A DNA stretch of 64,000 nucleotides from a virus, in the IMG/VR virus record IMGVR_UViG_3300037520_002383, positions 18,925 to 82,924 of that record; one strand, written 5' to 3'. Numbering within the stretch: the first letter of the stretch is position 1; each line of letters begins with the position of its first letter. Of the stretch, positions 1-64,000 are shown in pieces. Under the pieces are notes generated by a model. It was not told the DNA's origin. It did not search any database and saw only the letters and a list, made by a program, of their open reading frames with translations. The translations under genes and the position numbers were made by a program.

Positions 1-18
1 TCTGGCGGCCGCCGCAAT

Positions 19-228
19 ATGGCCACGGGATGTTGGGTGATTGCGCAGCCGCGCCTCAACCGCCATCCGCATGATCAAAACACGGGGATGGCGATCGCCA
101 TTCGTTTGCCCGAAAACTACCTGTCATTGGAAGAAGCCACGCAACAGGCGACGTTGCTTGTACGTCTACAGCCACTACTGTTGCAGATCGTCAACGACTA
201 CCAAGATTTTCGAATCAAGGACGACTAA
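19..228 (+). CDS. hypothetical protein (start uncertain)
   Basis: ORF stop overlaps the next start (TAATG). Confidence 0.4.
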   Translation: MATGCWVIAQPRLNRHPHDQNTGMAIAIRLPENYLSLEEATQQATLLVRLQPLLLQIVNDYQDFRIKDD

Positions 229-1205
229 TGAAAACCGACATGCTCCTGGCCAAAAGCGATGAACCGGGGGTCATCAATCTCGCCGTCGGCGAACCCGGCT
301 GTCTTCAAGACGCATTCAGCCTCTACGGACTATACGAATCCACCGACTTTATGCCAAAACAGTCATATCCGCCGTTGGCCGGTACACAGCCTCTGCTGGA
401 GGAGTTACGCCAACTGCACCCCCGAAGCCATATTGTAGTAGCCGTTGGCGCAAAACACGCCCTTCTCGCCGCCATCTACGCCTATCGCCTGATCAGGGCC
501 TCCGGCAACAGCCACATGACCGTTGTCCATCGCGCCCCCTACTGGCCCAGCCACAAGACGCTGGCGGAGTTCGTTGGCTGCTCCTTTGTCGCCAGCAGAC
601 CAGGCGCCGTCAACGAGATCCGCGTCAACACCAGCCCCAACAACCCCGACGGATCCATCGACCACACGCCCTGTGACATCTGGGATGCTGCCTATGCCCA
701 CGAAGTATACGGCTTTGACGCCAAGGACACGCCACTGCATGAAACCGCCGTCTACAGCGCCGCAAAGCTGTTTGGTATGTCCGGCGATCGCGTCGGCTGG
801 CTGGTTACATCCAATCCCGAAGTCGCCAGGATTGCCGCCGCCTATGTCGAGTCAACCACCAGCGGCGTCTCGATCTACAGTCAGCAGCGCGTTGCCGATG
901 TTCTGTGGCGGATCCATGAACACCCCCAGACGGCACAGGCGGCATACGAATACGCTAGTGGGCGTATGCGAGAAAACGCCTTGGATCTTGAGAATGTTTT
1001 GGATCAGGTGATCTTCTTCAACCGCGGCATGTTTGCGTGGCTCAAGGTCGACGAGGCCCTGCGTCGTCGCTTCGCCGCCGCCAAGGTCCGCTACCTGCCC
1101 GGCGAGGCCTGCGGCAAGCGGGGGTGGGCGCGCATCAACCTCGGCGCCAGCGATTTTATCTTCGATGCCGCTATCGTGAAGTTGACCAAGACACAAATGG
1201 CTTGA
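228..1205 (+). CDS. PLP-dependent aminotransferase, class I/II fold
   Basis: VINLAVGEP, SPNNPDG, DAAY, SAAKLFGMSGDRVGW (PLP lysine), RINLG motifs. Confidence 0.85.
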   Translation: MKTDMLLAKSDEPGVINLAVGEPGCLQDAFSLYGLYESTDFMPKQSYPPLAGTQPLLEELRQLHPRSHIVVAVGAKHALLAAIYAYRLIRASGNSHMTVVHRAPYWPSHKTLAEFVGCSFVASRPGAVNEIRVNTSPNNPDGSIDHTPCDIWDAAYAHEVYGFDAKDTPLHETAVYSAAKLFGMSGDRVGWLVTSNPEVARIAAAYVESTTSGVSIYSQQRVADVLWRIHEHPQTAQAAYEYASGRMRENALDLENVLDQVIFFNRGMFAWLKVDEALRRRFAAAKVRYLPGEACGKRGWARINLGASDFIFDAAIVKLTKTQMA

Positions 1206-1237
1206 CGACCGCCGCAGTCTCCTGTAGGCTGCGTGAC
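1202..1237 (+). promoter_or_regulatory. sigma70-like early promoter, leaderless
   Basis: TTGACG-17-TAGGCT-7nt-ATG(1238). Confidence 0.75.
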
Positions 1238-1486
1238 ATGAACACCACCAAGACCCTCGCCATCACCCAGTTCATTAGCGGCATCAAGGCCGAGGCCGTC
1301 CGTCGCATCCACGACGGCGCCATCGCCCTCATCGTCACGCGCCCCGCCGGCAACGGCATGGTTGACATTCATCAGGTGCCGTTCATGTCCGCCGACAGGG
1401 GAATGCAGGCCTACTACGATCTCGTCCAGTCCATCCGCAAGATGGAAGACGAGTTGATGCTGAGCAAGCGTCCGGAGGTTGTGTGA
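1238..1486 (+). CDS. hypothetical protein (MNTTKTLAITQ...)
   Basis: start reassigned from the promoter; coupled to next ORF. Confidence 0.7.
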   Translation: MNTTKTLAITQFISGIKAEAVRRIHDGAIALIVTRPAGNGMVDIHQVPFMSADRGMQAYYDLVQSIRKMEDELMLSKRPEVV

Positions 1487-1725
1487 AGAGAGTCGGCCAC
1501 TGCTTCATTGACAGCCGTGACGGCATCCGTCGCAACGAATACGAAATCCTGCGCGGAATCTACGGAGGGCTCTTCATTCGCTACATCGGCTACCGCCAAG
1601 GCGATCTGATTGTTGGGTTGCCACTCGCCGGCCCCAACGCCGCCCATATGCAGGTATTGCTTCATTATGAAGAACACCGCGGTCTGTTGTCTGATATCAC
1701 ATTTTTCGAAGAGGAAAAGCCATGA
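1483..1725 (+). CDS. hypothetical protein
   Basis: GTGA/ATGA coupling, SD GGAGG. Confidence 0.6.
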   Translation: MKRVGHCFIDSRDGIRRNEYEILRGIYGGLFIRYIGYRQGDLIVGLPLAGPNAAHMQVLLHYEEHRGLLSDITFFEEEKP

Positions 1726-2189
1726 CGCAAGCGCAAGTTGATACTTTCAAGATCATCAAGGATGAAATCAATCTGCAGTCGGTTATTGCCGTCGTAGATC
1801 GATATCCAGAGGGTATTACACAGCGACAGGTTTTTGAAGTCATCTATCGAGGGCGGCCGTTGATGGCCACAGAGATCGGCGCCCTGTACCAGCTGGTGTC
1901 TCGCAATCTCTCGCTGGCGGCCAAAGAAGGGTTCTTGGACGACAGCGAGAGTATCCGCGTTGGCCGTGGGCGGCGCACTCTTTATCGTGTACCGGCTCAG
2001 CCGCTGCCGCCGCGAAAGACGAAGACGCAGAAGCTGCGGGAAGAAAACCTGAGACTTCAGCTCATCATTCAGCAGATGCGAGAGGATCAAGAAAAACAGC
2101 TGCTGAATCTCAAGGCAACGGCTGTAGAACTCGAATCCCTGTCCCGCAGCCTCAACACCATCAACTTCAACACCGCCTACGACGGATGA
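1722..2189 (+). CDS. putative winged-helix DNA-binding protein with C-terminal coiled coil
   Basis: PEGITQRQVFE...VSRNLSL..KEGFL..GRGRRTLYRV; heptad tail. Confidence 0.45.
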   Translation: MTQAQVDTFKIIKDEINLQSVIAVVDRYPEGITQRQVFEVIYRGRPLMATEIGALYQLVSRNLSLAAKEGFLDDSESIRVGRGRRTLYRVPAQPLPPRKTKTQKLREENLRLQLIIQQMREDQEKQLLNLKATAVELESLSRSLNTINFNTAYDG

Positions 2190-2377
2190 GGCACGCCATG
2201 TTTCTGAATCCCGATCTCTGCGAGATTCTTCGACCCTTCACTTTCACTGACGTCTTCGCGGGTTGCCGCGAACTGACGCAAATGACCGAAGCCTATGACG
2301 TTGAAACGGGCCTGGGCGATGCCATTATAAATGGCGCCGCTGCCGTCATCTGCCCCGAAGACGTCTGCCCGGCTTGA
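2186..2377 (+). CDS. hypothetical protein
   Basis: ATGA coupling, followed by hairpin. Confidence 0.5.
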   Translation: MRHAMFLNPDLCEILRPFTFTDVFAGCRELTQMTEAYDVETGLGDAIINGAAAVICPEDVCPA

Positions 2378-2385
2378 GTTTCACT

Positions 2386-2429
2386 AAATGCGGCAGTTGC
2401 ACACTACAGTCAACTGCCGCATTTTATTC
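2386..2429 (+). terminator. intrinsic terminator-like hairpin
   Basis: AAATGCGGCAGTTG / CAACTGCCGCATTT, 14-bp arms, T-rich tail. Confidence 0.65.
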
Positions 2430-2440
2430 AACTCGCCCTC

Positions 2441-2470
2441 TTGACAGCCGCCTACGTCGCGTTTTAGGAT
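2441..2470 (+). promoter_or_regulatory. early promoter (leadered)
   Basis: TTGACA-18-TAGGAT, SD AAGGAG before ATG 2490. Confidence 0.65.
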
Positions 2471-2489
2471 GACGAGCAAGGAGACGACC

Positions 2490-2912
2490 ATGAACAAGAT
2501 CACTACCTGCCTGCCTCTGAACGACAACAACGGCAATAGCGTCATCAACGCCGTCAATACCGTTACCGATACCTTTGGCGCCATTGCGCAACAACTGACG
2601 GGCTTGCCGGGGAATGGGCTGTGGCGGAATCAAGCAGGGGTCGTGTTCAGTGACCCCGTGTTGGTGCTTACCGCCGTATTGCCCGAGGCAGCTGATGTCA
2701 ATCAAGCCCGAGCCTTGGCGGAGGCCGCACTTCTTCGCTATAAGGCAGAAGCGGCTCAGGAATCGGTAGTCATGGCCATCAACGACGATGGCATCTCCGG
2801 TGCCGTCGATGATTTACTGGCGGCGCACGGAGGCTGCACGCAGGTGACCATGGATGCAGAAGGCAATGACGTCGACATCGCCTTCTCCTTCAGCGCCCCC
2901 ATTTTCCTCTAG
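2490..2912 (+). CDS. putative SAM-lyase/PII-like (DUF3574-like) protein
   Basis: LPLNDNNG...GLWRNQAG..SDPV...YK..AAQESV pattern. Confidence 0.4.
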   Translation: MNKITTCLPLNDNNGNSVINAVNTVTDTFGAIAQQLTGLPGNGLWRNQAGVVFSDPVLVLTAVLPEAADVNQARALAEAALLRYKAEAAQESVVMAINDDGISGAVDDLLAAHGGCTQVTMDAEGNDVDIAFSFSAPIFL

Positions 2913-4897
2913 TCTTCGTTTCTTTCGACGGTCACGCCGTCATACACCCTGAAGCCAACGGCGTCGGCATCCTCCGGCGCCTTGTCTTTGGGCTCTTCGT
3001 GTTGCGGACCACCGCTAGCCAGATATGTATCGCTGCCCATGCCAAACTTCCAGCCCGGCCTATCGTCCTCTAAAATCACTTCGGGAGTATCAATCATATA
3101 CACATTGTCGTAGCTACCGACGTCATCAGACGCCGTGCTGATGCCGCTCGATACCAATAGCTCAGTGGTAAATGATCTCATTCCAACGCCCTGAATGCCA
3201 CCTGAGTGATTGATCTGTTCGATGTGATAGATGCCGCCATCATACTCAATATTTGACCCCACACAGATGGGTTCTTGGATTCCCGTGAGCGTCAGGGATC
3301 CACTGAATCGTAGGTGTTGGGTTGTCACGAGATCGGCCATCAATGCAGTATAGTAGCCGGCTGGAGAATGGTCCAACCTAGCGAAGTTGGCGACATTCAT
3401 GTTCGTGCTCAGGCCCTTAGTGTATACGCTCAGGCCGTTGCGTTCAATGTCCTTGCGATCGACAAACGGCGGCGCCAAAACATACAGGGCGTTTTCATTC
3501 ATGTATGCGGAGTTGGAGGCTAAGGTAATGTCGGTTGCCGGCAAATGAATGTAGTTGAAGCGCACGGCGTCGCTTGATCCCAGGTTTTCCGTCTCCACAA
3601 GTTTCGGAGAAATCACCCATCGCGGCAAATCGACGAAAGCCGTCTGTCCGGTCTTGATGTTGGTGCCGGCAGTGGAGTTGTGATTGTCAAAGTATCGGCT
3701 GCTGAAGGGGGACTGTCGTGCAACGATCGTGGGGCGCACACAGCCATCAGACCCAACGTGCAAAGTCGTGTAAATCTCATTGATGGGCGCATTGAGATAG
3801 GTGCCGAGTATCCGCCAGATCGGGGCCTCATTGAAGTCCAGCGCCTGAGGCACATAGAGCCCCTCCAGGAAGTTGTCGTCGCCGACCACCGGCACCAGCC
3901 CGCTTTCAGCCGGCACTACACCGGCTTGGCGCCGTACTACATTGTCGTTTGCGTAACTCTGCAGGCCAATGAAGGCATGGGAGATGTCGCTGAAGTTGTA
4001 GCCCTCGGGCGACTTGACGCCATTCAGCAAAACGCCGACCGTCTGCGGCACGGCTACGCGCACGCCGCCCGTGGGGCTGGCTGTGGCGATTTGGTTTTCG
4101 GTGGGGGTGCTGGGTCGTAGACCAAACGTCCACTTCTCTCCCAACCCCCGCCCCAAACAGGCATTGAGCAGTGTCGCCACGGCCTTACCGGCGGGGATCG
4201 CTCCCTGACCGCCGGCCAAAATAAAATCATTGACCCCAGAAGCATCTAGGATGAACTGCAGGTCGTTCTGACCATAGGCGCCGCGGAAGGCGGGATTGAA
4301 ATGCACCTTGTAGGCAACTTCCCGGAAGGAAATGGCCGAGATCGCGTATTGGCTGGTGACGATGCCGCTATCGGGACGGCGCGATCGATATCGGCGAACC
4401 GACGCAACGCGGCCCACAAACTTCAAACCGTCGTGAAAGGAGTTGCAGGCGTTCTTTTGCTTATTCAAGCCATCAAAAGACATGGCATCATTCAGCACCG
4501 CATCTCGATCCTTGACTTGACGCAGAATACTGCGAATGCGAATGTAGTCTTCGCGGTTATCGAAGGCCCAAAACATAATCCAATCGCCACCCGCGACCTT
4601 GCGGCGCCAATCTATGCCGGTATTGGATAACGACATCGTCAGGGTACCCTGAGGATTGGTTTTGGAGTGCGACGTCGACCACTGAAAGATTTCATGCTCC
4701 CAAAGTATCTTGGGGCCTTCTCTCATACCATCGATCGATGGCAATGAAATATCCTGCTTGTAGGCACTGTTCTGGTCCAGAATCCGCATGCGGTCTGCCG
4801 TGACGCGATAAAAGAAGGGGACCACCAGAGCCAGCCAATAGGGGGTGATCTGATGGCTGTCGCCGGAGTTGGGTTCGAGGACGTAACGGAAGGCCAT
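2909..4897 (-). CDS. baseplate hub-like virion protein
   Basis: GDWIMFW, GLKFVGRVASVRR, NEIYTTL, C-terminal SGSLTLTG..ICVG...YHIEQINH; start reassigned to MAFRYVLEP. Confidence 0.6.
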   Translation of the reverse strand: MAFRYVLEPNSGDSHQITPYWLALVVPFFYRVTADRMRILDQNSAYKQDISLPSIDGMREGPKILWEHEIFQWSTSHSKTNPQGTLTMSLSNTGIDWRRKVAGGDWIMFWAFDNREDYIRIRSILRQVKDRDAVLNDAMSFDGLNKQKNACNSFHDGLKFVGRVASVRRYRSRRPDSGIVTSQYAISAISFREVAYKVHFNPAFRGAYGQNDLQFILDASGVNDFILAGGQGAIPAGKAVATLLNACLGRGLGEKWTFGLRPSTPTENQIATASPTGGVRVAVPQTVGVLLNGVKSPEGYNFSDISHAFIGLQSYANDNVVRRQAGVVPAESGLVPVVGDDNFLEGLYVPQALDFNEAPIWRILGTYLNAPINEIYTTLHVGSDGCVRPTIVARQSPFSSRYFDNHNSTAGTNIKTGQTAFVDLPRWVISPKLVETENLGSSDAVRFNYIHLPATDITLASNSAYMNENALYVLAPPFVDRKDIERNGLSVYTKGLSTNMNVANFARLDHSPAGYYTALMADLVTTQHLRFSGSLTLTGIQEPICVGSNIEYDGGIYHIEQINHSGGIQGVGMRSFTTELLVSSGISTASDDVGSYDNVYMIDTPEVILEDDRPGWKFGMGSDTYLASGGPQHEEPKDKAPEDADAVGFRVYDGVTVERNED

Positions 4898-4975
4898 TGG
4901 CGGACTCGCGGCAAGAGAAAAAGGAGCTGGGTTGAGAAGGTTTTGCCCCTTGACCTCATAGCCGGGGCCTGCTAC

Positions 4976-4981
4976 AAGATT
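4976..4981 (-). promoter_or_regulatory. putative late promoter AATCTT
   Basis: motif repeated upstream of - strand virion units. Confidence 0.5.
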
Positions 4982-5024
4982 GCAGGTCGCGGGTCTTCTG
5001 CTACCAATCGAGGGAGTGAGTATC

Positions 5025-5423
5025 ATGACAAACACGAAACCGCATGTGACTGACATCTGGTTCACGCAGCATTGCCAAGAACGACTGCGTAGCCGCTATC
5101 CGCGCGCCGGCATCCGCGGTGCCCAGTCGATTTACGAGGAGGGGCTGGTGCTGAGCGCCGAGCAGGCCCACACGCTGATGGTACGACACCCTGCGTCAAT
5201 GGAAGGACGCCAAATCAAGTATGTAATCGATGCCGGACTCACGGGTGTCTTTGTTCTCGTAGCAAAATACGGAGAGCTGGAGGGCATGCTGCCCTATAGT
5301 GCCGTTACCTTCAAGCGCCTGACCGTGGATCAGAGCCAGCTGGCTAGTCAGATTTTGGGAGTAGAGCCGCGGCAACCGCGTGTTGGTCGCCAGACCTCAG
5401 CCTACGAACAACACGTTGCCTGA
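5025..5423 (+). CDS. hypothetical protein, possible BECR/RelE-like RNase fold
   Basis: FTQHCQERLRSR N-terminus and C-terminal AVTF strand; SD GGGAG. Confidence 0.35.
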   Translation: MTNTKPHVTDIWFTQHCQERLRSRYPRAGIRGAQSIYEEGLVLSAEQAHTLMVRHPASMEGRQIKYVIDAGLTGVFVLVAKYGELEGMLPYSAVTFKRLTVDQSQLASQILGVEPRQPRVGRQTSAYEQHVA

Positions 5424-5432
5424 GGAGCCGCC

Positions 5433-5948
5433 ATGCCCCAACCGCGTCCCCGACGTCGCCGCAAGGGCGAGGAAACCTACTACCTGACCGTTACCAGAAA
5501 GCAGGCGCAGGTCATCCAGCAGGCCTGCGAGGTCATCATGCGGTTGGGGCTGGGTCAGCTGGACTACATCACTGATCACATCCACCACCTGCCGCGGCTG
5601 AAGACGCCGAAGCAGCCGCATGACGAGGCACAGATGCAGGAGTGGTATGCGGCTAACCGCCGCGTCCGCGACCTGTTGGATGCCGTAACCTTTGCCGCCA
5701 GTGGATGGCAACCCGGCACCAGTTACGGCATCGGCAGCCCCGAACTGCCACCTGAAGCCACCATCGCCGCCGACATCCGCGACGTCATCCGCCACCGACT
5801 GGCACACGACCGACTGCAGCCGGGCGAGAAACGTGGCTGGACGGTCGATTTCGATGACCCCATGCACTGGGGCGTCGAGCCGCTACTTGACATCCGCAGA
5901 CCCAAGACGAGGAAAAAGACCAGTGAAGAAAAAACAAAGCCATCGTGA
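5433..5948 (+). CDS. hypothetical protein
   Basis: SD GAGGAG, operon context. Confidence 0.65.
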   Translation: MPQPRPRRRRKGEETYYLTVTRKQAQVIQQACEVIMRLGLGQLDYITDHIHHLPRLKTPKQPHDEAQMQEWYAANRRVRDLLDAVTFAASGWQPGTSYGIGSPELPPEATIAADIRDVIRHRLAHDRLQPGEKRGWTVDFDDPMHWGVEPLLDIRRPKTRKKTSEEKTKPS

Positions 5949-6147
5949 AAAGTGTTTGGAAGCCGCTCAGGTCATCCGCGCCAAGAGGTATCCGGGAGTG
6001 CTGGACTTTGAGGCCCTTGAGGGGCTGAGCGCCGCCCGCACCCTCATCGCCCTCCTCGGCGTCATCGAGAAGCAGGGCGTTGAGATCAAGCGCCTGCAGC
6101 GTCAAATGGCGTCGATGGACAATCGCAAAAAGGCCAAGAAGACATGA
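5923..6147 (+). CDS. hypothetical protein (EIKRL coiled coil)
   Basis: GTG start after GAGGA; ATGA coupling. Confidence 0.55.
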   Translation: MKKKQSHREKCLEAAQVIRAKRYPGVLDFEALEGLSAARTLIALLGVIEKQGVEIKRLQRQMASMDNRKKAKKT

Positions 6148-6548
6148 GTGGCATCCCTGACCCCTACCTCGTCCATCTTACGTTATCCGTTGTTCGCGTA
6201 GACCTACGCGGCATAACGCCGCAGGGCCTAGAAGCCTTTCTGAAGAGCCACGACTGGAAAGCCGAGGAACCAGAACGGAGGCTGTGGTGGGGTCTTGACG
6301 GCTCCCCCACCGGTGCCTTCCGTGTCTGGACCAAGGGCCAATGGGAGGTCATGGTGCCGCTGCGGTCATCTCATACCGACTATTGCCGCCGTGTCCATGA
6401 GGTGCTGTTACGCATAGCTCAGGCCATGAATGTGACCGCAGGGCAAGTTTACTTTGACACGCTGATACAGCACATGAGCGACACGGCAAAGGAAGATGAC
6501 TATGAATCACCGATGGTGGGAACTAATGGAAGCAATCAAAGACACTGA
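6144..6548 (+). CDS. hypothetical protein, HicA-like fold possible
   Basis: LEAFLKSHDW...EVMVP...DY pattern. Confidence 0.4.
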   Translation: MSGIPDPYLVHLTLSVVRVDLRGITPQGLEAFLKSHDWKAEEPERRLWWGLDGSPTGAFRVWTKGQWEVMVPLRSSHTDYCRRVHEVLLRIAQAMNVTAGQVYFDTLIQHMSDTAKEDDYESPMVGTNGSNQRH

Positions 6549-6870
6549 ACTGCCTCATGGCGCACTGGCATCGGCGACGGTTTATCGGCCGCAAAAGAAA
6601 GCCATCAATCGTGAGTCAGTAGCCCTCATCGCCTATGTGGCGGCGAAGGCGGCGGGGGAAGCGGGGCTGACGCGCACCGAGTTCATCGATCTCTGTAATG
6701 ACGAGTTCAGCAAGGCCGTTCCGCCGCCACCGCCGCCGAAGCCGTCTGAAGACAAGGATTTCAGCGAGGCCGACATCGTCAAGGCTCTCAGCGGCATGAT
6801 GGCGCCGGCCGTAGCCAAGGCCGTCGTGTCGCGCCTGAAGAACAAAGAGGCGAAGGGAGCCGACAAGTGA
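6496..6870 (+). CDS. hypothetical protein
   Basis: operon coupling; C-terminal helical RuvA-C-like stretch. Confidence 0.55.
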   Translation: MTMNHRWWELMEAIKDTELPHGALASATVYRPQKKAINRESVALIAYVAAKAAGEAGLTRTEFIDLCNDEFSKAVPPPPPPKPSEDKDFSEADIVKALSGMMAPAVAKAVVSRLKNKEAKGADK

Positions 6871-7157
6871 CGTACCCCGTCGACACCGAGGCGCCCTTGG
6901 ATAAGACGCTGGAGCTGGAGGCAATCGCCAAGGACCACGCCAATGCCCTTGCCCTTTGCCCTCCGGGGCTGCTGAAGGCCTACGGCGCCTCGGTGTCGCC
7001 GCTTTCTGATGCCGTGGCGGCCATGGCCGAGGTCCACAGACACCACCGGGAGTGGTCGGTGAATAAAGAACGCCGCCACGCCGCTGAGAAGCAGCTGCTG
7101 CGGGAAGAGATCGCGGTGCTGAAGAAGATGCTTGACGAAGCCAGTGGTGGCCGATAG
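6867..7157 (+). CDS. hypothetical protein
   Basis: GTGA coupling; stop TAG lies in the -10 box of the next promoter. Confidence 0.6.
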   Translation: MTYPVDTEAPLDKTLELEAIAKDHANALALCPPGLLKAYGASVSPLSDAVAAMAEVHRHHREWSVNKERRHAAEKQLLREEIAVLKKMLDEASGGR

Positions 7158-7166
7158 AGTGGGCGC
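7132..7166 (+). promoter_or_regulatory. early promoter, leaderless
   Basis: TTGACG-17-TAGAGT-6nt-ATG(7167). Confidence 0.7.
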
Positions 7167-7577
7167 ATGAACAACACCGCCGCCAAGAAAGTCGCCGTCA
7201 CCGTCGTCACCAAGGGCATGTTCGGCATCCGCGTCACCGAGGGCTGGCTGCTGGACCACGGCACCCGCAAGTGGGCGCAGTACGACGCCGCGCCGTTCGT
7301 GATCTTCGTCCCCAAGGGCAAGCGCAAGGCCGTTAGCTTCATCGAAGGCTATAACCCCTACATCGTGATCCTCGCCGGCCACAACCTCGGCCTTCAGAAG
7401 GCCGTTGACGACCAGTTCGTGACTGAAGCCGGCGCCACTGCTGGTGTCGTTGTCAGCCGTAGCCGCTACCTGTCTTGTGACCCCCGCTATTCGACCGACT
7501 TCAACGCCGCCTTGGCGGCTCGCAGCGACCTGACGGTCATCGCCGACTACCGCCGAGAGAAGCGGCTGGCGGCCTGA
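7167..7577 (+). CDS. hypothetical protein
   Basis: leaderless start, strong GC3 bias. Confidence 0.75.
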   Translation: MNNTAAKKVAVTVVTKGMFGIRVTEGWLLDHGTRKWAQYDAAPFVIFVPKGKRKAVSFIEGYNPYIVILAGHNLGLQKAVDDQFVTEAGATAGVVVSRSRYLSCDPRYSTDFNAALAARSDLTVIADYRREKRLAA

Positions 7578-7664
7578 CTCTCAACTTAGCCCCCTACGGC
7601 AGCCGCTTGTTTAGGCGGCGAGCGGCTGCCGAGAATCCCCATACCGCCACTAGGAAGATGATCC

Positions 7665-7913
7665 ATGTCCAAGAAGAAGCTTGCTGTCGCCATTTTTGTT
7701 GTCTCCTCTGCCCTCGTCGCCCTCTTGTTCGCCTCCAAGGCCACGGAGCCTCAGGCGGCGGAGGCGGCCCCGGCAACGGCAGCCGTGACGCCAGTGGTCG
7801 ACGGCGGCCCGGCGATTGTCGCCGAGGGCGAAGGTGACCCGAAGCCCATGGAGGCTGCGGCTACTACGGCCGCGGCAACAGAGGCTGCGGCTACGACGAA
7901 TACACAAAAGTAA
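7665..7913 (+). CDS. small exported/membrane protein, Ala/Thr-rich
   Basis: MSKKK + hydrophobic stretch. Confidence 0.6.
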   Translation: MSKKKLAVAIFVVSSALVALLFASKATEPQAAEAAPATAAVTPVVDGGPAIVAEGEGDPKPMEAAATTAAATEAAATTNTQK

Positions 7914-7935
7914 ACTCTAAGTTTACTTTTGTGTA
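7901..7935. repeat. perfect 16-bp AT-rich inverted repeat
   Basis: TACACAAAAGTAAACT-cta-AGTTTACTTTTGTGTA. Confidence 0.85.
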
Positions 7936-7943
7936 AGCAATCG

Positions 7944-7973
7944 GGGGCGCCGCAAGTCGGCGCCCCTTATTTT
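7944..7973 (+). terminator. intrinsic terminator
   Basis: GGGGCGCCG-caagt-CGGCGCCCC-TTATTTT. Confidence 0.8.
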
Positions 7974-7977
7974 ACCC

Positions 7978-8014
7978 TTGACACAGGCACCGGTTTCTGA
8001 CTAGGATGACGCCC
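7978..8014 (+). promoter_or_regulatory. early promoter, leaderless
   Basis: TTGACA-18-TAGGAT-7nt-ATG(8015). Confidence 0.65.
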
Positions 8015-8404
8015 ATGAATCCTCCGTTGTTTGTCAATCATCCCCAGCCCCTGACGCGCCTGCAGTATGCAGCCTGGCGTCGAGTCATCGATGGCCTCAA
8101 AGACATCCCCTGTCTCCTGATTCAGAGCAGCATGGGGGCTTATGGGCGACTGTACATCAGCGTTGCCGTTGGGCAAGACGCAGTTCACGTTCCTGACTTC
8201 AACACCAACGAGAGCCTGCAGGAGGGTACCGGCGTCTATCTCTTCTGGATCGGGCCGCGGGGCGCCGTCGAAAGCAACCGCTGGGGCTTTTTATTGGATG
8301 ACGCCCTGGGTCTGAAGGCCGAGGAGTATTTCTGCGCCTGCTTAGATGACATCGCGCAGACGGCCACGGAACTGTATCATCGACTCAAGGAGATTGCACA
8401 ATGA
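8015..8404 (+). CDS. hypothetical protein
   Basis: promoter-defined start. Confidence 0.6.
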   Translation: MNPPLFVNHPQPLTRLQYAAWRRVIDGLKDIPCLLIQSSMGAYGRLYISVAVGQDAVHVPDFNTNESLQEGTGVYLFWIGPRGAVESNRWGFLLDDALGLKAEEYFCACLDDIAQTATELYHRLKEIAQ

Positions 8405-8718
8405 CTAAGGCTGCAAATATCTGGACAGAAGCATATGAATCGGCGCGATCCGTGATGACTATCGATCGCGCTCTGGAGCGCGCAGACGCCGTCCTGTTGC
8501 ATCGCCTCAATCTGAGTCTGCAGTTCAGGGAGGAAAGCGGCTGTAGACTGCTAGTGACGCTGCGTCTACCCGATGACCGCATCATCACCCACGCCTGCGT
8601 TGGCTATCTGACGCCCACGATTCGCGTGCGAGTCACCAAGGCTATTTTGAGGCTAGTAACGCCAGCGGTTTTGGCTGCCGCAATCCCTACAGCCAGCGAA
8701 ACGGGGAGTGGGGAATGA
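8401..8718 (+). CDS. hypothetical protein
   Basis: SD AAGGAG, operon coupling. Confidence 0.6.
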   Translation: MTKAANIWTEAYESARSVMTIDRALERADAVLLHRLNLSLQFREESGCRLLVTLRLPDDRIITHACVGYLTPTIRVRVTKAILRLVTPAVLAAAIPTASETGSGE

Positions 8719-9314
8719 CCAACTCAAAGCCTCTGAGATTGATGATTTACGATGCCACCGATCGCAAGGGCCTTACTCAGGCCTGGTTCTTGGGCGGCGC
8801 CTTGTATGAGGCCCTTCGGCGACTCGATACCTGCGCTGGCTTTGCGCGATGGGAAGACGCCCTGTCTTGGATCAATACGCAGGCCGAGCAAACGGGCCGT
8901 AAGATTGGTCAAATCCAATACTGGGGACACGGTAATCGGGGACTGGTGGCCATGAACGGCGCCGGCCTCAACGCCCATGCCTGCAGCCATCCCTACTGGG
9001 GCGGCTTCTTTCGCGACATCAAACGCCATCTCACCCCAGACTCCCTGCTATGGTTTCGCACCTGTGCGACGTTTGGCGGCGCCGCGGGCCAGCGGTTTGC
9101 CCGCAACTGGAGCAACGCTTTGGGCTGTCGCGTTGCCGGCCACACCCACATCATCGGCCCCCTACAGTCGGGCCTGCACTCCCTGGCCCCCGGTGACGAC
9201 TTCAGCTGGAGTCAGCAAGAGGGCTTAGATGGCCGGGACGGAGTCGCCGCCAGCAGCCCCTGGGCTCCCAACACCATCACCTGCCTGCATGGAAGCGTTC
9301 CCGCCGGCTGGTGA
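8715..9314 (+). CDS. caspase/CPD-fold (DUF4347/C80-like) putative cysteine peptidase
   Basis: IQYWGHG ... LWFRTCATFGG His-Cys dyad spacing. Confidence 0.5.
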   Translation: MTNSKPLRLMIYDATDRKGLTQAWFLGGALYEALRRLDTCAGFARWEDALSWINTQAEQTGRKIGQIQYWGHGNRGLVAMNGAGLNAHACSHPYWGGFFRDIKRHLTPDSLLWFRTCATFGGAAGQRFARNWSNALGCRVAGHTHIIGPLQSGLHSLAPGDDFSWSQQEGLDGRDGVAASSPWAPNTITCLHGSVPAGW

Positions 9315-9338
9315 CGCGACGAAGACTAAGGAGAATCT

Positions 9339-9569
9339 ATGCCCTTCAAGAGTACGCTTGCGATCGAAAAACAGGTCATTGCCAGGGTGACGATTCGTGA
9401 CTCAGATCCCCGCAAGGACTTATTGGCGGAAATCAACGATCTCGTGACTTCGTCGACATTCACCATCGAAGACTTGACATATGTCCTGGCCTGTGTCGTG
9501 GCCGTGAGCGAGAACGTCAACGAAAAGGACGTAAAAGTCAAGATCAAAACCGATGACCTACCATTTTGA
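9339..9569 (+). CDS. hypothetical protein (ends DDLPF)
   Basis: SD AAGGAG; SSB-like acidic tip. Confidence 0.6.
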   Translation: MPFKSTLAIEKQVIARVTIRDSDPRKDLLAEINDLVTSSTFTIEDLTYVLACVVAVSENVNEKDVKVKIKTDDLPF

Positions 9570-9601
9570 GCCGCCCACCCCAGTCGTCTTCGGTTTTTTA
9601 G

Positions 9602-9636
9602 TTGACGACCGGCGGCGGAGCCTGTAGGCTGTAGGC
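9602..9636 (+). promoter_or_regulatory. early promoter, leaderless
   Basis: TTGACG-17-TAGGCT-6nt-ATG(9637). Confidence 0.8.
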
Positions 9637-9978
9637 ATGAACTACTACGCCTCCTCCGCCGCCTTCAAGACCTTTTACCGCCGCGACCGCCGTCTCCGCA
9701 GCGAGTGGCTTGCGGGCGTCCGCTACGGAACCTTCCGCGTCCGCATGGGCGACGACGTCAATGACATGGACACCGTCTACCGCCTGACGCTGGTCCACGG
9801 CGTCGTCCGCGAGCAGGTTGCGGAGGCCATGGGCGTCTACAGCGCCAACCTCATCGGCAAGACCGTCGAAGAACTGCGTGAGATGATGCAGGCGGAGTCG
9901 GAGCCGCCCTACTGCTTCGGCTACGACCTTGTCAACCGCCACCGCGACTACGGCAACGGCCACGTCGTTGTCGACTGA
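9637..9978 (+). CDS. hypothetical protein
   Basis: promoter-defined start. Confidence 0.7.
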   Translation: MNYYASSAAFKTFYRRDRRLRSEWLAGVRYGTFRVRMGDDVNDMDTVYRLTLVHGVVREQVAEAMGVYSANLIGKTVEELREMMQAESEPPYCFGYDLVNRHRDYGNGHVVVD

Positions 9979-9985
9979 GGAGAGC

Positions 9986-10255
9986 ATGAACATCTTTGCC
10001 CGATTCATCCACCTGCTTGCTTCCTTCTTCGACGCCGATGGCCGCGAACTCTGGCGGCTGCGGCAGGAGGTCAAGCGCCTGCAGAAGCGCAACCGCCGGC
10101 AGCAGGCCATCATCGAAGACAGCCACCGCAACAACGCCCTTCTGCGGAGGGAGGTAGCGGCTCAGGGCAAGGCGCTGCGGCGCCTGAAGGCCGGAAAAAG
10201 GAAGCAGCCGACGCTGCTGGTCGTTCGCTACGACAACGCCGGAGGTCGCCAGTGA
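9986..10255 (+). CDS. hypothetical coiled-coil protein
   Basis: SD GAGGAG; MNIFARF start. Confidence 0.65.
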   Translation: MNIFARFIHLLASFFDADGRELWRLRQEVKRLQKRNRRQQAIIEDSHRNNALLRREVAAQGKALRRLKAGKRKQPTLLVVRYDNAGGRQ

Positions 10256-10896
10256 CGCCCGAGGAGAAGCGCGAGGTCTGGCGGCGCGAAGTCGGCTACC
10301 TGCTGCCGTCGTACGATGCCGCGCTAGATCCTCAGGATGTCATTGACGCCGCCCAGCGACTGCTGGGTGTGGCTCATGCGTTGGCCGGCGTTGGCTGCCG
10401 GCGCTGTGACGGCCGCGGCTACCGCGCCTATGGCAGCAGCTCAACGTGGCGCGGCGGCGCGGGTGGTCAGGCCATCACCAGCGACGTCTGCGACCAGTGC
10501 TGGGGCAGCGGCCGCAGCGACAAGCCCCACGGCAGCCTCCGGCGCATTCTGCAGGCCGACGCCGCAGCCAAGGCGATGTTGGACCAGCTGCGTGAAGACA
10601 CCCGGCGTTGGCGTGACAGCGGCCTGTCGCTGGAGGCCATCCGCGACCTCGTCAACCGCTGGCAGTCGGAGGACATCAGCTTCGGCAAGCTGGTGGAGGA
10701 ACTGCGACTGGCGGCATCGGCGGCCGCCGCCGATCAGGCGCAGTCGGTGCTCGATGGCATCAGTCGGTCGCTGGTGGCTGCTGTCAAGGGTCACGAGCAC
10801 TATGACGCGCCGCCCCTGCACTGGAGTCAGGCGTTGAAGCTGGCCTGCGATGAGATCGAGGATCTGCGGCGTCAGATCAAGACGCGCCGGCGCTGA
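10252..10896 (+). CDS. protein with DnaJ-type zinc finger
   Basis: CRRCDGRG...CDQCWGSG. Confidence 0.65.
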   Translation: MTPEEKREVWRREVGYLLPSYDAALDPQDVIDAAQRLLGVAHALAGVGCRRCDGRGYRAYGSSSTWRGGAGGQAITSDVCDQCWGSGRSDKPHGSLRRILQADAAAKAMLDQLREDTRRWRDSGLSLEAIRDLVNRWQSEDISFGKLVEELRLAASAAAADQAQSVLDGISRSLVAAVKGHEHYDAPPLHWSQALKLACDEIEDLRRQIKTRRR

Positions 10897-10958
10897 TATT
10901 GCTGTTGCATTCCCCGGCAGACGTGGTACAAGCGACACGGCCCAACCAAGGAGAAGAT

Positions 10959-11282
10959 ATGACGACTAAGAAGAAGCTGAAAGCCGGCGACTGGTACACC
11001 GACACCCTCAGCCAGCCCTGCGTGATGGTGGCCGACGGAACGGGTTACGGCAAGACGCTGGCTGTCGTTATTGGTAAAGACGAGCAGGCTATGGCTGATG
11101 CCCGGCTGATGGCGGAGGCGCCCAAACTCCTTGAAGCCCTCGTTCGTGTCCTCATGTGGCAGCCGCAGTCGACGGAAGCCGCCTGCGAACAGGACTACGC
11201 CTTCGCCCGCAAGGTGGTGATGAGGGCGCGCAAGGGGACTGGCTCCTTTGCCGCCGTCACTGGTGATAAGGAAAAGACATGA
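10959..11282 (+). CDS. hypothetical protein, 'ARL.AAAP.LL' family
   Basis: DARLMAEAPKLLEAL; SD AAGGAG. Confidence 0.65.
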   Translation: MTTKKKLKAGDWYTDTLSQPCVMVADGTGYGKTLAVVIGKDEQAMADARLMAEAPKLLEALVRVLMWQPQSTEAACEQDYAFARKVVMRARKGTGSFAAVTGDKEKT

Positions 11283-11554
11283 GCAATCATACACCCGGCC
11301 CATGGCTATTGACTGACTGTGGCAAGCATCGCCCCGGCGAAAAAGCATGGAAAAGCTGCGCCCACATCGCGACAATCGATGGCCCACTACCAGTGACACT
11401 CGCCAATATGCAGCTGAAGGCTGCTGCGCCATTGCTTTTGGCTGCCTGCGAACAGGCTCTGCGGGAAAGCGGCTGCGATGGCGACTTGTGTTGTCATGAG
11501 TGGCATGATGTGGTGCGCAAAGCCATCGCCGTAGCCAAAGGAGAAGCCGAGTGA
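11279..11554 (+). CDS. HTPGPW-family phage protein
   Basis: MSNHTPGPW...NMQLKAAAPLLL. Confidence 0.65.
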   Translation: MSNHTPGPWLLTDCGKHRPGEKAWKSCAHIATIDGPLPVTLANMQLKAAAPLLLAACEQALRESGCDGDLCCHEWHDVVRKAIAVAKGEAE

Positions 11555-11718
11555 AGCCCCATGCCATCCCCTTCCAGAGCCTCGGCATTGACGCCGCCAT
11601 CGGCAGCGCGCCCTTGGAGCAGCACACGATCCAGCGACGTCTCCAAGCGAAGATGCTTCACGCCGTCGCCACCGCTTTCGAGGAACCCCGACACCTCTCG
11701 ACCCACGGAGACAAGTGA
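11551..11718 (+). CDS. small hypothetical protein (55 aa, not in ORF track)
   Basis: GTGA and TGATG coupling on both sides. Confidence 0.45.
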   Translation: MKPHAIPFQSLGIDAAIGSAPLEQHTIQRRLQAKMLHAVATAFEEPRHLSTHGDK

Positions 11719-12077
11719 TGCCACGCTACAGCGTAACCGGGGCCGTCCATGCCTCGACCTACATCGGCGAGTACGACGCCAACACGCCCGAGGAAGCCAT
11801 CGAGCGAGCCTACCGCGATGCAGGCGTCAGCCTGTGCCACGAGTGCGCCCGCGAAGTGAGCGATCCCGAAGTCTGCGAGCTGGTCGCCGAGGACGTGGAG
11901 ACGGGCGACGCGACCAGCGAGGCGACGACGAACGATCAGATCGTGGAACAGGCTGCCGAGATCAAGCGCCTGCGCCGCGCCCTCACGCACATCGCGGATA
12001 CCTGCGTGCAAGACCCCGACACCGCGCAGTTCGCCGCGCGCGTGCTCGACGGGAGCGCCGACGTGGGGGAGCCATGA
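11718..12077 (+). CDS. hypothetical protein (CxxC)
   Basis: coupled operon. Confidence 0.6.
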   Translation: MPRYSVTGAVHASTYIGEYDANTPEEAIERAYRDAGVSLCHECAREVSDPEVCELVAEDVETGDATSEATTNDQIVEQAAEIKRLRRALTHIADTCVQDPDTAQFAARVLDGSADVGEP

Positions 12078-12355
12078 AGCAAGCCGCCCCCGTCCGAGCG
12101 AAGCCGCCCAGCTCGCGCGCGGTCCTCGACTGCCCCGAGTGCTCGACGCCGCTCATCCCGGCGCACGGGCGCGGCAGGCACGACCAAGACGGCAACTACG
12201 TCGAGCACCGGGACGGCTGTCGCTGCCCGTGGTGTGACTGGGCGTGGTTCGACGACGCCGACCCCGTGACGTGCGCCTGCGGGGCCGTCGTCGGCGTGAA
12301 GTGCGACGAGGAGTACGCCTACGCGACCGTGATCGAGAAGAAAGGAACCCCATGA
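12074..12355 (+). CDS. zinc-finger protein
   Basis: CPEC, CPWC, CAC; ATGA coupling. Confidence 0.6.
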   Translation: MKQAAPVRAKPPSSRAVLDCPECSTPLIPAHGRGRHDQDGNYVEHRDGCRCPWCDWAWFDDADPVTCACGAVVGVKCDEEYAYATVIEKKGTP

Positions 12356-12582
12356 CCGCAGCATCGACGACCAGCTCCGCGCCCGAGCCTCGCCGTCTTT
12401 GGTGCCGCTGCCGCAGGAACACCGCTTGGCGAACCTCGCGGGGCTGGGTGCTCCGCTACCGCTGCGTGAACGGCGTGTGGGGCGGCGGCGGGGGCTACGG
12501 CAACGGCGCGAGCTTGAAAGAGGCGTACCGCTGGTGCGCTTCGTGTCGAGAGTGCCGCGACGCGGCGAAAGGAACGCCATGA
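12352..12582 (+). CDS. Cys-rich hypothetical protein
   Basis: ATGA coupling at both ends. Confidence 0.45.
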   Translation: MTAASTTSSAPEPRRLWCRCRRNTAWRTSRGWVLRYRCVNGVWGGGGGYGNGASLKEAYRWCASCRECRDAAKGTP

Positions 12583-13220
12583 CCGAGTGGAATATCGAAA
12601 CGGCGCTCAACCACCACGCCGGATGCAGCGTGTACGACGACGGTGCCTGCACCTGCGGCCTGCGGGCGCGGCGCGAGCAGATCGAACGCTCGCCGCTGGC
12701 CCCCGGCGAGGGGACGTGGAGTGTGTTCGCCCAGAAGGTCGTCGAGGAACGGGACGCGCTCAAGGAGGTCGTGCAGACCCTCAAGGCGCGGCTCGTCGAC
12801 GCGGAGCAAAAGCTGCTCGACGCCGAGTGCGAGCGTGACGCGAGCCGAGGCATGGAGAAGGCAGCCGAAATACGCGCTGAACGCCTCTACAGAGAGCGGG
12901 AGCGCCTGACCGAGTGCAACGAAGCCATGCGTGAGCCGATGCGAAGGCTGCGGGATGCGATGGGTATGCCCGCGCAAGGCGAAGGCTACGTCGTCGACTC
13001 GATCATCAAAGAACGCGACGAAGCCCTGCGCCTGTTGGCGACCCGCGTCGAGGCAAAGCGACTGGACGAGGCGCAAGAGGAGATCGAACGTCTGCGTGAA
13101 GCCGCGAAGCAGGCGCGGGAGGCGTTGCGAGACTGCTTGCGTTCGGCGTCGACCAATCGACTTGTCGACGTCATCGGTGACGCGATGACGGCGCTTGAAC
13201 AGGCGGGGGTGAAGCCATGA
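12579..13220 (+). CDS. coiled-coil protein with HxxxC..CTCG motif
   Basis: start MTEWNIE via ATGA coupling. Confidence 0.6.
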   Translation: MTEWNIETALNHHAGCSVYDDGACTCGLRARREQIERSPLAPGEGTWSVFAQKVVEERDALKEVVQTLKARLVDAEQKLLDAECERDASRGMEKAAEIRAERLYRERERLTECNEAMREPMRRLRDAMGMPAQGEGYVVDSIIKERDEALRLLATRVEAKRLDEAQEEIERLREAAKQAREALRDCLRSASTNRLVDVIGDAMTALEQAGVKP

Positions 13221-13447
13221 ACACCAACAGCGCGACCACGCTCCCCTGCGCCGGATGCAGCCGCTACCTCGGCGACGTCATGCAGCCGCTCGTCGTCGAC
13301 TTCGACGGCTTTCGCTACCGGGTCTGCGGGCGTGGTTGCCTCGTCAGGCTCATGGCGCGGCTCTCGCAGTCGTCGACGACCTCGACGAGCGCCACGAACG
13401 ACACGGTGAACTACTACCTGCTGGACGGGTACAAGAGGTTTCCATGA
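13217..13447 (+). CDS. TRASH-like zinc-binding protein
   Basis: CAGC...VCGRGC. Confidence 0.5.
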   Translation: MNTNSATTLPCAGCSRYLGDVMQPLVVDFDGFRYRVCGRGCLVRLMARLSQSSTTSTSATNDTVNYYLLDGYKRFP

Positions 13448-13872
13448 CCGACGAACGCCTCGACGAGATCAAGACCAAGTGGAACATCCCCGTGACGCTG
13501 CCCATGAGCGTGCCGTGGGGCAAGGACGACGTCGTGTGGCTGGTGCAGGAGGTCGAGCGCCTGCGCGAAGACCTGAAGAAGGCTCAGGAGAAGGCGGCCA
13601 TCTACGAAAGAGACTGGTATGAGGCCAAGTCAGAGTTCGGGACCGCCATCGCCAAGCTGAAGGCCGACATCGCCCAAGAGCGCCTGAAGTGGGAAGCCAC
13701 CCGTAGGTCGATGCTGCAGACGCGCGATGTCGCCGTGAAGGCTCGCGACGAAGTCTACGATCTCCTCCGCGGCCTCGGCTGGGAAAGCCACCTGCTGCAG
13801 GAAACGGCAGTGGAGTTCATCCAGCGGCTGCTGGCTTCAAACACTGTTGACAGACGTTGGGACTTGCCATAG
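13444..13872 (+). CDS. hypothetical coiled-coil protein
   Basis: MTDERLDEIK...DVVWLVQEVERLR. Confidence 0.6.
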   Translation: MTDERLDEIKTKWNIPVTLPMSVPWGKDDVVWLVQEVERLREDLKKAQEKAAIYERDWYEAKSEFGTAIAKLKADIAQERLKWEATRRSMLQTRDVAVKARDEVYDLLRGLGWESHLLQETAVEFIQRLLASNTVDRRWDLP

Positions 13873-13881
13873 CCTATGGGG
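13847..13881 (+). promoter_or_regulatory. early promoter, leaderless
   Basis: TTGACA-17-TAGCCT-6nt-ATG(13882). Confidence 0.7.
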
Positions 13882-14238
13882 ATGAACATGACGCACACAC
13901 CGGGGCCGTGGTTGTTCAGGGGCAAATCCAGCAGCGTGCATGCGCCGCCGCAGAACGGGCCGGGGCAGAACTACCAATACGGCGATCAACTCTTCCGCTT
14001 TCGAGACGATGACGATGACGCAGCGAGCATCAGCGACGAGAATCTGGCGCTTGTCCTTGCTGCACCCGATCTACTGCAGGGGCTGGAGGACATGATCGGC
14101 CACTGTCAGGGCTGTAATGGCAGAGGGCGGTTCTACGGCCCCGTCCCCGGCAGCCCCGGCAGCTATGCGTCGAATCAGCCCTGCCAAGACTGCAACGACG
14201 CCCGCGCCGCCATCAAGAAGGCACGAGGAGAGCCATGA
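13882..14238 (+). CDS. HTPGPW-family protein with zinc finger
   Basis: HTPGPW, LVLAAPDLL, CQGCNGRG..CQDC. Confidence 0.7.
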   Translation: MNMTHTPGPWLFRGKSSSVHAPPQNGPGQNYQYGDQLFRFRDDDDDAASISDENLALVLAAPDLLQGLEDMIGHCQGCNGRGRFYGPVPGSPGSYASNQPCQDCNDARAAIKKARGEP

Positions 14239-14642
14239 CCGAGCACACACCCGGCCCATGGCGTTGGGAACTGAACGTCAAGCATCATGGGCTAGAGCTA
14301 TGCGGCGGCCGGCCACGATACGACCTGACGGTGCTTGACTTCAAGCGCTGGGGTATGTCGTCGGCCATCGCCCGCTTCCGCACAGACGCCCATGGTCCAA
14401 ACACCCTGCAGAAGGCCACCGACTTCGCCCGCCCCATCCCCGGTCGCGAACACCACAGCAGCTGGCTGCAGGCCGTCGATCACCCGGATGCGCACTTGAT
14501 TGCGGCAGCGCCTGACCTGCTGGAGATGCTGGAGGAGATGGCGGCTCAGCACCACTGCGGCTGCCGTCACCCGGCGTGCAAGCGCTGCAAAGACGATGAT
14601 GCCTGCGCGGCCGTTATCGCCAAGGCAAGGGGTCGACGATGA
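14235..14642 (+). CDS. HTPGPW-family protein
   Basis: HTPGPW, DAHLIAAAPDLL, CGC..CKRC. Confidence 0.7.
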   Translation: MTEHTPGPWRWELNVKHHGLELCGGRPRYDLTVLDFKRWGMSSAIARFRTDAHGPNTLQKATDFARPIPGREHHSSWLQAVDHPDAHLIAAAPDLLEMLEEMAAQHHCGCRHPACKRCKDDDACAAVIAKARGRR

Positions 14643-14902
14643 TTCAGTTCAAGCCCGAGGACTTCGCCCGAGACTACGTCTATGCCCCGACGACGGAAGA
14701 CGAGCGACGCCGCAACGCAGACCTCGTCAAGGCGCTGGTGGCGGAGGTGAAGCGCCTCGGCGGCCTGACGACGCTGGAAGGCGGCAAGCTGCTGGCCGTC
14801 GCCATCAACCACCCCGCCTACTGCCCCATCTACGACGGCCAGCGCTGCACCTGCGGCTACGGGCGCAGCGCTGGCGCCTACTGGCCGGCTTCAGACTATT
14901 GA
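14639..14902 (+). CDS. hypothetical protein (HxxxC..CTCG)
   Basis: coupling; stop lies in TTGACA. Confidence 0.6.
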   Translation: MIQFKPEDFARDYVYAPTTEDERRRNADLVKALVAEVKRLGGLTTLEGGKLLAVAINHPAYCPIYDGQRCTCGYGRSAGAYWPASDY

Positions 14903-14933
14903 CAGGCGCTGATGCCGCTGCTAGGATCGAGGC
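14899..14933 (+). promoter_or_regulatory. early promoter, leaderless
   Basis: TTGACA-17-TAGGAT-6nt-ATG(14934). Confidence 0.75.
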
Positions 14934-15197
14934 ATGAATACCCTCATCCCCCAGAAGCAGGTCCAAGTCGCAGTCGAATCCGACGACCTGAGGCGCGACA
15001 AATACATGGTCGTCATACGCGACTCCGATGGCAGCCTCATCGGCATCCCCCTGCGTGGCGTTGAGCTGCGTGACGCCCAATATGCAGCGGCGCCGTTGAT
15101 GTATGCATTTGAATATGGCATGAGCTTTGCTCAGACCCATTTTCGGCGGCTGTTTTTAGCCAGCCACTTCAAGACAACACAAAAGATTGAACCCTGA
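14934..15197 (+). CDS. hypothetical protein
   Basis: promoter-defined start. Confidence 0.65.
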   Translation: MNTLIPQKQVQVAVESDDLRRDKYMVVIRDSDGSLIGIPLRGVELRDAQYAAAPLMYAFEYGMSFAQTHFRRLFLASHFKTTQKIEP

Positions 15198-15212
15198 GGC
15201 AGAAGAAGGGGC

Positions 15213-15249
15213 TTGACGGCGGCCGTGAATCAATGCTAGGCTACGGAGC
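15213..15249 (+). promoter_or_regulatory. early promoter, leaderless
   Basis: TTGACG-18-TAGGCT-7nt-ATG(15250). Confidence 0.7.
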
Positions 15250-15495
15250 ATGAATACACCCAGCCTCCGGATGCCGCCGCACAACCCCTTCTCAATGATC
15301 ATTCAGTCTTCAAGCAACGACAAGCTGCATCACGTCAAGGTCAGTGACGGCACAAAAACCATCGCTGAGTTTCTGCTGAAGGGCCAGCGGGTGCAGTCTT
15401 CTGTCGTCGCCGAGCCCCAGCGCATGCCGCGTTTCAAGCGGGCGGCGTTGAGCCTCATTGAGATGGGGGCTTGCGGCGGCAACTTCGACTTTTGA
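15250..15495 (+). CDS. hypothetical protein
   Basis: promoter-defined start. Confidence 0.6.
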   Translation: MNTPSLRMPPHNPFSMIIQSSSNDKLHHVKVSDGTKTIAEFLLKGQRVQSSVVAEPQRMPRFKRAALSLIEMGACGGNFDF

Positions 15496-15509
15496 GGAGA
15501 AAACATACA

Positions 15510-15683
15510 GTGCGCGACCTCAAGATCGTTCCCGATTCATCGTGGTTCCAGGTATGGGAGGAGTCACGACACATCGCCACGTTCTACAACCAAGAAGACG
15601 CCTTGGCGTTTGTAGACGGCTTCGTATTGGTGGAAATGGTAAAAAGGTATCTGAAGTCGGATAAGGAAGGAGGCAGCCGATGA
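15510..15683 (+). CDS. small hypothetical protein
   Basis: SD GAGGAG, GTG start. Confidence 0.5.
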   Translation: MRDLKIVPDSSWFQVWEESRHIATFYNQEDALAFVDGFVLVEMVKRYLKSDKEGGSR

Positions 15684-15997
15684 TCACCCTCAACTTCTAT
15701 ACCATCGCCGAACGACGACCAAGGCATGGCCAGGAGCTGGTGTATCTGCGACGCGGCGACAGCTTTGGTTTCGTTGCATTCGAGCCAGTGGAGGGCACGG
15801 CAGAATACTGCTGGTTTGGCATGGACGAATATGGCGACTTTGACGGCAACCAACTAATATACGAAGATGATGGGCAGCCGCCACCACCCGGCTACCGGCT
15901 GGAGATCATGTTTGGAAACCGTGTGATCGACGAAGAGAACTACTGGTGGTGCCCCATGGACGAGTACGACGCCGCCTTTCCCCAGCAACGGGAATGA
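15680..15997 (+). CDS. hypothetical protein (DUF551-like)
   Basis: IAERRP..GQELV...WWCP. Confidence 0.55.
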   Translation: MITLNFYTIAERRPRHGQELVYLRRGDSFGFVAFEPVEGTAEYCWFGMDEYGDFDGNQLIYEDDGQPPPPGYRLEIMFGNRVIDEENYWWCPMDEYDAAFPQQRE

Positions 15998-16075
15998 AGC
16001 AGACCCTGGAGCAATCCGGGGTCTTTCATTGATAGATGTTGACAACTACCGAGGCTTCAGGTATCTATGCAGACC

Positions 16076-16264
16076 ATGAACGACACCATCACCATACCCG
16101 CTCGCGCCCTATCCGTTGGCCACATCCTCTGCACCCACGACGGCCGCCGGCTGTCGATCACGGGCGTCATCGTCGGCGCCATCGTGCAAGCCCAGGCCCA
16201 TCACGGCAACAGCCGCCACACCTTTTTCTTCCCCATCACCGCCTCTGTCACGGTGGCGGCATGA
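16076..16264 (+). CDS. small beta-rich hypothetical protein
   Basis: IPARALSVGHIL; coupled to next ORF. Confidence 0.55.
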   Translation: MNDTITIPARALSVGHILCTHDGRRLSITGVIVGAIVQAQAHHGNSRHTFFFPITASVTVAA

Positions 16265-16737
16265 ATATCTTCATCCTCGACAGCGACCCGGTGGCGGCGG
16301 CGTGGGCGACGGTCGACAAGCATGCCGTCAAGATGCCGCTGGAGACGGCGCAGATGGCCTGCACCATCGCCCGCAGTCTCGGCGTCGACGACGTCGCCTA
16401 CCGCAGCACCCATGCAAGTCACCCCTGCACCCTCTGGGCGGCGGCCAGCGATGAGTCATGGCAGTGGCTGATGGCCCACGGCCTTGCCCTCTGCGAGACC
16501 TACAGCGCCCGCTACGGCCGCCAGCATGCGTCTGAGGCCATCCTGCGTCACGTCGCCGCCCTGAAGCTGCCGCTGCCTCGCCGCAGCATGCCCGCCTTCG
16601 CTCAAGCCATGCCCGACGCCTACAGGCGGCCTGACGCCGTCGCCGCCTACCGCGCCTACTACCGCGGCGACAAGGCGCGCTTCGCCGCTTGGCGACAGCC
16701 GGCTCAGACCCCCGATTGGTGGCAAGAGACTACTTGA
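16261..16737 (+). CDS. pyrimidine-dimer DNA glycosylase (DenV-like) family protein
   Basis: MNIFILD..P..AA...DKH.VKMPLETAQM, THASHPCTLW, FAQAMPD.Y...DAV.AYR.YY. Confidence 0.8.
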   Translation: MNIFILDSDPVAAAWATVDKHAVKMPLETAQMACTIARSLGVDDVAYRSTHASHPCTLWAAASDESWQWLMAHGLALCETYSARYGRQHASEAILRHVAALKLPLPRRSMPAFAQAMPDAYRRPDAVAAYRAYYRGDKARFAAWRQPAQTPDWWQETT

Positions 16738-16769
16738 CAGCCGCCTTTGACTTCGTATAGGCTGACGAC
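16734..16769 (+). promoter_or_regulatory. early promoter, leaderless
   Basis: TTGACA-18-TAGGCT-6nt-ATG(16770). Confidence 0.75.
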
Positions 16770-16961
16770 ATGATTTACTACGCCTTCAATGACGACGATC
16801 GAGCCAATATCATGGGTAGATTCGAAGACGAAACTGAAGACGATTGTTATCGAGATGGCAGCCAAGATATTAGCCACGATATCATTTATCCAAATGACAC
16901 CGAAGAGGCGCTGACCCCGCAGCAGGCTCAGGACGAGATGCCTGACCTGCTGCCTTTCTGA
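16770..16961 (+). CDS. small acidic protein (ends DLLPF)
   Basis: promoter-defined start. Confidence 0.55.
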   Translation: MIYYAFNDDDRANIMGRFEDETEDDCYRDGSQDISHDIIYPNDTEEALTPQQAQDEMPDLLPF

Positions 16962-17020
16962 GAGACTAAGCCAACCTTCTACGGGAGCCGGCAACGGCAG
17001 CCAGCAACCAAAGGAGCCCT

Positions 17021-18370
17021 ATGCCCCGCAAGCCCCGTTCGAAGGTCGCCCATCGCAAGATCTTTGTGCTCGATACCAATGTATTGTTGCATGATCCAAG
17101 AGCCATATTCTCTTTTGGCGACAATGATGTAGTCATCCCCATCTATGTTGTCGAGGAAATCGATACATTCAAGAAGGATGCCAGCGAGCTGGGGCGGAAT
17201 GCGCGGGAAGTTAGCCGCCACCTCGATGAACTGCGGGCCGCGGGCTCTCTGGCCAGAGGCGTGCCGTTGCCCAAGGGCGGCAGCCTGCGGGTGGCCACGA
17301 CGCACCTTGAGCTGCCCGAAGAGGTGACCACCGACCGCGGCCAAGACAGCAAGATCATGGCCGTGGCGTTAGACCTCAGCAGCTGCAGCGACCAGAAGGT
17401 CGTCTTCATCACCAAGGATACGAACCTGCGTATCCGCGCCGACGCCGTCGGCATCTATACCGAGGACTTTGAGCCCGAGCAGGTGGTTGCCATCGATGAC
17501 CTCTATCACGGCTGGCAGGAGATCGATGTCGCCGAGGAAGTCATCCACGACTTCTACACCGCCGGCGCCTGCCGCCTGCCTGATGCCGTCTACGGCCCCA
17601 ACCAGTACCTGTGCCTGAAGGCGCGTGGCAACCCCGGCTACAGCGCCATCGGCCGCGTCAAGCCGGCTGAGGGCGGTGGTTGGCTGCTGGCGCCCTTGGC
17701 TGCACACCCCGGCGGCGTCTGGGGCCTGAAGCCCAAGAACCGGGAGCAGTCGTTTGCCCTCGATGCGCTGATGGACGACGACATCAAACTGGTGACGCTC
17801 GTCGGCAAGGCGGGCTGCGGCAAGACGCTGATGGCCATCGCCGCCGGCCTCGCCAAGGTCACTGACAGCCACAGCTTCCAGAAGCTGCTGGTATCGCGCC
17901 CCGTCTTCCCGCTGGGCCGCGACATCGGCTACCTGCCGGGGACGGTGGAGGAGAAGCTGAACCCCTGGATGCAGCCGATCTTCGACAACGTCGAGTTCCT
18001 GATGGGGCTGACGACGAAGGAGAAGAAGAAGGGCCGCAGCCATAAGGAGTTGATTGATCTGGGTCTGGTGCAGATTGAGCCCCTGACATACATCCGCGGC
18101 CGCAGCATTCCGCAGCAGTACATGATCGTCGACGAGGCGCAGAACCTGACGCCGCATGAAGTCAAGACCATCATCAGCCGCGCCGGCGAGGGCACCAAGA
18201 TCGTGTTGACGGGCGACCCCTACCAGATCGACAACCCCTACGTCGATCAGACCAACAACGGCCTCGTCCACGTCGTCAACCGCTTCCGCGGCGAGAAGAT
18301 CGCGGCGCACGTCATGCTGACGAAGGGCGAGCGGTCGCCGCTGGCTGAGATCGCCACCAACCTGCTGTAG
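17021..18370 (+). CDS. phoH: PIN-PhoH (PhoH2/YlaK-like) ATPase
   Basis: VLDTNVLLHDP PIN domain; GKAGCGKT Walker A; GYLPG, RGRS, DEAQN, GDP.QID. Confidence 0.95.
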   Translation: MPRKPRSKVAHRKIFVLDTNVLLHDPRAIFSFGDNDVVIPIYVVEEIDTFKKDASELGRNAREVSRHLDELRAAGSLARGVPLPKGGSLRVATTHLELPEEVTTDRGQDSKIMAVALDLSSCSDQKVVFITKDTNLRIRADAVGIYTEDFEPEQVVAIDDLYHGWQEIDVAEEVIHDFYTAGACRLPDAVYGPNQYLCLKARGNPGYSAIGRVKPAEGGGWLLAPLAAHPGGVWGLKPKNREQSFALDALMDDDIKLVTLVGKAGCGKTLMAIAAGLAKVTDSHSFQKLLVSRPVFPLGRDIGYLPGTVEEKLNPWMQPIFDNVEFLMGLTTKEKKKGRSHKELIDLGLVQIEPLTYIRGRSIPQQYMIVDEAQNLTPHEVKTIISRAGEGTKIVLTGDPYQIDNPYVDQTNNGLVHVVNRFRGEKIAAHVMLTKGERSPLAEIATNLL

Positions 18371-18377
18371 AAACTGG

Positions 18378-18412
18378 TTGACGGCCGCCCCAGCCTCTTG
18401 TAGGCTGGGGCC
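18378..18412 (+). promoter_or_regulatory. early promoter, leaderless
   Basis: TTGACG-17-TAGGCT-6nt-ATG(18413). Confidence 0.75.
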
Positions 18413-18547
18413 ATGACGTATCTGCTGGCTGAACTCAAACATCTCAAGACCCATTGGTTTTCGTGCCTGATATCGTGTTTGGCCGCGCATATGGCCATGG
18501 AGGCGGCGGAATGGCTATTGGAAGTCATTCTTGGGGCAAAGATGTAG
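18413..18547 (+). CDS. 44-aa hydrophobic protein (not in ORF track)
   Basis: MTYLLAELKHLKTHWFSCLISCLAAHMAMEAAEWLLEVILGAKM after a canonical promoter. Confidence 0.6.
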   Translation: MTYLLAELKHLKTHWFSCLISCLAAHMAMEAAEWLLEVILGAKM

Positions 18548-18555
18548 TGGATCAC

Positions 18556-18590
18556 TTGACTTTTCTTGTTGACCCCCATACACTCATCAC
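18556..18590 (+). promoter_or_regulatory. early promoter, leaderless
   Basis: TTGACT-17-TACACT-6nt-ATG(18591). Confidence 0.7.
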
Positions 18591-18845
18591 ATGACCAACA
18601 TCATAACACTCGACGCCGACGCCGTTCACATCCTGCACATGATCGCCGGCGGTCTGCGTCATGAAAATACCCTACGCCAATATCTACAGGATGACGCCGA
18701 GGGTCGCGAGATCCTGGCTCGCGACCTCCGCGCCCCCGGACGTCAAATCGATGAACTGCAGCGTCGGGGACTCATTGAAGTTGACGACAATGAGGCAATC
18801 ACGGTTGCGGATATCGTCAAATCTCTTATCATCATCGTTGAATAA
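18591..18845 (+). CDS. possible winged-helix protein
   Basis: IDELQRRGLIEV. Confidence 0.55.
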   Translation: MTNIITLDADAVHILHMIAGGLRHENTLRQYLQDDAEGREILARDLRAPGRQIDELQRRGLIEVDDNEAITVADIVKSLIIIVE

Positions 18846-18867
18846 ACCTAAGCCCCAGGAACCCGCA

Positions 18868-19107
18868 ATGATTGATACCAATGAAATCCAACAGAAAGTG
18901 CAGTCGATCTGCGACGCCCACAGTGGTCCGCATCTGTTCGAGGGCGGCTACGGCCTATCTTGCTTCGTATCGGTGTGCGTTGATGCAGATGGCGAAAAGG
19001 TGACGGTACGCAACGCCGCCTACGGCAATGGCCTGCAGCTGGGCGCAGCCTTTTCTGATGCGATGAAGGCGGCCGGGTTCAACGAGTTCGATGTAGTTTT
19101 GGATTGA
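18868..19107 (+). CDS. hypothetical protein
   Basis: SD AGGA, MIDTNE start. Confidence 0.55.
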   Translation: MIDTNEIQQKVQSICDAHSGPHLFEGGYGLSCFVSVCVDADGEKVTVRNAAYGNGLQLGAAFSDAMKAAGFNEFDVVLD

Positions 19108-19109
19108 GC

Positions 19110-19144
19110 TTGACTTTTGTGGTTTTTTCTCTAGGATGCTTGTC
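19110..19144 (+). promoter_or_regulatory. early promoter, leaderless
   Basis: TTGACT-16-TAGGAT-7nt-ATG(19145). Confidence 0.6.
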
Positions 19145-19846
19145 ATGACCCAAACAATCACTGCCGAAACTCGCCAGAGACTCACCGAAATCGTCAACGC
19201 CGGCCTCGTCAGTGGGCTCGGCGAAGCCAAGGCTGGAAGCCTTTGCATCGAGGCTGCGATCTGCCTCGCCATGGGTGAGCCGCACTCCGATCGCCCATCG
19301 TGCGTTGCGGAGCCGGATAGGGAGTTTGCGATCAGGATCAATGACGCGAAGTGGTCGTCGAAGGAGGCGAGAACGCAAGCACTGCTGCCGCTCGCCCTCG
19401 CTCAGCTAGGCACGGCTGGCAGCGATCGCACGGCTTGGGTGCAGCGAGTAGCCGAGGGGACGATCCGCCGAATCCTGCCGATTGCGCTGCGCGCTGCGGC
19501 AAGCATGCATCCCCACGAGCGACACCGTGCAGCACTGGAGGATGCCGCGCTGCGATGCGAGCAAGAGGGCACGAGGACCGCCGCCGCCTCCGCCGCCTCC
19601 GCCACCTACGCCGCCGCCTCCGCCGCCTCCTACGCCGCCCGCGCCGACGCCGCCTACGCCGCCGCCGCCCGCGCCGCCGCCTACGCCGCCTACGCCTACG
19701 CCGACGCCTACGCCGACGCCTACGCCGACGCCGCCGCCGACGCCGCCGACGCCGCCGCCGCCGCCTACGCCTCCTACGCCGCCGACGACGTACTGCGACT
19801 TGCGGTGCAGATCGCGCTCGATGCCTATGCGGCTGAGGTGGAGTGA
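19145..19846 (+). CDS. protein with Ala/Tyr/Asp low-complexity tract
   Basis: LCIEAAI...HSDRPSCV...INDA N-domain plus 71 NNC codons. Confidence 0.75.
   Translation: MTQTITAETRQRLTEIVNAGLVSGLGEAKAGSLCIEAAICLAMGEPHSDRPSCVAEPDREFAIRINDAKWSSKEARTQALLPLALAQLGTAGSDRTAWVQRVAEGTIRRILPIALRAAASMHPHERHRAALEDAALRCEQEGTRTAAASAASATYAAASAASYAARADAAYAAAARAAAYAAYAYADAYADAYADAAADAADAAAAAYASYAADDVLRLAVQIALDAYAAEVE
19577..19789 (+). repeat. degenerate (GCC)n coding microsatellite
   Basis: 71 consecutive codons ending in C (GCC/TAC/GAC/TCC/CGC/ACC). Confidence 0.9.
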
Positions 19847-20127
19847 TGGCTAAAAGGTCACCCGTCGACAAAGATACATGGATCGAGTACGCGAGAGGCG
19901 GGCATTGTGGCCTGTGCGGAAACAGCGGCCTCATCAGCATGAGTGGCTTGACGACCCCTGCCGGTACATTATTGGCGGCGCTTGAGAAGGTTCCCTGCAT
20001 CTGTCCGAACGGCAGGACCATCAAGTACGCAAGGGACAAGGCGGCGCCGCCGGCTTCAGCGACTTCGACATCACCCTTGACTGAGGGCTTGACGGCGGCG
20101 GCGGAAGGCTGTAGGCTGGGGGCATGA
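19846..20127 (+). CDS. zinc-finger hypothetical protein
   Basis: CGLCGNSG...CICPNG. Confidence 0.6.
   Translation: MAKRSPVDKDTWIEYARGGHCGLCGNSGLISMSGLTTPAGTLLAALEKVPCICPNGRTIKYARDKAAPPASATSTSPLTEGLTAAAEGCRLGA
20089..20123 (+). promoter_or_regulatory. early promoter, leaderless
   Basis: TTGACG-17-TAGGCT-6nt-ATG(20124). Confidence 0.75.
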
Positions 20128-20273
20128 ACCGCAACAGCACCTCCCCAAACTTCTTCACCATCGCCTTCCTCGCCGCCCGCAGCCTCATCAGGCACCCGCG
20201 GTCGCAGTTCGCCGCCAACTGGCGCCGCGACCTCGCCTACGGCCTTGAAGGCTTCGACTGCCTGAAGGCGTAG
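20124..20273 (+). CDS. 49-aa protein (not in ORF track)
   Basis: MNRNSTSPNFFTIAFLAARSLIRHPRSQFAANWRRDLAYGLEGFDCLKA, strong GC3 bias. Confidence 0.65.
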   Translation: MNRNSTSPNFFTIAFLAARSLIRHPRSQFAANWRRDLAYGLEGFDCLKA

Positions 20274-20385
20274 CCACGTCCCGGCTATCTGGCGACAATC
20301 ATCGCCACTCAAGCCGGTGTCTGGCGACAATAACCCGCACCATAGCCGGGGGCCGAGGCCTCCGGCGCCTCTTTTGGAGACCAAG

Positions 20386-20640
20386 ATGACTGCCAGAGAA
20401 CGCCTGCGACTGAAGGGGCCGGGGATTGCCCTGAGCCTCCGCGTGCCCGAAAACACCGTCCCCAGCTACGACCACGCCCTTGTCTCGACCCTCGACGGCC
20501 GCGCCGAGGCCCGCTACTACATGGCCATCGATGAGGGCCTGCTGGTGGCCGGCGGCGCCGAAGTCGATCTGACGCCGCGGCAGCTTTTGTGGCTGCTGGC
20601 TCAGGGGCGGGTGCTGGATAACGCCATTGAAAGTGCTTGA
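20386..20640 (+). CDS. hypothetical protein
   Basis: SD GGAG; stop lies in TTGACG. Confidence 0.6.
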   Translation: MTARERLRLKGPGIALSLRVPENTVPSYDHALVSTLDGRAEARYYMAIDEGLLVAGGAEVDLTPRQLLWLLAQGRVLDNAIESA

Positions 20641-20665
20641 CGGCTTGCGACGTAGCTGGTAGGCT
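20637..20665 (+). promoter_or_regulatory. early promoter (leadered)
   Basis: TTGACG-17-TAGGCT, SD AGGAG before 20688. Confidence 0.7.
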
Positions 20666-20687
20666 GCGACGCCATAGGAGTAGGCAT

Positions 20688-21245
20688 ATGCAAATCAACG
20701 AAGTCGTCGGTGACAAAAACACACGCACCTTCAGTATCGTCATCCGGCCCCAAGTGGGGGAGCGCCAGCGCCTACGCCACATCCGACTCAGCGAATCACT
20801 AGCCGACGACGACAGCCGCTGGGTCGTTTCCCGTTTCTGCAATGCACAGGATGCCGCATTCCGATGGCATACCCATGGCCTTGAACAGACGTCTTTCAAC
20901 AATGAAGAGGAGGCGATGGCGCTGTTCCAGTCTCTGGTGGCTGAGGCACAGGGCGGCAGCCAGCCGCGACTGGAGGTCATGCGCCGCCCCGTGGGAGTCG
21001 CCGATGATCGCGACATTGCCGCCTACATCCGCTGCCACCTGCAGCTGCTGGCGATGCGCGAAACCAAGCACTACCGCTGCCTCACCGTCACCGACGCCGT
21101 CTACCGGCGCCTTGATCGGCAGCCGCTGACGGAGACCGACATCAGGGTGCTGCGGGGCCTGCGATGGGGCCAAATCCACAACGTAGGCGTCGCCGCCGAC
21201 GGCCTGAAGGCCAACGTCCACAGCCAGTGCGACTCCGGCGACTGA
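20688..21245 (+). CDS. hypothetical protein
   Basis: promoter + SD. Confidence 0.65.
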   Translation: MQINEVVGDKNTRTFSIVIRPQVGERQRLRHIRLSESLADDDSRWVVSRFCNAQDAAFRWHTHGLEQTSFNNEEEAMALFQSLVAEAQGGSQPRLEVMRRPVGVADDRDIAAYIRCHLQLLAMRETKHYRCLTVTDAVYRRLDRQPLTETDIRVLRGLRWGQIHNVGVAADGLKANVHSQCDSGD

Positions 21246-21258
21246 TGCAGAACGATAC

Positions 21259-21293
21259 TTGACAACCGGCGACTCAGCCCATAGACTTTGGTC
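21259..21293 (+). promoter_or_regulatory. early promoter, leaderless
   Basis: TTGACA-17-TAGACT-6nt-ATG(21294). Confidence 0.75.
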
Positions 21294-21524
21294 ATGAACA
21301 AAAACATCGTCCTCGCCATCGGCACCAAGATCCACTACACGGGCGACATCGCCAATGACGCCGGTGAAGGCGAGATCACGGCCATTCACGCCAGCAAGTG
21401 GTATGGTCATGTCTTTGACGTAACACTCAATGACGGCCGGGTCTGTGCGGGTCTCACCGCCGGTTCCTTTGGGCCGCTGCGCCCCGGCAACTGCAGCGAC
21501 CGCTTTCAGGTTATTGATACTTGA
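21294..21524 (+). CDS. small SH3/KOW-like hypothetical protein
   Basis: IGTKIHYTGD.AN..GEGEITAI. Confidence 0.65.
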   Translation: MNKNIVLAIGTKIHYTGDIANDAGEGEITAIHASKWYGHVFDVTLNDGRVCAGLTAGSFGPLRPGNCSDRFQVIDT

Positions 21525-21569
21525 CATCCAGCTCGTATTCACTATACATCAAGCAAGAGGAGCAAACAC

Positions 21570-21929
21570 ATGAAGACGACCATCAAGATGACCATCGGCC
21601 TTAGCGAAGTTGCCAGCCAGCGCCTCAGTGGAAGGCGCTTCAGCATGAGCACGCCCTCAGGCGACGATGCCGTCCGCGAGGCCCTGAAGCGGGTCTTGGC
21701 TGAAGGCGCTATGGTGACCATCGGCGCCAGCGGCTTCCACAGCGGTAACCTCGCCGAGGCCATGGCCAGTGGCGTCTGCGGGGTCGTGGAGCCTATTCAC
21801 TCCGAGGTCTGGGATACGGACGTGCGTGACGGCATTCGCGGCTTCATCGAGGGGCTGCTGGATGGCCGCATGGAGAAGCCGCTGGGTGACAACCAGTGCC
21901 TGCAGCCGGGGCAGGCGGTCGTCATCTGA
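21570..21929 (+). CDS. hypothetical protein
   Basis: SD GAGGAG, TTGACA at 21521. Confidence 0.65.
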   Translation: MKTTIKMTIGLSEVASQRLSGRRFSMSTPSGDDAVREALKRVLAEGAMVTIGASGFHSGNLAEAMASGVCGVVEPIHSEVWDTDVRDGIRGFIEGLLDGRMEKPLGDNQCLQPGQAVVI

Positions 21930-21971
21930 ACCCAGGGGGAATCTGTATGGGGAGCGCGCCGGGAGGTATTC

Positions 21972-22130
21972 ATGTTCCCCATCATTCCCCTTATCTTCGC
22001 CCTCCTCTTCAGCAGCCCCGTGGAAAGCGTCGCCTTTGCCCTCGCTGACTGCAAGATCCTGGTGACGCCCATCGAGGGGCCCATGGCTACGCCCAGGCCC
22101 GCGTCGGCCGTCAAATGGGTCTGTGACTAA
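21972..22130 (+). CDS. 52-aa secreted peptide (not in ORF track)
   Basis: SD GGGAGG; MFPIIPLIFALLFSSPVESVAFA signal peptide, two Cys. Confidence 0.55.
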   Translation: MFPIIPLIFALLFSSPVESVAFALADCKILVTPIEGPMATPRPASAVKWVCD

Positions 22131-22221
22131 TGCGCCGCCGTTTCGTCTGCGCCCTTCAGCCCCCCACAATAAACCACTTGACGGCCGCCGCCAATGCCCA
22201 AAAGACGACGATGCCGCGGCT

Positions 22222-22782
22222 CTAGTCGCTGGCCATCAGGCTCTCGATTTCCGGCGGCACCTTCCCCAGCTGCTGCATGGTGATAAGGCGCCGGGGACCG
22301 ACGATACCCGAGCCGATGATGTCGGGCCAACGACCAAGGCGTCGTGCCATCTCGTATTTCCAGAGGTAGGCGTTGGCGCGGCTAATGTAGAGGTCGGCGT
22401 CTCCTAGGCCCAGGGCCTTCACTAGCCTCAAACCGCTGCGTTCGGCATCCAGTTCACAGCGCTGAATGTAGCGGACGGCCGTCAGCAGTCGCCGAGCCGA
22501 TACCCTCAGGCCCCCTAGCCAGCCCTGAAAGGTATCCCAATGCTGGCTATCGCAGAAGTCACCGCGCAGGGTCTGTTCAACGTGTCCAATCTCATGCGCC
22601 AGTATCTGGGCCCAATCGCGGTGGTCCATGGCCACGCGCAGCGTCATCTCCGCCTCATCCCACTCTCCGAGGTTGCTGCCCTCGTCGTCAACATAGTCAT
22701 CGGGCACCAGCTGTAGGCTGGCGCCCAGTGGCTGCAGGCGACTTAGGGCGTGCTCGATCAGCTGGCTCTCGGCTGGCGTCAT
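22222..22782 (-). CDS. zincin-like metallopeptidase (ImmA/IrrE-like)
   Basis: ILAHEIGHVEQ...CELDAE; SD GGAGG. Confidence 0.7.
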   Translation of the reverse strand: MTPAESQLIEHALSRLQPLGASLQLVPDDYVDDEGSNLGEWDEAEMTLRVAMDHRDWAQILAHEIGHVEQTLRGDFCDSQHWDTFQGWLGGLRVSARRLLTAVRYIQRCELDAERSGLRLVKALGLGDADLYISRANAYLWKYEMARRLGRWPDIIGSGIVGPRRLITMQQLGKVPPEIESLMASD

Positions 22783-22906
22783 CGGGGCCTCCGGGGCACA
22801 CCACTAAGGTACGGTGGCCCCTTCGGCTGCGAAATCTTCCGCAGACCAGTTCCCCAAACGGCTTCCTGAAGCCATTGCTTTGTCGTCAACTTTAGCGGCG
22901 GCGCCG

Positions 22907-23707
22907 TCAGTCAATAGAGTATTGGATGATGGCATCAATCGTCGAGTTGATGATCCAGATTCTTCGCCCGTCTGGACGCACAAAGACGTTGTTGTTGTTG
23001 GAGCCGATGGCAAGCTTTCGGTCATCATATGCCTGATTGCCGCCGCTGGTAAAGACATAGGGCGTAGACAAATAGAGCGAAGCCAGGCTACCAACGGTGG
23101 TATAAAATAGTCTCCGCCCTTCATCGGCCACAAACTGGCCACCCATATTGTATCCGGATATAGAAGTCCCCGCAGAGGCAGAGGATAAGTCAAAGGGGCG
23201 GCTCATGACGACGGTGCGCAGCAGGTTGCTGCCATTCGCCGCCACAGTCATCAGCCTTCCGTCTTCATGCAGCCAAAGACCGCCGTTATTGGAGCCCGTG
23301 CTGTAGATGTTAGTGGGCGTAGCGGTGAGGGTCGTGACATCCCAGCGCGTCGTCAGGAGATGCTGAGTGACGTAGCCGCCGGTGGAAAACGACAAAAAGG
23401 CCCATGTGCCGGTGGGATCGAAGGCCACACTGCGGGCGCTACCGTAGCCGGTGATGACGGGCGAAGAAGCGCCGATGGAACCCGTCGATAGATCCCAGGG
23501 CGTGGTGCAGGTAACCGTCCAGACCCTATTGCTGGCGGCGCCGGTATAGTAGAGACGCAGGCCATCAGCACGCCACCACAAACCCGTCGGATTTGTTTCT
23601 TGGCCCGCCGGTGAGACATCGAAGAAGGTTGCAGCGGCGGTGTATCGCGAGGGATACCAGATGCCGGCGGGGGTAGCTGCGTATGCGGCAGAGAGTTGTT
23701 GCGGCAT
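22907..23707 (-). CDS. beta-propeller virion/tail protein
   Basis: repeated GL.W..DG.RLY / TPWDLST blades. Confidence 0.6.
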   Translation of the reverse strand: MPQQLSAAYAATPAGIWYPSRYTAAATFFDVSPAGQETNPTGLWWRADGLRLYYTGAASNRVWTVTCTTPWDLSTGSIGASSPVITGYGSARSVAFDPTGTWAFLSFSTGGYVTQHLLTTRWDVTTLTATPTNIYSTGSNNGGLWLHEDGRLMTVAANGSNLLRTVVMSRPFDLSSASAGTSISGYNMGGQFVADEGRRLFYTTVGSLASLYLSTPYVFTSGGNQAYDDRKLAIGSNNNNVFVRPDGRRIWIINSTIDAIIQYSID

Positions 23708-23724
23708 TGTCGTATCCTAATCCC

Positions 23725-26265
23725 CTACTTGGTGTTGACTTCAGATATCGGCCTGCCCTTTTGCAGGGGGCCCGACATCACCTGCACCACATACTGGTTG
23801 CCGGGCTGAAACTCGCCAGTGGCCATAGGCACGTTCTGCATGAACTTCTCTAGGCCCTTCTCAAAGCCGCCTTCTTTTTGGACTTGCCGATAAAGTTCCC
23901 TGATGTCTTCTTCGCCGCCCTTGCCCAGGAACCGGAGGATGGCCTTGGCCTGATTACCGACTAGTGACTCGGCGAAGTCGCCGTATTGCATCTTCTTGAT
24001 TTCTTCCGGATTCAGCTCCCTGGCCTTTGTAAAGACGCCGGCTTTGTTGAACTCCAGCATCGCCACCATCTGCCGAGAGACGTCCATCGAGTAGCCGGTG
24101 TTGGCAGTAATCGCCGCCGCCTTCTGCTCCAGGGACATCTGGCCGCCACCGCGGGCATAGGTGCTGAGGATGCCGCCGGCGGTATTTTGGAGCGTCTCCA
24201 TGCGCTGCTGGCTGGTAACGCCGGCTGCCGTCAGGAACTCATTGCCACCCAAGAGATCTGACATAGACGACATCTGCAGGGCGCGGGCCGCCAAGCCACT
24301 GCCTCCGGGCCCCAGGGCCTTCATCGCCGAGGCCGTTTGCAGCATATTGATGTAGGGGTTCTGTTGCGTCAGCTGATTGAGAGCACCCTGGGCCTGCGCG
24401 GCATTCTGGACATCGCGCATCGTCGCCTCTCGGCCCAAGGCATTGAAGCCGAGGCCCGAGGTGTAGGCTTCCAGGCGCTGACCGAAGCCGCCGACGGCAC
24501 CGCCGACGCCAAAGGCGCTTTCGTTCATGCCCTTGGCAATGGCTTCGCTAAATAGCGCCAGGGTCTTTTCGCTCTGAAAGCCCTTCTCCGTGCCACGGGC
24601 GAAGACCTCCATCAGCTGACGATAGGCGACCGAGGGCGCTGTTTCGCCTTTTTGAATGCCACCCGACATGATAGCGGCTTCACCTAAGCCCGTCAATGAG
24701 CCAATGGCTGCACTCTGGCTGAAGCCCATGCGCATGAGTCGATTGGCGTAATCCATGTAGCCGGATTGAGCCTTTTGGGTCTGGACTCTCTCCATTTCCA
24801 CCGGCTTCTTTGGAAAGGTGGTGCTGAACATCTCCGTCGCCTTTTCGGGACTGAAGATCGATGCTCCGGCGCCAGCCGCAATGGCCTGACCAAAGGCCTG
24901 CATTTGCATGACATCGTATCCGGAGTAGCCACCGGTGCCGGGCTTAGCGCGTTGTCCGAACTTAGCTCCGACGCCAAACGTCGCTTCCAGGTTACCGGTG
25001 GCTCTGAGGATCGATTCCGCCTGCGATACGGATTGACCGAAGTCAAGGCCATAGCCGGCGCCGATGCCCATGGCTCGAAATGCGCGACCCTGCAGAGCCT
25101 TTGCGCCGTGAATGCGTGTGCCGGCATGGGCCATGAGGCTCTGCATGGCCATGGTGCGGCCGGGACTGAACTGATTCTCCAACTGCAGTGCGGCTTCAAT
25201 CTGTGCCGCTTTCGCCGCGTCGATTGTACCCGCATCAACTGCGCCATATAGAGCATCGGCGCCATTTATGGCACCGGGTACCGCACCAACCACGCCGCCG
25301 ACGACGGCCCCCGGTACACCGCCGACGGCGCCGCCCACAGCGGCTCCCGTGACCGCGCCCTGCAGGGTCTGACCGGCGGCGCTCAATACCCTCTGCCCCG
25401 TCTGCAGGCCCGCTGGTACCCCCGTGCCGTAGCGGCCGAGAATGCGTTGGGCATTAGGCGTATACAGCTGCAGGAGGCCGCTGTAGTCGCCTTGCGCCAT
25501 TTGGCCCAGGATGCGGTTGCCCGTCATCATGGTCGTGGCTGTGCTGATATCGGCTCCGCGCATAACCGTCGTGGCTAGCCCCGCGCCGGCACCCGCGATG
25601 CGACTCAGGCCCTGAGCAACGCCGGCGGCAATCATCGCTACATCAGCGGCGTTTGGACCACCAAGTCGGCGCTCAGTGCGCTCCAAGTCAGCAATAGTCG
25701 CGCGCTGCTGTCCGGCCTCACCCAGGCGCTGGGTCAGCTGACCGAGGGTGCGTGCCTCGTATCTGCTCGCCAAATCCGCACGAGCACTTGCCTCGGGGTC
25801 ACCGCCGACGGCCGCGGCACGAAGCCTTGCTGCTTCGCGTGCCATATTATTATATCTTTTAGCTAGATCATCAATATCCTTGCCTGCATTACTCAGTTCC
25901 CGGCGCTGGTCCGCCAGGGCCATTTTGGTCACATTGACCATGGCCTTCATGGCATCTTTGGATCCCGAAGAGATGGCGGTTAGTGCCATCTGTTGACTGC
26001 GCAGGTTCTGAATGATGCCACCGCCGAGACCGGCGGCCGCACCTAAACCCGCTGCGGGAGCCGATGGGCGTCCGAAGCCGCCACCGCCACCGCCCATTGA
26101 ACCCGGAAAGAAAACTTGATTGCCGCCGACGCCCGACATCTGCTGTAGGGCCCGCGCCAGCTCTTTGACCTTGGGAATCAGGGACGAAAATGCGCCATCG
26201 ACTTGACGAAATGATGCCTGGTCAAGCCCCGCGCTAAATCGTATTTCCTTGTTTCCGTTGGCCAT
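23725..26265 (-). CDS. tape measure protein
   Basis: long Ala/Gly/Gln-rich helical protein downstream of tube/chaperones; start MANGNK. Confidence 0.7.
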   Translation of the reverse strand: MANGNKEIRFSAGLDQASFRQVDGAFSSLIPKVKELARALQQMSGVGGNQVFFPGSMGGGGGGFGRPSAPAAGLGAAAGLGGGIIQNLRSQQMALTAISSGSKDAMKAMVNVTKMALADQRRELSNAGKDIDDLAKRYNNMAREAARLRAAAVGGDPEASARADLASRYEARTLGQLTQRLGEAGQQRATIADLERTERRLGGPNAADVAMIAAGVAQGLSRIAGAGAGLATTVMRGADISTATTMMTGNRILGQMAQGDYSGLLQLYTPNAQRILGRYGTGVPAGLQTGQRVLSAAGQTLQGAVTGAAVGGAVGGVPGAVVGGVVGAVPGAINGADALYGAVDAGTIDAAKAAQIEAALQLENQFSPGRTMAMQSLMAHAGTRIHGAKALQGRAFRAMGIGAGYGLDFGQSVSQAESILRATGNLEATFGVGAKFGQRAKPGTGGYSGYDVMQMQAFGQAIAAGAGASIFSPEKATEMFSTTFPKKPVEMERVQTQKAQSGYMDYANRLMRMGFSQSAAIGSLTGLGEAAIMSGGIQKGETAPSVAYRQLMEVFARGTEKGFQSEKTLALFSEAIAKGMNESAFGVGGAVGGFGQRLEAYTSGLGFNALGREATMRDVQNAAQAQGALNQLTQQNPYINMLQTASAMKALGPGGSGLAARALQMSSMSDLLGGNEFLTAAGVTSQQRMETLQNTAGGILSTYARGGGQMSLEQKAAAITANTGYSMDVSRQMVAMLEFNKAGVFTKARELNPEEIKKMQYGDFAESLVGNQAKAILRFLGKGGEEDIRELYRQVQKEGGFEKGLEKFMQNVPMATGEFQPGNQYVVQVMSGPLQKGRPISEVNTK

Positions 26266-26376
26266 CGCCTTTTCTTTCCCCTTCGTGATTCTCAAAGAAT
26301 CATGGGCAGAGGCTCCGATTGACAACCTAGTCAACGCAGGAGCCTAGAGGCGCCAGCAAGCACCTCCGGCAGGCGG

Positions 26377-26382
26377 AAGATT
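26377..26382 (-). promoter_or_regulatory. putative late promoter AATCTT
   Basis: upstream of tape measure gene. Confidence 0.5.
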
Positions 26383-26386
26383 GGCA

Positions 26387-26422
26387 TTGACCACTGTCCC
26401 CTTGCCTGATAGCCTTAGTCGC
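26387..26422 (+). promoter_or_regulatory. early promoter, leaderless
   Basis: TTGACC-17-TAGCCT-7nt-ATG(26423). Confidence 0.65.
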
Positions 26423-26746
26423 ATGTCGATGCCAAGTATCCTAGCCACCAAGTACCTGACGGCTTTTGACGTCATTACCCTCATGTCCCTGCCCTCGGGG
26501 CGCGATCTTATCGGCCTACAAACCGACTACGGTTTTGACACAGCCTATGGCTTCATGTTGTATTCCGTTGCCGGCATCAGGTTATATTGGGTGTCGGGTG
26601 CGGCAACGGATGCGTTTGTGGTTGTACGTCACCACCTGGGCGTCGACGTACAGCTAGCCACGGCATCGACGGCCGCAGATGCCGCAGATGCCTTCAATGT
26701 CGCCGTACAGGCGGCGAGTAGTGCCACGGCCGCCTACGACTTCTGA
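26423..26746 (+). CDS. hypothetical protein
   Basis: promoter-defined start. Confidence 0.6.
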   Translation: MSMPSILATKYLTAFDVITLMSLPSGRDLIGLQTDYGFDTAYGFMLYSVAGIRLYWVSGAATDAFVVVRHHLGVDVQLATASTAADAADAFNVAVQAASSATAAYDF

Positions 26747-26755
26747 TAGGGGAGA

Positions 26756-27070
26756 GTGAGATCCATGAAGACCAGCGATGAACCATTTGTCATCTTTTTG
26801 CCCCGCTACGGCTTTGCCATTAGTAAGCGGCGGAAGTTCGTGTACACAACCGATGTCAGTGAAGCCAGTATGTGGATCGATGCGCGGCTAGCGACTTTGG
26901 CTCTCGGCGACATCCGCCCCGAGGCCACTGACGAGCGGCGGGCGGTGGCTGAGGCGCGGGTGCTGCCTCTCTCCCAGGCCGTGGCGGCCTACGGCGAGTG
27001 GCGGCGACAGCTGGAGCTGATGCGCCGCGGCGCCCCGATTTCCTACCGCGACCGTGTCGAGGGCAGTTGA
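26756..27070 (+). CDS. hypothetical protein
   Basis: SD GGGGAG. Confidence 0.55.
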   Translation: MRSMKTSDEPFVIFLPRYGFAISKRRKFVYTTDVSEASMWIDARLATLALGDIRPEATDERRAVAEARVLPLSQAVAAYGEWRRQLELMRRGAPISYRDRVEGS

Positions 27071-27074
27071 CAGG

Positions 27075-27617
27075 CTAGCCCTCGTCCCACTTCTTCATCA
27101 GATCCTCGATCTCCTTTGGATCGTTGACGAAGTTGACGGTGAAGCCCTCGATGGGTTTGTTGCTGGATGGCGGTAGGTCGCCAGCCTGAGGCGGAGGCTT
27201 GACAGCGGGTTTGGCGACCGGCGTTTCTTCTTTCTTCGCCAGCCGCTCCTTTTCCTGCTGCTCAACGCGCCTCAACCAAGCCTCATCGGCATCGGCATCG
27301 GCTGCATTCTTCATCTCACGCAGTGCGCGCTCTTCTTCGGTCTCCACGAGACGCTTGATGACGTGCTCGCGTTCATCCGCCTCCATGTCCTCGTATTGAC
27401 TCTCCCAGTAGTGAGTCAATACGTCTTCAAGAGGCAGTTCATACACCTCATGTAGCGGCGTAGCGAAGTTTTTGCTATACCATCTAAATATGCGCCGTAG
27501 GTGATAATCGCCGTCGATGTCCAGTTTGCCATCAAACTCTGGCTGCGAAGCGGCGACGGCGCGCATGGCCGACACCTGCAGGCCGCGAAACCAGCCGATG
27601 TCGCTTCGCCGCTTCAT
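27075..27617 (-). CDS. tail assembly chaperone-like protein 2
   Basis: RRIFRWYSKNFATPLHEV; lies between chaperone 1 and tape measure. Confidence 0.5.
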   Translation of the reverse strand: MKRRSDIGWFRGLQVSAMRAVAASQPEFDGKLDIDGDYHLRRIFRWYSKNFATPLHEVYELPLEDVLTHYWESQYEDMEADEREHVIKRLVETEEERALREMKNAADADADEAWLRRVEQQEKERLAKKEETPVAKPAVKPPPQAGDLPPSSNKPIEGFTVNFVNDPKEIEDLMKKWDEG

Positions 27618-27628
27618 AACATGCGCCT

Positions 27629-28036
27629 TCAGGTTTGGTCGTCGCCCAGGGTTCCGAGGCTACGCAAGTCGTCTTGCGCCTGCTGGGTCTTGGCTTTGTT
27701 TTTGGCTTCCGCCTTTTTGTCCATGTCAACGACTACTTCATAGAGAGCCTTCAGGGGCGTCATGTCCTCCAGATCCTGGCCATTACTCTTAGCCGTCCAC
27801 CAGTCGGGAGCCTTCAGGATCCTCACCCGCAGCTGAGAAAGGACCTCGGCGATCTCGATGACGCGCTGTGACGCATATTGAGGATTGGATTCACCAATAT
27901 AGAAGCGAAAGTAGTTATCCAGCTTCAAGCGATCCATCATCGACAGGCGCGTTTTGAAAACAAAGTCGCCGGTCCATGTTTCGCCCGTGACGTCGCCAAT
28001 GGCATGCAGGTGAAACGGAAGGGTATCGGGGGTCAT
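27629..28036 (-). CDS. tail assembly chaperone
   Basis: GETWTGDFVFKTRLS...LRVRILKAPDWW. Confidence 0.6.
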   Translation of the reverse strand: MTPDTLPFHLHAIGDVTGETWTGDFVFKTRLSMMDRLKLDNYFRFYIGESNPQYASQRVIEIAEVLSQLRVRILKAPDWWTAKSNGQDLEDMTPLKALYEVVVDMDKKAEAKNKAKTQQAQDDLRSLGTLGDDQT

Positions 28037-28082
28037 TGCTGCTCCATTCTGAGGTACTTAGGCTGACGATAGCATTTTGCGC

Positions 28083-28117
28083 TTGACGCTCGTAAAAACT
28101 TCCAGTAGACTAGGCGC
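28083..28117 (+). promoter_or_regulatory. early promoter with 9-codon leaderless minigene (28118-28147)
   Basis: TTGACG-17-TAGACT-6nt-ATG; ORF MNQTRAVLC*. Confidence 0.6.
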
Positions 28118-28171
28118 ATGAATCAAACGCGAGCGGTTCTGTGCTAAGATGGTTGTCAGGAGGACAGTACC

Positions 28172-28408
28172 GTGACACTGAAGAGCTTTGAAGGCGATGA
28201 CGCCGAGACTAACCGCCGCCGACAGCGAGTAGCCGGCAAGCGGCAGCTGCACAACCTGCTTGAGGACCAAGAAGAGGAAGAGACTCCGGAGGAACGAGAG
28301 TATCGCCTCGAACAGGAAGAACTGCGGCGCCTCGATACTGACCTCAAACGCCTGCAATGGGTCGAAGCCGCCGTCGACATCTTAGCCCACGATGAAGAGG
28401 CGGCCTGA
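28172..28408 (+). CDS. acidic hypothetical protein
   Basis: SD AGGAGG, GTG start. Confidence 0.6.
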   Translation: MTLKSFEGDDAETNRRRQRVAGKRQLHNLLEDQEEEETPEEREYRLEQEELRRLDTDLKRLQWVEAAVDILAHDEEAA

Positions 28409-28427
28409 AGATAATCAAGGGAACTTA

Positions 28428-28487
28428 CTTTTCCCGGCAGGGAAATAAAGGGGGCTTTACTAGCCTCCTTTTCCTTTTCGGGAAAAC
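28428..28487. terminator. long imperfect hairpin
   Basis: TTTTCCC..AAAGGGGGCT-ttact-AGCCTCCTTT..GGGAAAA. Confidence 0.5.
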
Positions 28488-28500
28488 GCAAAGATGGTGC

Positions 28501-28535
28501 TTGACGGTTGCCGCCGATTCTTGTAGGCTGAGGGC
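28501..28535 (+). promoter_or_regulatory. early promoter, leaderless
   Basis: TTGACG-17-TAGGCT-6nt-ATG(28536). Confidence 0.8.
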
Positions 28536-29216
28536 ATGAACAACACCAACGCCGTCGCTGAAACCACCACCGCCACCTTCTCCGTGCCCGAGAGCCGCCT
28601 TGAATGGCTGAAGGCCGAGCTTGCCAAGCTGGCAAAGCGCGCCAACAAGATCGGCTGCATCGCTCCGACGATGGTCGTCGGCGACAGCACACTGGTGAAA
28701 CACGCCAACGGCGACGGCGACGGCGAGAGCGTTGCCACCTTCATCCGCCATTTTGCCGTCACCGTCACCGGTCAGGCGCCGCGCATCAACGGCTGGACAT
28801 TCGTGGCCACCCTCGACCACGCCGACGGCGAGGTGGTCCTGCGCACGCACCCCAGTTTTGAGGGCCAGCTGCCGCCGCGCTTCCGCTGCGCCGACCCTCG
28901 CAACTGCGACCACTGCCACATGGTGCGTCAGCGCACCGAGACCTTTGTGCTGCGCAACGACGCCACCGGCGACTTTCAGCAAATCGGCCGCCAGTGCCTG
29001 CGCGACTTCCTTGGCCACGAGAACCCGATGTCGGTGGCCGCCACGGCCGAACTCCTCTGGGACCTGTGCGAGACCGCCGAGGCTTCGGAGCACGAGGCCG
29101 GCGGGAGTCACGCTGGCAACTACGTCGACGCCGTCGAGTTCCTGTCCTTTGTCGCCGCCGCCATTCGCATGGAAGGCTGGACCAGCCGCAAGGCGGCGCG
29201 CGAAGCCACCTTCTGA
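28536..29216 (+). CDS. zinc-binding phage protein, N-terminal half of a split family
   Basis: INGWTFVATLDH, CDHC..RQRTETFVL, QIGRQCLRDFLG. Confidence 0.75.
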   Translation: MNNTNAVAETTTATFSVPESRLEWLKAELAKLAKRANKIGCIAPTMVVGDSTLVKHANGDGDGESVATFIRHFAVTVTGQAPRINGWTFVATLDHADGEVVLRTHPSFEGQLPPRFRCADPRNCDHCHMVRQRTETFVLRNDATGDFQQIGRQCLRDFLGHENPMSVAATAELLWDLCETAEASEHEAGGSHAGNYVDAVEFLSFVAAAIRMEGWTSRKAAREATF

Positions 29217-29233
29217 GGTAGGCCCGGTCAATA

Positions 29234-29276
29234 CCCGCAGGAAGTTACGCTGGGCGTGACTTTCGGCGGGCTTTGT
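29234..29276 (+). terminator. hairpin between the split halves
   Basis: CCCGC..GAAGTTACGC-tgg-GCGTGACTTT..GCGGG-CTTTGT. Confidence 0.55.
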
Positions 29277-29278
29277 GC

Positions 29279-29307
29279 TTGACAGCCTTGGCCGTCTCCT
29301 GTAGGCT
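29279..29307 (+). promoter_or_regulatory. early promoter (leadered)
   Basis: TTGACA-17-TAGGCT, SD GGAG before 29332. Confidence 0.75.
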
Positions 29308-29331
29308 GCCTTCATCAACACGGAGTCGCAT

Positions 29332-30012
29332 ATGAAGACCGCCACCGCCGACCTCGCTATGACCGTCATGTTCAGCCGCAGCAAGGAGCGCCGCGAATGG
29401 CAGGAGGCCGGCTTCTTCCCCACCGACGACGACACCCAGATCGCCATCAAGGCGCTGGAGTGGGCGCGCGAGACCTTCGGCGCCAAGACCGCCGAGGAGC
29501 GCAGCGACTTTGAGCACAACATGTACGTCGCCAGCAAGGGCAACGTCATGAACCTCAAGAACAGCGGCCTCGCCGCCTACATCGTCGCCGGCTACCTCAA
29601 GGAGCAGGAGCGTCTGGCCCGCGCCAAGGCCTTCCGCGGCCGCGACATGACCGCCAGCCAGCACTTCGGCGTCGTCGGCGAGAAGCTGATGCTGCAGGCC
29701 GTGGTTGTGGGCGTCAAGAAGATCGAGGGCTTCTACGGCACGACGACGATCATCAAGCTGCTGACCGAAGACGGCAACGTGGGCGTGTGGTTCGCCAGCA
29801 ACGCCCCTGAGGCAATCGAGAAGGCTATGGAGACTGAGGAGCCGACGACCTTCACCCTCGTCGCCACCATCAAGGACCATGATGCCTATCAAGGTATCAA
29901 TCAGACCCAGCTGACGCGCTGCAAGCTGGTTGATGTCGCCGACATTGAGAAGGAAACCAAGAAGCTGGCCAAGGAGAAGGCGAAGAAGATGAAGGTGGCT
30001 AACGCCGCATAA
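29332..30012 (+). CDS. OB-fold protein, C-terminal half of a split family
   Basis: SQHFGVVGEK...GFYGTT...DGNVGVWFAS...ATIKDH..YQGINQTQLTRCK. Confidence 0.75.
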   Translation: MKTATADLAMTVMFSRSKERREWQEAGFFPTDDDTQIAIKALEWARETFGAKTAEERSDFEHNMYVASKGNVMNLKNSGLAAYIVAGYLKEQERLARAKAFRGRDMTASQHFGVVGEKLMLQAVVVGVKKIEGFYGTTTIIKLLTEDGNVGVWFASNAPEAIEKAMETEEPTTFTLVATIKDHDAYQGINQTQLTRCKLVDVADIEKETKKLAKEKAKKMKVANAA

Positions 30013-30035
30013 TCCGCGAGACTCCCGCCAGCAGC

Positions 30036-30066
30036 AAAGAGCCGCCCGAGGGCGGCTTTTTACTTT
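30036..30066 (+). terminator. intrinsic terminator
   Basis: AGCCGCCC-ga-GGGCGGCT-TTTTACTTT. Confidence 0.75.
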
Positions 30067-30127
30067 GTCTTCTGGCTATGGGCGTGCTATCACTAGAACA
30101 ACAAAGCCGTCAAAGGGGAGGCAGGAC

Positions 30128-30727
30128 ATGAGTAAGAAAAAGACTTCCATCCGAAAGGTCATCATCGTCAAAGACCTTTCATTCAATCTCGTTGTAGCAA
30201 TGGAACGTGAGTTGTTGTACTATAGCGATCAGATTTTATACAATGCCGCAAAGCTCGCCGCACTCCGCGAGGACCTTGAGACGAAGCTGATGGCCTGGGA
30301 GGAGCTGGCGGAGATGGCGATTCGACACCAGGCCCTGCATCAACAGATCCTCGGCAGCATGCACATGGTTCAGGAGGAGCAGAAGGAAGTCGACGAGAAG
30401 GATCGCGAGAGCGCCGACAGCCGCAGCCTCGTCTGCCAGTTTCCTACCGAATACTTTGATGTCATTGCCCGAGCCTTCAATAGCCCCTTTCTGGCTCTGG
30501 AATCCAGCGATCATGAAATGAGCTATTGGCGGCACCTCAGGGAATCCGACCAGGAGCGGCAGGCGATGGAGGAACAGCATCGCATTCTCGTGAAGTGTCT
30601 GAAGGAAGGAGTTCAAAGGCAAGTTGAGGTAGAGGAAGACGAAGAAGACGAAGAAGACGAAGAAGATGCCCCTGATGCCTCGTTTGCCCGCCTCGCCACA
30701 ATGCCCATGCCCAGAATCCGGCATTGA
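30128..30727 (+). CDS. acidic coiled-coil hypothetical protein
   Basis: SD GGGGAGG; (GAAGACGAA)n tract. Confidence 0.6.
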   Translation: MSKKKTSIRKVIIVKDLSFNLVVAMERELLYYSDQILYNAAKLAALREDLETKLMAWEELAEMAIRHQALHQQILGSMHMVQEEQKEVDEKDRESADSRSLVCQFPTEYFDVIARAFNSPFLALESSDHEMSYWRHLRESDQERQAMEEQHRILVKCLKEGVQRQVEVEEDEEDEEDEEDAPDASFARLATMPMPRIRH

Positions 30728-30759
30728 CAACAGGCGCATATTTGCTGTAGAATGCGGAC
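30724..30759 (+). promoter_or_regulatory. early promoter, leaderless
   Basis: TTGACA-18-TAGAAT-6nt-ATG(30760). Confidence 0.75.
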
Positions 30760-31074
30760 ATGAACACCAAGATAATGCACACGGCGTTTGCAAACTCCAT
30801 TGCCGGCTTCGCCATTCTCTTCCATCTACAGAAACATGGCCCCGATTCTCGAACCAATATCATCGATGCCGTATCGCGGCGGCTGGCGGGTATGGATCAG
30901 ACGTCGATCGCCGATGTGACGCGCGTCACATCGGCGGCCATTCAGTTGGCTATCGACTGTCGCTACGTCGATGGCCTTAGTGGCTATCGCCTGAGGATCA
31001 CAGAAGAAGGCGCGGCGATGTCAGAAAAACTGCAGTTTTTTTATGCTAGCATTTTGAAACCGACCCAACCTTGA
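30760..31074 (+). CDS. possible winged-helix protein
   Basis: ..YVD...YRLRITEEG wing motif. Confidence 0.55.
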   Translation: MNTKIMHTAFANSIAGFAILFHLQKHGPDSRTNIIDAVSRRLAGMDQTSIADVTRVTSAAIQLAIDCRYVDGLSGYRLRITEEGAAMSEKLQFFYASILKPTQP

Positions 31075-31115
31075 AAATATGGCGGCGTTTTGCCGCCGTG
31101 AAAGGGGTGGGTATC

Positions 31116-31832
31116 ATGCAGCGACTGTGGTTTGCTCTGTCACTTCTCTCGACATCTCCTTCCCTAGATCACGAAGTGCCTTTGGTTCCGCCGCAGGCTG
31201 CCGCAACGGCAGCCGCCGCCGCCGCGCCGCCGGTCATTGACGCGAGTCCGCAGCTGAAGTCTTTGGTAATCGTGGATCGACCCACCAAGGTGGCTCAAGT
31301 CATCTTGGATGTTGCGCTGAATGACCGAACGACAGAGGCGCTGGAAAATACCTTGGAGTCGCTTCCCGCCGAAACTGAGTTTGTCGTGCTGGTGATTGAC
31401 AGCCCCGGCGGTTTGTTGACGGCCAGTCGCGATATCTCTCGTATCATCGAAAGCAGCCACAAAAAAATCGTCTGTGTTGTGGATGGCCTGGGGGCTTCCG
31501 GCGCTTATTATCTGCTGCAGAGCTGTGGTCTACGATTGATGACGGCGCGCAGCAATCTCATGCTTCATGAGGCATTCGTTCCCAGCCCCCAGGAGCCGGA
31601 GGCCAACGAGGCGCTGGCACTTTCTGCCGTCAACTCGTCCATGGCCTGGCAGCAATGTCATCGCCTGCGCATCTCCATTCCCGAATGCCATGCACAATAC
31701 AGCAACGGACGGGAGTGGTGGCTGACGCCGCAAGAGGCCGTGGCCGTGGGTGCCGTCGATGGCATTGTCGAGACGCCGATGCAGGTGATGCTGGATATAA
31801 GCGGCATAAAGCCCGAGGCGACCAATAAATAA
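31116..31832 (+). CDS. ClpP-like serine peptidase with N-terminal signal peptide
   Basis: IDSPGG, DGLGASGAYY, LMLHE, WWLTPQEAV..GAVDGIV. Confidence 0.8.
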   Translation: MQRLWFALSLLSTSPSLDHEVPLVPPQAAATAAAAAAPPVIDASPQLKSLVIVDRPTKVAQVILDVALNDRTTEALENTLESLPAETEFVVLVIDSPGGLLTASRDISRIIESSHKKIVCVVDGLGASGAYYLLQSCGLRLMTARSNLMLHEAFVPSPQEPEANEALALSAVNSSMAWQQCHRLRISIPECHAQYSNGREWWLTPQEAVAVGAVDGIVETPMQVMLDISGIKPEATNK

Positions 31833-31883
31833 GCCTTTGGCGGATGCTATTCAGCTACCTGACGGCAACACAGGAGGCCTTGC

Positions 31884-32216
31884 GTGGTGATGACTAGCAT
31901 CTTTGGTTGGCTGACATTGAAGCTGCGGCAACTGAGACACCTGCTGTCTCCTCAGCTGCCGTCGCTCTTACCCGTGGCGGCCGTAGCACAGTTGCCGCTT
32001 GTGAAGTGGAATGAACGCTGTGAACGAGAGGGCGATGTCGTGCGTTCCTGCTCTGTTGTGGAGGCTGTGGCGCGACAACGAGCCGCGGCGGCACGGCACG
32101 GTCACTGGTATGTCACAGATGAAGAGGCGCTGGAGGACTTTCTGGTGGTCCACTGGGCTTGGATAGAGAACCAGCTAGCGCCCTCAAAGCCTACCGACCC
32201 AATCCCTGGCCTCTAG
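31884..32216 (+). CDS. hypothetical protein
   Basis: SD AGGAGG. Confidence 0.5.
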   Translation: MVMTSIFGWLTLKLRQLRHLLSPQLPSLLPVAAVAQLPLVKWNERCEREGDVVRSCSVVEAVARQRAAAARHGHWYVTDEEALEDFLVVHWAWIENQLAPSKPTDPIPGL

Positions 32217-32402
32217 CGTCGTATGGCAGTTGCCGACTTTTTCCCAGTAATCGTCGTTCCAGGCCGTGGCGGGCTTCATCTCCCAGCAAGTGAAGGAGCC
32301 GCCAAGGAATGAGCGAATGGCCATGCGCCGCCGCCCTTCGTCGCTGCACTGATGCACTTCAACTGCACTGAAGGCCATTTCCATCATCTCGCGGTCACTC
32401 AT
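32184..32402 (-). CDS. small hypothetical protein
   Basis: MSDREMM start overlapping the holin-like stop. Confidence 0.45.
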   Translation of the reverse strand: MSDREMMEMAFSAVEVHQCSDEGRRRMAIRSFLGGSFTCWEMKPATAWNDDYWEKVGNCHTTLEARDWVGRL

Positions 32403-32643
32403 CGTCTGCCGCCGCCTTCGACTGTCGCCGGCCGCCGACGAACTTGGCTCCAACATTCGATCCACTGTAAATCGCCAATGCCCCCAGTTGGCCGCCGACA
32501 AAGACTTCGTAGTTGGCGGCAAAGGCTGGGTAGTGAGCCGACAAGAGCCCGCCGCAGAGAATCAACACGGCTGTACCGACGGCGAACCACATTTTGCGGC
32601 TTTTGACACCGCCATCAAACGCAGATGACTTGACGTTGGCCAT
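32395..32643 (-). CDS. holin-like two-TM membrane protein
   Basis: KSRKMWF + two hydrophobic helices, charged tail. Confidence 0.55.
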   Translation of the reverse strand: MANVKSSAFDGGVKSRKMWFAVGTAVLILCGGLLSAHYPAFAANYEVFVGGQLGALAIYSGSNVGAKFVGGRRQSKAAADDE

Positions 32644-32660
32644 GGCCGCACTCCATCGGA

Positions 32661-33068
32661 TTATTTGCTGATTGCCGCCCAGAGAGCGTCACCAAACTTA
32701 GACGAAAAGGTACCGACAACGCCGCCGACGATGAACACGATGCCGGCGATGACCTTACGCTTGAAGGCGGCGATTGCGTGATCGCTTTCTTCCTTGACTT
32801 TTTCCAGATCCGCAACGCGCGTCGTCAAGGCCCTCAGGCCGACGTCCACGGACGCGAAGCCTTCGCGCGTCTTGTCGCCCACGCCCGCAACCATCAACTT
32901 CAGTTGCTGCAGGTCACGATAGACTTCTTCCTGCGACTCCTGTACATGCTGCATGTCGCCTTGCAATCGCGACAAGATGGCCTGCGTTTCCGTGCCCTGT
33001 GACTCCAGACTCTGAATCCGTGTCTCATGAGCCTCTAGGAAAGAAGCGGCAGTTACGTTAGGTGGCAT
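32661..33068 (-). CDS. XhlA-like coiled-coil protein with C-terminal TM
   Basis: HETRIQSLE heptads then IAGIVFIVGGVVG. Confidence 0.55.
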   Translation of the reverse strand: MPPNVTAASFLEAHETRIQSLESQGTETQAILSRLQGDMQHVQESQEEVYRDLQQLKLMVAGVGDKTREGFASVDVGLRALTTRVADLEKVKEESDHAIAAFKRKVIAGIVFIVGGVVGTFSSKFGDALWAAISK

Positions 33069-33100
33069 TGCTGATCCCCCAGCTGCTGATAGGCTACCCA

Positions 33101-33106
33101 AAGATT
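33101..33106 (-). promoter_or_regulatory. putative late promoter AATCTT
   Basis: 33 nt upstream of ATG 33068. Confidence 0.55.
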
Positions 33107-33109
33107 GTT

Positions 33110-33904
33110 TCAGCAGCCAACGCAGTCAACGCAGCTGTCCATGACGCGATCGGCGATCGGCATCAGACTTTGGCGTAGATCTTCTAGACTGCCAAGGTTG
33201 TCGATGACCGCGCCATTGCGGCTGCAGAAATCCAACATCTCTGGCGTCTGCTGATCCTTCTCCGAGGCATGGCTGGGGGTAGTAGAGACGAGACCGGGGC
33301 GGCGAATGAGGAGAGGGAAGCCACGGGACTTCTCGGCTTCGTTGAAGAAGCGAGCGTCCGAAAGCACGATGACGTCGAAGTCTGAATCCGCGACCTGACG
33401 CTTGAGGCAGTTGATCCAGACATCGGCATCGAGCGCACGGCCCCACTCAGTGCCGAGAGTCTGCAGGGCTCGACGAGCACTAAGCCCGCGTTGGCGTTGC
33501 AGCTGACGCCGGCAGTCGACCATCTCCCACGACCACGGCACCTCGGCCATCAGTTCGTTGAACCAATGGTCCAGCTCTCGACGCGCCCTGAGCCAGAACT
33601 CGGGTGTGGCGTCGGGCCAGCACTCGCCGACGAAGGCGCTGCCGCAGACCTTCAGATATTCGCGAGCCGACTCCCAGGCCTCCATGTTCAGATAGGTCGG
33701 CATTTCTTCTTCACGCGCCGATGACGGGCCATAAACATTCTCAAAGCTGAAACCAAAGACACCGCGACAAAAGCGCTTGATGGGCGTCGCGAAGGCGGCT
33801 TGAGTCACTCTCAGGCCGCGTTTGTCCAGCAACTCGCAGAAGATGTTGGCGGCCGTTGACTTGCCGGCACCGGCAGTACCAATCGGAACGATGAGAAGGG
33901 TCAT
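33110..33904 (-). CDS. deoxynucleoside monophosphate kinase
   Basis: GTAGAGKSTAA, AFATPIK, RRALQTLGTEWGR, SDARFFNE. Confidence 0.9.
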   Translation of the reverse strand: MTLLIVPIGTAGAGKSTAANIFCELLDKRGLRVTQAAFATPIKRFCRGVFGFSFENVYGPSSAREEEMPTYLNMEAWESAREYLKVCGSAFVGECWPDATPEFWLRARRELDHWFNELMAEVPWSWEMVDCRRQLQRQRGLSARRALQTLGTEWGRALDADVWINCLKRQVADSDFDVIVLSDARFFNEAEKSRGFPLLIRRPGLVSTTPSHASEKDQQTPEMLDFCSRNGAVIDNLGSLEDLRQSLMPIADRVMDSCVDCVGC

Positions 33905-33982
33905 GATAAGCGCAGCCTCCTTGCGGCCGATGATAGCACACACATCGACAATAGGCAACTATCACGCGCTTCTGCAGAAAAA

Positions 33983-34012
33983 CAGCGGCCCTCCGGTGTA
34001 GGAAGGCCGCTG
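33983..34012 (-). terminator. intrinsic terminator after tube gene
   Basis: CAGCGGCC.TCC/GGA.GGCCGCTG with an A-run on + (U-run on -). Confidence 0.7.
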
Positions 34013-34050
34013 CTCAAATGACGCTAAGCGTTAGGCTGCTGACGTAGACG

Positions 34051-34530
34051 TCAAGGCAATCGGCTTGCCGTGCCATCTTCAGACAAGTCGTTATCGGCCG
34101 TCTCGTCGCTACAGAGGATGCCCATAAAGCTGAAGCTCTGCTCAGTCAACTGTCGGCTAGCAATCGGCGTCTGGTAGCTCGTGGGGCGAACGTTCGAAAT
34201 CTTCGCAATCACCTTGTCGGGGTTCTGCCGATCGGTGATCACGAACTGCAGGTATTCATGGGTCAAAATCTCAGCCAGGGTCGGGAAAAGGGCCTGGACA
34301 TGGGGCCCTTGATCGATGATACGCCAACCGCTGGCGCTGATGCTCACTGGCTCCTGAGCCGTGTACTCGATGTCACGCGGCGCGTACGCCCCCAGAGTAT
34401 ATACGGGCGTAGCGTCATAGGCGACGCCATAGCTGATGGACGTGAAAATACCAACGGTCACTTTACGGCCATCATCGCTCGTGATCTCGACCTTCGCCCG
34501 CGCACCGGTTACGATCTTTGGAGGTGCCAT
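34051..34530 (-). CDS. tail tube protein
   Basis: immediately after sheath; IVTGARAKV..VGIF.SISYG. Confidence 0.8.
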   Translation of the reverse strand: MAPPKIVTGARAKVEITSDDGRKVTVGIFTSISYGVAYDATPVYTLGAYAPRDIEYTAQEPVSISASGWRIIDQGPHVQALFPTLAEILTHEYLQFVITDRQNPDKVIAKISNVRPTSYQTPIASRQLTEQSFSFMGILCSDETADNDLSEDGTASRLP

Positions 34531-34579
34531 GTTGATTTCTCCCTTTTATTGAATGCCCTTAGAATCTCGGGTGGCGGCA

Positions 34580-37126
34580 TCACGCCGACTGTTGAACCTG
34601 TGAGACGACGAAGCTGATGGGAATGAAGTAAATCGCACCCGCCAGCTTGATCTCAAGGCTAACGAGCATCACCGGTCCCGCAATCTGAACGACAGCATTC
34701 TTGTAACCCTTTGGGGCATCGCTGCTGGAGGCAATAAGCTTCAATCGCGAGAAGTCGGCCATGATGCTGTCCAGCGTCGCCTTCGCAATGGCCGCCGAGA
34801 CATCGGCGGTCGATTGACCGAGGAAGGCGATCTCCATGCGCTGAGCCGTCGACAAGGCAATCAGATCCGCGGCATACGTCGCCTGGATGCTGTTGTAGAC
34901 GAAGTTGTTGTCACGGCTGTAGGTTGTCTGATCGCTGACCCAAGCGAATCCACCCGTGGACTTGCGGGCCATCACCAAGAGACCCGAAGTCAACGCCTGC
35001 TCAGTCGCCGTCAGGTCGCGATCGTCGAAGTCGCGCGCCGCCTGCAATACGCCACTGCAGTTGACGCCCTTGTTGACAATCGCGCGATAGAAGCCGGCGG
35101 CCTGCATGCCGGCGGCCAACACCGAGGCCATCCAGGGCTGATACTGGGTGATGACGCCGGCGCCCGAAACCAACTTGACGTCTTGGAAGGCCAATGAGCA
35201 ACGGTAGGCAGCCAGGTTGGCTGCCGACTCACGCGCCGCAGCAAAGGTCGTGCGCTTGCTCAGGAAGCCCTGGCGGTGGCGACGGCGCTTCAGCGTCGAC
35301 ATCTTATTGACATGCGTCTTGACCACGGCATTCAAGCCATCGATGGTGTACGTCGAAGTTGCTTCCGTAAGGCCATCGGTGATGTCGGCGCCGACGGCAT
35401 CGCGGCTGAAGAGGGGGACGATGAAGTTCGTCGACACTTTCTCCAGGGCGTCAATCGCCGACGTCAAGTTGGCCGACGTCGTGCCGCCTTTAGTGCCACC
35501 GGCCAGGAAGCCGGCGGCTTGCGTCGCCGGCAATCCAGCGTTGGCGCGTACCACCGTTCCGCTGGTGTTCTGCAACTGCACCAGAGCCGATTCCTCGCTG
35601 ATCTTTTTGAAGAAATCGTAGGCGTCAACCTTGATGCGGCCGGCGCGCGTGCCATGCGTCGTGCAGATGCCAATCGTCGAAACGCGATCCAGCGCCGTAG
35701 AAGGCAACTGCCCGACAACCGCCGACTCGACGGAAGCAGAGTAGCCGGTTTGCGTATTGATATAAGCCGCCAAGTCTGCAACCGTAGCGAAGTCACTGAG
35801 GTTCAGGGTCAGGTTGGAGCCAGAACCACCAGACACCGTCGCCGTAAATACGCCGGCGCTGGAGATCGTCAGGAGGGCCAAGGTGCCGGTATAACCGACA
35901 TTCAAGACCACGCGGCCGCCAGACACCAAATCCTCGGAGATACCATCGGACTGACGACTAAGCGACAGCTGGGCGATGTACTCGGCAACCGATGTCAATC
36001 GAGCCGAGGCGGTGGACTTGGAAATCCAAGTCACTGGGGTGCTCGTGCCAAGCACATAGGCACAGCGCTCCAGCAAGTCCGTGCCGGTGGTCAACTGAGC
36101 AATCTCGATGACCTTGCCGACGCCGTCGATTGGGTTACCAGCCTCAAGTGTGATGACCGCCGGAGAGTACACAACCAAGTTATTGGCGGGAGTACCGCCG
36201 ACGGCAACCGAAGCGACATCGACGCAGTTGACTGGTCCGCCAACAACAGCGCCGGTCTGACCCGCATCCGAAAGTTTGGTGGCCGAGATGCTGTTCGATG
36301 AGGCGGCGGTGACGACATACGCACCGACGTTGTCGCCCGAAGCACCGCCGGCGCCCGTGAGGACCGAAGATACGCCAATCACCAACGTATCTCCTGCCGT
36401 CGGCACAACAGGAAAAGTCGCGGTCGTAGTGATGGTGATGTTTCTGCTAGTGCCAGAACCGCCAACAACACCCAACGCCAAGTTACCCGTCGTTGGGTGG
36501 GCTACGCGATCGACGCCACCGGTCGCCAAAGGCCCGGCGAGACCGTTGACTGTCGACACAAACGCCGTGGGTGTAGTGTTGGCAGTCAACGCCACCGAGA
36601 TGGCGGCACCGCCATTGACGCGCACTTCAAAGTTCACCGTTCCCACGCCGGGAATATAAGTAAACGAGCCCGTCGTCGGCAGGCTCTCGGCCTGCGAGGC
36701 CAAAAGCTGGCTCTGGATGAGGTTACCCAAGCGGCCATACGACTTATCGGCAATCACGCCGTAGGTCGTAGCGGCAAAGTTCACCAGGTTGCGCGTGGCC
36801 TTCGTCGAGGCGTTGGTCTTGACGAGGATGACGCGCGACGGTCCGCCGCTGATGTTGATGTCGTTGGCCGGCGAGGCGATTGCGCGCATGGCATCGACCA
36901 AGTTGCCGCTGCGGTACTTGGCGACGACTGCCGCCACCTGATCGACACCGAAGGCGTTTGCCTCCAGGTCATCTTCCAATGACCAGTCGGGACCGGCATC
37001 GGCTTCGCCTACCAGCGTCACGACGCCATTGGCCGCCAAGCCGCTTGTCTCTGCCGCCACCTTGACGGTAGAATAGGCGCCGGGGATGATGAGAGTGCCT
37101 TCGGTGGTGGTGTAAGAGAGAGCCAT
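34580..37126 (-). CDS. contractile tail sheath protein
   Basis: IIPGAYS, LVGEADAG, C-terminal VSDQTTY..IYFIPISFVV. Confidence 0.88.
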   Translation of the reverse strand: MALSYTTTEGTLIIPGAYSTVKVAAETSGLAANGVVTLVGEADAGPDWSLEDDLEANAFGVDQVAAVVAKYRSGNLVDAMRAIASPANDINISGGPSRVILVKTNASTKATRNLVNFAATTYGVIADKSYGRLGNLIQSQLLASQAESLPTTGSFTYIPGVGTVNFEVRVNGGAAISVALTANTTPTAFVSTVNGLAGPLATGGVDRVAHPTTGNLALGVVGGSGTSRNITITTTATFPVVPTAGDTLVIGVSSVLTGAGGASGDNVGAYVVTAASSNSISATKLSDAGQTGAVVGGPVNCVDVASVAVGGTPANNLVVYSPAVITLEAGNPIDGVGKVIEIAQLTTGTDLLERCAYVLGTSTPVTWISKSTASARLTSVAEYIAQLSLSRQSDGISEDLVSGGRVVLNVGYTGTLALLTISSAGVFTATVSGGSGSNLTLNLSDFATVADLAAYINTQTGYSASVESAVVGQLPSTALDRVSTIGICTTHGTRAGRIKVDAYDFFKKISEESALVQLQNTSGTVVRANAGLPATQAAGFLAGGTKGGTTSANLTSAIDALEKVSTNFIVPLFSRDAVGADITDGLTEATSTYTIDGLNAVVKTHVNKMSTLKRRRHRQGFLSKRTTFAAARESAANLAAYRCSLAFQDVKLVSGAGVITQYQPWMASVLAAGMQAAGFYRAIVNKGVNCSGVLQAARDFDDRDLTATEQALTSGLLVMARKSTGGFAWVSDQTTYSRDNNFVYNSIQATYAADLIALSTAQRMEIAFLGQSTADVSAAIAKATLDSIMADFSRLKLIASSSDAPKGYKNAVVQIAGPVMLVSLEIKLAGAIYFIPISFVVSQVQQSA

Positions 37127-37161
37127 TGTGTTTTGCCCCTTGCAAAGCCGTTACGGGTCCG

Positions 37162-37167
37162 AAGATT
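37162..37167 (-). promoter_or_regulatory. putative late promoter AATCTT
   Basis: 36 nt upstream of sheath ATG. Confidence 0.6.
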
Positions 37168-37184
37168 CAGTCACTTGTCGAAAG

Positions 37185-38513
37185 CTATTTCTTGTCTGCC
37201 GCACTAATCATTGCCGCCGACGACTTAGGCTTCAGTTCGCCTGCGGCCCCTCCCTGATTCTTCGGTTCTTCCGCCACAGTCGCGGGAGTAAAAGCTGATT
37301 CAGCCGCCAAGGCGCGTGCGGCATCTTCCGGCGAGGTACCCTTCTTGGCTTTTGCTGCCATCGCCATAATCGTCTCCGCGATTCCGGCCTTCATCAACGA
37401 CGGCGGCGAGATACGCTTCGGCGCGGCAGAAGGAAGAGACGCGCTGGGGCGCGACGATGCGGGCGGCGGCGTGGGCGGCTTGGGTTTGGCCGTCGATGGA
37501 GGTGCGGTCGGCTTCTTGCCGCTAGGCGGCTTGGCTTCCGAAACGCCGGCTTTTTGAAGCTCATCCTTGTTGACGGTCGCCCAGGCCCTCGACTCGGCTT
37601 CCTTCGGCGAGACGCCCTTGGACTCGTAGGACTCCTTGATGTGGGCAGCCTGCCGCTTTTCCTTCTCCGTGTGCGAGCCGGGCTTCTGCAGCTTCTCAGC
37701 CTTTTTGGTTTCAGACCAGGCAGCCTTACGGATTTCTTCCAGCTTACGGCTGTTGAGCTGACCGCCGCTGCCCGTCTTCTTGTCCGTCAGGTCTTTTGAC
37801 TTCTTGTCGCTGGGCAACACGGAATCCTTGTCGGCGGCATCAGGCACCGCCTTTTGATCAGGGACGGTCTTGCGGTCCTTCAGAGGCGCCGGATTCATCT
37901 TCGGCTCCTCCTTCTTGACCTCAGACTTGCCGGCGGCCATCTCGCCACACTTCTCAAGCGGCTGATGCATGTCGCCGCATTTCTGGCAGGCCTCGGCCTT
38001 CGCCAGACCCTGGTCACCCTTCATGTGCTGAAGGGCATACTGCGAGTTACGCCACATAATCCAGTCCAGATGCTGATTGAAGGCCTGGTGGGCGGGGCTT
38101 TGGCCCGATGATTCCATTTGTCGGCGCGACAAGGTTTCGATGTCTTTTCCATCGGATCCAATGTGGTGAACATCGATGGTTTTGAACTTGTTGGGCTTCA
38201 TATCGTGATTCACCATCAGCTTCTCACCCGCCTGCCGGGCTTGGGGAGAAAGAAGGTGGCTGTAATCGAATGACTCTTTGCCCTCGGCAGCCGGCATGGG
38301 TTTGCCAGAAATCGGTTCGGGACGCGCCGCTGCTTGTTCGGTATGAGCCATCAGCCGGCGATGCAGATCCGCGTACGGATCGCCTTCGGCCTTGCGAAGT
38401 TCACGCTCACGCAGATCCGCATAGTGCCCTTCCAGATCTTCAATGGTCTTTTTGAGCAGTGGCACGAGCCCCTGGCGAAGCTGAACTACCAAGTCCTGAG
38501 GGTTTTTAGGCAT
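37185..38513 (-). CDS. internal head polyprotein with LxK[AS] linkers and ChaB-like motif
   Basis: LRKAE, LAKAE, LEKCG, LQKAG, LMKAG; KEKRQAAHIKESYESKGVSPKEAESRAWATVNK. Confidence 0.65.
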   Translation of the reverse strand: MPKNPQDLVVQLRQGLVPLLKKTIEDLEGHYADLRERELRKAEGDPYADLHRRLMAHTEQAAARPEPISGKPMPAAEGKESFDYSHLLSPQARQAGEKLMVNHDMKPNKFKTIDVHHIGSDGKDIETLSRRQMESSGQSPAHQAFNQHLDWIMWRNSQYALQHMKGDQGLAKAEACQKCGDMHQPLEKCGEMAAGKSEVKKEEPKMNPAPLKDRKTVPDQKAVPDAADKDSVLPSDKKSKDLTDKKTGSGGQLNSRKLEEIRKAAWSETKKAEKLQKPGSHTEKEKRQAAHIKESYESKGVSPKEAESRAWATVNKDELQKAGVSEAKPPSGKKPTAPPSTAKPKPPTPPPASSRPSASLPSAAPKRISPPSLMKAGIAETIMAMAAKAKKGTSPEDAARALAAESAFTPATVAEEPKNQGGAAGELKPKSSAAMISAADKK

Positions 38514-38544
38514 CGTACTACCTCTCCAAAAGCGATTTAGGGCA

Positions 38545-38550
38545 AAGATT
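38545..38550 (-). promoter_or_regulatory. putative late promoter AATCTT
   Basis: 32 nt upstream of ATG 38513. Confidence 0.6.
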
Positions 38551-38809
38551 CAGCAGCCGTCGTCTGATAGCTCATTGCAGCATGCAGAAACCGGGCTCGT
38601 CGCCCGGCAACTTGATTGCGCCTTATCTGTGGCCGGGCGCCTAGCCCTTCCAGATACCCGTTACCTTGAAATACAAGCGACAGGTCTTCCACGTCCCAGC
38701 GACTTTGAGCCAGACTACACACTGCTTCCACACTCCACCGACACGCAACCAGGTGACGACCGGCGGTGGCGCTGCGCCCTGATTGGATAAGAGAGTTAGA
38801 AGCATGGAG

Positions 38810-38974
38810 TTAGACTAATGTTCGCAGTTGATCGAGAGTCGTTTGAGTCAGGATGATCTGTCCGTCCAGAAACACGATCTGATTCAGATCGCCGATGTTC
38901 GTAGCCGAAGTCCGCGCTACATTTAGCGTCGTCAACTTCCTTTCCATCAAAACAATCAGCTCTTCCACCGTCAT
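38810..38974 (-). CDS. small helical protein of the fibre cassette
   Basis: MTVEELIVLMERKL...TLDQLRTLV. Confidence 0.6.
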   Translation of the reverse strand: MTVEELIVLMERKLTTLNVARTSATNIGDLNQIVFLDGQIILTQTTLDQLRTLV

Positions 38975-39075
38975 ACAGCCACCGCCGTTTCCTAAGCGGC
39001 TCCGACTAGCGAAGCCACAAAAGCTAAAAACCACTTCGACTGAGATGTCATCTCAGTCGAAGTGGCCATCGATTA

Positions 39076-40683
39076 TTATACCAAAGGAATCAGTTCCTGC
39101 GAAATGGTTGACAAGTGCGATTGCAGCAGGACAATGCTATATTTATCGGTGCCGTCGATAGCACAATATGACGCCATTCTCCCCCCCAAAGCCGCAGTAC
39201 CAGCTTGGATGAAATCTGTTGGAGTATACGGCGAGAACACACGATGTTTTGCATCAAAGCGATAGATTTGATTGATTTGAGAAGCAACGTACACATTGAT
39301 ATAAGTATATCGCCCTTCTTCACTAAACGGCGAACAACAGCCCGTTGTTCCAGCACCAAATGAGGTGACGTTACCGTCATATGCCACTGCGCCAGTCCAG
39401 AGCCCCGTGGTTCCGCCCGCGATGTCGAGAACATCCAACGTCACCGCACCGCCGCGGAAAAAGAAGTTGAAGCTGTGACGGGCGTTGCGTGACGGATCGG
39501 GCTGGATGCCAAAAGACGGTGCCCAAAGGCAGCCGGCGGCATTGGCGGCCGGCGCAGTACCAAAAAATGTCGTACTCCAGGCATCGGCGGCAATCGTATT
39601 CGTGCCGTTGTTGATGGAAGCGTCGGTGTAGTTGTAGGTGTAGGTAGTGGTGTTGGCGGTTGTACGCAAGATAATGACATTGGGTTGTTCAATGACATAT
39701 TTTGCGGTCGCCGATGGCTGTGTCGTCCACGCGGTGCCGAGTGTATAGACGGGCGAGGCACCAGCAGTGTGACTGGCGATGATCCTACGTTGTCCAACTG
39801 CCGCCGGAGTGCCGGTGTCTTGTACGATTCTGATCTGAAAGTTGCGGTATTCATTGACGGCAACTACAGCATCGCCCCCCGTCGCCTGACCCGTAAGCGA
39901 GGAAGCGCCAGTTGCCGTAGCCGTCAGGCTGTTGAGGCCCGTATCATAGAGGAATGACCCCTTTACCATACCCTCGCCCGGCGCATGGTTATAGGGCACA
40001 TACAGCTCATCCAACACAAGCATCGCGGAATCGGTGCTCAGCGTCGCCGGCAAGCTGGTAGTGGTACGGTTGGCGAGTGTATTGCTGGCCGGCTCAAAGG
40101 TACGAAAAACGCCGGCGGCCACGGTACCCGAACCCAACATAAACAAGCGTCCGCACAGCAGCTCGTAACGGGCGCCGGTTGCGGGCGTAAATGTAAATGC
40201 AGCATCAACAGTAATAGTAGGCGTGGTGCCGGCAGTATTGCCAACAACCCAACGCTCTTCAACTTTGCCCGCCGTAGTATCGATGATACGGACTCGGAAT
40301 CCAAGCTCTCCGCTGCCGCCGCGATTCGCCAACATATTCACACCGACGGCTGTCGGCAGGGCGGTGCTAAGCGTAAAAGTCGTTGTCGTGGCACCGGCGG
40401 CGATCGTACCCACGGCACCAAAGCTAGGAGCAAAGGCGATAGCGGCGCCGGCGCCGAAAGTGCCGGCCGTCAACGGGTTAGCAACAGCCAACTGCCATGA
40501 CTTAGTAACGATATTGAATCGATTCAAGACCGCGTTGCTCACGAGAGTGTAAACGAAGGGATTCCGCGTCGAATCGTTACGCATATCTGCGCACATCTGC
40601 GTAGCCGCGGCATGGGCGTTGGGGGATGGTGCGATCTGAACCCACATCATCCTATCGATAACTTTTTTGAAGGTATTGGCCAT
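39076..40683 (-). CDS. putative tail/receptor-binding virion protein (propeller plus beta inserts)
   Basis: Thr/Gly-rich; duplicated RIIDTTAG..E.R / RIVQDTG..GQRR modules. Confidence 0.6.
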   Translation of the reverse strand: MANTFKKVIDRMMWVQIAPSPNAHAAATQMCADMRNDSTRNPFVYTLVSNAVLNRFNIVTKSWQLAVANPLTAGTFGAGAAIAFAPSFGAVGTIAAGATTTTFTLSTALPTAVGVNMLANRGGSGELGFRVRIIDTTAGKVEERWVVGNTAGTTPTITVDAAFTFTPATGARYELLCGRLFMLGSGTVAAGVFRTFEPASNTLANRTTTSLPATLSTDSAMLVLDELYVPYNHAPGEGMVKGSFLYDTGLNSLTATATGASSLTGQATGGDAVVAVNEYRNFQIRIVQDTGTPAAVGQRRIIASHTAGASPVYTLGTAWTTQPSATAKYVIEQPNVIILRTTANTTTYTYNYTDASINNGTNTIAADAWSTTFFGTAPAANAAGCLWAPSFGIQPDPSRNARHSFNFFFRGGAVTLDVLDIAGGTTGLWTGAVAYDGNVTSFGAGTTGCCSPFSEEGRYTYINVYVASQINQIYRFDAKHRVFSPYTPTDFIQAGTAALGGRMASYCAIDGTDKYSIVLLQSHLSTISQELIPLV

Positions 40684-40693
40684 CTTAGAATCC

Positions 40694-41110
40694 TCAGGTG
40701 ATTCGAGCGCGATGACAATCTGCCCACGCGCTAATGTTGGTTTGATTTATTAGCATTGCGCCGGGGCGGCTATCGATATTAGTCAATCCCGTGACTGTGG
40801 TGCACGTCGTAACGGTTGTAACAGTCGTAACAGCCGTAACGGTGCCAGATTCAACGATTACCGTACCCCTTTGACGACCAAGAGAACGGTCAAAGCCCAT
40901 GGGCGACATCAAGACCGACAAAATGCGATTGAGCAGCGACATTGCTCCGCTGCTTTCCTGCACCGGCAGTGGGTTCGTGCATGCGACGTCGCCTTCGTTG
41001 ATTCCATCGGCTCCTTGTACCAACTTCACCCTTTGATATAGGACGCCGCCGATGTCATCGGCGGCAACGCTGGCTCCAGAACCAGGAGTGTAGCCTACGT
41101 TATCGGGCAT
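40694..41110 (-). CDS. virion protein
   Basis: GASVAADDIGGVLYQRVKL; TVTTVTT repeats. Confidence 0.6.
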   Translation of the reverse strand: MPDNVGYTPGSGASVAADDIGGVLYQRVKLVQGADGINEGDVACTNPLPVQESSGAMSLLNRILSVLMSPMGFDRSLGRQRGTVIVESGTVTAVTTVTTVTTCTTVTGLTNIDSRPGAMLINQTNISAWADCHRARIT

Positions 41111-41121
41111 ACAACGACCTC

Positions 41122-44106
41122 TTATGTGTATTGCAAGTAAATGTCGCCATCGTTGCCGCCGCTTGGCGCCGCGGTTCCACTCGTCACAAGATTAGACCAA
41201 GTACCGTCGGCGCGCAGGAATGCCGTGGTGCCGCCACCAGAGGCTGGGGCCAAACCCTTCAGGCTGCTGGTGAAGACATCAAGGAGCGCCGTGGCCTGAG
41301 TTCCAGTCAAGTCCTCGGGTGAGCCGCTGCCGGCAGTCGTTCGCCCCTTGATTGTAGCCGTAGAAACATTAGCGAGTTTGGCATTGGTGACGACCGTGTT
41401 GTCGATTGTCCAGACGCTGCCGCTGGAGCTGACTGTGATATCACCCTTGTCGCCATCAGCAACGCTGGCGCTGGGGGCCGCCCAAGTGCCGTCAGCACGC
41501 AGGAAGTTGGCTGTGCCGCCACCAGAGGCTGGGGCCAGCCCCTTCAAGCTGCTACTAAAAACATCCAGAAGTGCCGTGGCTTGAGCACCAGTCAAGTCCT
41601 CAGGTGAGCCGCTGCCGGCAGTCGTTCGCCCCTTGATTGTAGCCGTAGCAACGTCAGCCAACTTGGCGTTGGTGACGACCGTGTTGTCGATTGTCCAGAC
41701 GCTGCCGCTGGAGCTGACTGTGATATCACCCTTGTCGCCATCGGCGATAGTAGCCGTAATCGTTTGCCAAGTTACTGATCCCGAGCCATTGGTTCGCAGA
41801 ACTTGATTGGCTGTGCCATCGGTAAGTGGCAGGGTGAACGCACCAATAGTGAATCCCGTGCTCGTTACCAACAGGCGCTGCGCGCCGGCAGTAGCAATCG
41901 CCAACTGATCTGCGGCGGGTCGATATACACCAGTACCCACGCTATTGATAAAGGCCAGGGATGGATTGGCTGCCGTACCGTCGGCTACCAGCGTCTGACT
42001 CAATCCATTGAGCCTCATGATATCGCCGGTATTATTGGTGACGCGGAAGGCGAATCTATCGGCTGCCGTACTTACGGGCGTTGAGACCAAAACCGACGTG
42101 CGATTGGCTGCCGCCGCCGCCGAACCCGTGATCGTGATGCCGTTGTCGGTTGATGTAGCAGTGGCGCTGGAAATAAAAAAGCCGCGGCTGCCGGCGCCAC
42201 TGGCCGCAGAGATAAACAGGTCGTTTGCCGAGGCAGTAGTCAGGGTCGGCGCAGTAAGCGACGGCGTGGTCTTGTTGATAGTCAGGGTATTGGTCAGCGG
42301 TCCATTGCTTGTGTCGAGCTTGAGATACAGCAGATCGGCGGCGGCTTGCGTGAATGATCCAGGAGGCGCCGCCCAGGTGCCGTCAGCGCGCAGGTAGTTG
42401 GCGGTGCCGCCTCCTGATGAAGGCGCCAGCCCCTTGAGGGTACTGGTGAAGACGTCAAGGAGCGCCGTCGCCTGCGTACCCGTCAAGTCTTCGGGTGAAC
42501 CACTGCCGGCAGTCGTACGACCCTTGAAGGTTGCTGTAGCAACGTTAGCTAACTTGGCGTTGGTGACGACGGTGTTGTCGATTGTCCAGACGCCACCACC
42601 GGAACTGACAGTGATATCACCCTTGTCCCCATCCGTGACGCCGCCGCCACCGGGTGGTACCGCCCAGGTGCCGTCAGCGCGCAGGTAGTTGGTGGTACCG
42701 CCTCCTGATGAAGGCGCTAGGCCCTTGAGTGTCGACGTAAAGACATCCAACAGCGCCGTCGCCTGAGCCGTAGTCAGGTCTTCGGGCGATCCCGTGCCGG
42801 CAGTCGTTCGCCCCTTGATCGTGGCCGTAGCGACGTTAGCCAACTTGGCGTTGGTCACTGCCGCGTTATCGATTGTCCAAGTGGCGCCGCTGGCCGAAAC
42901 CGTAATATCGCCCTTGTCGCCATCCGTAACGGGAATGATGTTGTCTAGGGCGTCCAGGGCAGATTGTACGGTGGTATTGGCCGACGACAGGATGTTATTG
43001 AAGTTAGTCGTAGAAGTATAGATGGCCGAAGCGGGGTGATCTAAGGCATCAAGATCCGAGAGATTGCTGTGGCTAGAAACCGACCCAAGGGGCAGCTCCC
43101 CCAGAGGCCGAAAATCCACATACGGCTGCCCCGTATCGGTGCTGCGAATGCGGGCATTGGGCACGTTGGTGTAGGAATCGGTTTGAAATATGACCGATCC
43201 CAGAGGCACGAACTCGCTAAAAGGCAGCCCCGTAACTGAAGAAATCTCGGAAGACGCACCGGTTCTGGCGTCGCTAATGCTGTTATATGAAGTAATGCCG
43301 TGGATGCCAACGATTGGCTCATTGATGTTGTTGGTGGCAAAGTAGTGCACCAAAACGTAGTTGAAGTTAGGCAACTCAGCAAGCGACCAAACGCCGCCGC
43401 TATTTTGATTGAATGGAAGTCGCCCATTGGGGCCCGTGTAACCGGCCGTGCCGCTATAGATCACGGGATAGGTATCAGCTGCTTTACGACGCCAAACGCC
43501 GGCTCCGCTGCCTGTTCGGTAGTAGATCGGAATCTGAGCTATCGGCGACAGGGTCTGCGGGGAGCCATTGACGGTGGTGTGCTGAAGATCTTCATCGTAA
43601 AACGTACCATTGGCGCATGACAACTGCGCATGCGACGCCAGACTCCCATTGTCGTCCACAGTAAAGTCGCCGAGCGCGTATCCCGAAAGATAAACGGCAC
43701 CAATGCTGTTATGAAGATATGAATGCGTAGCGCCATCCATCGTCAGGCCATGGCGCTCTTCTGCAAAGTAGATGGCGGCGGCGTTAGTCGCATCCCAATA
43801 GAGTGCAGCCACAAACGCATATTCTCTGATGATTGCTGAGGTAAAAACATTTGTGGCCTGAAGCGTGCCCGTGTTGTCAAAATAAAAATACCACAACCCT
43901 TCGGTGTTGGTGATTACGACGCTTTGTGTGGTTGATTTGATGTATTTTACGCCTACGACAAAAAACTCAAAAAATGATCCAGTCGGGGCGATGGAGAAAG
44001 TGCGCGAGCCGTTATTGAATGAAATGGTCGAATCAGTCCTATTGGGAAAGCCCGTGGGCTCCTTGGACATTCGACGTTCTTCGCGTAGAGTAGGATCGTA
44101 TGTCAT
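41122..44106 (-). CDS. long tail fibre protein with four ~90-aa repeats
   Basis: DGDKGDITVS...YLRADGTW repeats; C-terminal APSGGNDGDIYLQY. Confidence 0.8.
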   Translation of the reverse strand: MTYDPTLREERRMSKEPTGFPNRTDSTISFNNGSRTFSIAPTGSFFEFFVVGVKYIKSTTQSVVITNTEGLWYFYFDNTGTLQATNVFTSAIIREYAFVAALYWDATNAAAIYFAEERHGLTMDGATHSYLHNSIGAVYLSGYALGDFTVDDNGSLASHAQLSCANGTFYDEDLQHTTVNGSPQTLSPIAQIPIYYRTGSGAGVWRRKAADTYPVIYSGTAGYTGPNGRLPFNQNSGGVWSLAELPNFNYVLVHYFATNNINEPIVGIHGITSYNSISDARTGASSEISSVTGLPFSEFVPLGSVIFQTDSYTNVPNARIRSTDTGQPYVDFRPLGELPLGSVSSHSNLSDLDALDHPASAIYTSTTNFNNILSSANTTVQSALDALDNIIPVTDGDKGDITVSASGATWTIDNAAVTNAKLANVATATIKGRTTAGTGSPEDLTTAQATALLDVFTSTLKGLAPSSGGGTTNYLRADGTWAVPPGGGGVTDGDKGDITVSSGGGVWTIDNTVVTNAKLANVATATFKGRTTAGSGSPEDLTGTQATALLDVFTSTLKGLAPSSGGGTANYLRADGTWAAPPGSFTQAAADLLYLKLDTSNGPLTNTLTINKTTPSLTAPTLTTASANDLFISAASGAGSRGFFISSATATSTDNGITITGSAAAAANRTSVLVSTPVSTAADRFAFRVTNNTGDIMRLNGLSQTLVADGTAANPSLAFINSVGTGVYRPAADQLAIATAGAQRLLVTSTGFTIGAFTLPLTDGTANQVLRTNGSGSVTWQTITATIADGDKGDITVSSSGSVWTIDNTVVTNAKLADVATATIKGRTTAGSGSPEDLTGAQATALLDVFSSSLKGLAPASGGGTANFLRADGTWAAPSASVADGDKGDITVSSSGSVWTIDNTVVTNAKLANVSTATIKGRTTAGSGSPEDLTGTQATALLDVFTSSLKGLAPASGGGTTAFLRADGTWSNLVTSGTAAPSGGNDGDIYLQYT

Positions 44107-46104
44107 CGCGCAGACTCCCGATCAGATAATCCAGTATGCACTACCGTCGGACTGCACGCGAACGGCTTCGTGCTGAGAATATAGCACATAGTTAGTTGTA
44201 CCATCGATGGTACCGGCGATCGTTACGGTATTGGAAGATGTATCGATTTTTTTGATGGTAAAATGATATTCATTCGCAGAAGCCGCCGACGGCAAAGTAA
44301 TGGTTACGGCCCCGGAAGCGGCATTGACCAAGATTGTTCCATCGAATGTAGTGACGAGGTAGTTGGCGGTTTTGGTTGAGATGGGCGTCTTGAGGGCCTG
44401 AGGCACTACCCAAGAGAGGTTGCCAGAAGCATCATTTGATAGGACTTGGCCATTCACGCTGGCCTGAGACGCCGGCCAGCTATAGGCAATATTATTGATG
44501 CGCGTCAGATTGCCAGAAGAGCTGACGCGAAACTGCGACGATGAGCCGACGGAAAAGAAATCAGTGGGGTTGCTCGTGCCAATACCGACGCTACCGCCTG
44601 CCGTAATCCTCATGCGTTCGGTGGCGGCGCTGGCGGCGCTGGTGGTGCCGAACGCCAAGTCCGCGGAAAGAGTTGAAACTCCGTGATTGGTAAATACCCC
44701 CCACAATGCCGCGCCTTGAACCAAGGAGCCGCCAGTGCCGTTGGAGGCAAGCGTCAGCGTGTAGTAGTTGTTGTTCGTTGTGTCGGTATTTGCGAGCACC
44801 ACGCCAGACGCATCGGCATTCAGCGTCGTGTTGCTTGACGCCTTTGTCGCGCGCAGGCCGTGAACGGTGTTGTCACCGACAATATGCGCGGTGGCGGCGG
44901 GCGTGTTGGTATTGATACCCAGCCGTTGATTCTTCGTGTCGATGCCGAGGATCGTGGTGCCCGTCGCGTTCTGCACCTGAAACGCGGTGGTGCTGTCTGA
45001 TGTGTTTCTCGCCGTAACGTAACCGCCGTCGGCGATCGTGAAGGCGGCCGTGCCGTTGTCGCGGGCCAGGAAAATCGAAGCCGCCTGCGGGCCGTTGTCT
45101 GCGATGAGCGCGGCATCGGTATTGACAAGCGACGCCGTGAAAGGCGAGGCGTCAGTGTACAGCGAGAAGTAGCCGCCGATGATGTTGTTGCTGCCAGCCG
45201 AACGGATCGAGCCGCCGTACACACCCACTGATTTACCGGCGTTGCCAAGCGAAAGCCCCTGAATACCGACACTCAAAGTCGATGATCCGCCCGAGTAGCC
45301 GAGTGCGCCGACGCGCGTGCCCGAACCCGTGGGGGTCGTGCCTGTCGTCGTGGCGACGCTTAGGATTGCGCCGAAGTTGGCCTTCAGGGCGCCAGTGAAC
45401 GGCGTGAATGCCAGGACGCCCGTGCCCTCGGCATTGTTCTGGGTAGAGAAACCGACCGTGCGCCCCACCCCGGTGTAGCCCGTAGCGAGTTCCGCCACCT
45501 GCGCAACGACGAATCCATCACTCGATCCCTGTGGAATGACGGAAAAGTAGTTGGCGGTTTCGTAGCTATTTGCAACCGGAGCCGCCAAAGTGGCCGTCGT
45601 CTTGAGCGCTTGCTGTCCGCTGGCAAGCGTACCAGCGACGACGTCTAGCTTATTTGCGGGTATGTTCGTGCCGAGGCCAAGCCTGTTGTCTGTATCGTTC
45701 CAAAACAGGTTGGCGTTGTCTTGTGCGTAGACGCCAGAAGCACCTGCGAAGACAATACTCCCCGATGTAAGGGCCGTGCCCGTGCCCGTGCCGCCGTTGG
45801 CAACCCCTAATATACCCGTCAGCGACGAAGTTGGGATCGTGGTCCATACGCCGTCAGCGCGCAGGTAGTTGGTGGTGCCGCCGCCCGACGCCGGCGCCAG
45901 GCCCTTCAGGCTGCTTGTGAAGACGCTAAGTAGGGCGGTGACTTGAGTTCCTGTCAAGTCTTCGGGGGCGCCAGTGCCAGCCGTCGTTCGGCCCTTTATG
46001 GTCGCCGTCGGCACAGCCGCCAACTTGGCGTTGGTGACTACGGCACTGTCGATCGTCCATGTAGTACCACCACCCGAGACCGTGATATCGCCCTTGTCGC
46101 CGTC
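41200..46104 (-). repeat. five copies of a ~270-bp fibre repeat
   Basis: approx. 41200-41457, 41480-41742, 42370-42633, 42660-42925, 45845-46104. Confidence 0.85.
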
Positions 46105-46362
46105 TGTGGCTCCACCGCCACCGGTATCGATAACCCAAGTAAGGGGGCTGATCGCCGTGAGCTTATAGGCAAAGCCATCGGCTTGCACAGAAGCCCGCAT
46201 GCCGACCTTGAGTTTTTCCGTGGGGATCGCATCGCGCTCAGCGATGGTCGCCACGACCTGAAATCCACCCCAGATATCAGTGTCTTCAACGACGGGGAAG
46301 CTGAGGCCGTTTTTAGCCTTTACGGTATTGGCGACCTCAACGGGGCCGGGAATGGTAGTCAT
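44122..46362 (-). CDS. tail fibre protein
   Basis: one DGDKGDITVS repeat, GVANGGTG, RLGINT, ERMRI, C-terminal VTITLP..A...TIKKID. Confidence 0.8.
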   Translation of the reverse strand: MTTIPGPVEVANTVKAKNGLSFPVVEDTDIWGGFQVVATIAERDAIPTEKLKVGMRASVQADGFAYKLTAISPLTWVIDTGGGGATDGDKGDITVSGGGTTWTIDSAVVTNAKLAAVPTATIKGRTTAGTGAPEDLTGTQVTALLSVFTSSLKGLAPASGGGTTNYLRADGVWTTIPTSSLTGILGVANGGTGTGTALTSGSIVFAGASGVYAQDNANLFWNDTDNRLGLGTNIPANKLDVVAGTLASGQQALKTTATLAAPVANSYETANYFSVIPQGSSDGFVVAQVAELATGYTGVGRTVGFSTQNNAEGTGVLAFTPFTGALKANFGAILSVATTTGTTPTGSGTRVGALGYSGGSSTLSVGIQGLSLGNAGKSVGVYGGSIRSAGSNNIIGGYFSLYTDASPFTASLVNTDAALIADNGPQAASIFLARDNGTAAFTIADGGYVTARNTSDSTTAFQVQNATGTTILGIDTKNQRLGINTNTPAATAHIVGDNTVHGLRATKASSNTTLNADASGVVLANTDTTNNNYYTLTLASNGTGGSLVQGAALWGVFTNHGVSTLSADLAFGTTSAASAATERMRITAGGSVGIGTSNPTDFFSVGSSSQFRVSSSGNLTRINNIAYSWPASQASVNGQVLSNDASGNLSWVVPQALKTPISTKTANYLVTTFDGTILVNAASGAVTITLPSAASANEYHFTIKKIDTSSNTVTIAGTIDGTTNYVLYSQHEAVRVQSDGSAYWII

Positions 46363-47690
46363 AGGACCTCCACATTAGTGGTACCCAGACCCGCCTGAGC
46401 AGATCGATACACGCGATAAGAGACGCCATCCATGACGAGATTCGGGTTAGCGAGGATAAAGCCACCAACGACCTTTCCGACCTCGAATATGGCTTCGCCG
46501 TAGGCCACGGGGACTACAAACCAAATGTAGTATCCGGGATCAACGACGGTGGTAAACGAGGTTTGGCGGATGCCGGTGGCGCGGAATGCCAGGGCGCGAA
46601 CCTCGGACTCCCCCGTAATCTGCGTCGCTGCGCCAAAGAATACGCCGGGAACGGCGCCGGCGGCGGCGGGCGTGGGAGTCGGCGCGGCGCCAAAAGATAC
46701 TCCCAGCCCATCCAGGTCGCCGATCCACAACAAGTCATCCAGGGACTGAGTGTCGACATCGACAGGCACCCGCGCACCCCCGATGACGCGGATGCGATTG
46801 GTTACGGCCAAAATAGATGATTGAATATCCTTATTCCAAACTTGATGGATAATGCCCGTCAGTTGCAGGTATCTGCTGTAGCCCATTTCGGAGTCAAACT
46901 GGCTGTCGATATCAAGTTGCCCAGCAGATATAGAGGAGGCTTGAAATCCACGAGCCTCCAGATATCTTTCTCGATAACGCATCAGCGCATAGCGAATGGC
47001 CGCATACAGATACAGGGCATGTATTGGTTCGTGGTAACTATGACAGCCAACGCCGTAGAGTTCCCGCGAGACCTCCCCTTCCAATGGCATTAGGTATTTC
47101 TGGGGTGGCCAACGCAGGCGAAGATCCCTGAGGTCAATACGCAGCTGCTGGTTGTCAATCTTCACAACCTTCGACGACACCACCTCCGTTATCGGAAACG
47201 AACGGCCATTGCGTGTAAACAACACAACGCCGGAACTCAAGGGGGCTTGATAGGCGACATCGTCTGGAAGGGTAACGTAACCCGTCGTCCAATCAAAATC
47301 CCTAACCGTAAAGGGACGACTAAAAAATGGCTGTCCTCCATCGACCTTCTCGTATCCCGCCCAGTGGCTGTCACCTAATGTATTGTAAACTTCATCGCTT
47401 TTTTGGATTGCGATGGTAACAAACGTACCCTGACGAATGTTGTCGGGTACGCGAACGTTCGAAAATACCGGAATATCGGTATTCAAAAACCATTGTTTTG
47501 CCAGCTGAATCTGATTTTCGCCATACCCCGCGTGGTCGCGTGTCAGTTCATCCTGCGCCAAAGACGCCCAGATGTAATCCAGCTCATCGGGGCGCGCACG
47601 CAAGTCGGCAATAGCCGCCTCGATGGCGGTGCGAATGATGACGTCGCCCTGAAAAATACCGACGACTTCTGTTGAACGAACATCAGTCAT
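46359..47690 (-). CDS. tail terminator/neck-like structural protein
   Basis: GIFQGDVIIRTAI..; position in the neck cluster. Confidence 0.55.
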   Translation of the reverse strand: MTDVRSTEVVGIFQGDVIIRTAIEAAIADLRARPDELDYIWASLAQDELTRDHAGYGENQIQLAKQWFLNTDIPVFSNVRVPDNIRQGTFVTIAIQKSDEVYNTLGDSHWAGYEKVDGGQPFFSRPFTVRDFDWTTGYVTLPDDVAYQAPLSSGVVLFTRNGRSFPITEVVSSKVVKIDNQQLRIDLRDLRLRWPPQKYLMPLEGEVSRELYGVGCHSYHEPIHALYLYAAIRYALMRYRERYLEARGFQASSISAGQLDIDSQFDSEMGYSRYLQLTGIIHQVWNKDIQSSILAVTNRIRVIGGARVPVDVDTQSLDDLLWIGDLDGLGVSFGAAPTPTPAAAGAVPGVFFGAATQITGESEVRALAFRATGIRQTSFTTVVDPGYYIWFVVPVAYGEAIFEVGKVVGGFILANPNLVMDGVSYRVYRSAQAGLGTTNVEVL

Positions 47691-47749
47691 CGCAGCCTTC
47701 CCTTCACTACACCCCTTTGCCCACGCCAAAGGCGCCAGGAAGCGGGGGA

Positions 47750-47755
47750 AAGATT
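47750..47755 (-). promoter_or_regulatory. putative late promoter AATCTT
   Basis: intergenic, upstream of 47690. Confidence 0.55.
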
Positions 47756-47769
47756 CAGCGGCGAAGACG

Positions 47770-48621
47770 CTACTGGGCGTTTACCGACGTCAGGGCTTCA
47801 ATGATCTGAGGCAGGGCTTTCTCGGACCATTCTTTTTGCGCCCATTCTGCGGCCTCCTCAAAGAGGTGTTCCGCCGGCAGACCGGGATGAAACCAGCGCT
47901 TAGTGCCCGCATGTTTGGAGGAAACGATTCGAAACGTCATAACAGAGCGCTTCACCTTCTCCAACCCCGATTCTGTCTTGATGCGATGCTGATAGACGCG
48001 GACGCCATGCAGGAAGGGAATGCCCGTAGGCCCCTGACGAACTTGACCAATCTGTCCCCATCCCTGCCCCGCACCATGATGCGTCTTTAGGGGTTTCGAA
48101 GAGATGTCGAAGGCATGCAACATCCCCAATCGCGGACTGCCAGTGTCATCATTTTCGATTTTATTCCATGGAATCTTACGCTGAGCCATTTCCTTTTTGA
48201 TGGTGGAAATCAATGACTGCTGGGCTGGCGTCGTAGATGTCTGTCCTTTGCCTGGACCATGAGAAAAGGGAATCACGCGCCAACGATGGCCATCTTTAGA
48301 CGTATGAACCCGCATCTTGCCGCCCTTAGGCGTCAACAGGTCCTCAACCATGGAATGCGGTTCCAGGCCGTCATCAATCCAACGCACGCTCTTGTCGAGA
48401 ATCACAATCCAGGTATTATCATCTTCTTGAGCAAACGAAAGACCAGATAAGTAAGGTTTTAGGCGGGAGTGAAGCCGCGCGTTAGCGCCTTCAATGATGT
48501 GCGCATGTGCAGCTGCAGCGACATCGCGCGCCGCCCTCTGGACTAGCTGATTGATGACTTCCGGCTCCAGATTCTGCGCAAGGGTGGTCAACGCAGAGGT
48601 ATCCAAAAAGACGCGCAACAT
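47770..48621 (-). CDS. head-tail/neck completion protein (HK97 gp10-like)
   Basis: MTFRIVSSK...WFHPGLPAEHLFEEA; SD GGAGG. Confidence 0.6.
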   Translation of the reverse strand: MLRVFLDTSALTTLAQNLEPEVINQLVQRAARDVAAAAHAHIIEGANARLHSRLKPYLSGLSFAQEDDNTWIVILDKSVRWIDDGLEPHSMVEDLLTPKGGKMRVHTSKDGHRWRVIPFSHGPGKGQTSTTPAQQSLISTIKKEMAQRKIPWNKIENDDTGSPRLGMLHAFDISSKPLKTHHGAGQGWGQIGQVRQGPTGIPFLHGVRVYQHRIKTESGLEKVKRSVMTFRIVSSKHAGTKRWFHPGLPAEHLFEEAAEWAQKEWSEKALPQIIEALTSVNAQ

Positions 48622-48637
48622 GGCCACCTCCTATATA

Positions 48638-49975
48638 TTATCTCCCACGGGGGTTACGGCTCGAAAGAGGGTGGCTGGCGTGACCAAGAATCGGTGGTGC
48701 ATTGCGGTCGGCGACTGAAGTCACCTGTCCTGCCCGCGCCTGAATCCATGACACTGTACCATCAGCATGCTTCACCTTGATCTTGCCGACTTTGCGTCGA
48801 TCGCCGGTTGGCCCGCCCTCAATCATCGTCCCCGGCGGCAGGTTCAGATGACGACGTTTGGCAAGTTCCTCTTTTTCCAAGGGCATGCAAGCTTCCAGAT
48901 CCGAGTAGTAGCGAGGAGATTCCTTCAAATGCGCAAGAGCGATCTTAGCGATCTCTTTGGCGTCGGTGCTGACGTCGGCGTGCTCGCGTTCATGCCTGAT
49001 GCCTTTCTGCCATTCCTCAGGAGAAATCACATCGAAGTCTACACCCAACTCTTCGCCCAGCCCCTGGGCTTCTGCCACCGAAACGCCATCCATGACATCA
49101 ACTTTTTCCGATTTCTTGACTTCGGACTTAGCTGGAAGCGCACGGGCCAGTTCAATGACGCCCTGAATCAGAGCCTCCACAGAGGCATAGGCCGCCGGAG
49201 AAGCTGCTTTGAGCTGTGCCAACATAGGCGCCTGTTGACGAACTTGCTGCAACACGCTCGCTATCTTCTTTTTGGTCTCAGTGAGTCTCTCGCTTTGTCC
49301 CTGATCTTGCTGTTCGTCGCCGGTGTCGGCAAGTTCATGCAGATCGTCGATGAGATCGGCGGCGTGCGTCATTTCTGGCGACGGTGGCGTCTCCGCACCC
49401 GCAATCGCCTCTGAAAGAGCCGCTTCGCCCTCGCTGTGTTCGCTGGCTTCCTTCATTGGCGACGCTGGCGCGGCGGCGGGCCGCGAACGCGAAAAGCCCG
49501 TAAAACCGCCGTGGGCACCCGGATTTTCCGATAAAGCCTTCTGAAGGTCTGGCTTGGCTCGACCGCCTTGTCCTTCGATGTCCTGGTCTAGCTTCGCCGC
49601 CACCTCTGCACTCCACAAAACAGGCGTGCCACCGCGATACTCAGCCGCATAGCGACGAGCCTGCAGAGCCTTTTCGATGCTGGAGCCAATACCTACAGCC
49701 ACACCCTTTTCATCCAGAGCCTCCTGAAATCGTTGTCGCTGTCGCATGACCTGAGGCAACGCCCGAGGCGGTACCGAAACCACGCCCTCGCTGCCCGAGA
49801 GCATAACTACGCCGCCACCCAGTGCCTGAGCCCACAACACCCAAGAATCTTGGGTTGCCTTTTGCATCAGCTGATGCAGTCGCTGCAATCCCTCAGAATG
49901 AGCCGCCGCCACCATCGGCGCCATGCGATGGCCCATGTGGCATTGCCAAGCAACGTACAGCTTTTGCTGGTTCAT
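48638..49975 (-). CDS. head polyprotein: degenerate mCpol/palm domain plus DUF5661-like domain
   Basis: WAQALGGGVVMLSGSEG...VAVGIG; KGIRHEREH...KIALAHLKESPRYYSDL. Confidence 0.55.
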   Translation of the reverse strand: MNQQKLYVAWQCHMGHRMAPMVAAAHSEGLQRLHQLMQKATQDSWVLWAQALGGGVVMLSGSEGVVSVPPRALPQVMRQRQRFQEALDEKGVAVGIGSSIEKALQARRYAAEYRGGTPVLWSAEVAAKLDQDIEGQGGRAKPDLQKALSENPGAHGGFTGFSRSRPAAAPASPMKEASEHSEGEAALSEAIAGAETPPSPEMTHAADLIDDLHELADTGDEQQDQGQSERLTETKKKIASVLQQVRQQAPMLAQLKAASPAAYASVEALIQGVIELARALPAKSEVKKSEKVDVMDGVSVAEAQGLGEELGVDFDVISPEEWQKGIRHEREHADVSTDAKEIAKIALAHLKESPRYYSDLEACMPLEKEELAKRRHLNLPPGTMIEGGPTGDRRKVGKIKVKHADGTVSWIQARAGQVTSVADRNAPPILGHASHPLSSRNPRGR

Positions 49976-49994
49976 GACGACCCCTTAGAACGCG

Positions 49995-50000
49995 AAGATT
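49995..50000 (-). promoter_or_regulatory. putative late promoter AATCTT
   Basis: 20 nt upstream of ATG 49975. Confidence 0.55.
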
Positions 50001-50009
50001 GCGGTAAGA

Positions 50010-51245
50010 TCAGCGCTTTAGTACCTGATCGGGATGCGTCAGGCCCATCTTGGCGCCCGCCTGATCGATCAAGCCCAAGGCCGTCTCCAGCGGCATCTTC
50101 TGCGTCGAAGGCACAAACCCCTCATCGGAGGGTTCGGTGAACTGGCCGGTGACGGCGCGATGAACGGCGTCATGCATCACCGTGTTGAGTTCCTTGTGAA
50201 AGACATCGTCGGGAATGTGCAAGCCGATCTTCTCCGACAACTCACGCTGCTTGTGAGCCGCCAGCCACTCCCAATGCACGGCCCGCTTAGCCTCGCGCAT
50301 GCTGCGATGAATGCCCAGTTTGCCGATGCGGCGCCCTTCCCCGTACATCTTGTTGAGTTCAGGATACACCAAGGCGTGAGACAGTTCGTGGATCTGACGC
50401 CAAGCATCGGTGTAGTCGCGATCGCCAAAATCGCCACCCGAAGCCGGCGTGGGATCGTAAACCATCAAGTGGTTCGTGTTGTAGTTGCGGTTGGCGAGAT
50501 CCGGCTTCCCGTGCTGGCCACCGGCATAGTAGGTCTGAAATCCGTGGTGGGCGACCAGATCACGAACTGCCGGCAGCTTGCCGCGGTAATCGTAGTGGAA
50601 GAGATCGCTCTTCGTCCCCGGACGAACTTCGCCGTAGGGCTTGGCGTAGTGGGCGTATGTCGACACCCCCACCCCCGCAGCCTGCTCGTTGGCGGACTTC
50701 GGCGGCGCATCCATATGAGGATGAGCGCCGGGCTTCGGCGGCGCCGGCGGATTGTCGGCCTTCGCCAGCCCCGCGAGGTGCATGCGCGTGTGGCCATCAT
50801 GCCACGGATAGGCGTGGGGGTGCGAGTAGCGTCCCCGCGGTGCCTCTGACTTCGCCAGAGCCTGCTCCTGCGGCAGGTGGCTGTCGGCGCCGTGGCCACG
50901 GAATCGATAAAGGCCTTTTTGATCCCGCAGACGCTGCGTGACTTCCGACGGCACGGGACCAATCGGCTCCATTCCCAAAGCCTTCAGGTGCTGCGAGTAC
51001 AGGGCGCCATGACGCTGTGCCTCTTCGATTGCACCCGCAGCCTTTGCCGTCCTGGCGCCCATCAGGTGATGGGCAGCAGCATTGAGGTGCTGCTCGCGGA
51101 CGTATTCGTCGTAGGTTTTGCGTTCGGCGGCTTCGCGCGTCAGGCCATGGCCGAACTCCAACACCGCCGCTCGACGATCGAGTTCGGCGGCATGTTTATC
51201 GTCAATCAGCCGTCGCCCCTGCCAAAGGCCATCATTCTTAGTCAT
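50010..51245 (-). CDS. head polyprotein with C-terminal zincin-like domain
   Basis: LAKSE, LAKAD linkers; QIHELSHAL...VHWEWLA. Confidence 0.6.
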   Translation of the reverse strand: MTKNDGLWQGRRLIDDKHAAELDRRAAVLEFGHGLTREAAERKTYDEYVREQHLNAAAHHLMGARTAKAAGAIEEAQRHGALYSQHLKALGMEPIGPVPSEVTQRLRDQKGLYRFRGHGADSHLPQEQALAKSEAPRGRYSHPHAYPWHDGHTRMHLAGLAKADNPPAPPKPGAHPHMDAPPKSANEQAAGVGVSTYAHYAKPYGEVRPGTKSDLFHYDYRGKLPAVRDLVAHHGFQTYYAGGQHGKPDLANRNYNTNHLMVYDPTPASGGDFGDRDYTDAWRQIHELSHALVYPELNKMYGEGRRIGKLGIHRSMREAKRAVHWEWLAAHKQRELSEKIGLHIPDDVFHKELNTVMHDAVHRAVTGQFTEPSDEGFVPSTQKMPLETALGLIDQAGAKMGLTHPDQVLKR

Positions 51246-52698
51246 GGCTTCGTACCCCATAGACATTATCCAAAAAAGCCAAGATGGCATTTTCTTTCCA
51301 TTTGCCACCGAAGGAAAGTAAGTACGAAGAATCCGTCTTTTCGAGTCTTACATCAGACGCCAGATCGCGGAAGCAATGGCATGCCTCAAAACGACCGTCA
51401 GCCGACAGCCGTTGACCATCGCAAACGCCACAGGCCGTAGACAGCTGTTTTTCTGAGAGACGTAGCGACGGCAACTTTATTGCAGTTGAATCCAGCTTAG
51501 GTTGTCGTGGCCGCAGTTTTGGGGGTTGACTCTGTTGGCGAGTAGGGGGATTGGGTGCCAATGGGCCACCCTGGGGGGTGGGTTTGTTGGCGGGCCCCGG
51601 CGCCTCCGTTCTTCCCTTGCCCGCCTTCTCTAGATCCGAGTGCAGTTGATTGAAGTCGAAGTAGTGCGTAAAAACACGACCGTCGGGAAGAATGGTATAG
51701 TAATCCTCAGGCTTTTGATTATGCCACTGAGTGCCTTGCCCCGGATGATATTTACCTACATTTTCACCATTGACCATCAACATCTTATGGCTAGCGCCAT
51801 CTGAATGAATAACCGATTCCTGTCCCAGATCTCGCGCCAGCCCCTCAATCAACTTCGGATTTTTGGGATTGTAAATGATGAGGGAGTTTTCGGGTCGGCC
51901 ATAGCTACCGACGGTCGGATGCGCGTCCTCTCCTGCATCCCGCAGATACTGAAGGGCCTGCTGATTGCTGAGATTTTTAGCTTGAGGGAACAGGGGGTTT
52001 TCAGCCGACATCAGGGTGTGGGGCGGCAGGGAAGATTCGTTCTTTTTCAAGGCTGAGGTCTTGTTCATCAAGCCAAGGAGTACATCCACCATCTTCTTTT
52101 CCAGCGTCGAGTATTTTGTGTCGATCTGCCAAGAATGAAGACGGAGATCGTCGGGTCGCACGCCCGTCAGCGTCAATACGCCAGCTTGGTGGTTGTTGCC
52201 ATCAAGAGCCCTGATGATGGTGCGCGGCGGCTCTTCCTGAACATCATATTCCTTTTCAAAAGAAAGGGTCTTTTCTGCGGCGCTTTTGCGCAGGACCGCA
52301 TGAGCCACCCGAGCCCGAACTAGCGCGTCTACGCTTTTGCCGAGACGATACAGATGATCGTCGCTCACGGCAACCGACACTCGCTGGCGCTCTAATCCAA
52401 GACCAACACCTAGCGCCGCCGCGACGTGCAACAGAGAAGCGTCTTGAAATGTATAGTTGATGTCGGCGACCGACATGCAGCCGCTAAAGCCGGCTTCTGT
52501 CTTTTGCAAGACCAGGCGTCCGCCGCCTCCCGGAATCTCACCGTCATAGCCGCGTCCAGCGAGGCTCAGCCACGCATATAGTGCGCGCGGCAGCATTGCG
52601 TTATCGAGATGCGGCAGCCTTTGGGCGGCCTTTTGCAGAGCCGCGGCCCCTTCCATCCCCACAAGCGCCGTCAAAATCTGATGTCGATCCATAGTCAT
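51238..52698 (-). CDS. head polyprotein containing a T3-type SAM-lyase-like domain and a C-terminal Zn ribbon
   Basis: LMSAENP..VGSYGRPENSLII..LGQESVI..YYTILPDG; CGVC..CHCF. Confidence 0.6.
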   Translation of the reverse strand: MTMDRHQILTALVGMEGAAALQKAAQRLPHLDNAMLPRALYAWLSLAGRGYDGEIPGGGGRLVLQKTEAGFSGCMSVADINYTFQDASLLHVAAALGVGLGLERQRVSVAVSDDHLYRLGKSVDALVRARVAHAVLRKSAAEKTLSFEKEYDVQEEPPRTIIRALDGNNHQAGVLTLTGVRPDDLRLHSWQIDTKYSTLEKKMVDVLLGLMNKTSALKKNESSLPPHTLMSAENPLFPQAKNLSNQQALQYLRDAGEDAHPTVGSYGRPENSLIIYNPKNPKLIEGLARDLGQESVIHSDGASHKMLMVNGENVGKYHPGQGTQWHNQKPEDYYTILPDGRVFTHYFDFNQLHSDLEKAGKGRTEAPGPANKPTPQGGPLAPNPPTRQQSQPPKLRPRQPKLDSTAIKLPSLRLSEKQLSTACGVCDGQRLSADGRFEACHCFRDLASDVRLEKTDSSYLLSFGGKWKENAILAFLDNVYGVRSHD

Positions 52699-53591
52699 CA
52701 CCTGGGGCTAAATGTGCCGACACGCGGCGCTGGAGCTTGTCGCGGAGTTACGGGAGGCGACAGAGCGTCGCCTTCAACGGGCGCCGACTCCGACTCAAAC
52801 AAGTATTCTCTCTGAATAGCCAAACTCATGGGCATACGCTGAACGCGACTCGTCCCGTCTGGCATCTCGCCTCTCGCCACACGCACTTCGTGCATGAGCT
52901 GTGTCACATACCAATAGGGGCGATAGAGGTAGCGAATGCCACATACCACACCCCCATCGCCCGGTATCGGCCCCTTGGGTCGGCGGCGGTCATCCCACAC
53001 AATCATCCCATGATCAATAGTAAAATCTACGTTTTGTGCGTAGCGATTGCCGTCGCTATCGACAAGATCGACTACATACTCAACGGGAAAACTGCAACGG
53101 TCCTTGCCAGTGATGGAACACTCAAAGACCTCCCAGTTTGTCACAAAGATGCCGGGCTCAGTCAAATACAACCTATCATATTTCGTGGCATAAAACGGGG
53201 TTTGCGTACTATCATAAAATCTAGGAGTAGTGACTTGGGCTACGCCATCTCCCACCAAACCGCCGGTTGTCTGACGATCAACGGCGTTGTTGCCGGTAAA
53301 GATGGCGGTGATTTGACCGCCGAGAGTATACAAGAATCCGTGACTGCAACCAGGATGATTATCATGCATTTTGCGGATGTCGGTCGTCGTAGCTAGACCA
53401 ATCGGACAGCGCATGGCACGATAATGCAGGAACTGAACGCCGTGGCTGAAGATGGCGTTATCGAAAGCATCAGTATCAAAAGACGAGGCGTCGCGAGGGA
53501 AATCGGCGACTAGGGCCACAGCAGGCGGTGGCTCTGAAATCGTCTGACCGCCGATAATGGGATAAGTAGAAGTTTTGATGCCACTCGACAT
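52698..53591 (-). CDS. head closure/neck protein
   Basis: HYRAMRCP...CSHGFLY, KYDRLYL, YLYRPYWYV..L.HEVR. Confidence 0.65.
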   Translation of the reverse strand: MSSGIKTSTYPIIGGQTISEPPPAVALVADFPRDASSFDTDAFDNAIFSHGVQFLHYRAMRCPIGLATTTDIRKMHDNHPGCSHGFLYTLGGQITAIFTGNNAVDRQTTGGLVGDGVAQVTTPRFYDSTQTPFYATKYDRLYLTEPGIFVTNWEVFECSITGKDRCSFPVEYVVDLVDSDGNRYAQNVDFTIDHGMIVWDDRRRPKGPIPGDGGVVCGIRYLYRPYWYVTQLMHEVRVARGEMPDGTSRVQRMPMSLAIQREYLFESESAPVEGDALSPPVTPRQAPAPRVGTFSPR

Positions 53592-53594
53592 GGA

Positions 53595-53912
53595 TCAATA
53601 CCCCTGGCGGCCACGAACGGCGTTGGTGATGGCTTCCCACTTCGGTAGTAGATGACGAATGCAGTCTTCTCCAACGAACTCGGATTTATTGAGTTCCGTG
53701 AACTGAAGCCCCTTGGCTTTCTTGGAGGCCAACCACCGCGCCACAGCCTTATGGCTGCCGACGCCCAGGGTCTCTGTGCCTTTTTTGCGCGCCGCCAATA
53801 CCATATACAGACCGCCAACGGTCGAGACTTCATAGACAGCGTCTTCGCCGTCAACACCGATCTTTTTCTTGGATCGGACTTCTGAAGCGGGAATGGTTGC
53901 GGCTGTCGACAT
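53595..53912 (-). CDS. small head protein
   Basis: TVGGLY..LGVGSHKAVA..ELNKSE; SD GGAGG. Confidence 0.6.
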   Translation of the reverse strand: MSTAATIPASEVRSKKKIGVDGEDAVYEVSTVGGLYMVLAARKKGTETLGVGSHKAVARWLASKKAKGLQFTELNKSEFVGEDCIRHLLPKWEAITNAVRGRQGY

Positions 53913-53942
53913 AATGGCCTCCAAGGGTCGTACTCGCCCTAA

Positions 53943-53948
53943 AAGATT
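53943..53948 (-). promoter_or_regulatory. putative late promoter AATCTT
   Basis: 31 nt upstream of ATG 53912. Confidence 0.6.
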
Positions 53949-53951
53949 GCC

Positions 53952-56045
53952 TCAGAGCCCAGCCCACAGACCATTTACGAATCGTCCGAGATCGCCGGCG
54001 GCATTTTTGATTTGACGGAGACGCATGATCTCGGGTCGGGGGTCGATATCGAATGACCTTAGCACGTCAGCCATGACATCTTCCGACAATCCGGCCAACC
54101 AAGACTTCATGCGCATGGCGGCCGCTGCTGGTAGATCGGGCATGACCGCCAGCTTGTCTTTCGGCGCAAAGGTGTTGAAAGTTGATCCAAAAGGCAACAT
54201 AAATCGCAGGTAGTAGGGGGTAAATGACTGGCGATCGTGTGCGGGATCAAAATGAACTCCCGCAAATGTCGAGCCATGATCGATCAATCGGATCTCGCCA
54301 TCTGGATTCATCAGCATGTTGTGGCCATGGCGATCGCCGTTGCCAGCCACCCAATCCAATACCGACCATTGCCATATTCGACCGCGCAAGCGATAGGACT
54401 CCAGCGCCGACAAAACTCGTCCGGCGTCGTCTTCGCGAATGTCAATCAGAGGACGGTATTCGGCGGGAAGAAAGAAAATAGCCGCATAAAGTTTGTCGCC
54501 ATCAACCCTCATCCATTCGGTGCGGGAGAGATCTGCAGCCAGCCCCCAAGAGCGCGCTAACTGCCAAAAGGCGCTCTCACGAGCGCTTGGCGGCGAAAGA
54601 TCATCCTCAATGCCCTTTATGGGCCCCGCACGACCACTACCCGGCTTCATGTACCAACTACCACTGGGCGTGTCGATAAAGAAAGAACCGGCGCTGTGTC
54701 GGCCATCAAGGTGAGCGGGTCGAGCTGAAAAGATGTTCTGGTTCAGAAGCTCAGCGACATCTTCTCCGCTTGAATGCATTGCCTCTACCCGTGACTGCGG
54801 GGTTACCGGTAGATCGGCAAGATGTTTTGAAGAATCCGATGCCCCAAGACGATCGCCTTGGTTTTTGATCAAGACTTCGGTTTTTACGAGTGGCATCATT
54901 TCGACAGCCGATTTCAGGATGTCGCGATTTTCCGGCGTATCAAGCCAATCAATAGCCGCCAAGGCCGTGGCCACGGGGTCAGCGTCATTCAGCCATGCAA
55001 GCTCACGAATATGTCGTAGAGTGTCGTCGTCGTCTCGTACCTTGCCGCCAGTCAACGATAATGCTGTGCGCCAATGCGCGTATATACTCGGTGGCAAAGT
55101 CAACAATGCGTCGCGAGCCGCTTCTGATTTATGCAGACGCGCGGTAGACATATAATCAGCAATCCGCTGAGAAATATCTAATGAGATATTACGCATCATC
55201 GCCAGATGACGCAATGCGTCCATATCATTTTCCCTAATCGCCGTTTCCATCCATTCTTCAGCGTCGTCTTCGGTGAGCGGCGCCGACAAGGGCACTCGAT
55301 ACCAGGCCTCTTGCGGCGTTACTAGTTGTTCCCAAAACTGCCGCCAGACATCTTCAGGCATCAGAGCCTGCACATCGGGGCTAGCGCCGTCAATGAACAA
55401 AAGCAAGGGATTCTCTTGGAACGGCAGATCGGCTGGCGAACGCTGCGCCAGATGACGATAAAGGGTGGGCACGAACTGCAGTGGCAGGGTCGGCTGCAGG
55501 GCATCCAATAAATGTTGGCCATCGCCTGCTGATTCTATATCTAGCCGCTTCAGCAACGCATCGCGCCCATCGTCCGTTCGCAGATGTCGGGCGTTGTATT
55601 CGCTGGCCGCGGGATGGCCGATGATATCAAGGAGTCGATGCAGCTGAACGTGTCGCACTACATCACACCAAGCCTTAGCGTCATGCAAATGATGAATGAT
55701 ATCCGATGCCGGCAAATCATTCACAACTCGGTTTACGATCGCCCGTGAAACATGTCGAGGGCCAAAGCCCGGCATCGTCGTCGCCAGCGCCCTCTCTCGC
55801 GCATCGGGGTCGGAAATGGCCCTGAAGGCATCCTCTTCTTCTTCGGGAGCAGGCTGAAACGGAACGACTTCCTCGCCCTTATGATTCAAAAACCACTCAT
55901 GGGCCGTTGCACGAATGGCCGCAGACGCCGCGGCGTTGTTGAGGTCGTCAACACTCGCCAAAGCGGAGGCAATCTCGCTGCGCCCCGATCTGGGGTTCAG
56001 TACGATTCTCTCGGCCGCCTTCAATGTCGCGATTACGTCGCTCAT
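53952..56045 (-). CDS. helical-repeat protein fused to a HipA/PI3-4K-like kinase
   Basis: WYMKPGSG, ARESAF, DWVAGNGDRHGHNMLM, LIDHG. Confidence 0.75.
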   Translation of the reverse strand: MSDVIATLKAAERIVLNPRSGRSEIASALASVDDLNNAAASAAIRATAHEWFLNHKGEEVVPFQPAPEEEEDAFRAISDPDARERALATTMPGFGPRHVSRAIVNRVVNDLPASDIIHHLHDAKAWCDVVRHVQLHRLLDIIGHPAASEYNARHLRTDDGRDALLKRLDIESAGDGQHLLDALQPTLPLQFVPTLYRHLAQRSPADLPFQENPLLLFIDGASPDVQALMPEDVWRQFWEQLVTPQEAWYRVPLSAPLTEDDAEEWMETAIRENDMDALRHLAMMRNISLDISQRIADYMSTARLHKSEAARDALLTLPPSIYAHWRTALSLTGGKVRDDDDTLRHIRELAWLNDADPVATALAAIDWLDTPENRDILKSAVEMMPLVKTEVLIKNQGDRLGASDSSKHLADLPVTPQSRVEAMHSSGEDVAELLNQNIFSARPAHLDGRHSAGSFFIDTPSGSWYMKPGSGRAGPIKGIEDDLSPPSARESAFWQLARSWGLAADLSRTEWMRVDGDKLYAAIFFLPAEYRPLIDIREDDAGRVLSALESYRLRGRIWQWSVLDWVAGNGDRHGHNMLMNPDGEIRLIDHGSTFAGVHFDPAHDRQSFTPYYLRFMLPFGSTFNTFAPKDKLAVMPDLPAAAAMRMKSWLAGLSEDVMADVLRSFDIDPRPEIMRLRQIKNAAGDLGRFVNGLWAGL

Positions 56046-59000
56046 GTTTCACCGTAGGCTGCAGCAATGGCCTTGCCCTTCTGATACTCTTTCTGCGCCG
56101 TCTTCAGGTATTCGTCAAGATGTTTCGACGTACCGTCTGAAATCAGCCAGTCTTTCAGGTTGTCGTGCAGCGACTCATAACCCCTGTTCCAGCCCATGGA
56201 CGACTTCGGTTCCATGTCGTTGTTCATCATGATTAGGGAGATGATGTTGCCGAGACGCGCGTCCTCGATACCACCACCCCTTGACGGGCTGCGTTTGGCC
56301 AGCAGGGCATGGTTGACAACGGCGTTGTTGAGGCGTTCGTTGTCGCCATCGATTTCTCTTCGATGAGCAAAGGCGACGAGACGCGCAAACTGAGCACAGT
56401 TGTGCGTGTAGGCCATCGGGATCTTTGCGTCCACCTCGCCGGTGTCGGTGAAATGGAAGAAGTGCTTAGCCTCACGCCGCTTCTGATCTTCCTCGGCGGT
56501 TGCGGCTGGCGGCAGCATGTGGCTGAGGGCGACGTCGTGCGAGTAGTGACGAGCCGGGATCTCGGTCGTCGCCTCTTCCATCGCCGCCTGCGGTCTCATG
56601 CCCTTTCCACGCGACTCGTAGTCGTGATCGCGGTGTGAAACGCTGTGAAACAGTTCGTGCATCACCACAGACCAATGGTCGTGGTGGGCGTCGAGGTCGA
56701 AGGCTGCCGATCCGCCAAGAGACTCCATGAAGCGGCCGGCGTGGTTATCATGCACCTTGACGCCGCCACCGTCTTTGGCGACATAGACGCCGCCAACATT
56801 GGCGCCCAGCTGCTCGCCGCTGGCCCTGCCGACCGACGTCAACGGCAGCGACTGACCGCCTTCGTTGATACCGGTGACATGCGCTAGACCACGGCGTAGA
56901 CGCTGAAAGTGAGATAGGTTTCGGGCGTCGTCGAATGCTGCGCCCCACTTGCCTAATGTATCTGCATGCACCTGCGCTATCGCCTTGCTGCGCAGGTCAC
57001 CAGAGGCCGCGGAGGCCGCGCGCATGGCCTTGTTGTGGGCTGCACGGATGTCGCTGGGCTGATGCGGGAAGGCGAAGTCCTCGTGCTTGGGTATGAACGA
57101 AGGGTCGATCTTCGGCGGCGGCCGATTCACGAAGTCCATCTTCTTGAGGCGCTCAGCGGCGGCACCGGCGTGTGCCGGCTCCTGCCAGAACTCATCCTGA
57201 CCATAGGCGCGGACGACGCCCATCGGCTGCTTGGCTAGATGCGTGGGCTCCTTGGTCTTCAGGGCCTTCCAGAACTCGTGGTTGCCCGTCGGCTCGCCAA
57301 TCGGCTTCTCGGCCTTCAGGAGATAGGAATAGGCGCCGGCACCGTCGTCGTAGTCCGAGCCCAACTTCGCATTCGGCTTGTACTCCGGCTCGTAGGCCAT
57401 GCCATGTTTTTGCGCCAAGTGTTGATGGGTGCGCGAAGCCGCCGTTGAGTGCTCCTGACCCGCGACACTGCGCAGCCCCAAATGGTTCTTGGCATGGGCC
57501 AGAAGTGCCTCATACATTGCCACTCCCAGCCCCTGTCGCCTCAGAGCGCGATGTAGGAAGGTGTTCGTGATGTTGAGTGTCTTGCCGTCGACGCCACCGG
57601 AGGCAGTACCCACTTGCTTGCCTTCGCTGTTGTAGAGTCGCACATGGGGTGTACGGCCGCCTGACGCCTTGATATCCATCACGCGCAGCGACAGTCCCTG
57701 ACTGCGATGTTCAGGCGTCAGCAGATGGTTGTAGTCAAAGGTATTTGCGTCGATCCTCTGCCCAACGGGAATATCCTTGAGCGCCATCTTCTGGAGATCG
57801 ACCTGCGACTTCCGCAGGAAGGTCTCTCGGTACGGGCCGTAGGAATCCAGTGCCTCCTGAGCGTCGGTAACGTGAGGAATGTTGCCGCCAGCCACGGAAT
57901 AAAGGCGTGTGATGGGGCGACCGCTGAAGTCGTTCTCGGTGATGAAGCGCTTGTCGGGATTGTCAAGAGCCTCGTCGAGTTTGTGGAAGGAGTAGCCGTT
58001 CAGCGTCGTAGACGCCACGGGCTTCTCGTCCCAAACCTCAGACGTTTGTGCGTAGTGCCTCTCGGGAGTCTCTGGAGTCCCCTTAGCTCCAGTGACGCCG
58101 GGAGTCGCAAGGATCTTGTCCCAGACCTTGTTGGCTGTCGGCGAAACCGACGAGTCGCTGCGCATCGTCCCGTGGTACCGCAGCATGCGGCGGTAGAGCA
58201 GGGTGCCGTAGCCCGTGCCCTGGGCGCTGGCGTGCGTTGCCGTCTCGCCGTGTTCAACTGCGCCATCACCGCGAACTGTGGCTGCCGACGACGACACGGC
58301 GAACCCAGTGGGCTCCTTGTCGTAGGAGAGTATGTGGGTCACCGCATAGCCGCCGTGATCGTACGGCGTGTGCTTCACGACGTGATGGTACAGCGGCTTT
58401 TCGCGGGCATGTGACTGCTCGCCCGGCGGACGCTGATTGTGCGGAACCTGATATGTCTCGACACTCTGCAGCCCGCCCTCATACTCACTGGCGCGATGAG
58501 GCCTCATGGCCCCCTGCGCAACCTCATAAGCCATTTTCTTCAGCGTGCGGGGCTTGATCTGCACTTTCGCCGGCGCCTTCATGCCCTGCATCGTCTTCAT
58601 GTATTCTTTGACGTAGCCGGACTTGGCGATCTGTTGAGGCGTGGCCTTGAGGGCGGCACCGCGGCCCCAGCGCCAGCCATAGGCTGTGCGCTCTGGCGTC
58701 TTCAGCTTGTCCTTCAGCCACTGCCAGTGATCGGAGGCGACCTCGTTGTAGAACTTGGAATCATTGTGAAACTTAGCCGTAAACTCTTCTGGATCAAGTC
58801 CCGGATACTTGGCTTGCAGCGCCTTACTATTCTGATACTGATCGTATGCAGAAATAGGCTTCATACCCAGAGCACCATACGCTGTATGAAATACTCCCTT
58901 GGAGTGAGGCTCGTGGTGTACGTTTTTACCAAAAGAAGATTCTAGGTGCGCAACGGGATGGAGGCCCGGATGCAAACCCTCTGCCGTCCATTTGCTGGGG

Positions 59001-60010
59001 TCTGTTTTGGGTGGAGGCGCCGATAGAACTTGGGGCTGAGTAACCTCCACGGCCGCCGAGGGCGACAATACCGGACCATGTAGTTGGCTTCCCAAAGCAA
59101 ATCCGCCAAGGCCAATAGCCGCCGCCAGTGCCTTTTCCTTCAGCCCCTTTTCAAGCCGGTGGCTGTCGCCGAGGTGCAGTGTCGGCAGTGCGTCGGCAAC
59201 CAACTGCACATCAGCCTCAGTCGCCGGGCTTTCGGCGTCAGGCATCTTTTGGTGCTGGATGTCGACGACGCTGACGGGCTGATGAGTATGAATCTGCTCG
59301 TTGTTGAGCCACTTTCCGGCCCATTCGTTGGCTGCGTGGTCACCATAGGCGTCATGAATCGTGTTGCCAACACGAGCGCCGACGTGGTGAATGTCATCCC
59401 CCAGCTGAATGCCGACGAGCCTTGCCTCTGGATGCTTCTTTTGGATGGCCCTCGCCAGCAGATTGCAGCCGCCGGCGTGCCATGACGACCCCGCGGCGGC
59501 GGTCTGATCGAGTACGCCGTAGCTTTCGTTGGACCCGCACCACTCAGCGAGCCCCGAGCTTTTCACGAGATCGGGATCCCAATCCTGCATTCCCAGCAGC
59601 CTCAGGGTGACGTTGCGGGGGGAATGCAGGTGGTCGCCGATCTCCTTTGGCAGACCGTCGCTGACATTGACCCAGCGCCATTCGCTGCATTCGTTGTCGG
59701 GGTCTTCTTCTGTCGTCACCCGAGGCTTCTCGGCGTCGTGCAAAACAACTTGATAGGCATGAACAAGGATTCGGCGCTTGCCGGAGTCGACGACCTCGGC
59801 GCCCAAGGATTCCAAGACCTCCTGGGTCTGCAGGCCCGTTTCTTCCTGAAGTTCACGGACAGCGCCGTCGTAGGCATCTTCGCCTTCATCTAGATGGCCA
59901 CCCGGCAATGTCCAGCGGCCATTATCCCGGCGGCGACCCCAAAGCATATCGCCCGCATCATCAAAGACGGCAATGGAGGCGACTTCGACGGCATCTTTGG
60001 TATCAGCCAT
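56042..60010 (-). CDS. polyvalent virion polyprotein: Nudix, papain-like, SLT/lysozyme-like, GNAT x2, zincin
   Basis: GGHLDEGEDAYDGAVRELQEETG; GGCNLLA..HHV..HDAYG; HLESSFG..AYG; QGTGYGTLLY; RRQGLGVAMY; HELFH..EEATTE. Confidence 0.75.
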   Translation of the reverse strand: MADTKDAVEVASIAVFDDAGDMLWGRRRDNGRWTLPGGHLDEGEDAYDGAVRELQEETGLQTQEVLESLGAEVVDSGKRRILVHAYQVVLHDAEKPRVTTEEDPDNECSEWRWVNVSDGLPKEIGDHLHSPRNVTLRLLGMQDWDPDLVKSSGLAEWCGSNESYGVLDQTAAAGSSWHAGGCNLLARAIQKKHPEARLVGIQLGDDIHHVGARVGNTIHDAYGDHAANEWAGKWLNNEQIHTHQPVSVVDIQHQKMPDAESPATEADVQLVADALPTLHLGDSHRLEKGLKEKALAAAIGLGGFALGSQLHGPVLSPSAAVEVTQPQVLSAPPPKTDPSKWTAEGLHPGLHPVAHLESSFGKNVHHEPHSKGVFHTAYGALGMKPISAYDQYQNSKALQAKYPGLDPEEFTAKFHNDSKFYNEVASDHWQWLKDKLKTPERTAYGWRWGRGAALKATPQQIAKSGYVKEYMKTMQGMKAPAKVQIKPRTLKKMAYEVAQGAMRPHRASEYEGGLQSVETYQVPHNQRPPGEQSHAREKPLYHHVVKHTPYDHGGYAVTHILSYDKEPTGFAVSSSAATVRGDGAVEHGETATHASAQGTGYGTLLYRRMLRYHGTMRSDSSVSPTANKVWDKILATPGVTGAKGTPETPERHYAQTSEVWDEKPVASTTLNGYSFHKLDEALDNPDKRFITENDFSGRPITRLYSVAGGNIPHVTDAQEALDSYGPYRETFLRKSQVDLQKMALKDIPVGQRIDANTFDYNHLLTPEHRSQGLSLRVMDIKASGGRTPHVRLYNSEGKQVGTASGGVDGKTLNITNTFLHRALRRQGLGVAMYEALLAHAKNHLGLRSVAGQEHSTAASRTHQHLAQKHGMAYEPEYKPNAKLGSDYDDGAGAYSYLLKAEKPIGEPTGNHEFWKALKTKEPTHLAKQPMGVVRAYGQDEFWQEPAHAGAAAERLKKMDFVNRPPPKIDPSFIPKHEDFAFPHQPSDIRAAHNKAMRAASAASGDLRSKAIAQVHADTLGKWGAAFDDARNLSHFQRLRRGLAHVTGINEGGQSLPLTSVGRASGEQLGANVGGVYVAKDGGGVKVHDNHAGRFMESLGGSAAFDLDAHHDHWSVVMHELFHSVSHRDHDYESRGKGMRPQAAMEEATTEIPARHYSHDVALSHMLPPAATAEEDQKRREAKHFFHFTDTGEVDAKIPMAYTHNCAQFARLVAFAHRREIDGDNERLNNAVVNHALLAKRSPSRGGGIEDARLGNIISLIMMNNDMEPKSSMGWNRGYESLHDNLKDWLISDGTSKHLDEYLKTAQKEYQKGKAIAAAYGET

Positions 60011-60021
60011 GGCTTGTTCCT

Positions 60022-60873
60022 TCACAGTGCGCCGACGACGATCTTCTTTCCGAAGATGTTTCGAAGATGCCCCATCAACGTCTTTTTCTGTTCCTGCAAC
60101 TCCATCACTCGCTGCTGGAAGAGATTGGCGCCGGCAACCGATACCGACTGCGAAAGACCATCGATGCCCAGACTATGGCTGCCGACCAAGGCAAATGTGG
60201 GCGCCAGAATCCCCAGGGTCTCTATGGCCGCGATGACGGCCACCAACTCATTGACCAAGGTCGGTAGCTGGCCATCCGGAAAGCCTGCTGTGTATTCAAT
60301 AGTCCAATAAGCGGGAATGCGTCCGGTCATCGTCATATGATGCATCATTGCCAGGCCATAAGGCGAGCCAGTGCCGAGTGCGGCGAATGTGGCGCCGGTG
60401 TTGGCCGGCGACAGCGGCAGGATGTAGACTTGACCACGAGCCAGGTAGCCGGGTTCAATCCATTGCGGCGGCACCGTCCAGACGTCGACGCCGTTGCTGT
60501 CTTGAATCGAAAGCTTATCGACGCTTGACGCCGGACGATTATCTAGGCGAAAATATCCATAGCTATCAAACTCCTGACGGTCAAACGCCTTGCGTTCACG
60601 AAACTTAGTGGGCATCAGCGTCAATCGCGTTTCGGTTTCTAGCATCATCACAGCGCGGCGGATGATGTCTTTCAGTAACTCATCCGTGATACGCGGCGCA
60701 GGATCGTTGGAACGAGCCTGACGCCAGGCGCTGTGCAGTGGCAGCCCCCAAAGCTTACGCATATGCAGCTGCTCTGGCGTTACCAGTGGCTCTAGCCGTT
60801 GCCACGCTGTTTCAATGGCATTGGGCAAATAAAGATCTTTACCAATAGACTTAGAGTTGCCATAATCAGCCAT
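60022..60873 (-). CDS. head-tail adaptor/neck protein
   Basis: IPAYWTIEYTAGF..LP, SHSLGIDGLSQSVS. Confidence 0.7.
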   Translation of the reverse strand: MADYGNSKSIGKDLYLPNAIETAWQRLEPLVTPEQLHMRKLWGLPLHSAWRQARSNDPAPRITDELLKDIIRRAVMMLETETRLTLMPTKFRERKAFDRQEFDSYGYFRLDNRPASSVDKLSIQDSNGVDVWTVPPQWIEPGYLARGQVYILPLSPANTGATFAALGTGSPYGLAMMHHMTMTGRIPAYWTIEYTAGFPDGQLPTLVNELVAVIAAIETLGILAPTFALVGSHSLGIDGLSQSVSVAGANLFQQRVMELQEQKKTLMGHLRNIFGKKIVVGAL

Positions 60874-60881
60874 AAACCACC

Positions 60882-61280
60882 TCAGGGCATGATAAGCAGG
60901 GCCGCCAACAAACGTCCAGAAATAATACGAGATCCTTCTGTGAGGGTGTACTTCAATCCCACAGTTCCTCTTAGTTTTGTTGTGTCTTGAGACATCAGCT
61001 CAACTCGCCAAACAGAGGGGTCTTGAGCAAATGGCTGGCTAGCGATTTTCGTGACACGCTTGCTTTCGTCGATATTGTCAAATACAACCTGTAGGGTTGC
61101 TCCGGCTGCCGGCATATATCGAACGACGGGGCTGTTCAAGTCCCATGATAATCGCATGGCATTTACTAGCTGCAGATTGACGGTCAGTGGATCGCCGGCG
61201 ACGACCGAGATTTCAGTGGCGAGTTCCATTGAGTTGACGCTTTGAACGTCATCAAGGAGGCGGATTGCGATTTGAGGCAT
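60882..61280 (-). CDS. virion structural protein (Ig/BppU-like)
   Basis: beta-rich; late motif upstream. Confidence 0.55.
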   Translation of the reverse strand: MPQIAIRLLDDVQSVNSMELATEISVVAGDPLTVNLQLVNAMRLSWDLNSPVVRYMPAAGATLQVVFDNIDESKRVTKIASQPFAQDPSVWRVELMSQDTTKLRGTVGLKYTLTEGSRIISGRLLAALLIMP

Positions 61281-61308
61281 GGCTGAGGCTCCAAAAAGTG
61301 CGTCGGCC

Positions 61309-62241
61309 TCAAGATTGCGCCTCGACGGCCGGCGGCCACACGATTGAAAGTCCCTGGGGGGTTAGCTGAGCCGAAAAACGCCCCTGACCGGTTTCCAGCA
61401 GCAAACGCTCCGGCGTCTCATAATCGATCGACCCTTCAAATACTAGGTTGTTGGCGACGGAACGAACGCCGGCGTAGCCTACGATCATGCCCTCAATGCC
61501 GCGGATAGGCACCAAACGGCTATTTTCATCGCCCTCTGGACCATACACAATCCCCTGCACCGGAAATGTACGGGCTTGATCGATATCCATAACCCTGACA
61601 TTAGCCGGCAAGGCGCCGGGAATCTGAGCCGGCAAGGGGTCTGGTGGCTCCTCGTCAATACCCATAAAGGCCTCTGGCGATGGCCTGGGAACCTCAGAGG
61701 CCTCATGAAGCTTGGCTGTGGCCTCGGGAAGAGATCGCCCCATCCACGGGAGGCTGCTGCCCAGGGTACGGGAAGCGAGATAGAAGAGATCGCGAGCCAC
61801 TTCGGTATCCGACAGCCAGTGCTCGTGGGCCATGCGCACGACCTTAGCTACGACGCCATCCTCGGACGCCCTCAGCAGCCCCCAGGCCGCAGGCAGGCCC
61901 TTGATGTCTTCGTCACGGACGTCGTGCGACACCAGAAGCCAGCCAGTAAGTCGCTTGCTCTGTGGCAGCAGTTCCCATTTGCCGGCGCTCATGTCCTCGC
62001 GCCGCGCGTCGGCGCGGCTACCCTTCACCTCCACGATGTCGATCCGATATTGGTTGCCCTTCTTGGCACAACCAACGGCATCTGCCCGAAAAATGCAATC
62101 CAGGGGTGAGCAAAGTCTGCTACATAAGCCGGTGACGCCCACCTCATCTGCCATAACTCGACATTCCCGGCGCACCCAAAGCCAAGAAAAAGCCAGAGCC
62201 GTGAGGGCTCTGGTGGATTCCGCACGAGAAAAAATGGACAT
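61309..62241 (-). CDS. PD-(D/E)xK (MmcB-like) nuclease with an extra C-terminal domain
   Basis: DEV...RADAV...IVEVKGSRAD...KW...LP..WGLL. Confidence 0.65.
   Translation of the reverse strand: MSIFSRAESTRALTALAFSWLWVRRECRVMADEVGVTGLCSRLCSPLDCIFRADAVGCAKKGNQYRIDIVEVKGSRADARREDMSAGKWELLPQSKRLTGWLLVSHDVRDEDIKGLPAAWGLLRASEDGVVAKVVRMAHEHWLSDTEVARDLFYLASRTLGSSLPWMGRSLPEATAKLHEASEVPRPSPEAFMGIDEEPPDPLPAQIPGALPANVRVMDIDQARTFPVQGIVYGPEGDENSRLVPIRGIEGMIVGYAGVRSVANNLVFEGSIDYETPERLLLETGQGRFSAQLTPQGLSIVWPPAVEAQS
61311..61316 (-). promoter_or_regulatory. putative late promoter AATCTT
   Basis: 31 nt upstream of ATG 61280. Confidence 0.6.
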
Positions 62242-62245
62242 CACA

Positions 62246-62470
62246 TCAGCCTCCGGAGGCGTCATCCTCCTTATTGGCCATAGCACTGAACGCCTCTTCT
62301 TCCTTCTCGCGATCGACATCTGCCTCAACTTCGGTGCCCAGCAGGCGATCTATGACTTGACTAAGATGGCGACTCATCGGCCGCCCACTGCCAACCATCA
62401 TCTTCGATCCAATGACCTGTAGAGCCATTTTGGGTCGAAGGCCTTTTATTTGATGGCAGATTTCACACAC
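62246..62470 (-). CDS. small CxxC protein
   Basis: GTG start CEICH; fits operon. Confidence 0.45.
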   Translation of the reverse strand: MCEICHQIKGLRPKMALQVIGSKMMVGSGRPMSRHLSQVIDRLLGTEVEADVDREKEEEAFSAMANKEDDASGG

Positions 62471-62774
62471 GACGGAGTCCGTGTTGCTGATGGAAGTCAT
62501 CCTGTTCGCGGTAAAACTGGTTGGGGCTGATAACCTCCCAATCCTCACTCAACTCCATCAGCGTCGGCAGATAGGCCCCACGCCCGCCTCGATGATCGGG
62601 CACCATCTTGAAGCGAACTGGCGCCTCGGCGTCAGGTACAAGGGCCTGTATGCCAGTCCACGACCTGGGACGCGCCCAGATAATACTGTCGCTATAAGAA
62701 ATGTCATGGTGCGCGCCATCGCGCATCGCCATAAAGGCAGCCTGTGCCTTCTTGAGGGCAGCGACAAAGTCCAT
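62463..62774 (-). CDS. DUF2829/Tad2-like protein
   Basis: MDFVAAL...ARPRSW...YLPT..ELSEDWEV. Confidence 0.45.
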   Translation of the reverse strand: MDFVAALKKAQAAFMAMRDGAHHDISYSDSIIWARPRSWTGIQALVPDAEAPVRFKMVPDHRGGRGAYLPTLMELSEDWEVISPNQFYREQDDFHQQHGLRRV

Positions 62775-63488
62775 TCAATCCTCCTTCAGCAGTGATGGTG
62801 ACCAGTGACTGAAATACCGCGGCATCTCAGGCTGGATGACTTGCCACATCTTTGTGACGAGAATGCGGAACTCCTTGTCGGCGACCTCAGCATCGCGGCG
62901 CGGGAACATTTGCAAAAAAGCCGCAGCGTTGCCGCTCCACGTCAGTCGCGTCTCGATGCCGTTCGGCAGGATGCGAGCCGCAGCGCCCTGAGCCGTTTTC
63001 CGGTCATGCCCCTTGGCCACCATGTGCTCCACGACGCCCCTGTAGGCGTTTCGCCAAGCGCTATCAAACTTCGCTAGTTTCTCGTGCAACTCAGGCGACA
63101 AGTCATCGAGATCTGGATGCATCATCACCCGCGACTCGGCCTCGGAAACGTAACGGGTGCTGCGTTGGCTGGGGCTGAAACCGACGTGATGCCGCACAAG
63201 CTCGTGGCTCAGATTGCGGGTAACGCCCGTGATCCACAGCACGAAGTGGCTGTGGTAAAGCACGTTTGGATGATAGTGCTCCAAGATATTTGCATGAAAG
63301 TCATCGCTGTTGCGGCCTCGGCCAAAGGAGTCGTAGCAACCGCGACCTGCAAACTCGGCGATTTTTTCGCCTTCCGTCCCTTGCATTTGATCGGGACGAC
63401 AACGCCGGAACTCCTCGATGTCATCGCCGACAAAAGAGGGTCTGGCAATCAAGCGAACGCTAATCGGAGAAGAATCAATCTGAGTCAT
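62775..63488 (-). CDS. thyX: FAD-dependent thymidylate synthase
   Basis: EFAGRGCYDS, HELVRHHVGFSPSQRSTRY, ARILPN. Confidence 0.9.
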   Translation of the reverse strand: MTQIDSSPISVRLIARPSFVGDDIEEFRRCRPDQMQGTEGEKIAEFAGRGCYDSFGRGRNSDDFHANILEHYHPNVLYHSHFVLWITGVTRNLSHELVRHHVGFSPSQRSTRYVSEAESRVMMHPDLDDLSPELHEKLAKFDSAWRNAYRGVVEHMVAKGHDRKTAQGAAARILPNGIETRLTWSGNAAAFLQMFPRRDAEVADKEFRILVTKMWQVIQPEMPRYFSHWSPSLLKED

Positions 63489-63491
63489 TTA

Positions 63492-63818
63492 CTATCCTTT
63501 GGTTGGTGTGATATCAGATTCGTCCTTCAGCTGCGTAGGCGTCGAGCGCGATCTGCACGGCGAGGCACAGCGCGTCGTCACCGACGGCGCGAGCGGCGTT
63601 GGCGTCGGCGGCGTCTCCTTCAAGTCGAGCACAAGCACTCCCGGCTCCGCTTCTTCGCTGTGGCGCTCGATGCCCCGGTTCACGTCGGCCACGGTGCAGC
63701 CGCAGCGCGGGCACTTGGCGACCTCGACGGGGTGCTCCAACTTCGTCTGCGCGATCCAAGCGGTGTAGAACTCATGGCCGACGACCATCGGCATCTGGCA
63801 TGGCAGGCACACGATCAT
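63492..63818 (-). CDS. zinc-ribbon protein with an out-of-frame 3' extension
   Basis: CLPC...CPRCG; tail reads through a remnant paralog. Confidence 0.55.
   Translation of the reverse strand: MIVCLPCQMPMVVGHEFYTAWIAQTKLEHPVEVAKCPRCGCTVADVNRGIERHSEEAEPGVLVLDLKETPPTPTPLAPSVTTRCASPCRSRSTPTQLKDESDITPTKG
63514..63615 (-). pseudogene. 3' remnant of a third Ala-tract paralog
   Basis: DAADANAARAVGDDALCLAVQIALDAYAAEGRI*. Confidence 0.6.
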
Positions 63819-64000
63819 GGCGTCCTTCCTTCGGCAGCGTAGGCATCGAGCGCGATCTGCACCGCAAGTCGCAGTACGTCGTCGGCGGCGTAGGCGTCGG
63901 AGGCGGCGGAGGCGGCGGCGGCGGCGGTCCTCGTGCCCTCTTGCTCGCATCGGATCGCCGCGGCCTCCAGCGCCGCACGGTGCTGCTCCTTGGAATGCAC
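63815..64000 (-). CDS. 3' end of a paralog of 19145-19846 (truncated by window edge)
   Basis: RCEQEGTRTAAAAASAASDAYAADDVLRLAVQIALDAYAAE. Confidence 0.8.
   Translation of the reverse strand: MHSKEQHRAALEAAAIRCEQEGTRTAAAAASAASDAYAADDVLRLAVQIALDAYAAEGRTP

Follow-up and report, generated by a model that had tools for sequence, protein, structure and literature searches.

A T3-type SAM-lyase-like domain inserted into a late-operon phage protein

SAM lyases are classic early enzymes against restriction and BREX, and the gene described here raises the question of what a domain resembling them would do inside a protein encoded among late genes. The gene lies in a 64,000-nucleotide stretch of viral DNA (the window; positions 18,925 to 82,924 of IMG/VR record IMGVR_UViG_3300037520_002383). 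An initial annotation of the window, made from the letters alone, had read the gene product as a late head protein with an embedded T3-type SAM-lyase-like domain, and had supposed that the packaged enzyme depletes SAM at the moment of injection.

Gene layout and the inserted domain

The gene and its parts have the following positions in the window.

51238..52701, minus strand: whole gene, 487 aa from GTG (ORF list and translation)
52051..52701, minus strand: N-terminal part of the scaffold, aa 1-217; a subdomain of helices and beta strands is followed by a GNAT-like half-fold (aa 136-215)
52036..52050, minus strand: LKKNE, aa 218-222, the upstream junction motif and a putative site of processing (sequence)
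51634..52035, minus strand: inserted T3-type SAM-lyase-like domain, aa 223-356 (AF2, Foldseek, VIA, hhalign, conservation, PF23780)
51907-51909, minus strand: signature residue G265
51901-51903, minus strand: signature residue Y267
51889-51891, minus strand: signature residue E271
51817-51825, minus strand: signature residues G293-Q294-E295
51787-51789, minus strand: signature residue H305 of the SAM-lyase-like domain
51619..51633, minus strand: downstream junction motif LEKAG, aa 357-361 (sequence; conserved in orthologues)
51478..51618, minus strand: Pro-rich linker, aa 362-408, predicted to be disordered (pLDDT 29-46 in the full-length model)
51241..51477, minus strand: small C-terminal domain, aa 409-487, zinc-ribbon-like, with four invariant Cys

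The stop codon occupies 51238-51240, and database versions of the protein use ATG starts 3 or 9 nt further inward (486 and 484 aa). Two recorded copies (P0197 and P0206) are identical to the window protein; orthologues are 64-71% identical to it, and a syntenic copy in another IMG/VR locus (L003) is 71% identical. In the full-length AF2 model the pLDDT is about 80 over the N-terminal scaffold and about 86 over the small C-terminal domain. The Pro-rich linker between insert and C-terminal domain keeps the pattern PGPAHKPT...P...QPPK in two alignments (A3 and A4). In the C-terminal domain C424, C427, C441 and C443 (C421, C424, C438 and C440 in P0197) are invariant in a 13-sequence alignment (A4), and this Cys4 domain may bind zinc.

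The SAM-lyase-like domain is embedded, as had been proposed, and the insertion is clean, other homologues of the host protein lacking it. Among the 15 sequences of the scaffold family, an HMM of the domain matches 7 at E ≤ 4e-56, while the other 8 give nothing better than E = 2.4. The insert is also the best-conserved part of the protein, with 78-87% identity versus 55-60% in the N-terminal domain. Beyond this scaffold, a search of 1.84 billion cluster representatives assigns 508 to the domain family at E ≤ 1e-3. The expectation that SAM lyases are normally stand-alone early genes needs to be qualified for this family: of the best 150 representatives, 130 are found in proteins longer than 220 aa, and a SAM hydrolase of the virion is described for phage S-CREM2 (PMC10665884). 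Searches with P0001 or P0005 against 50,697 phage records gave a match in Mx1 only. There the domain resides in a different late protein, WNM70344, adjoining the tail sheath gene, and the syntenic Mx1 orthologue of the scaffold, WNM70337, has no match to the domain. The best explanation is that the domain is a mobile module which became inserted in a GNAT-like/Cys4 protein.

The host protein itself is not a recognisable head protein. In a wide VIA search the top rows for the scaffold, whose residues 136-215 look GNAT-like, were almost all GNAT acetyltransferases (Z 7.6-5.8, 59-81 residues aligned), and the best viral structural match, the top match in BFVD, was a NAT_SF domain protein at E = 3.2e-13. 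These middling Z scores and the one BFVD match weakly suggest that the modelled scaffold is GNAT-like; GNAT was not found in a sequence search with the window protein, and the full-length model gave no match to the PDB at E ≤ 0.001 in Foldseek. Because the scaffold looks GNAT-like, and the fold of a capsid, portal, decoration or scaffold protein was not found, the label of head structural protein is unsupported. Searches of PHROGs and NCBIfam with the 487-aa protein returned nothing, and a plasmid collection contained no match.

Relationship to SAM lyases

The domain (aa 223-356) is modelled by AF2 at a pLDDT of 95.1 and a pTM of 0.87, and its fold is that of a SAM lyase, the outcome on which the initial annotation had staked its reading. 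In a Foldseek search of the PDB the T3 SAM lyase 8bb1_E came first with E = 9.3e-4 and was the sole match at E ≤ 0.001 among at least 500. VIA gave Z 11.7 to the same chain (rmsd 3.2, 118 of 141 residues aligned) and Z 11.3 to the T3 chain 7ock_J, the T3 chains aligning over 118-119 residues, compared with Z 6.0 over 82 residues for Svi3-3 (6zm9) and Z 4.9 for the best unrelated chain. Identity between the domain and T3 in the structural alignments is just 11-17%. Sequence searches of PDB chains, with the single domain or with the family profile, returned no SAM lyase, just antibody and ankyrin noise; finding the SAM lyases took the fold search.

Profile-profile comparison pairs the signature residues with those of T3. 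The four strings quoted in the initial annotation, TLMSAENP, VGSYGRPENSLII, LARDLGQESVIH and YYTILPDGRVF, all lie between LKKNE and LEKAG. The T3 strings that had been given for comparison (VLVSAFR, GCY, EEKTV, EQDCVL and FTIDEFGRRW) are all present in T3 gp0.3 from NC_003298, and the alignment returns exactly the pairs that had been drawn between the two sets. With hhalign, the family aligned to 15 T3-type enzymes over 117 columns at E = 0.006, with a probability of 6%, and against the T3 sequence alone over 23 columns at E = 0.31. The former alignment maps G265/Y267/E271/Q294/E295 onto T3 G55/Y57/E68/Q94/D95. The key Glu and Gln are thus E271 and Q294, and both are conserved together with a Gly-x-Tyr pair: across 147 family sequences the Gly is retained in 95%, the Tyr in 98%, the Glu in 97% and the Gln in 99%. 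In the SAMases aligned by Guo et al., the sole strictly conserved residues are given as G56, E69 and Q104, with Y58 and E105 in addition (PMC7877911), and in T3 the E68Q/Q94A double mutant is reported to be dead (bioRxiv 10.1101/2023.02.27.530186).

Curated family profiles were compared as well. PF23780 scores 18.9 bits (E = 0.0015) on the window domain alone and 15 bits within the whole protein, below its gathering cut-off of 28. It matches 17 of 23 short relatives at E ≤ 1 (best 6.2e-9), and two relatives, P0012 with 36.1 bits and P0079 with 35.9 bits, exceed the cut-off; the relatives that do so had been found at E values of 2e-29 to 1e-21. Direct sequence links of the family to the T3 clade are weak, as the hhalign values show; the family HMM reached at most 8.6 bits on 45 T3-like proteins, 5 of which fell under E 0.01 in this small set. 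DUF3293 (PF11697), which the initial annotation had named for comparison, matches 9 of the 23 relatives at E ≤ 1 (best 1.2e-7), the window domain not being among the matches listed, and a literature search found no mention of it. The nearest clusters in the ESM Atlas are viral and carry PF23780 or PF11697, some of them both.

Taken as a whole, residues 223-356 are almost certainly homologous to SAM lyases, and we place the domain in the phage SAM-lyase superfamily, with the self-contained barrel of the T3 type. For T3 SAMase, a monomeric barrel of nine strands bearing two outer helices has been described (bioRxiv 10.1101/2023.02.27.530186). Such a monomeric barrel fits a domain able to function while embedded in a larger protein. 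An obligatory trimer can be set aside for the embedded domain, since the match is to the monomeric T3 type.

Late-operon setting and possible delivery

The late-gene setting that had been assigned to the gene is supported. A long operon runs from beside ThyX to the tail sheath gene, which lies downstream of the domain-bearing gene, and the order is syntenic with Mx1. A neighbouring gene matches phrog_1004, annotated as 'virion structural protein', and further genes of the block encode a Nudix and GNAT giant, a PI3/4-kinase-like protein, an HExxH protein and a DUF5661 protein. The arrangement is best explained if these late genes form an enzyme-encoding block that is bordered, in an Mx1-like myovirus, by the ThyX/capsid side at one end and the tail sheath at the other. 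Giant metagenomic relatives join the SAM-lyase-like domain to several partners in one chain, namely to ART-PolyVal (P0045), to DUF5661 (P0045, P0073 and P0090), to a PI3_PI4-kinase-like domain (P0056 and P0078) and to GNAT (P0042 and P0090). Such fusions occur in 6 of the 13 giants scanned, in none of which a MuF domain was seen, and the kinase-like, GNAT and DUF5661 partners are domains that the neighbouring genes of the window encode.

The upstream junction of the insert belongs to a motif class that is concentrated in this block. The class [LIVMF]xK[SANGTM][ED] occurs 13 times in the nine-gene block, against 2.2 ± 1.5 in 2000 shuffles, none of which reached 13; the remaining 20,423 aa of the contig contain 6 (Fisher p = 2e-6). 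Motifs of the LKKNE type are enriched about 10-fold in the block. Where about 10% would be expected, the motif precedes the domain by no more than 28 aa in 34 of 73 homologues and flanks it downstream in 53 of 114. The downstream junction of the window protein ends in Gly, where the strict motif has Glu or Asp; LEKAG or LSKAG is found in all 5 of 5 insert-bearing orthologues, and the insert-less P0201 and P0202 have LEKAD or LEKGD at the uninterrupted site. In Mx1 the motif is present in the portal, in the 'prohead protease', in the gene before the capsid gene and in the cargo block, and is absent from the helicase, sigma factor, sheath and tube genes; the capsid protein is without the strict motif and TerL has two. 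Cleavage at these junctions is possible, though slightly less likely than not.

From the gene position, the fusion partners of the relatives and the junction motif, we consider packaging and delivery of the protein to be evenly balanced. In the mechanism that we propose, the protein would be made late and loaded into the head with the other proteins of the block, possibly cut at junctions of the L-x-K-x-E type by a maturation protease, and would enter the next host along with the DNA. There the module would cleave S-adenosylmethionine to methylthioadenosine and homoserine lactone, and the loss of SAM would starve SAM-dependent defences (type I/III restriction and BREX) ahead of phage gene expression. 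That all of these steps hold together is somewhat unlikely. The narrower statement, that the late protein is of a cargo type and carries a genuine module of the SAM-lyase family with SAM or a close derivative as its substrate, could equally well prove right or wrong. Iyer et al. argued that such phage proteins encoded near late genes are delivered with the virion (PMC5512222). The window protein has no known capsid-targeting leader and no MuF domain, and its scaffold is enzyme-like, not structural. A literature search for 'SAMase' with 'virion', at the level of titles and abstracts, returned no packaged SAMase, and a virion proteome of Mx1 was not found.

The timing of the proposed effect requires caution. 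A turnover of 9.5 per second is reported for Svi3-3 (PMC7877911). At such a rate some tens of injected copies would, by a rough estimate of the pool size, need minutes to drain the SAM of a cell. Protection 'at the moment of injection', where the initial annotation had placed the depletion of SAM, is therefore doubtful.

An active SAM lyase might instead stay in the producing cell and act there late, e.g. by stopping SAM-dependent systems of the host or keeping progeny DNA from being methylated; the late-operon position of its gene would then be a matter of timing only. A GNAT-like rather than structural scaffold, enzymes as neighbours and kinetics that make a few injected copies a slow weapon would all suit an unpackaged enzyme. 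We nonetheless regard it as unlikely, because the junction motif is shared with the Mx1 portal gene and with the gene that precedes the capsid gene, ART-PolyVal is fused to the domain in relatives, and for S-CREM2 a SAM hydrolase and a kinase have been published as virion-associated.

If the module is active and delivered, a chemistry used by early enzymes would also serve as a pre-made, injected weapon, carried on a cartridge shuffled among late proteins and giant polyproteins in a large, almost entirely uncultured phage group, and Mx1 WNM70344 offers a cultured handle for experiments. We tentatively speculate, against somewhat adverse chances, that large uncultured phages share a widespread cargo system in which the module is one exchangeable cartridge. 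The enzymes of this system (SAM lyase, ART, PI3/4-like kinase, GNAT, Nudix, zincin and DUF5661) would be encoded in a single giant polyprotein or by genes in a row; once loaded into the head, they would be separated at phi-x-K-[S/N/A]-[E/D] by the maturation protease and injected as an anti-defence cocktail. Such a cargo system would be undescribed in print, and its domain family alone counts at least 508 protein clusters. Were this true, the junction motif would reveal a protease specificity not described before and, as a tag, could allow injected cargo proteins to be predicted from sequence alone.

Substrate, activity and comparison with known systems

The conserved signature residues suggest that the domain is probably catalytically competent, and we lean slightly towards SAM itself as the molecule that it would cleave. 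With the same fold and chemistry, the substrate might be another adenosyl-sulfonium compound, either SAM-AMP, which would make the module an anti-CRISPR against type III systems, or another derivative of SAM. A precedent is DAN18478 (AcrIIIB4), a SAM-lyase-family protein with an additional N-terminal domain, which is reported to cleave SAM-AMP and not SAM; between SAM lyases and SAM-AMP lyases just the Glu and Gln are described as structurally conserved, and specificity is placed in the T-loop (PMC12255297). The corresponding Tyr-to-Glu loop has 3 residues in the window domain and 10 in T3 and Svi3-3. Being 7 residues shorter, the substrate-covering loop differs, and the substrate may differ with it. 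In addition, G312, P331, G316 and S300 are near-invariant in the family and are not among the residues aligned to T3. We still consider a substrate other than SAM quite unlikely, because the T3 SAM lyase (Z 11.7), and not a trimeric PII-like enzyme, leads the structural matches by a wide margin, and because the Gly-x-Tyr pair, which in Svi3-3 packs on the ribose and the gamma-carbon of SAM, is conserved in the family. The SAM-AMP lyases of C. botulinum and AcrIIIB4 are described as trimeric and PII-like, with a long T-loop (W64 and C66) that contacts the AMP (PMC12255297); no solved SAM-AMP lyase structure is named among the fold-search matches listed.

A non-catalytic derivative, retained for structure or regulation as a module binding SAM, a nucleoside or a protein, is highly unlikely. 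Dead T3 SAMase is reported to act still through binding of host MetK, which its N-terminal tail (M1-N9) and beta4-beta5 loop bind and inhibit (bioRxiv 10.1101/2023.02.27.530186), and the window domain lies under the Pfam cut-off. However, the Glu, Gln and Gly-x-Tyr are 95-99% conserved in 147 diverse sequences, as is typical of an active enzyme, and the MetK-binding tail is absent: the alignment begins at T3 residue 11, the domain being internal, so that MetK inhibition as in T3 was rejected. Of the T3 contacts with MetK, only H105 is shared (His305 in the window protein). That the domain is unrelated to SAM lyases and resembles them by chance or as a common alpha/beta sandwich is extremely improbable: ferredoxin-like and PII-like folds are common and many such chains reach Z 4-5, but the gap between Z 11.7 and 4.9 over 118 of 141 residues, the relatives that exceed the curated Pfam cut-off and the coincidence of the signature residues with T3 stand against it.

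Among the known systems, T3 gp0.3 (8BB1 and 7OCK; PF23780) shares with the window domain the fold, in which C-terminal strands close a self-contained barrel, as well as the Gly-x-Tyr, the catalytic Glu and the Gln-Asp/Glu pair. It is, however, a stand-alone early gene and the first CDS of its genome, whereas the window domain is inserted in a 487-aa late-operon protein. Svi3-3 (6ZM9; PMC7877911) has the core alpha/beta sandwich in common with the window domain, which has counterparts of its residues G56, Y58, E69, Q104 and E105, and the domain fits the monomeric T3 type much better than Svi3-3. AcrIIIB4 resembles the window protein in that a SAM-lyase-family domain with the same catalytic Glu is fused to another domain. 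A trimeric, PII-like assembly is predicted for it, its substrate is SAM-AMP rather than SAM, and it lacks a late-operon or cargo context (PMC12255297).

Two further systems bear on the proposed delivery. Polyvalent proteins combine several unrelated enzymatic domains in one polypeptide encoded beside virion genes (PMC5512222), and the window protein and its relatives are similar: a GNAT-like part, weakly assigned, a SAM-lyase-like domain and a Cys4 domain stand in one chain. Processing by a protease has been proposed for polyvalent proteins (PMC5512222); in the window, most of the ensemble is spread over separate genes that neighbour one another. The main text of that article does not mention SAMase or S-adenosylmethionine, and in a literature search 'SAM lyase' and 'polyvalent protein' occurred together only via a reference list. 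For S-CREM2, the SAM hydrolase ORF6 and a kinase were detected by mass spectrometry in purified virions (PMC10665884). The likeness to our proposal lies in a delivered SAMase beside a delivered kinase, and the difference is that ORF6 is a stand-alone protein of a T4-like cyanophage, unlike the embedded window domain. Since S-CREM2 provides a proteomic precedent, the present case adds to a theme already known rather than starting another.

Gene and host protein

The gene at 51238-52701 (minus strand), taken from the ORF list and its translation, encodes a protein of 487 amino acids in which all strings quoted in the initial annotation are found:

51238-52701, minus: studied ORF, 487 aa
aa 218-222, minus: LKKNE, upstream junction
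aa 223-356 (nt 51634-52035), minus: SAM-lyase-like segment between LKKNE and LEKAG
aa 357-361, minus: LEKAG, downstream junction

The gene is real, as an identical protein is already present in databases, orthologues from four further clusters are 64-71% identical to it across the full length, and the gene lies in the same order on a related 131-kb IMG/VR contig. The source IMG/VR record has 82,924 bp, 58% G+C and an estimated completeness of about half.

The full-length model of the protein is mediocre (pLDDT 64), and a Foldseek search of the PDB with it gave nothing at E ≤ 0.001. Amino acids 136-215 match GNAT acetyltransferases, which account for nearly all of the best 50 matches, with middling Z-scores of 7.6-5.8. 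The best BFVD match is a “NAT_SF domain” phage protein (E 3.2e-13), and the C-terminus contains four invariant cysteines. Due to the GNAT-like region, the NAT_SF match and the Cys4 end, the host protein is, as judged from these models, enzyme-like. As to its initial description as a late head protein, the gene lies in a row ending at the tail sheath gene, and the product is no recognisable head protein.

Relationship of the inserted domain to SAM lyases

The Pfam profile PF23780 (S-AdoMet_lyase) covers the domain over profile positions 2-130 of 133, scoring 15 bits when the whole protein is searched and 18.9 bits when the domain is taken by itself, at a cut-off of 28. PDB sequence searches with the single domain and with the family profile gave no useful match, and from sequence alone the proposed relationship is thin. 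A phmmer search of 1.84 billion representatives assigns 508 proteins to the domain family at E ≤ 1e-3, of which 290 reach E ≤ 1e-10. Among 23 aligned short relatives, 17 matched PF23780 at E ≤ 1 (best 6.2e-9) and nine matched DUF3293 (best 1.2e-7); two giant family members exceed the PF23780 cut-off (36.1 and 35.9 bits), and the nearest ESM Atlas clusters are viral and bear both PF23780 and DUF3293 (PF11697). Because members with DUF3293 and members with PF23780 overlap in one family, DUF3293 probably belongs to the SAM-lyase superfamily as one of its branches; no mention of DUF3293 was found in the literature searched.

The clear answer on SAM-lyase kinship comes from predicted structure, not from sequence. 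The AlphaFold2 model of the insert, calculated with the 23 short relatives as input alignment, reached pLDDT 95.1, and its best Foldseek match in the PDB was the T3 SAM lyase (8bb1_E, E 9.3e-4). VIA-align gave Z-scores of 11.7 (rmsd 3.2, 118 aligned) and 11.3 to two T3 structures, 6.0 to Svi3-3 and 4.9 to the best unrelated chain, which bears out the T3-type SAM-lyase-like domain of the initial annotation. [quoted passage not shown]

Guo et al. found strict conservation in their aligned SAMases for G56, E69 and Q104 only; Y58 and E105 are further residues lining the site, and mutation of E69 lowered activity 1500- to 4500-fold (PMC7877911). The T3 double mutant E68Q/Q94A is inactive (bioRxiv 10.1101/2023.02.27.530186). 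For profile comparison, 45 relatives of T3 gp0.3 were collected and 15 of them aligned. Aligned to these by hhalign over 117 columns (E 0.006, probability 6%), the insert family pairs G265/Y267/E271/Q294/E295 with T3 G55/Y57/E68/Q94/D95, and H305 with T3 H105. Across 147 family segments, G293 (100%), Q294 (99%), Y267 (98%), E271 (97%) and G265 (95%) rank among the most conserved positions of the domain. The Glu and Gln singled out earlier as key residues are those aligned with T3 E68 and Q94. A weak point is that none of the 45 T3-like proteins scored above 8.6 bits with the family HMM. The Tyr-to-Glu loop is seven residues shorter in the insert than in T3 and Svi3-3, and the MetK-binding tail of T3 is missing. 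We conclude that the insert is a SAM-lyase homologue with an intact catalytic signature, and its predicted substrate is probably SAM. A phage SAM-lyase relative fused to another domain is described to cleave SAM-AMP, not SAM (PMC12255297).

Domain insertion and mobility

Three shorter homologues of the scaffold, that is, of the protein outside the insert, align with both flanks and skip aa ~249-356, and a search from one of them (P0201) found five more short scaffold homologues. On 15 scaffold-family sequences, the domain HMM matched seven at E ≤ 4e-56 and the other eight no better than E 2.4, in agreement with the embedding initially claimed. Within the protein, conservation is highest in the insert, with 78-87% identity compared with 55-60% for the N-domain.

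Among 50,697 phage records, just one cultured phage carries the domain, Myxococcus phage Mx1 (OR576727); a plasmid collection gave no match. The syntenic Mx1 scaffold orthologue WNM70337 does not match the domain, which is located in another protein directly before the tail sheath gene:

OR576727 37603-39282: WNM70344, Mx1 carrier of the SAM-lyase-like domain

In WNM70344, Pro/Ala-rich repeats (type NKMEMPATKE.ANGGP) stand on both sides of the domain, and a Cys-rich tail follows FGKSE at the C-terminus; the protein studied here also has a Cys4 domain at its C-terminus. Among the best 150 representatives of the family, only 20 carriers have ≤ 220 aa and 29 have > 1000 aa; of the long proteins, 79 have the domain at the N-terminus, 30 in the interior and 21 at the C-terminus.

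Late gene row, junction motif and known systems

The gene belongs to a row of minus-strand genes that starts at ~62.3 kb, ends with the tail sheath gene and also includes:

56042-60025, minus: Nudix + GNAT protein, 1327 aa
53952-56045, minus: PI3/PI4-kinase-like protein, 697 aa (core 28.1 bits, cut-off 27.1)
50010-51308, minus: 432-aa protein with HELSH (HExxH) motif
34580-37126, minus: tail sheath gene
minus: phrog_772 “tail fiber” protein
minus: phrog_1004 “virion structural protein”
minus: DUF5661 protein

Neither Pfam nor PHROG nor NCBIfam gives a match for the neighbouring 432-aa protein, which matches Mx1 WNM70338 at the N-terminus and is a possible zincin-like peptidase and, as such, a candidate for processing the block. 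In Mx1 the order is the same: after the genes for capsid, thymidylate synthase and dNMP kinase come the Nudix giant and the kinase and then the sheath, and the Nudix + GNAT and PI3_PI4-kinase-like proteins adjoin each other there too. In the window, ThyX (62775-63488, minus) and dNMP kinase (33110-33958, minus) flank the late block; both stand together just after the capsid gene in Mx1, thus the block is rearranged relative to Mx1. Upstream of the sheath, the 994-aa and 746-aa genes (41122-46362, minus) share repeated segments of ~70-180 aa with each other, and matches to their products recur at several positions of the related contig, which suggests a repeat-built, fast-evolving pair.

The junction motif was defined as [LIVMF]-x-K-[SANGTM]-[ED], with Gly also allowed in the last place for the homologue count. 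Nine proteins of 46359-60025 (minus) contain 13 motifs, compared with 2.2 ± 1.5 in 2000 shuffles, none of which reached 13, and the rest of the contig (20,423 aa) contains six (Fisher p 2e-6; ~10-fold enrichment in the block). Among the best 150 homologues, 34 of 73 have it on the upstream side of the domain, at a distance of ≤ 28 aa, and 53 of 114 have it on the downstream side; ~10% is expected in each case. Within the first 50 kb of Mx1, the portal has two, the “prohead protease” three, the gene directly preceding that of the capsid four and TerL two; the cargo block also carries the motif, and it is absent from the helicase, sigma factor, sheath, tube and capsid genes. The WNM70344 domain is flanked by NKME/SKME/HKMD-type repeats. 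Glu in the last place is reminiscent of the sites cut by the head proteases of T4-type and giant phages. Ejection proteins and a cleavage motif have been treated for SPN3US (PMC10052503). The motif is a candidate processing site, possibly of a maturation protease, and would mark head cargo, with the caveat that the window’s site downstream of the domain ends in Gly.

In 13 giant relatives, the SAM-lyase-like domain is fused to ART-PolyVal (1), DUF5661 (3), PI3_PI4-kinase-like (2), GNAT (2) and DUF6321 (1) domains. The kinase-like, GNAT and DUF5661 domains, fused in giants, are split over neighbouring genes in the window. These fusions fit the theme of polyvalent proteins, for which Iyer et al. 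argued delivery with the phage DNA (PMC5512222), in a text that does not mention SAMases. In cyanophage S-CREM2, a virion-associated SAM hydrolase and a kinase were found by mass spectrometry (PMC10665884), so a delivered SAM lyase is no new idea. What is new in this case is that the domain is cleanly inserted into a GNAT-like scaffold, that the module is mobile among late proteins of Mx1-like phages, that it is linked to giant proteins with ART, kinase and GNAT domains, and that the junction motif has been quantified.
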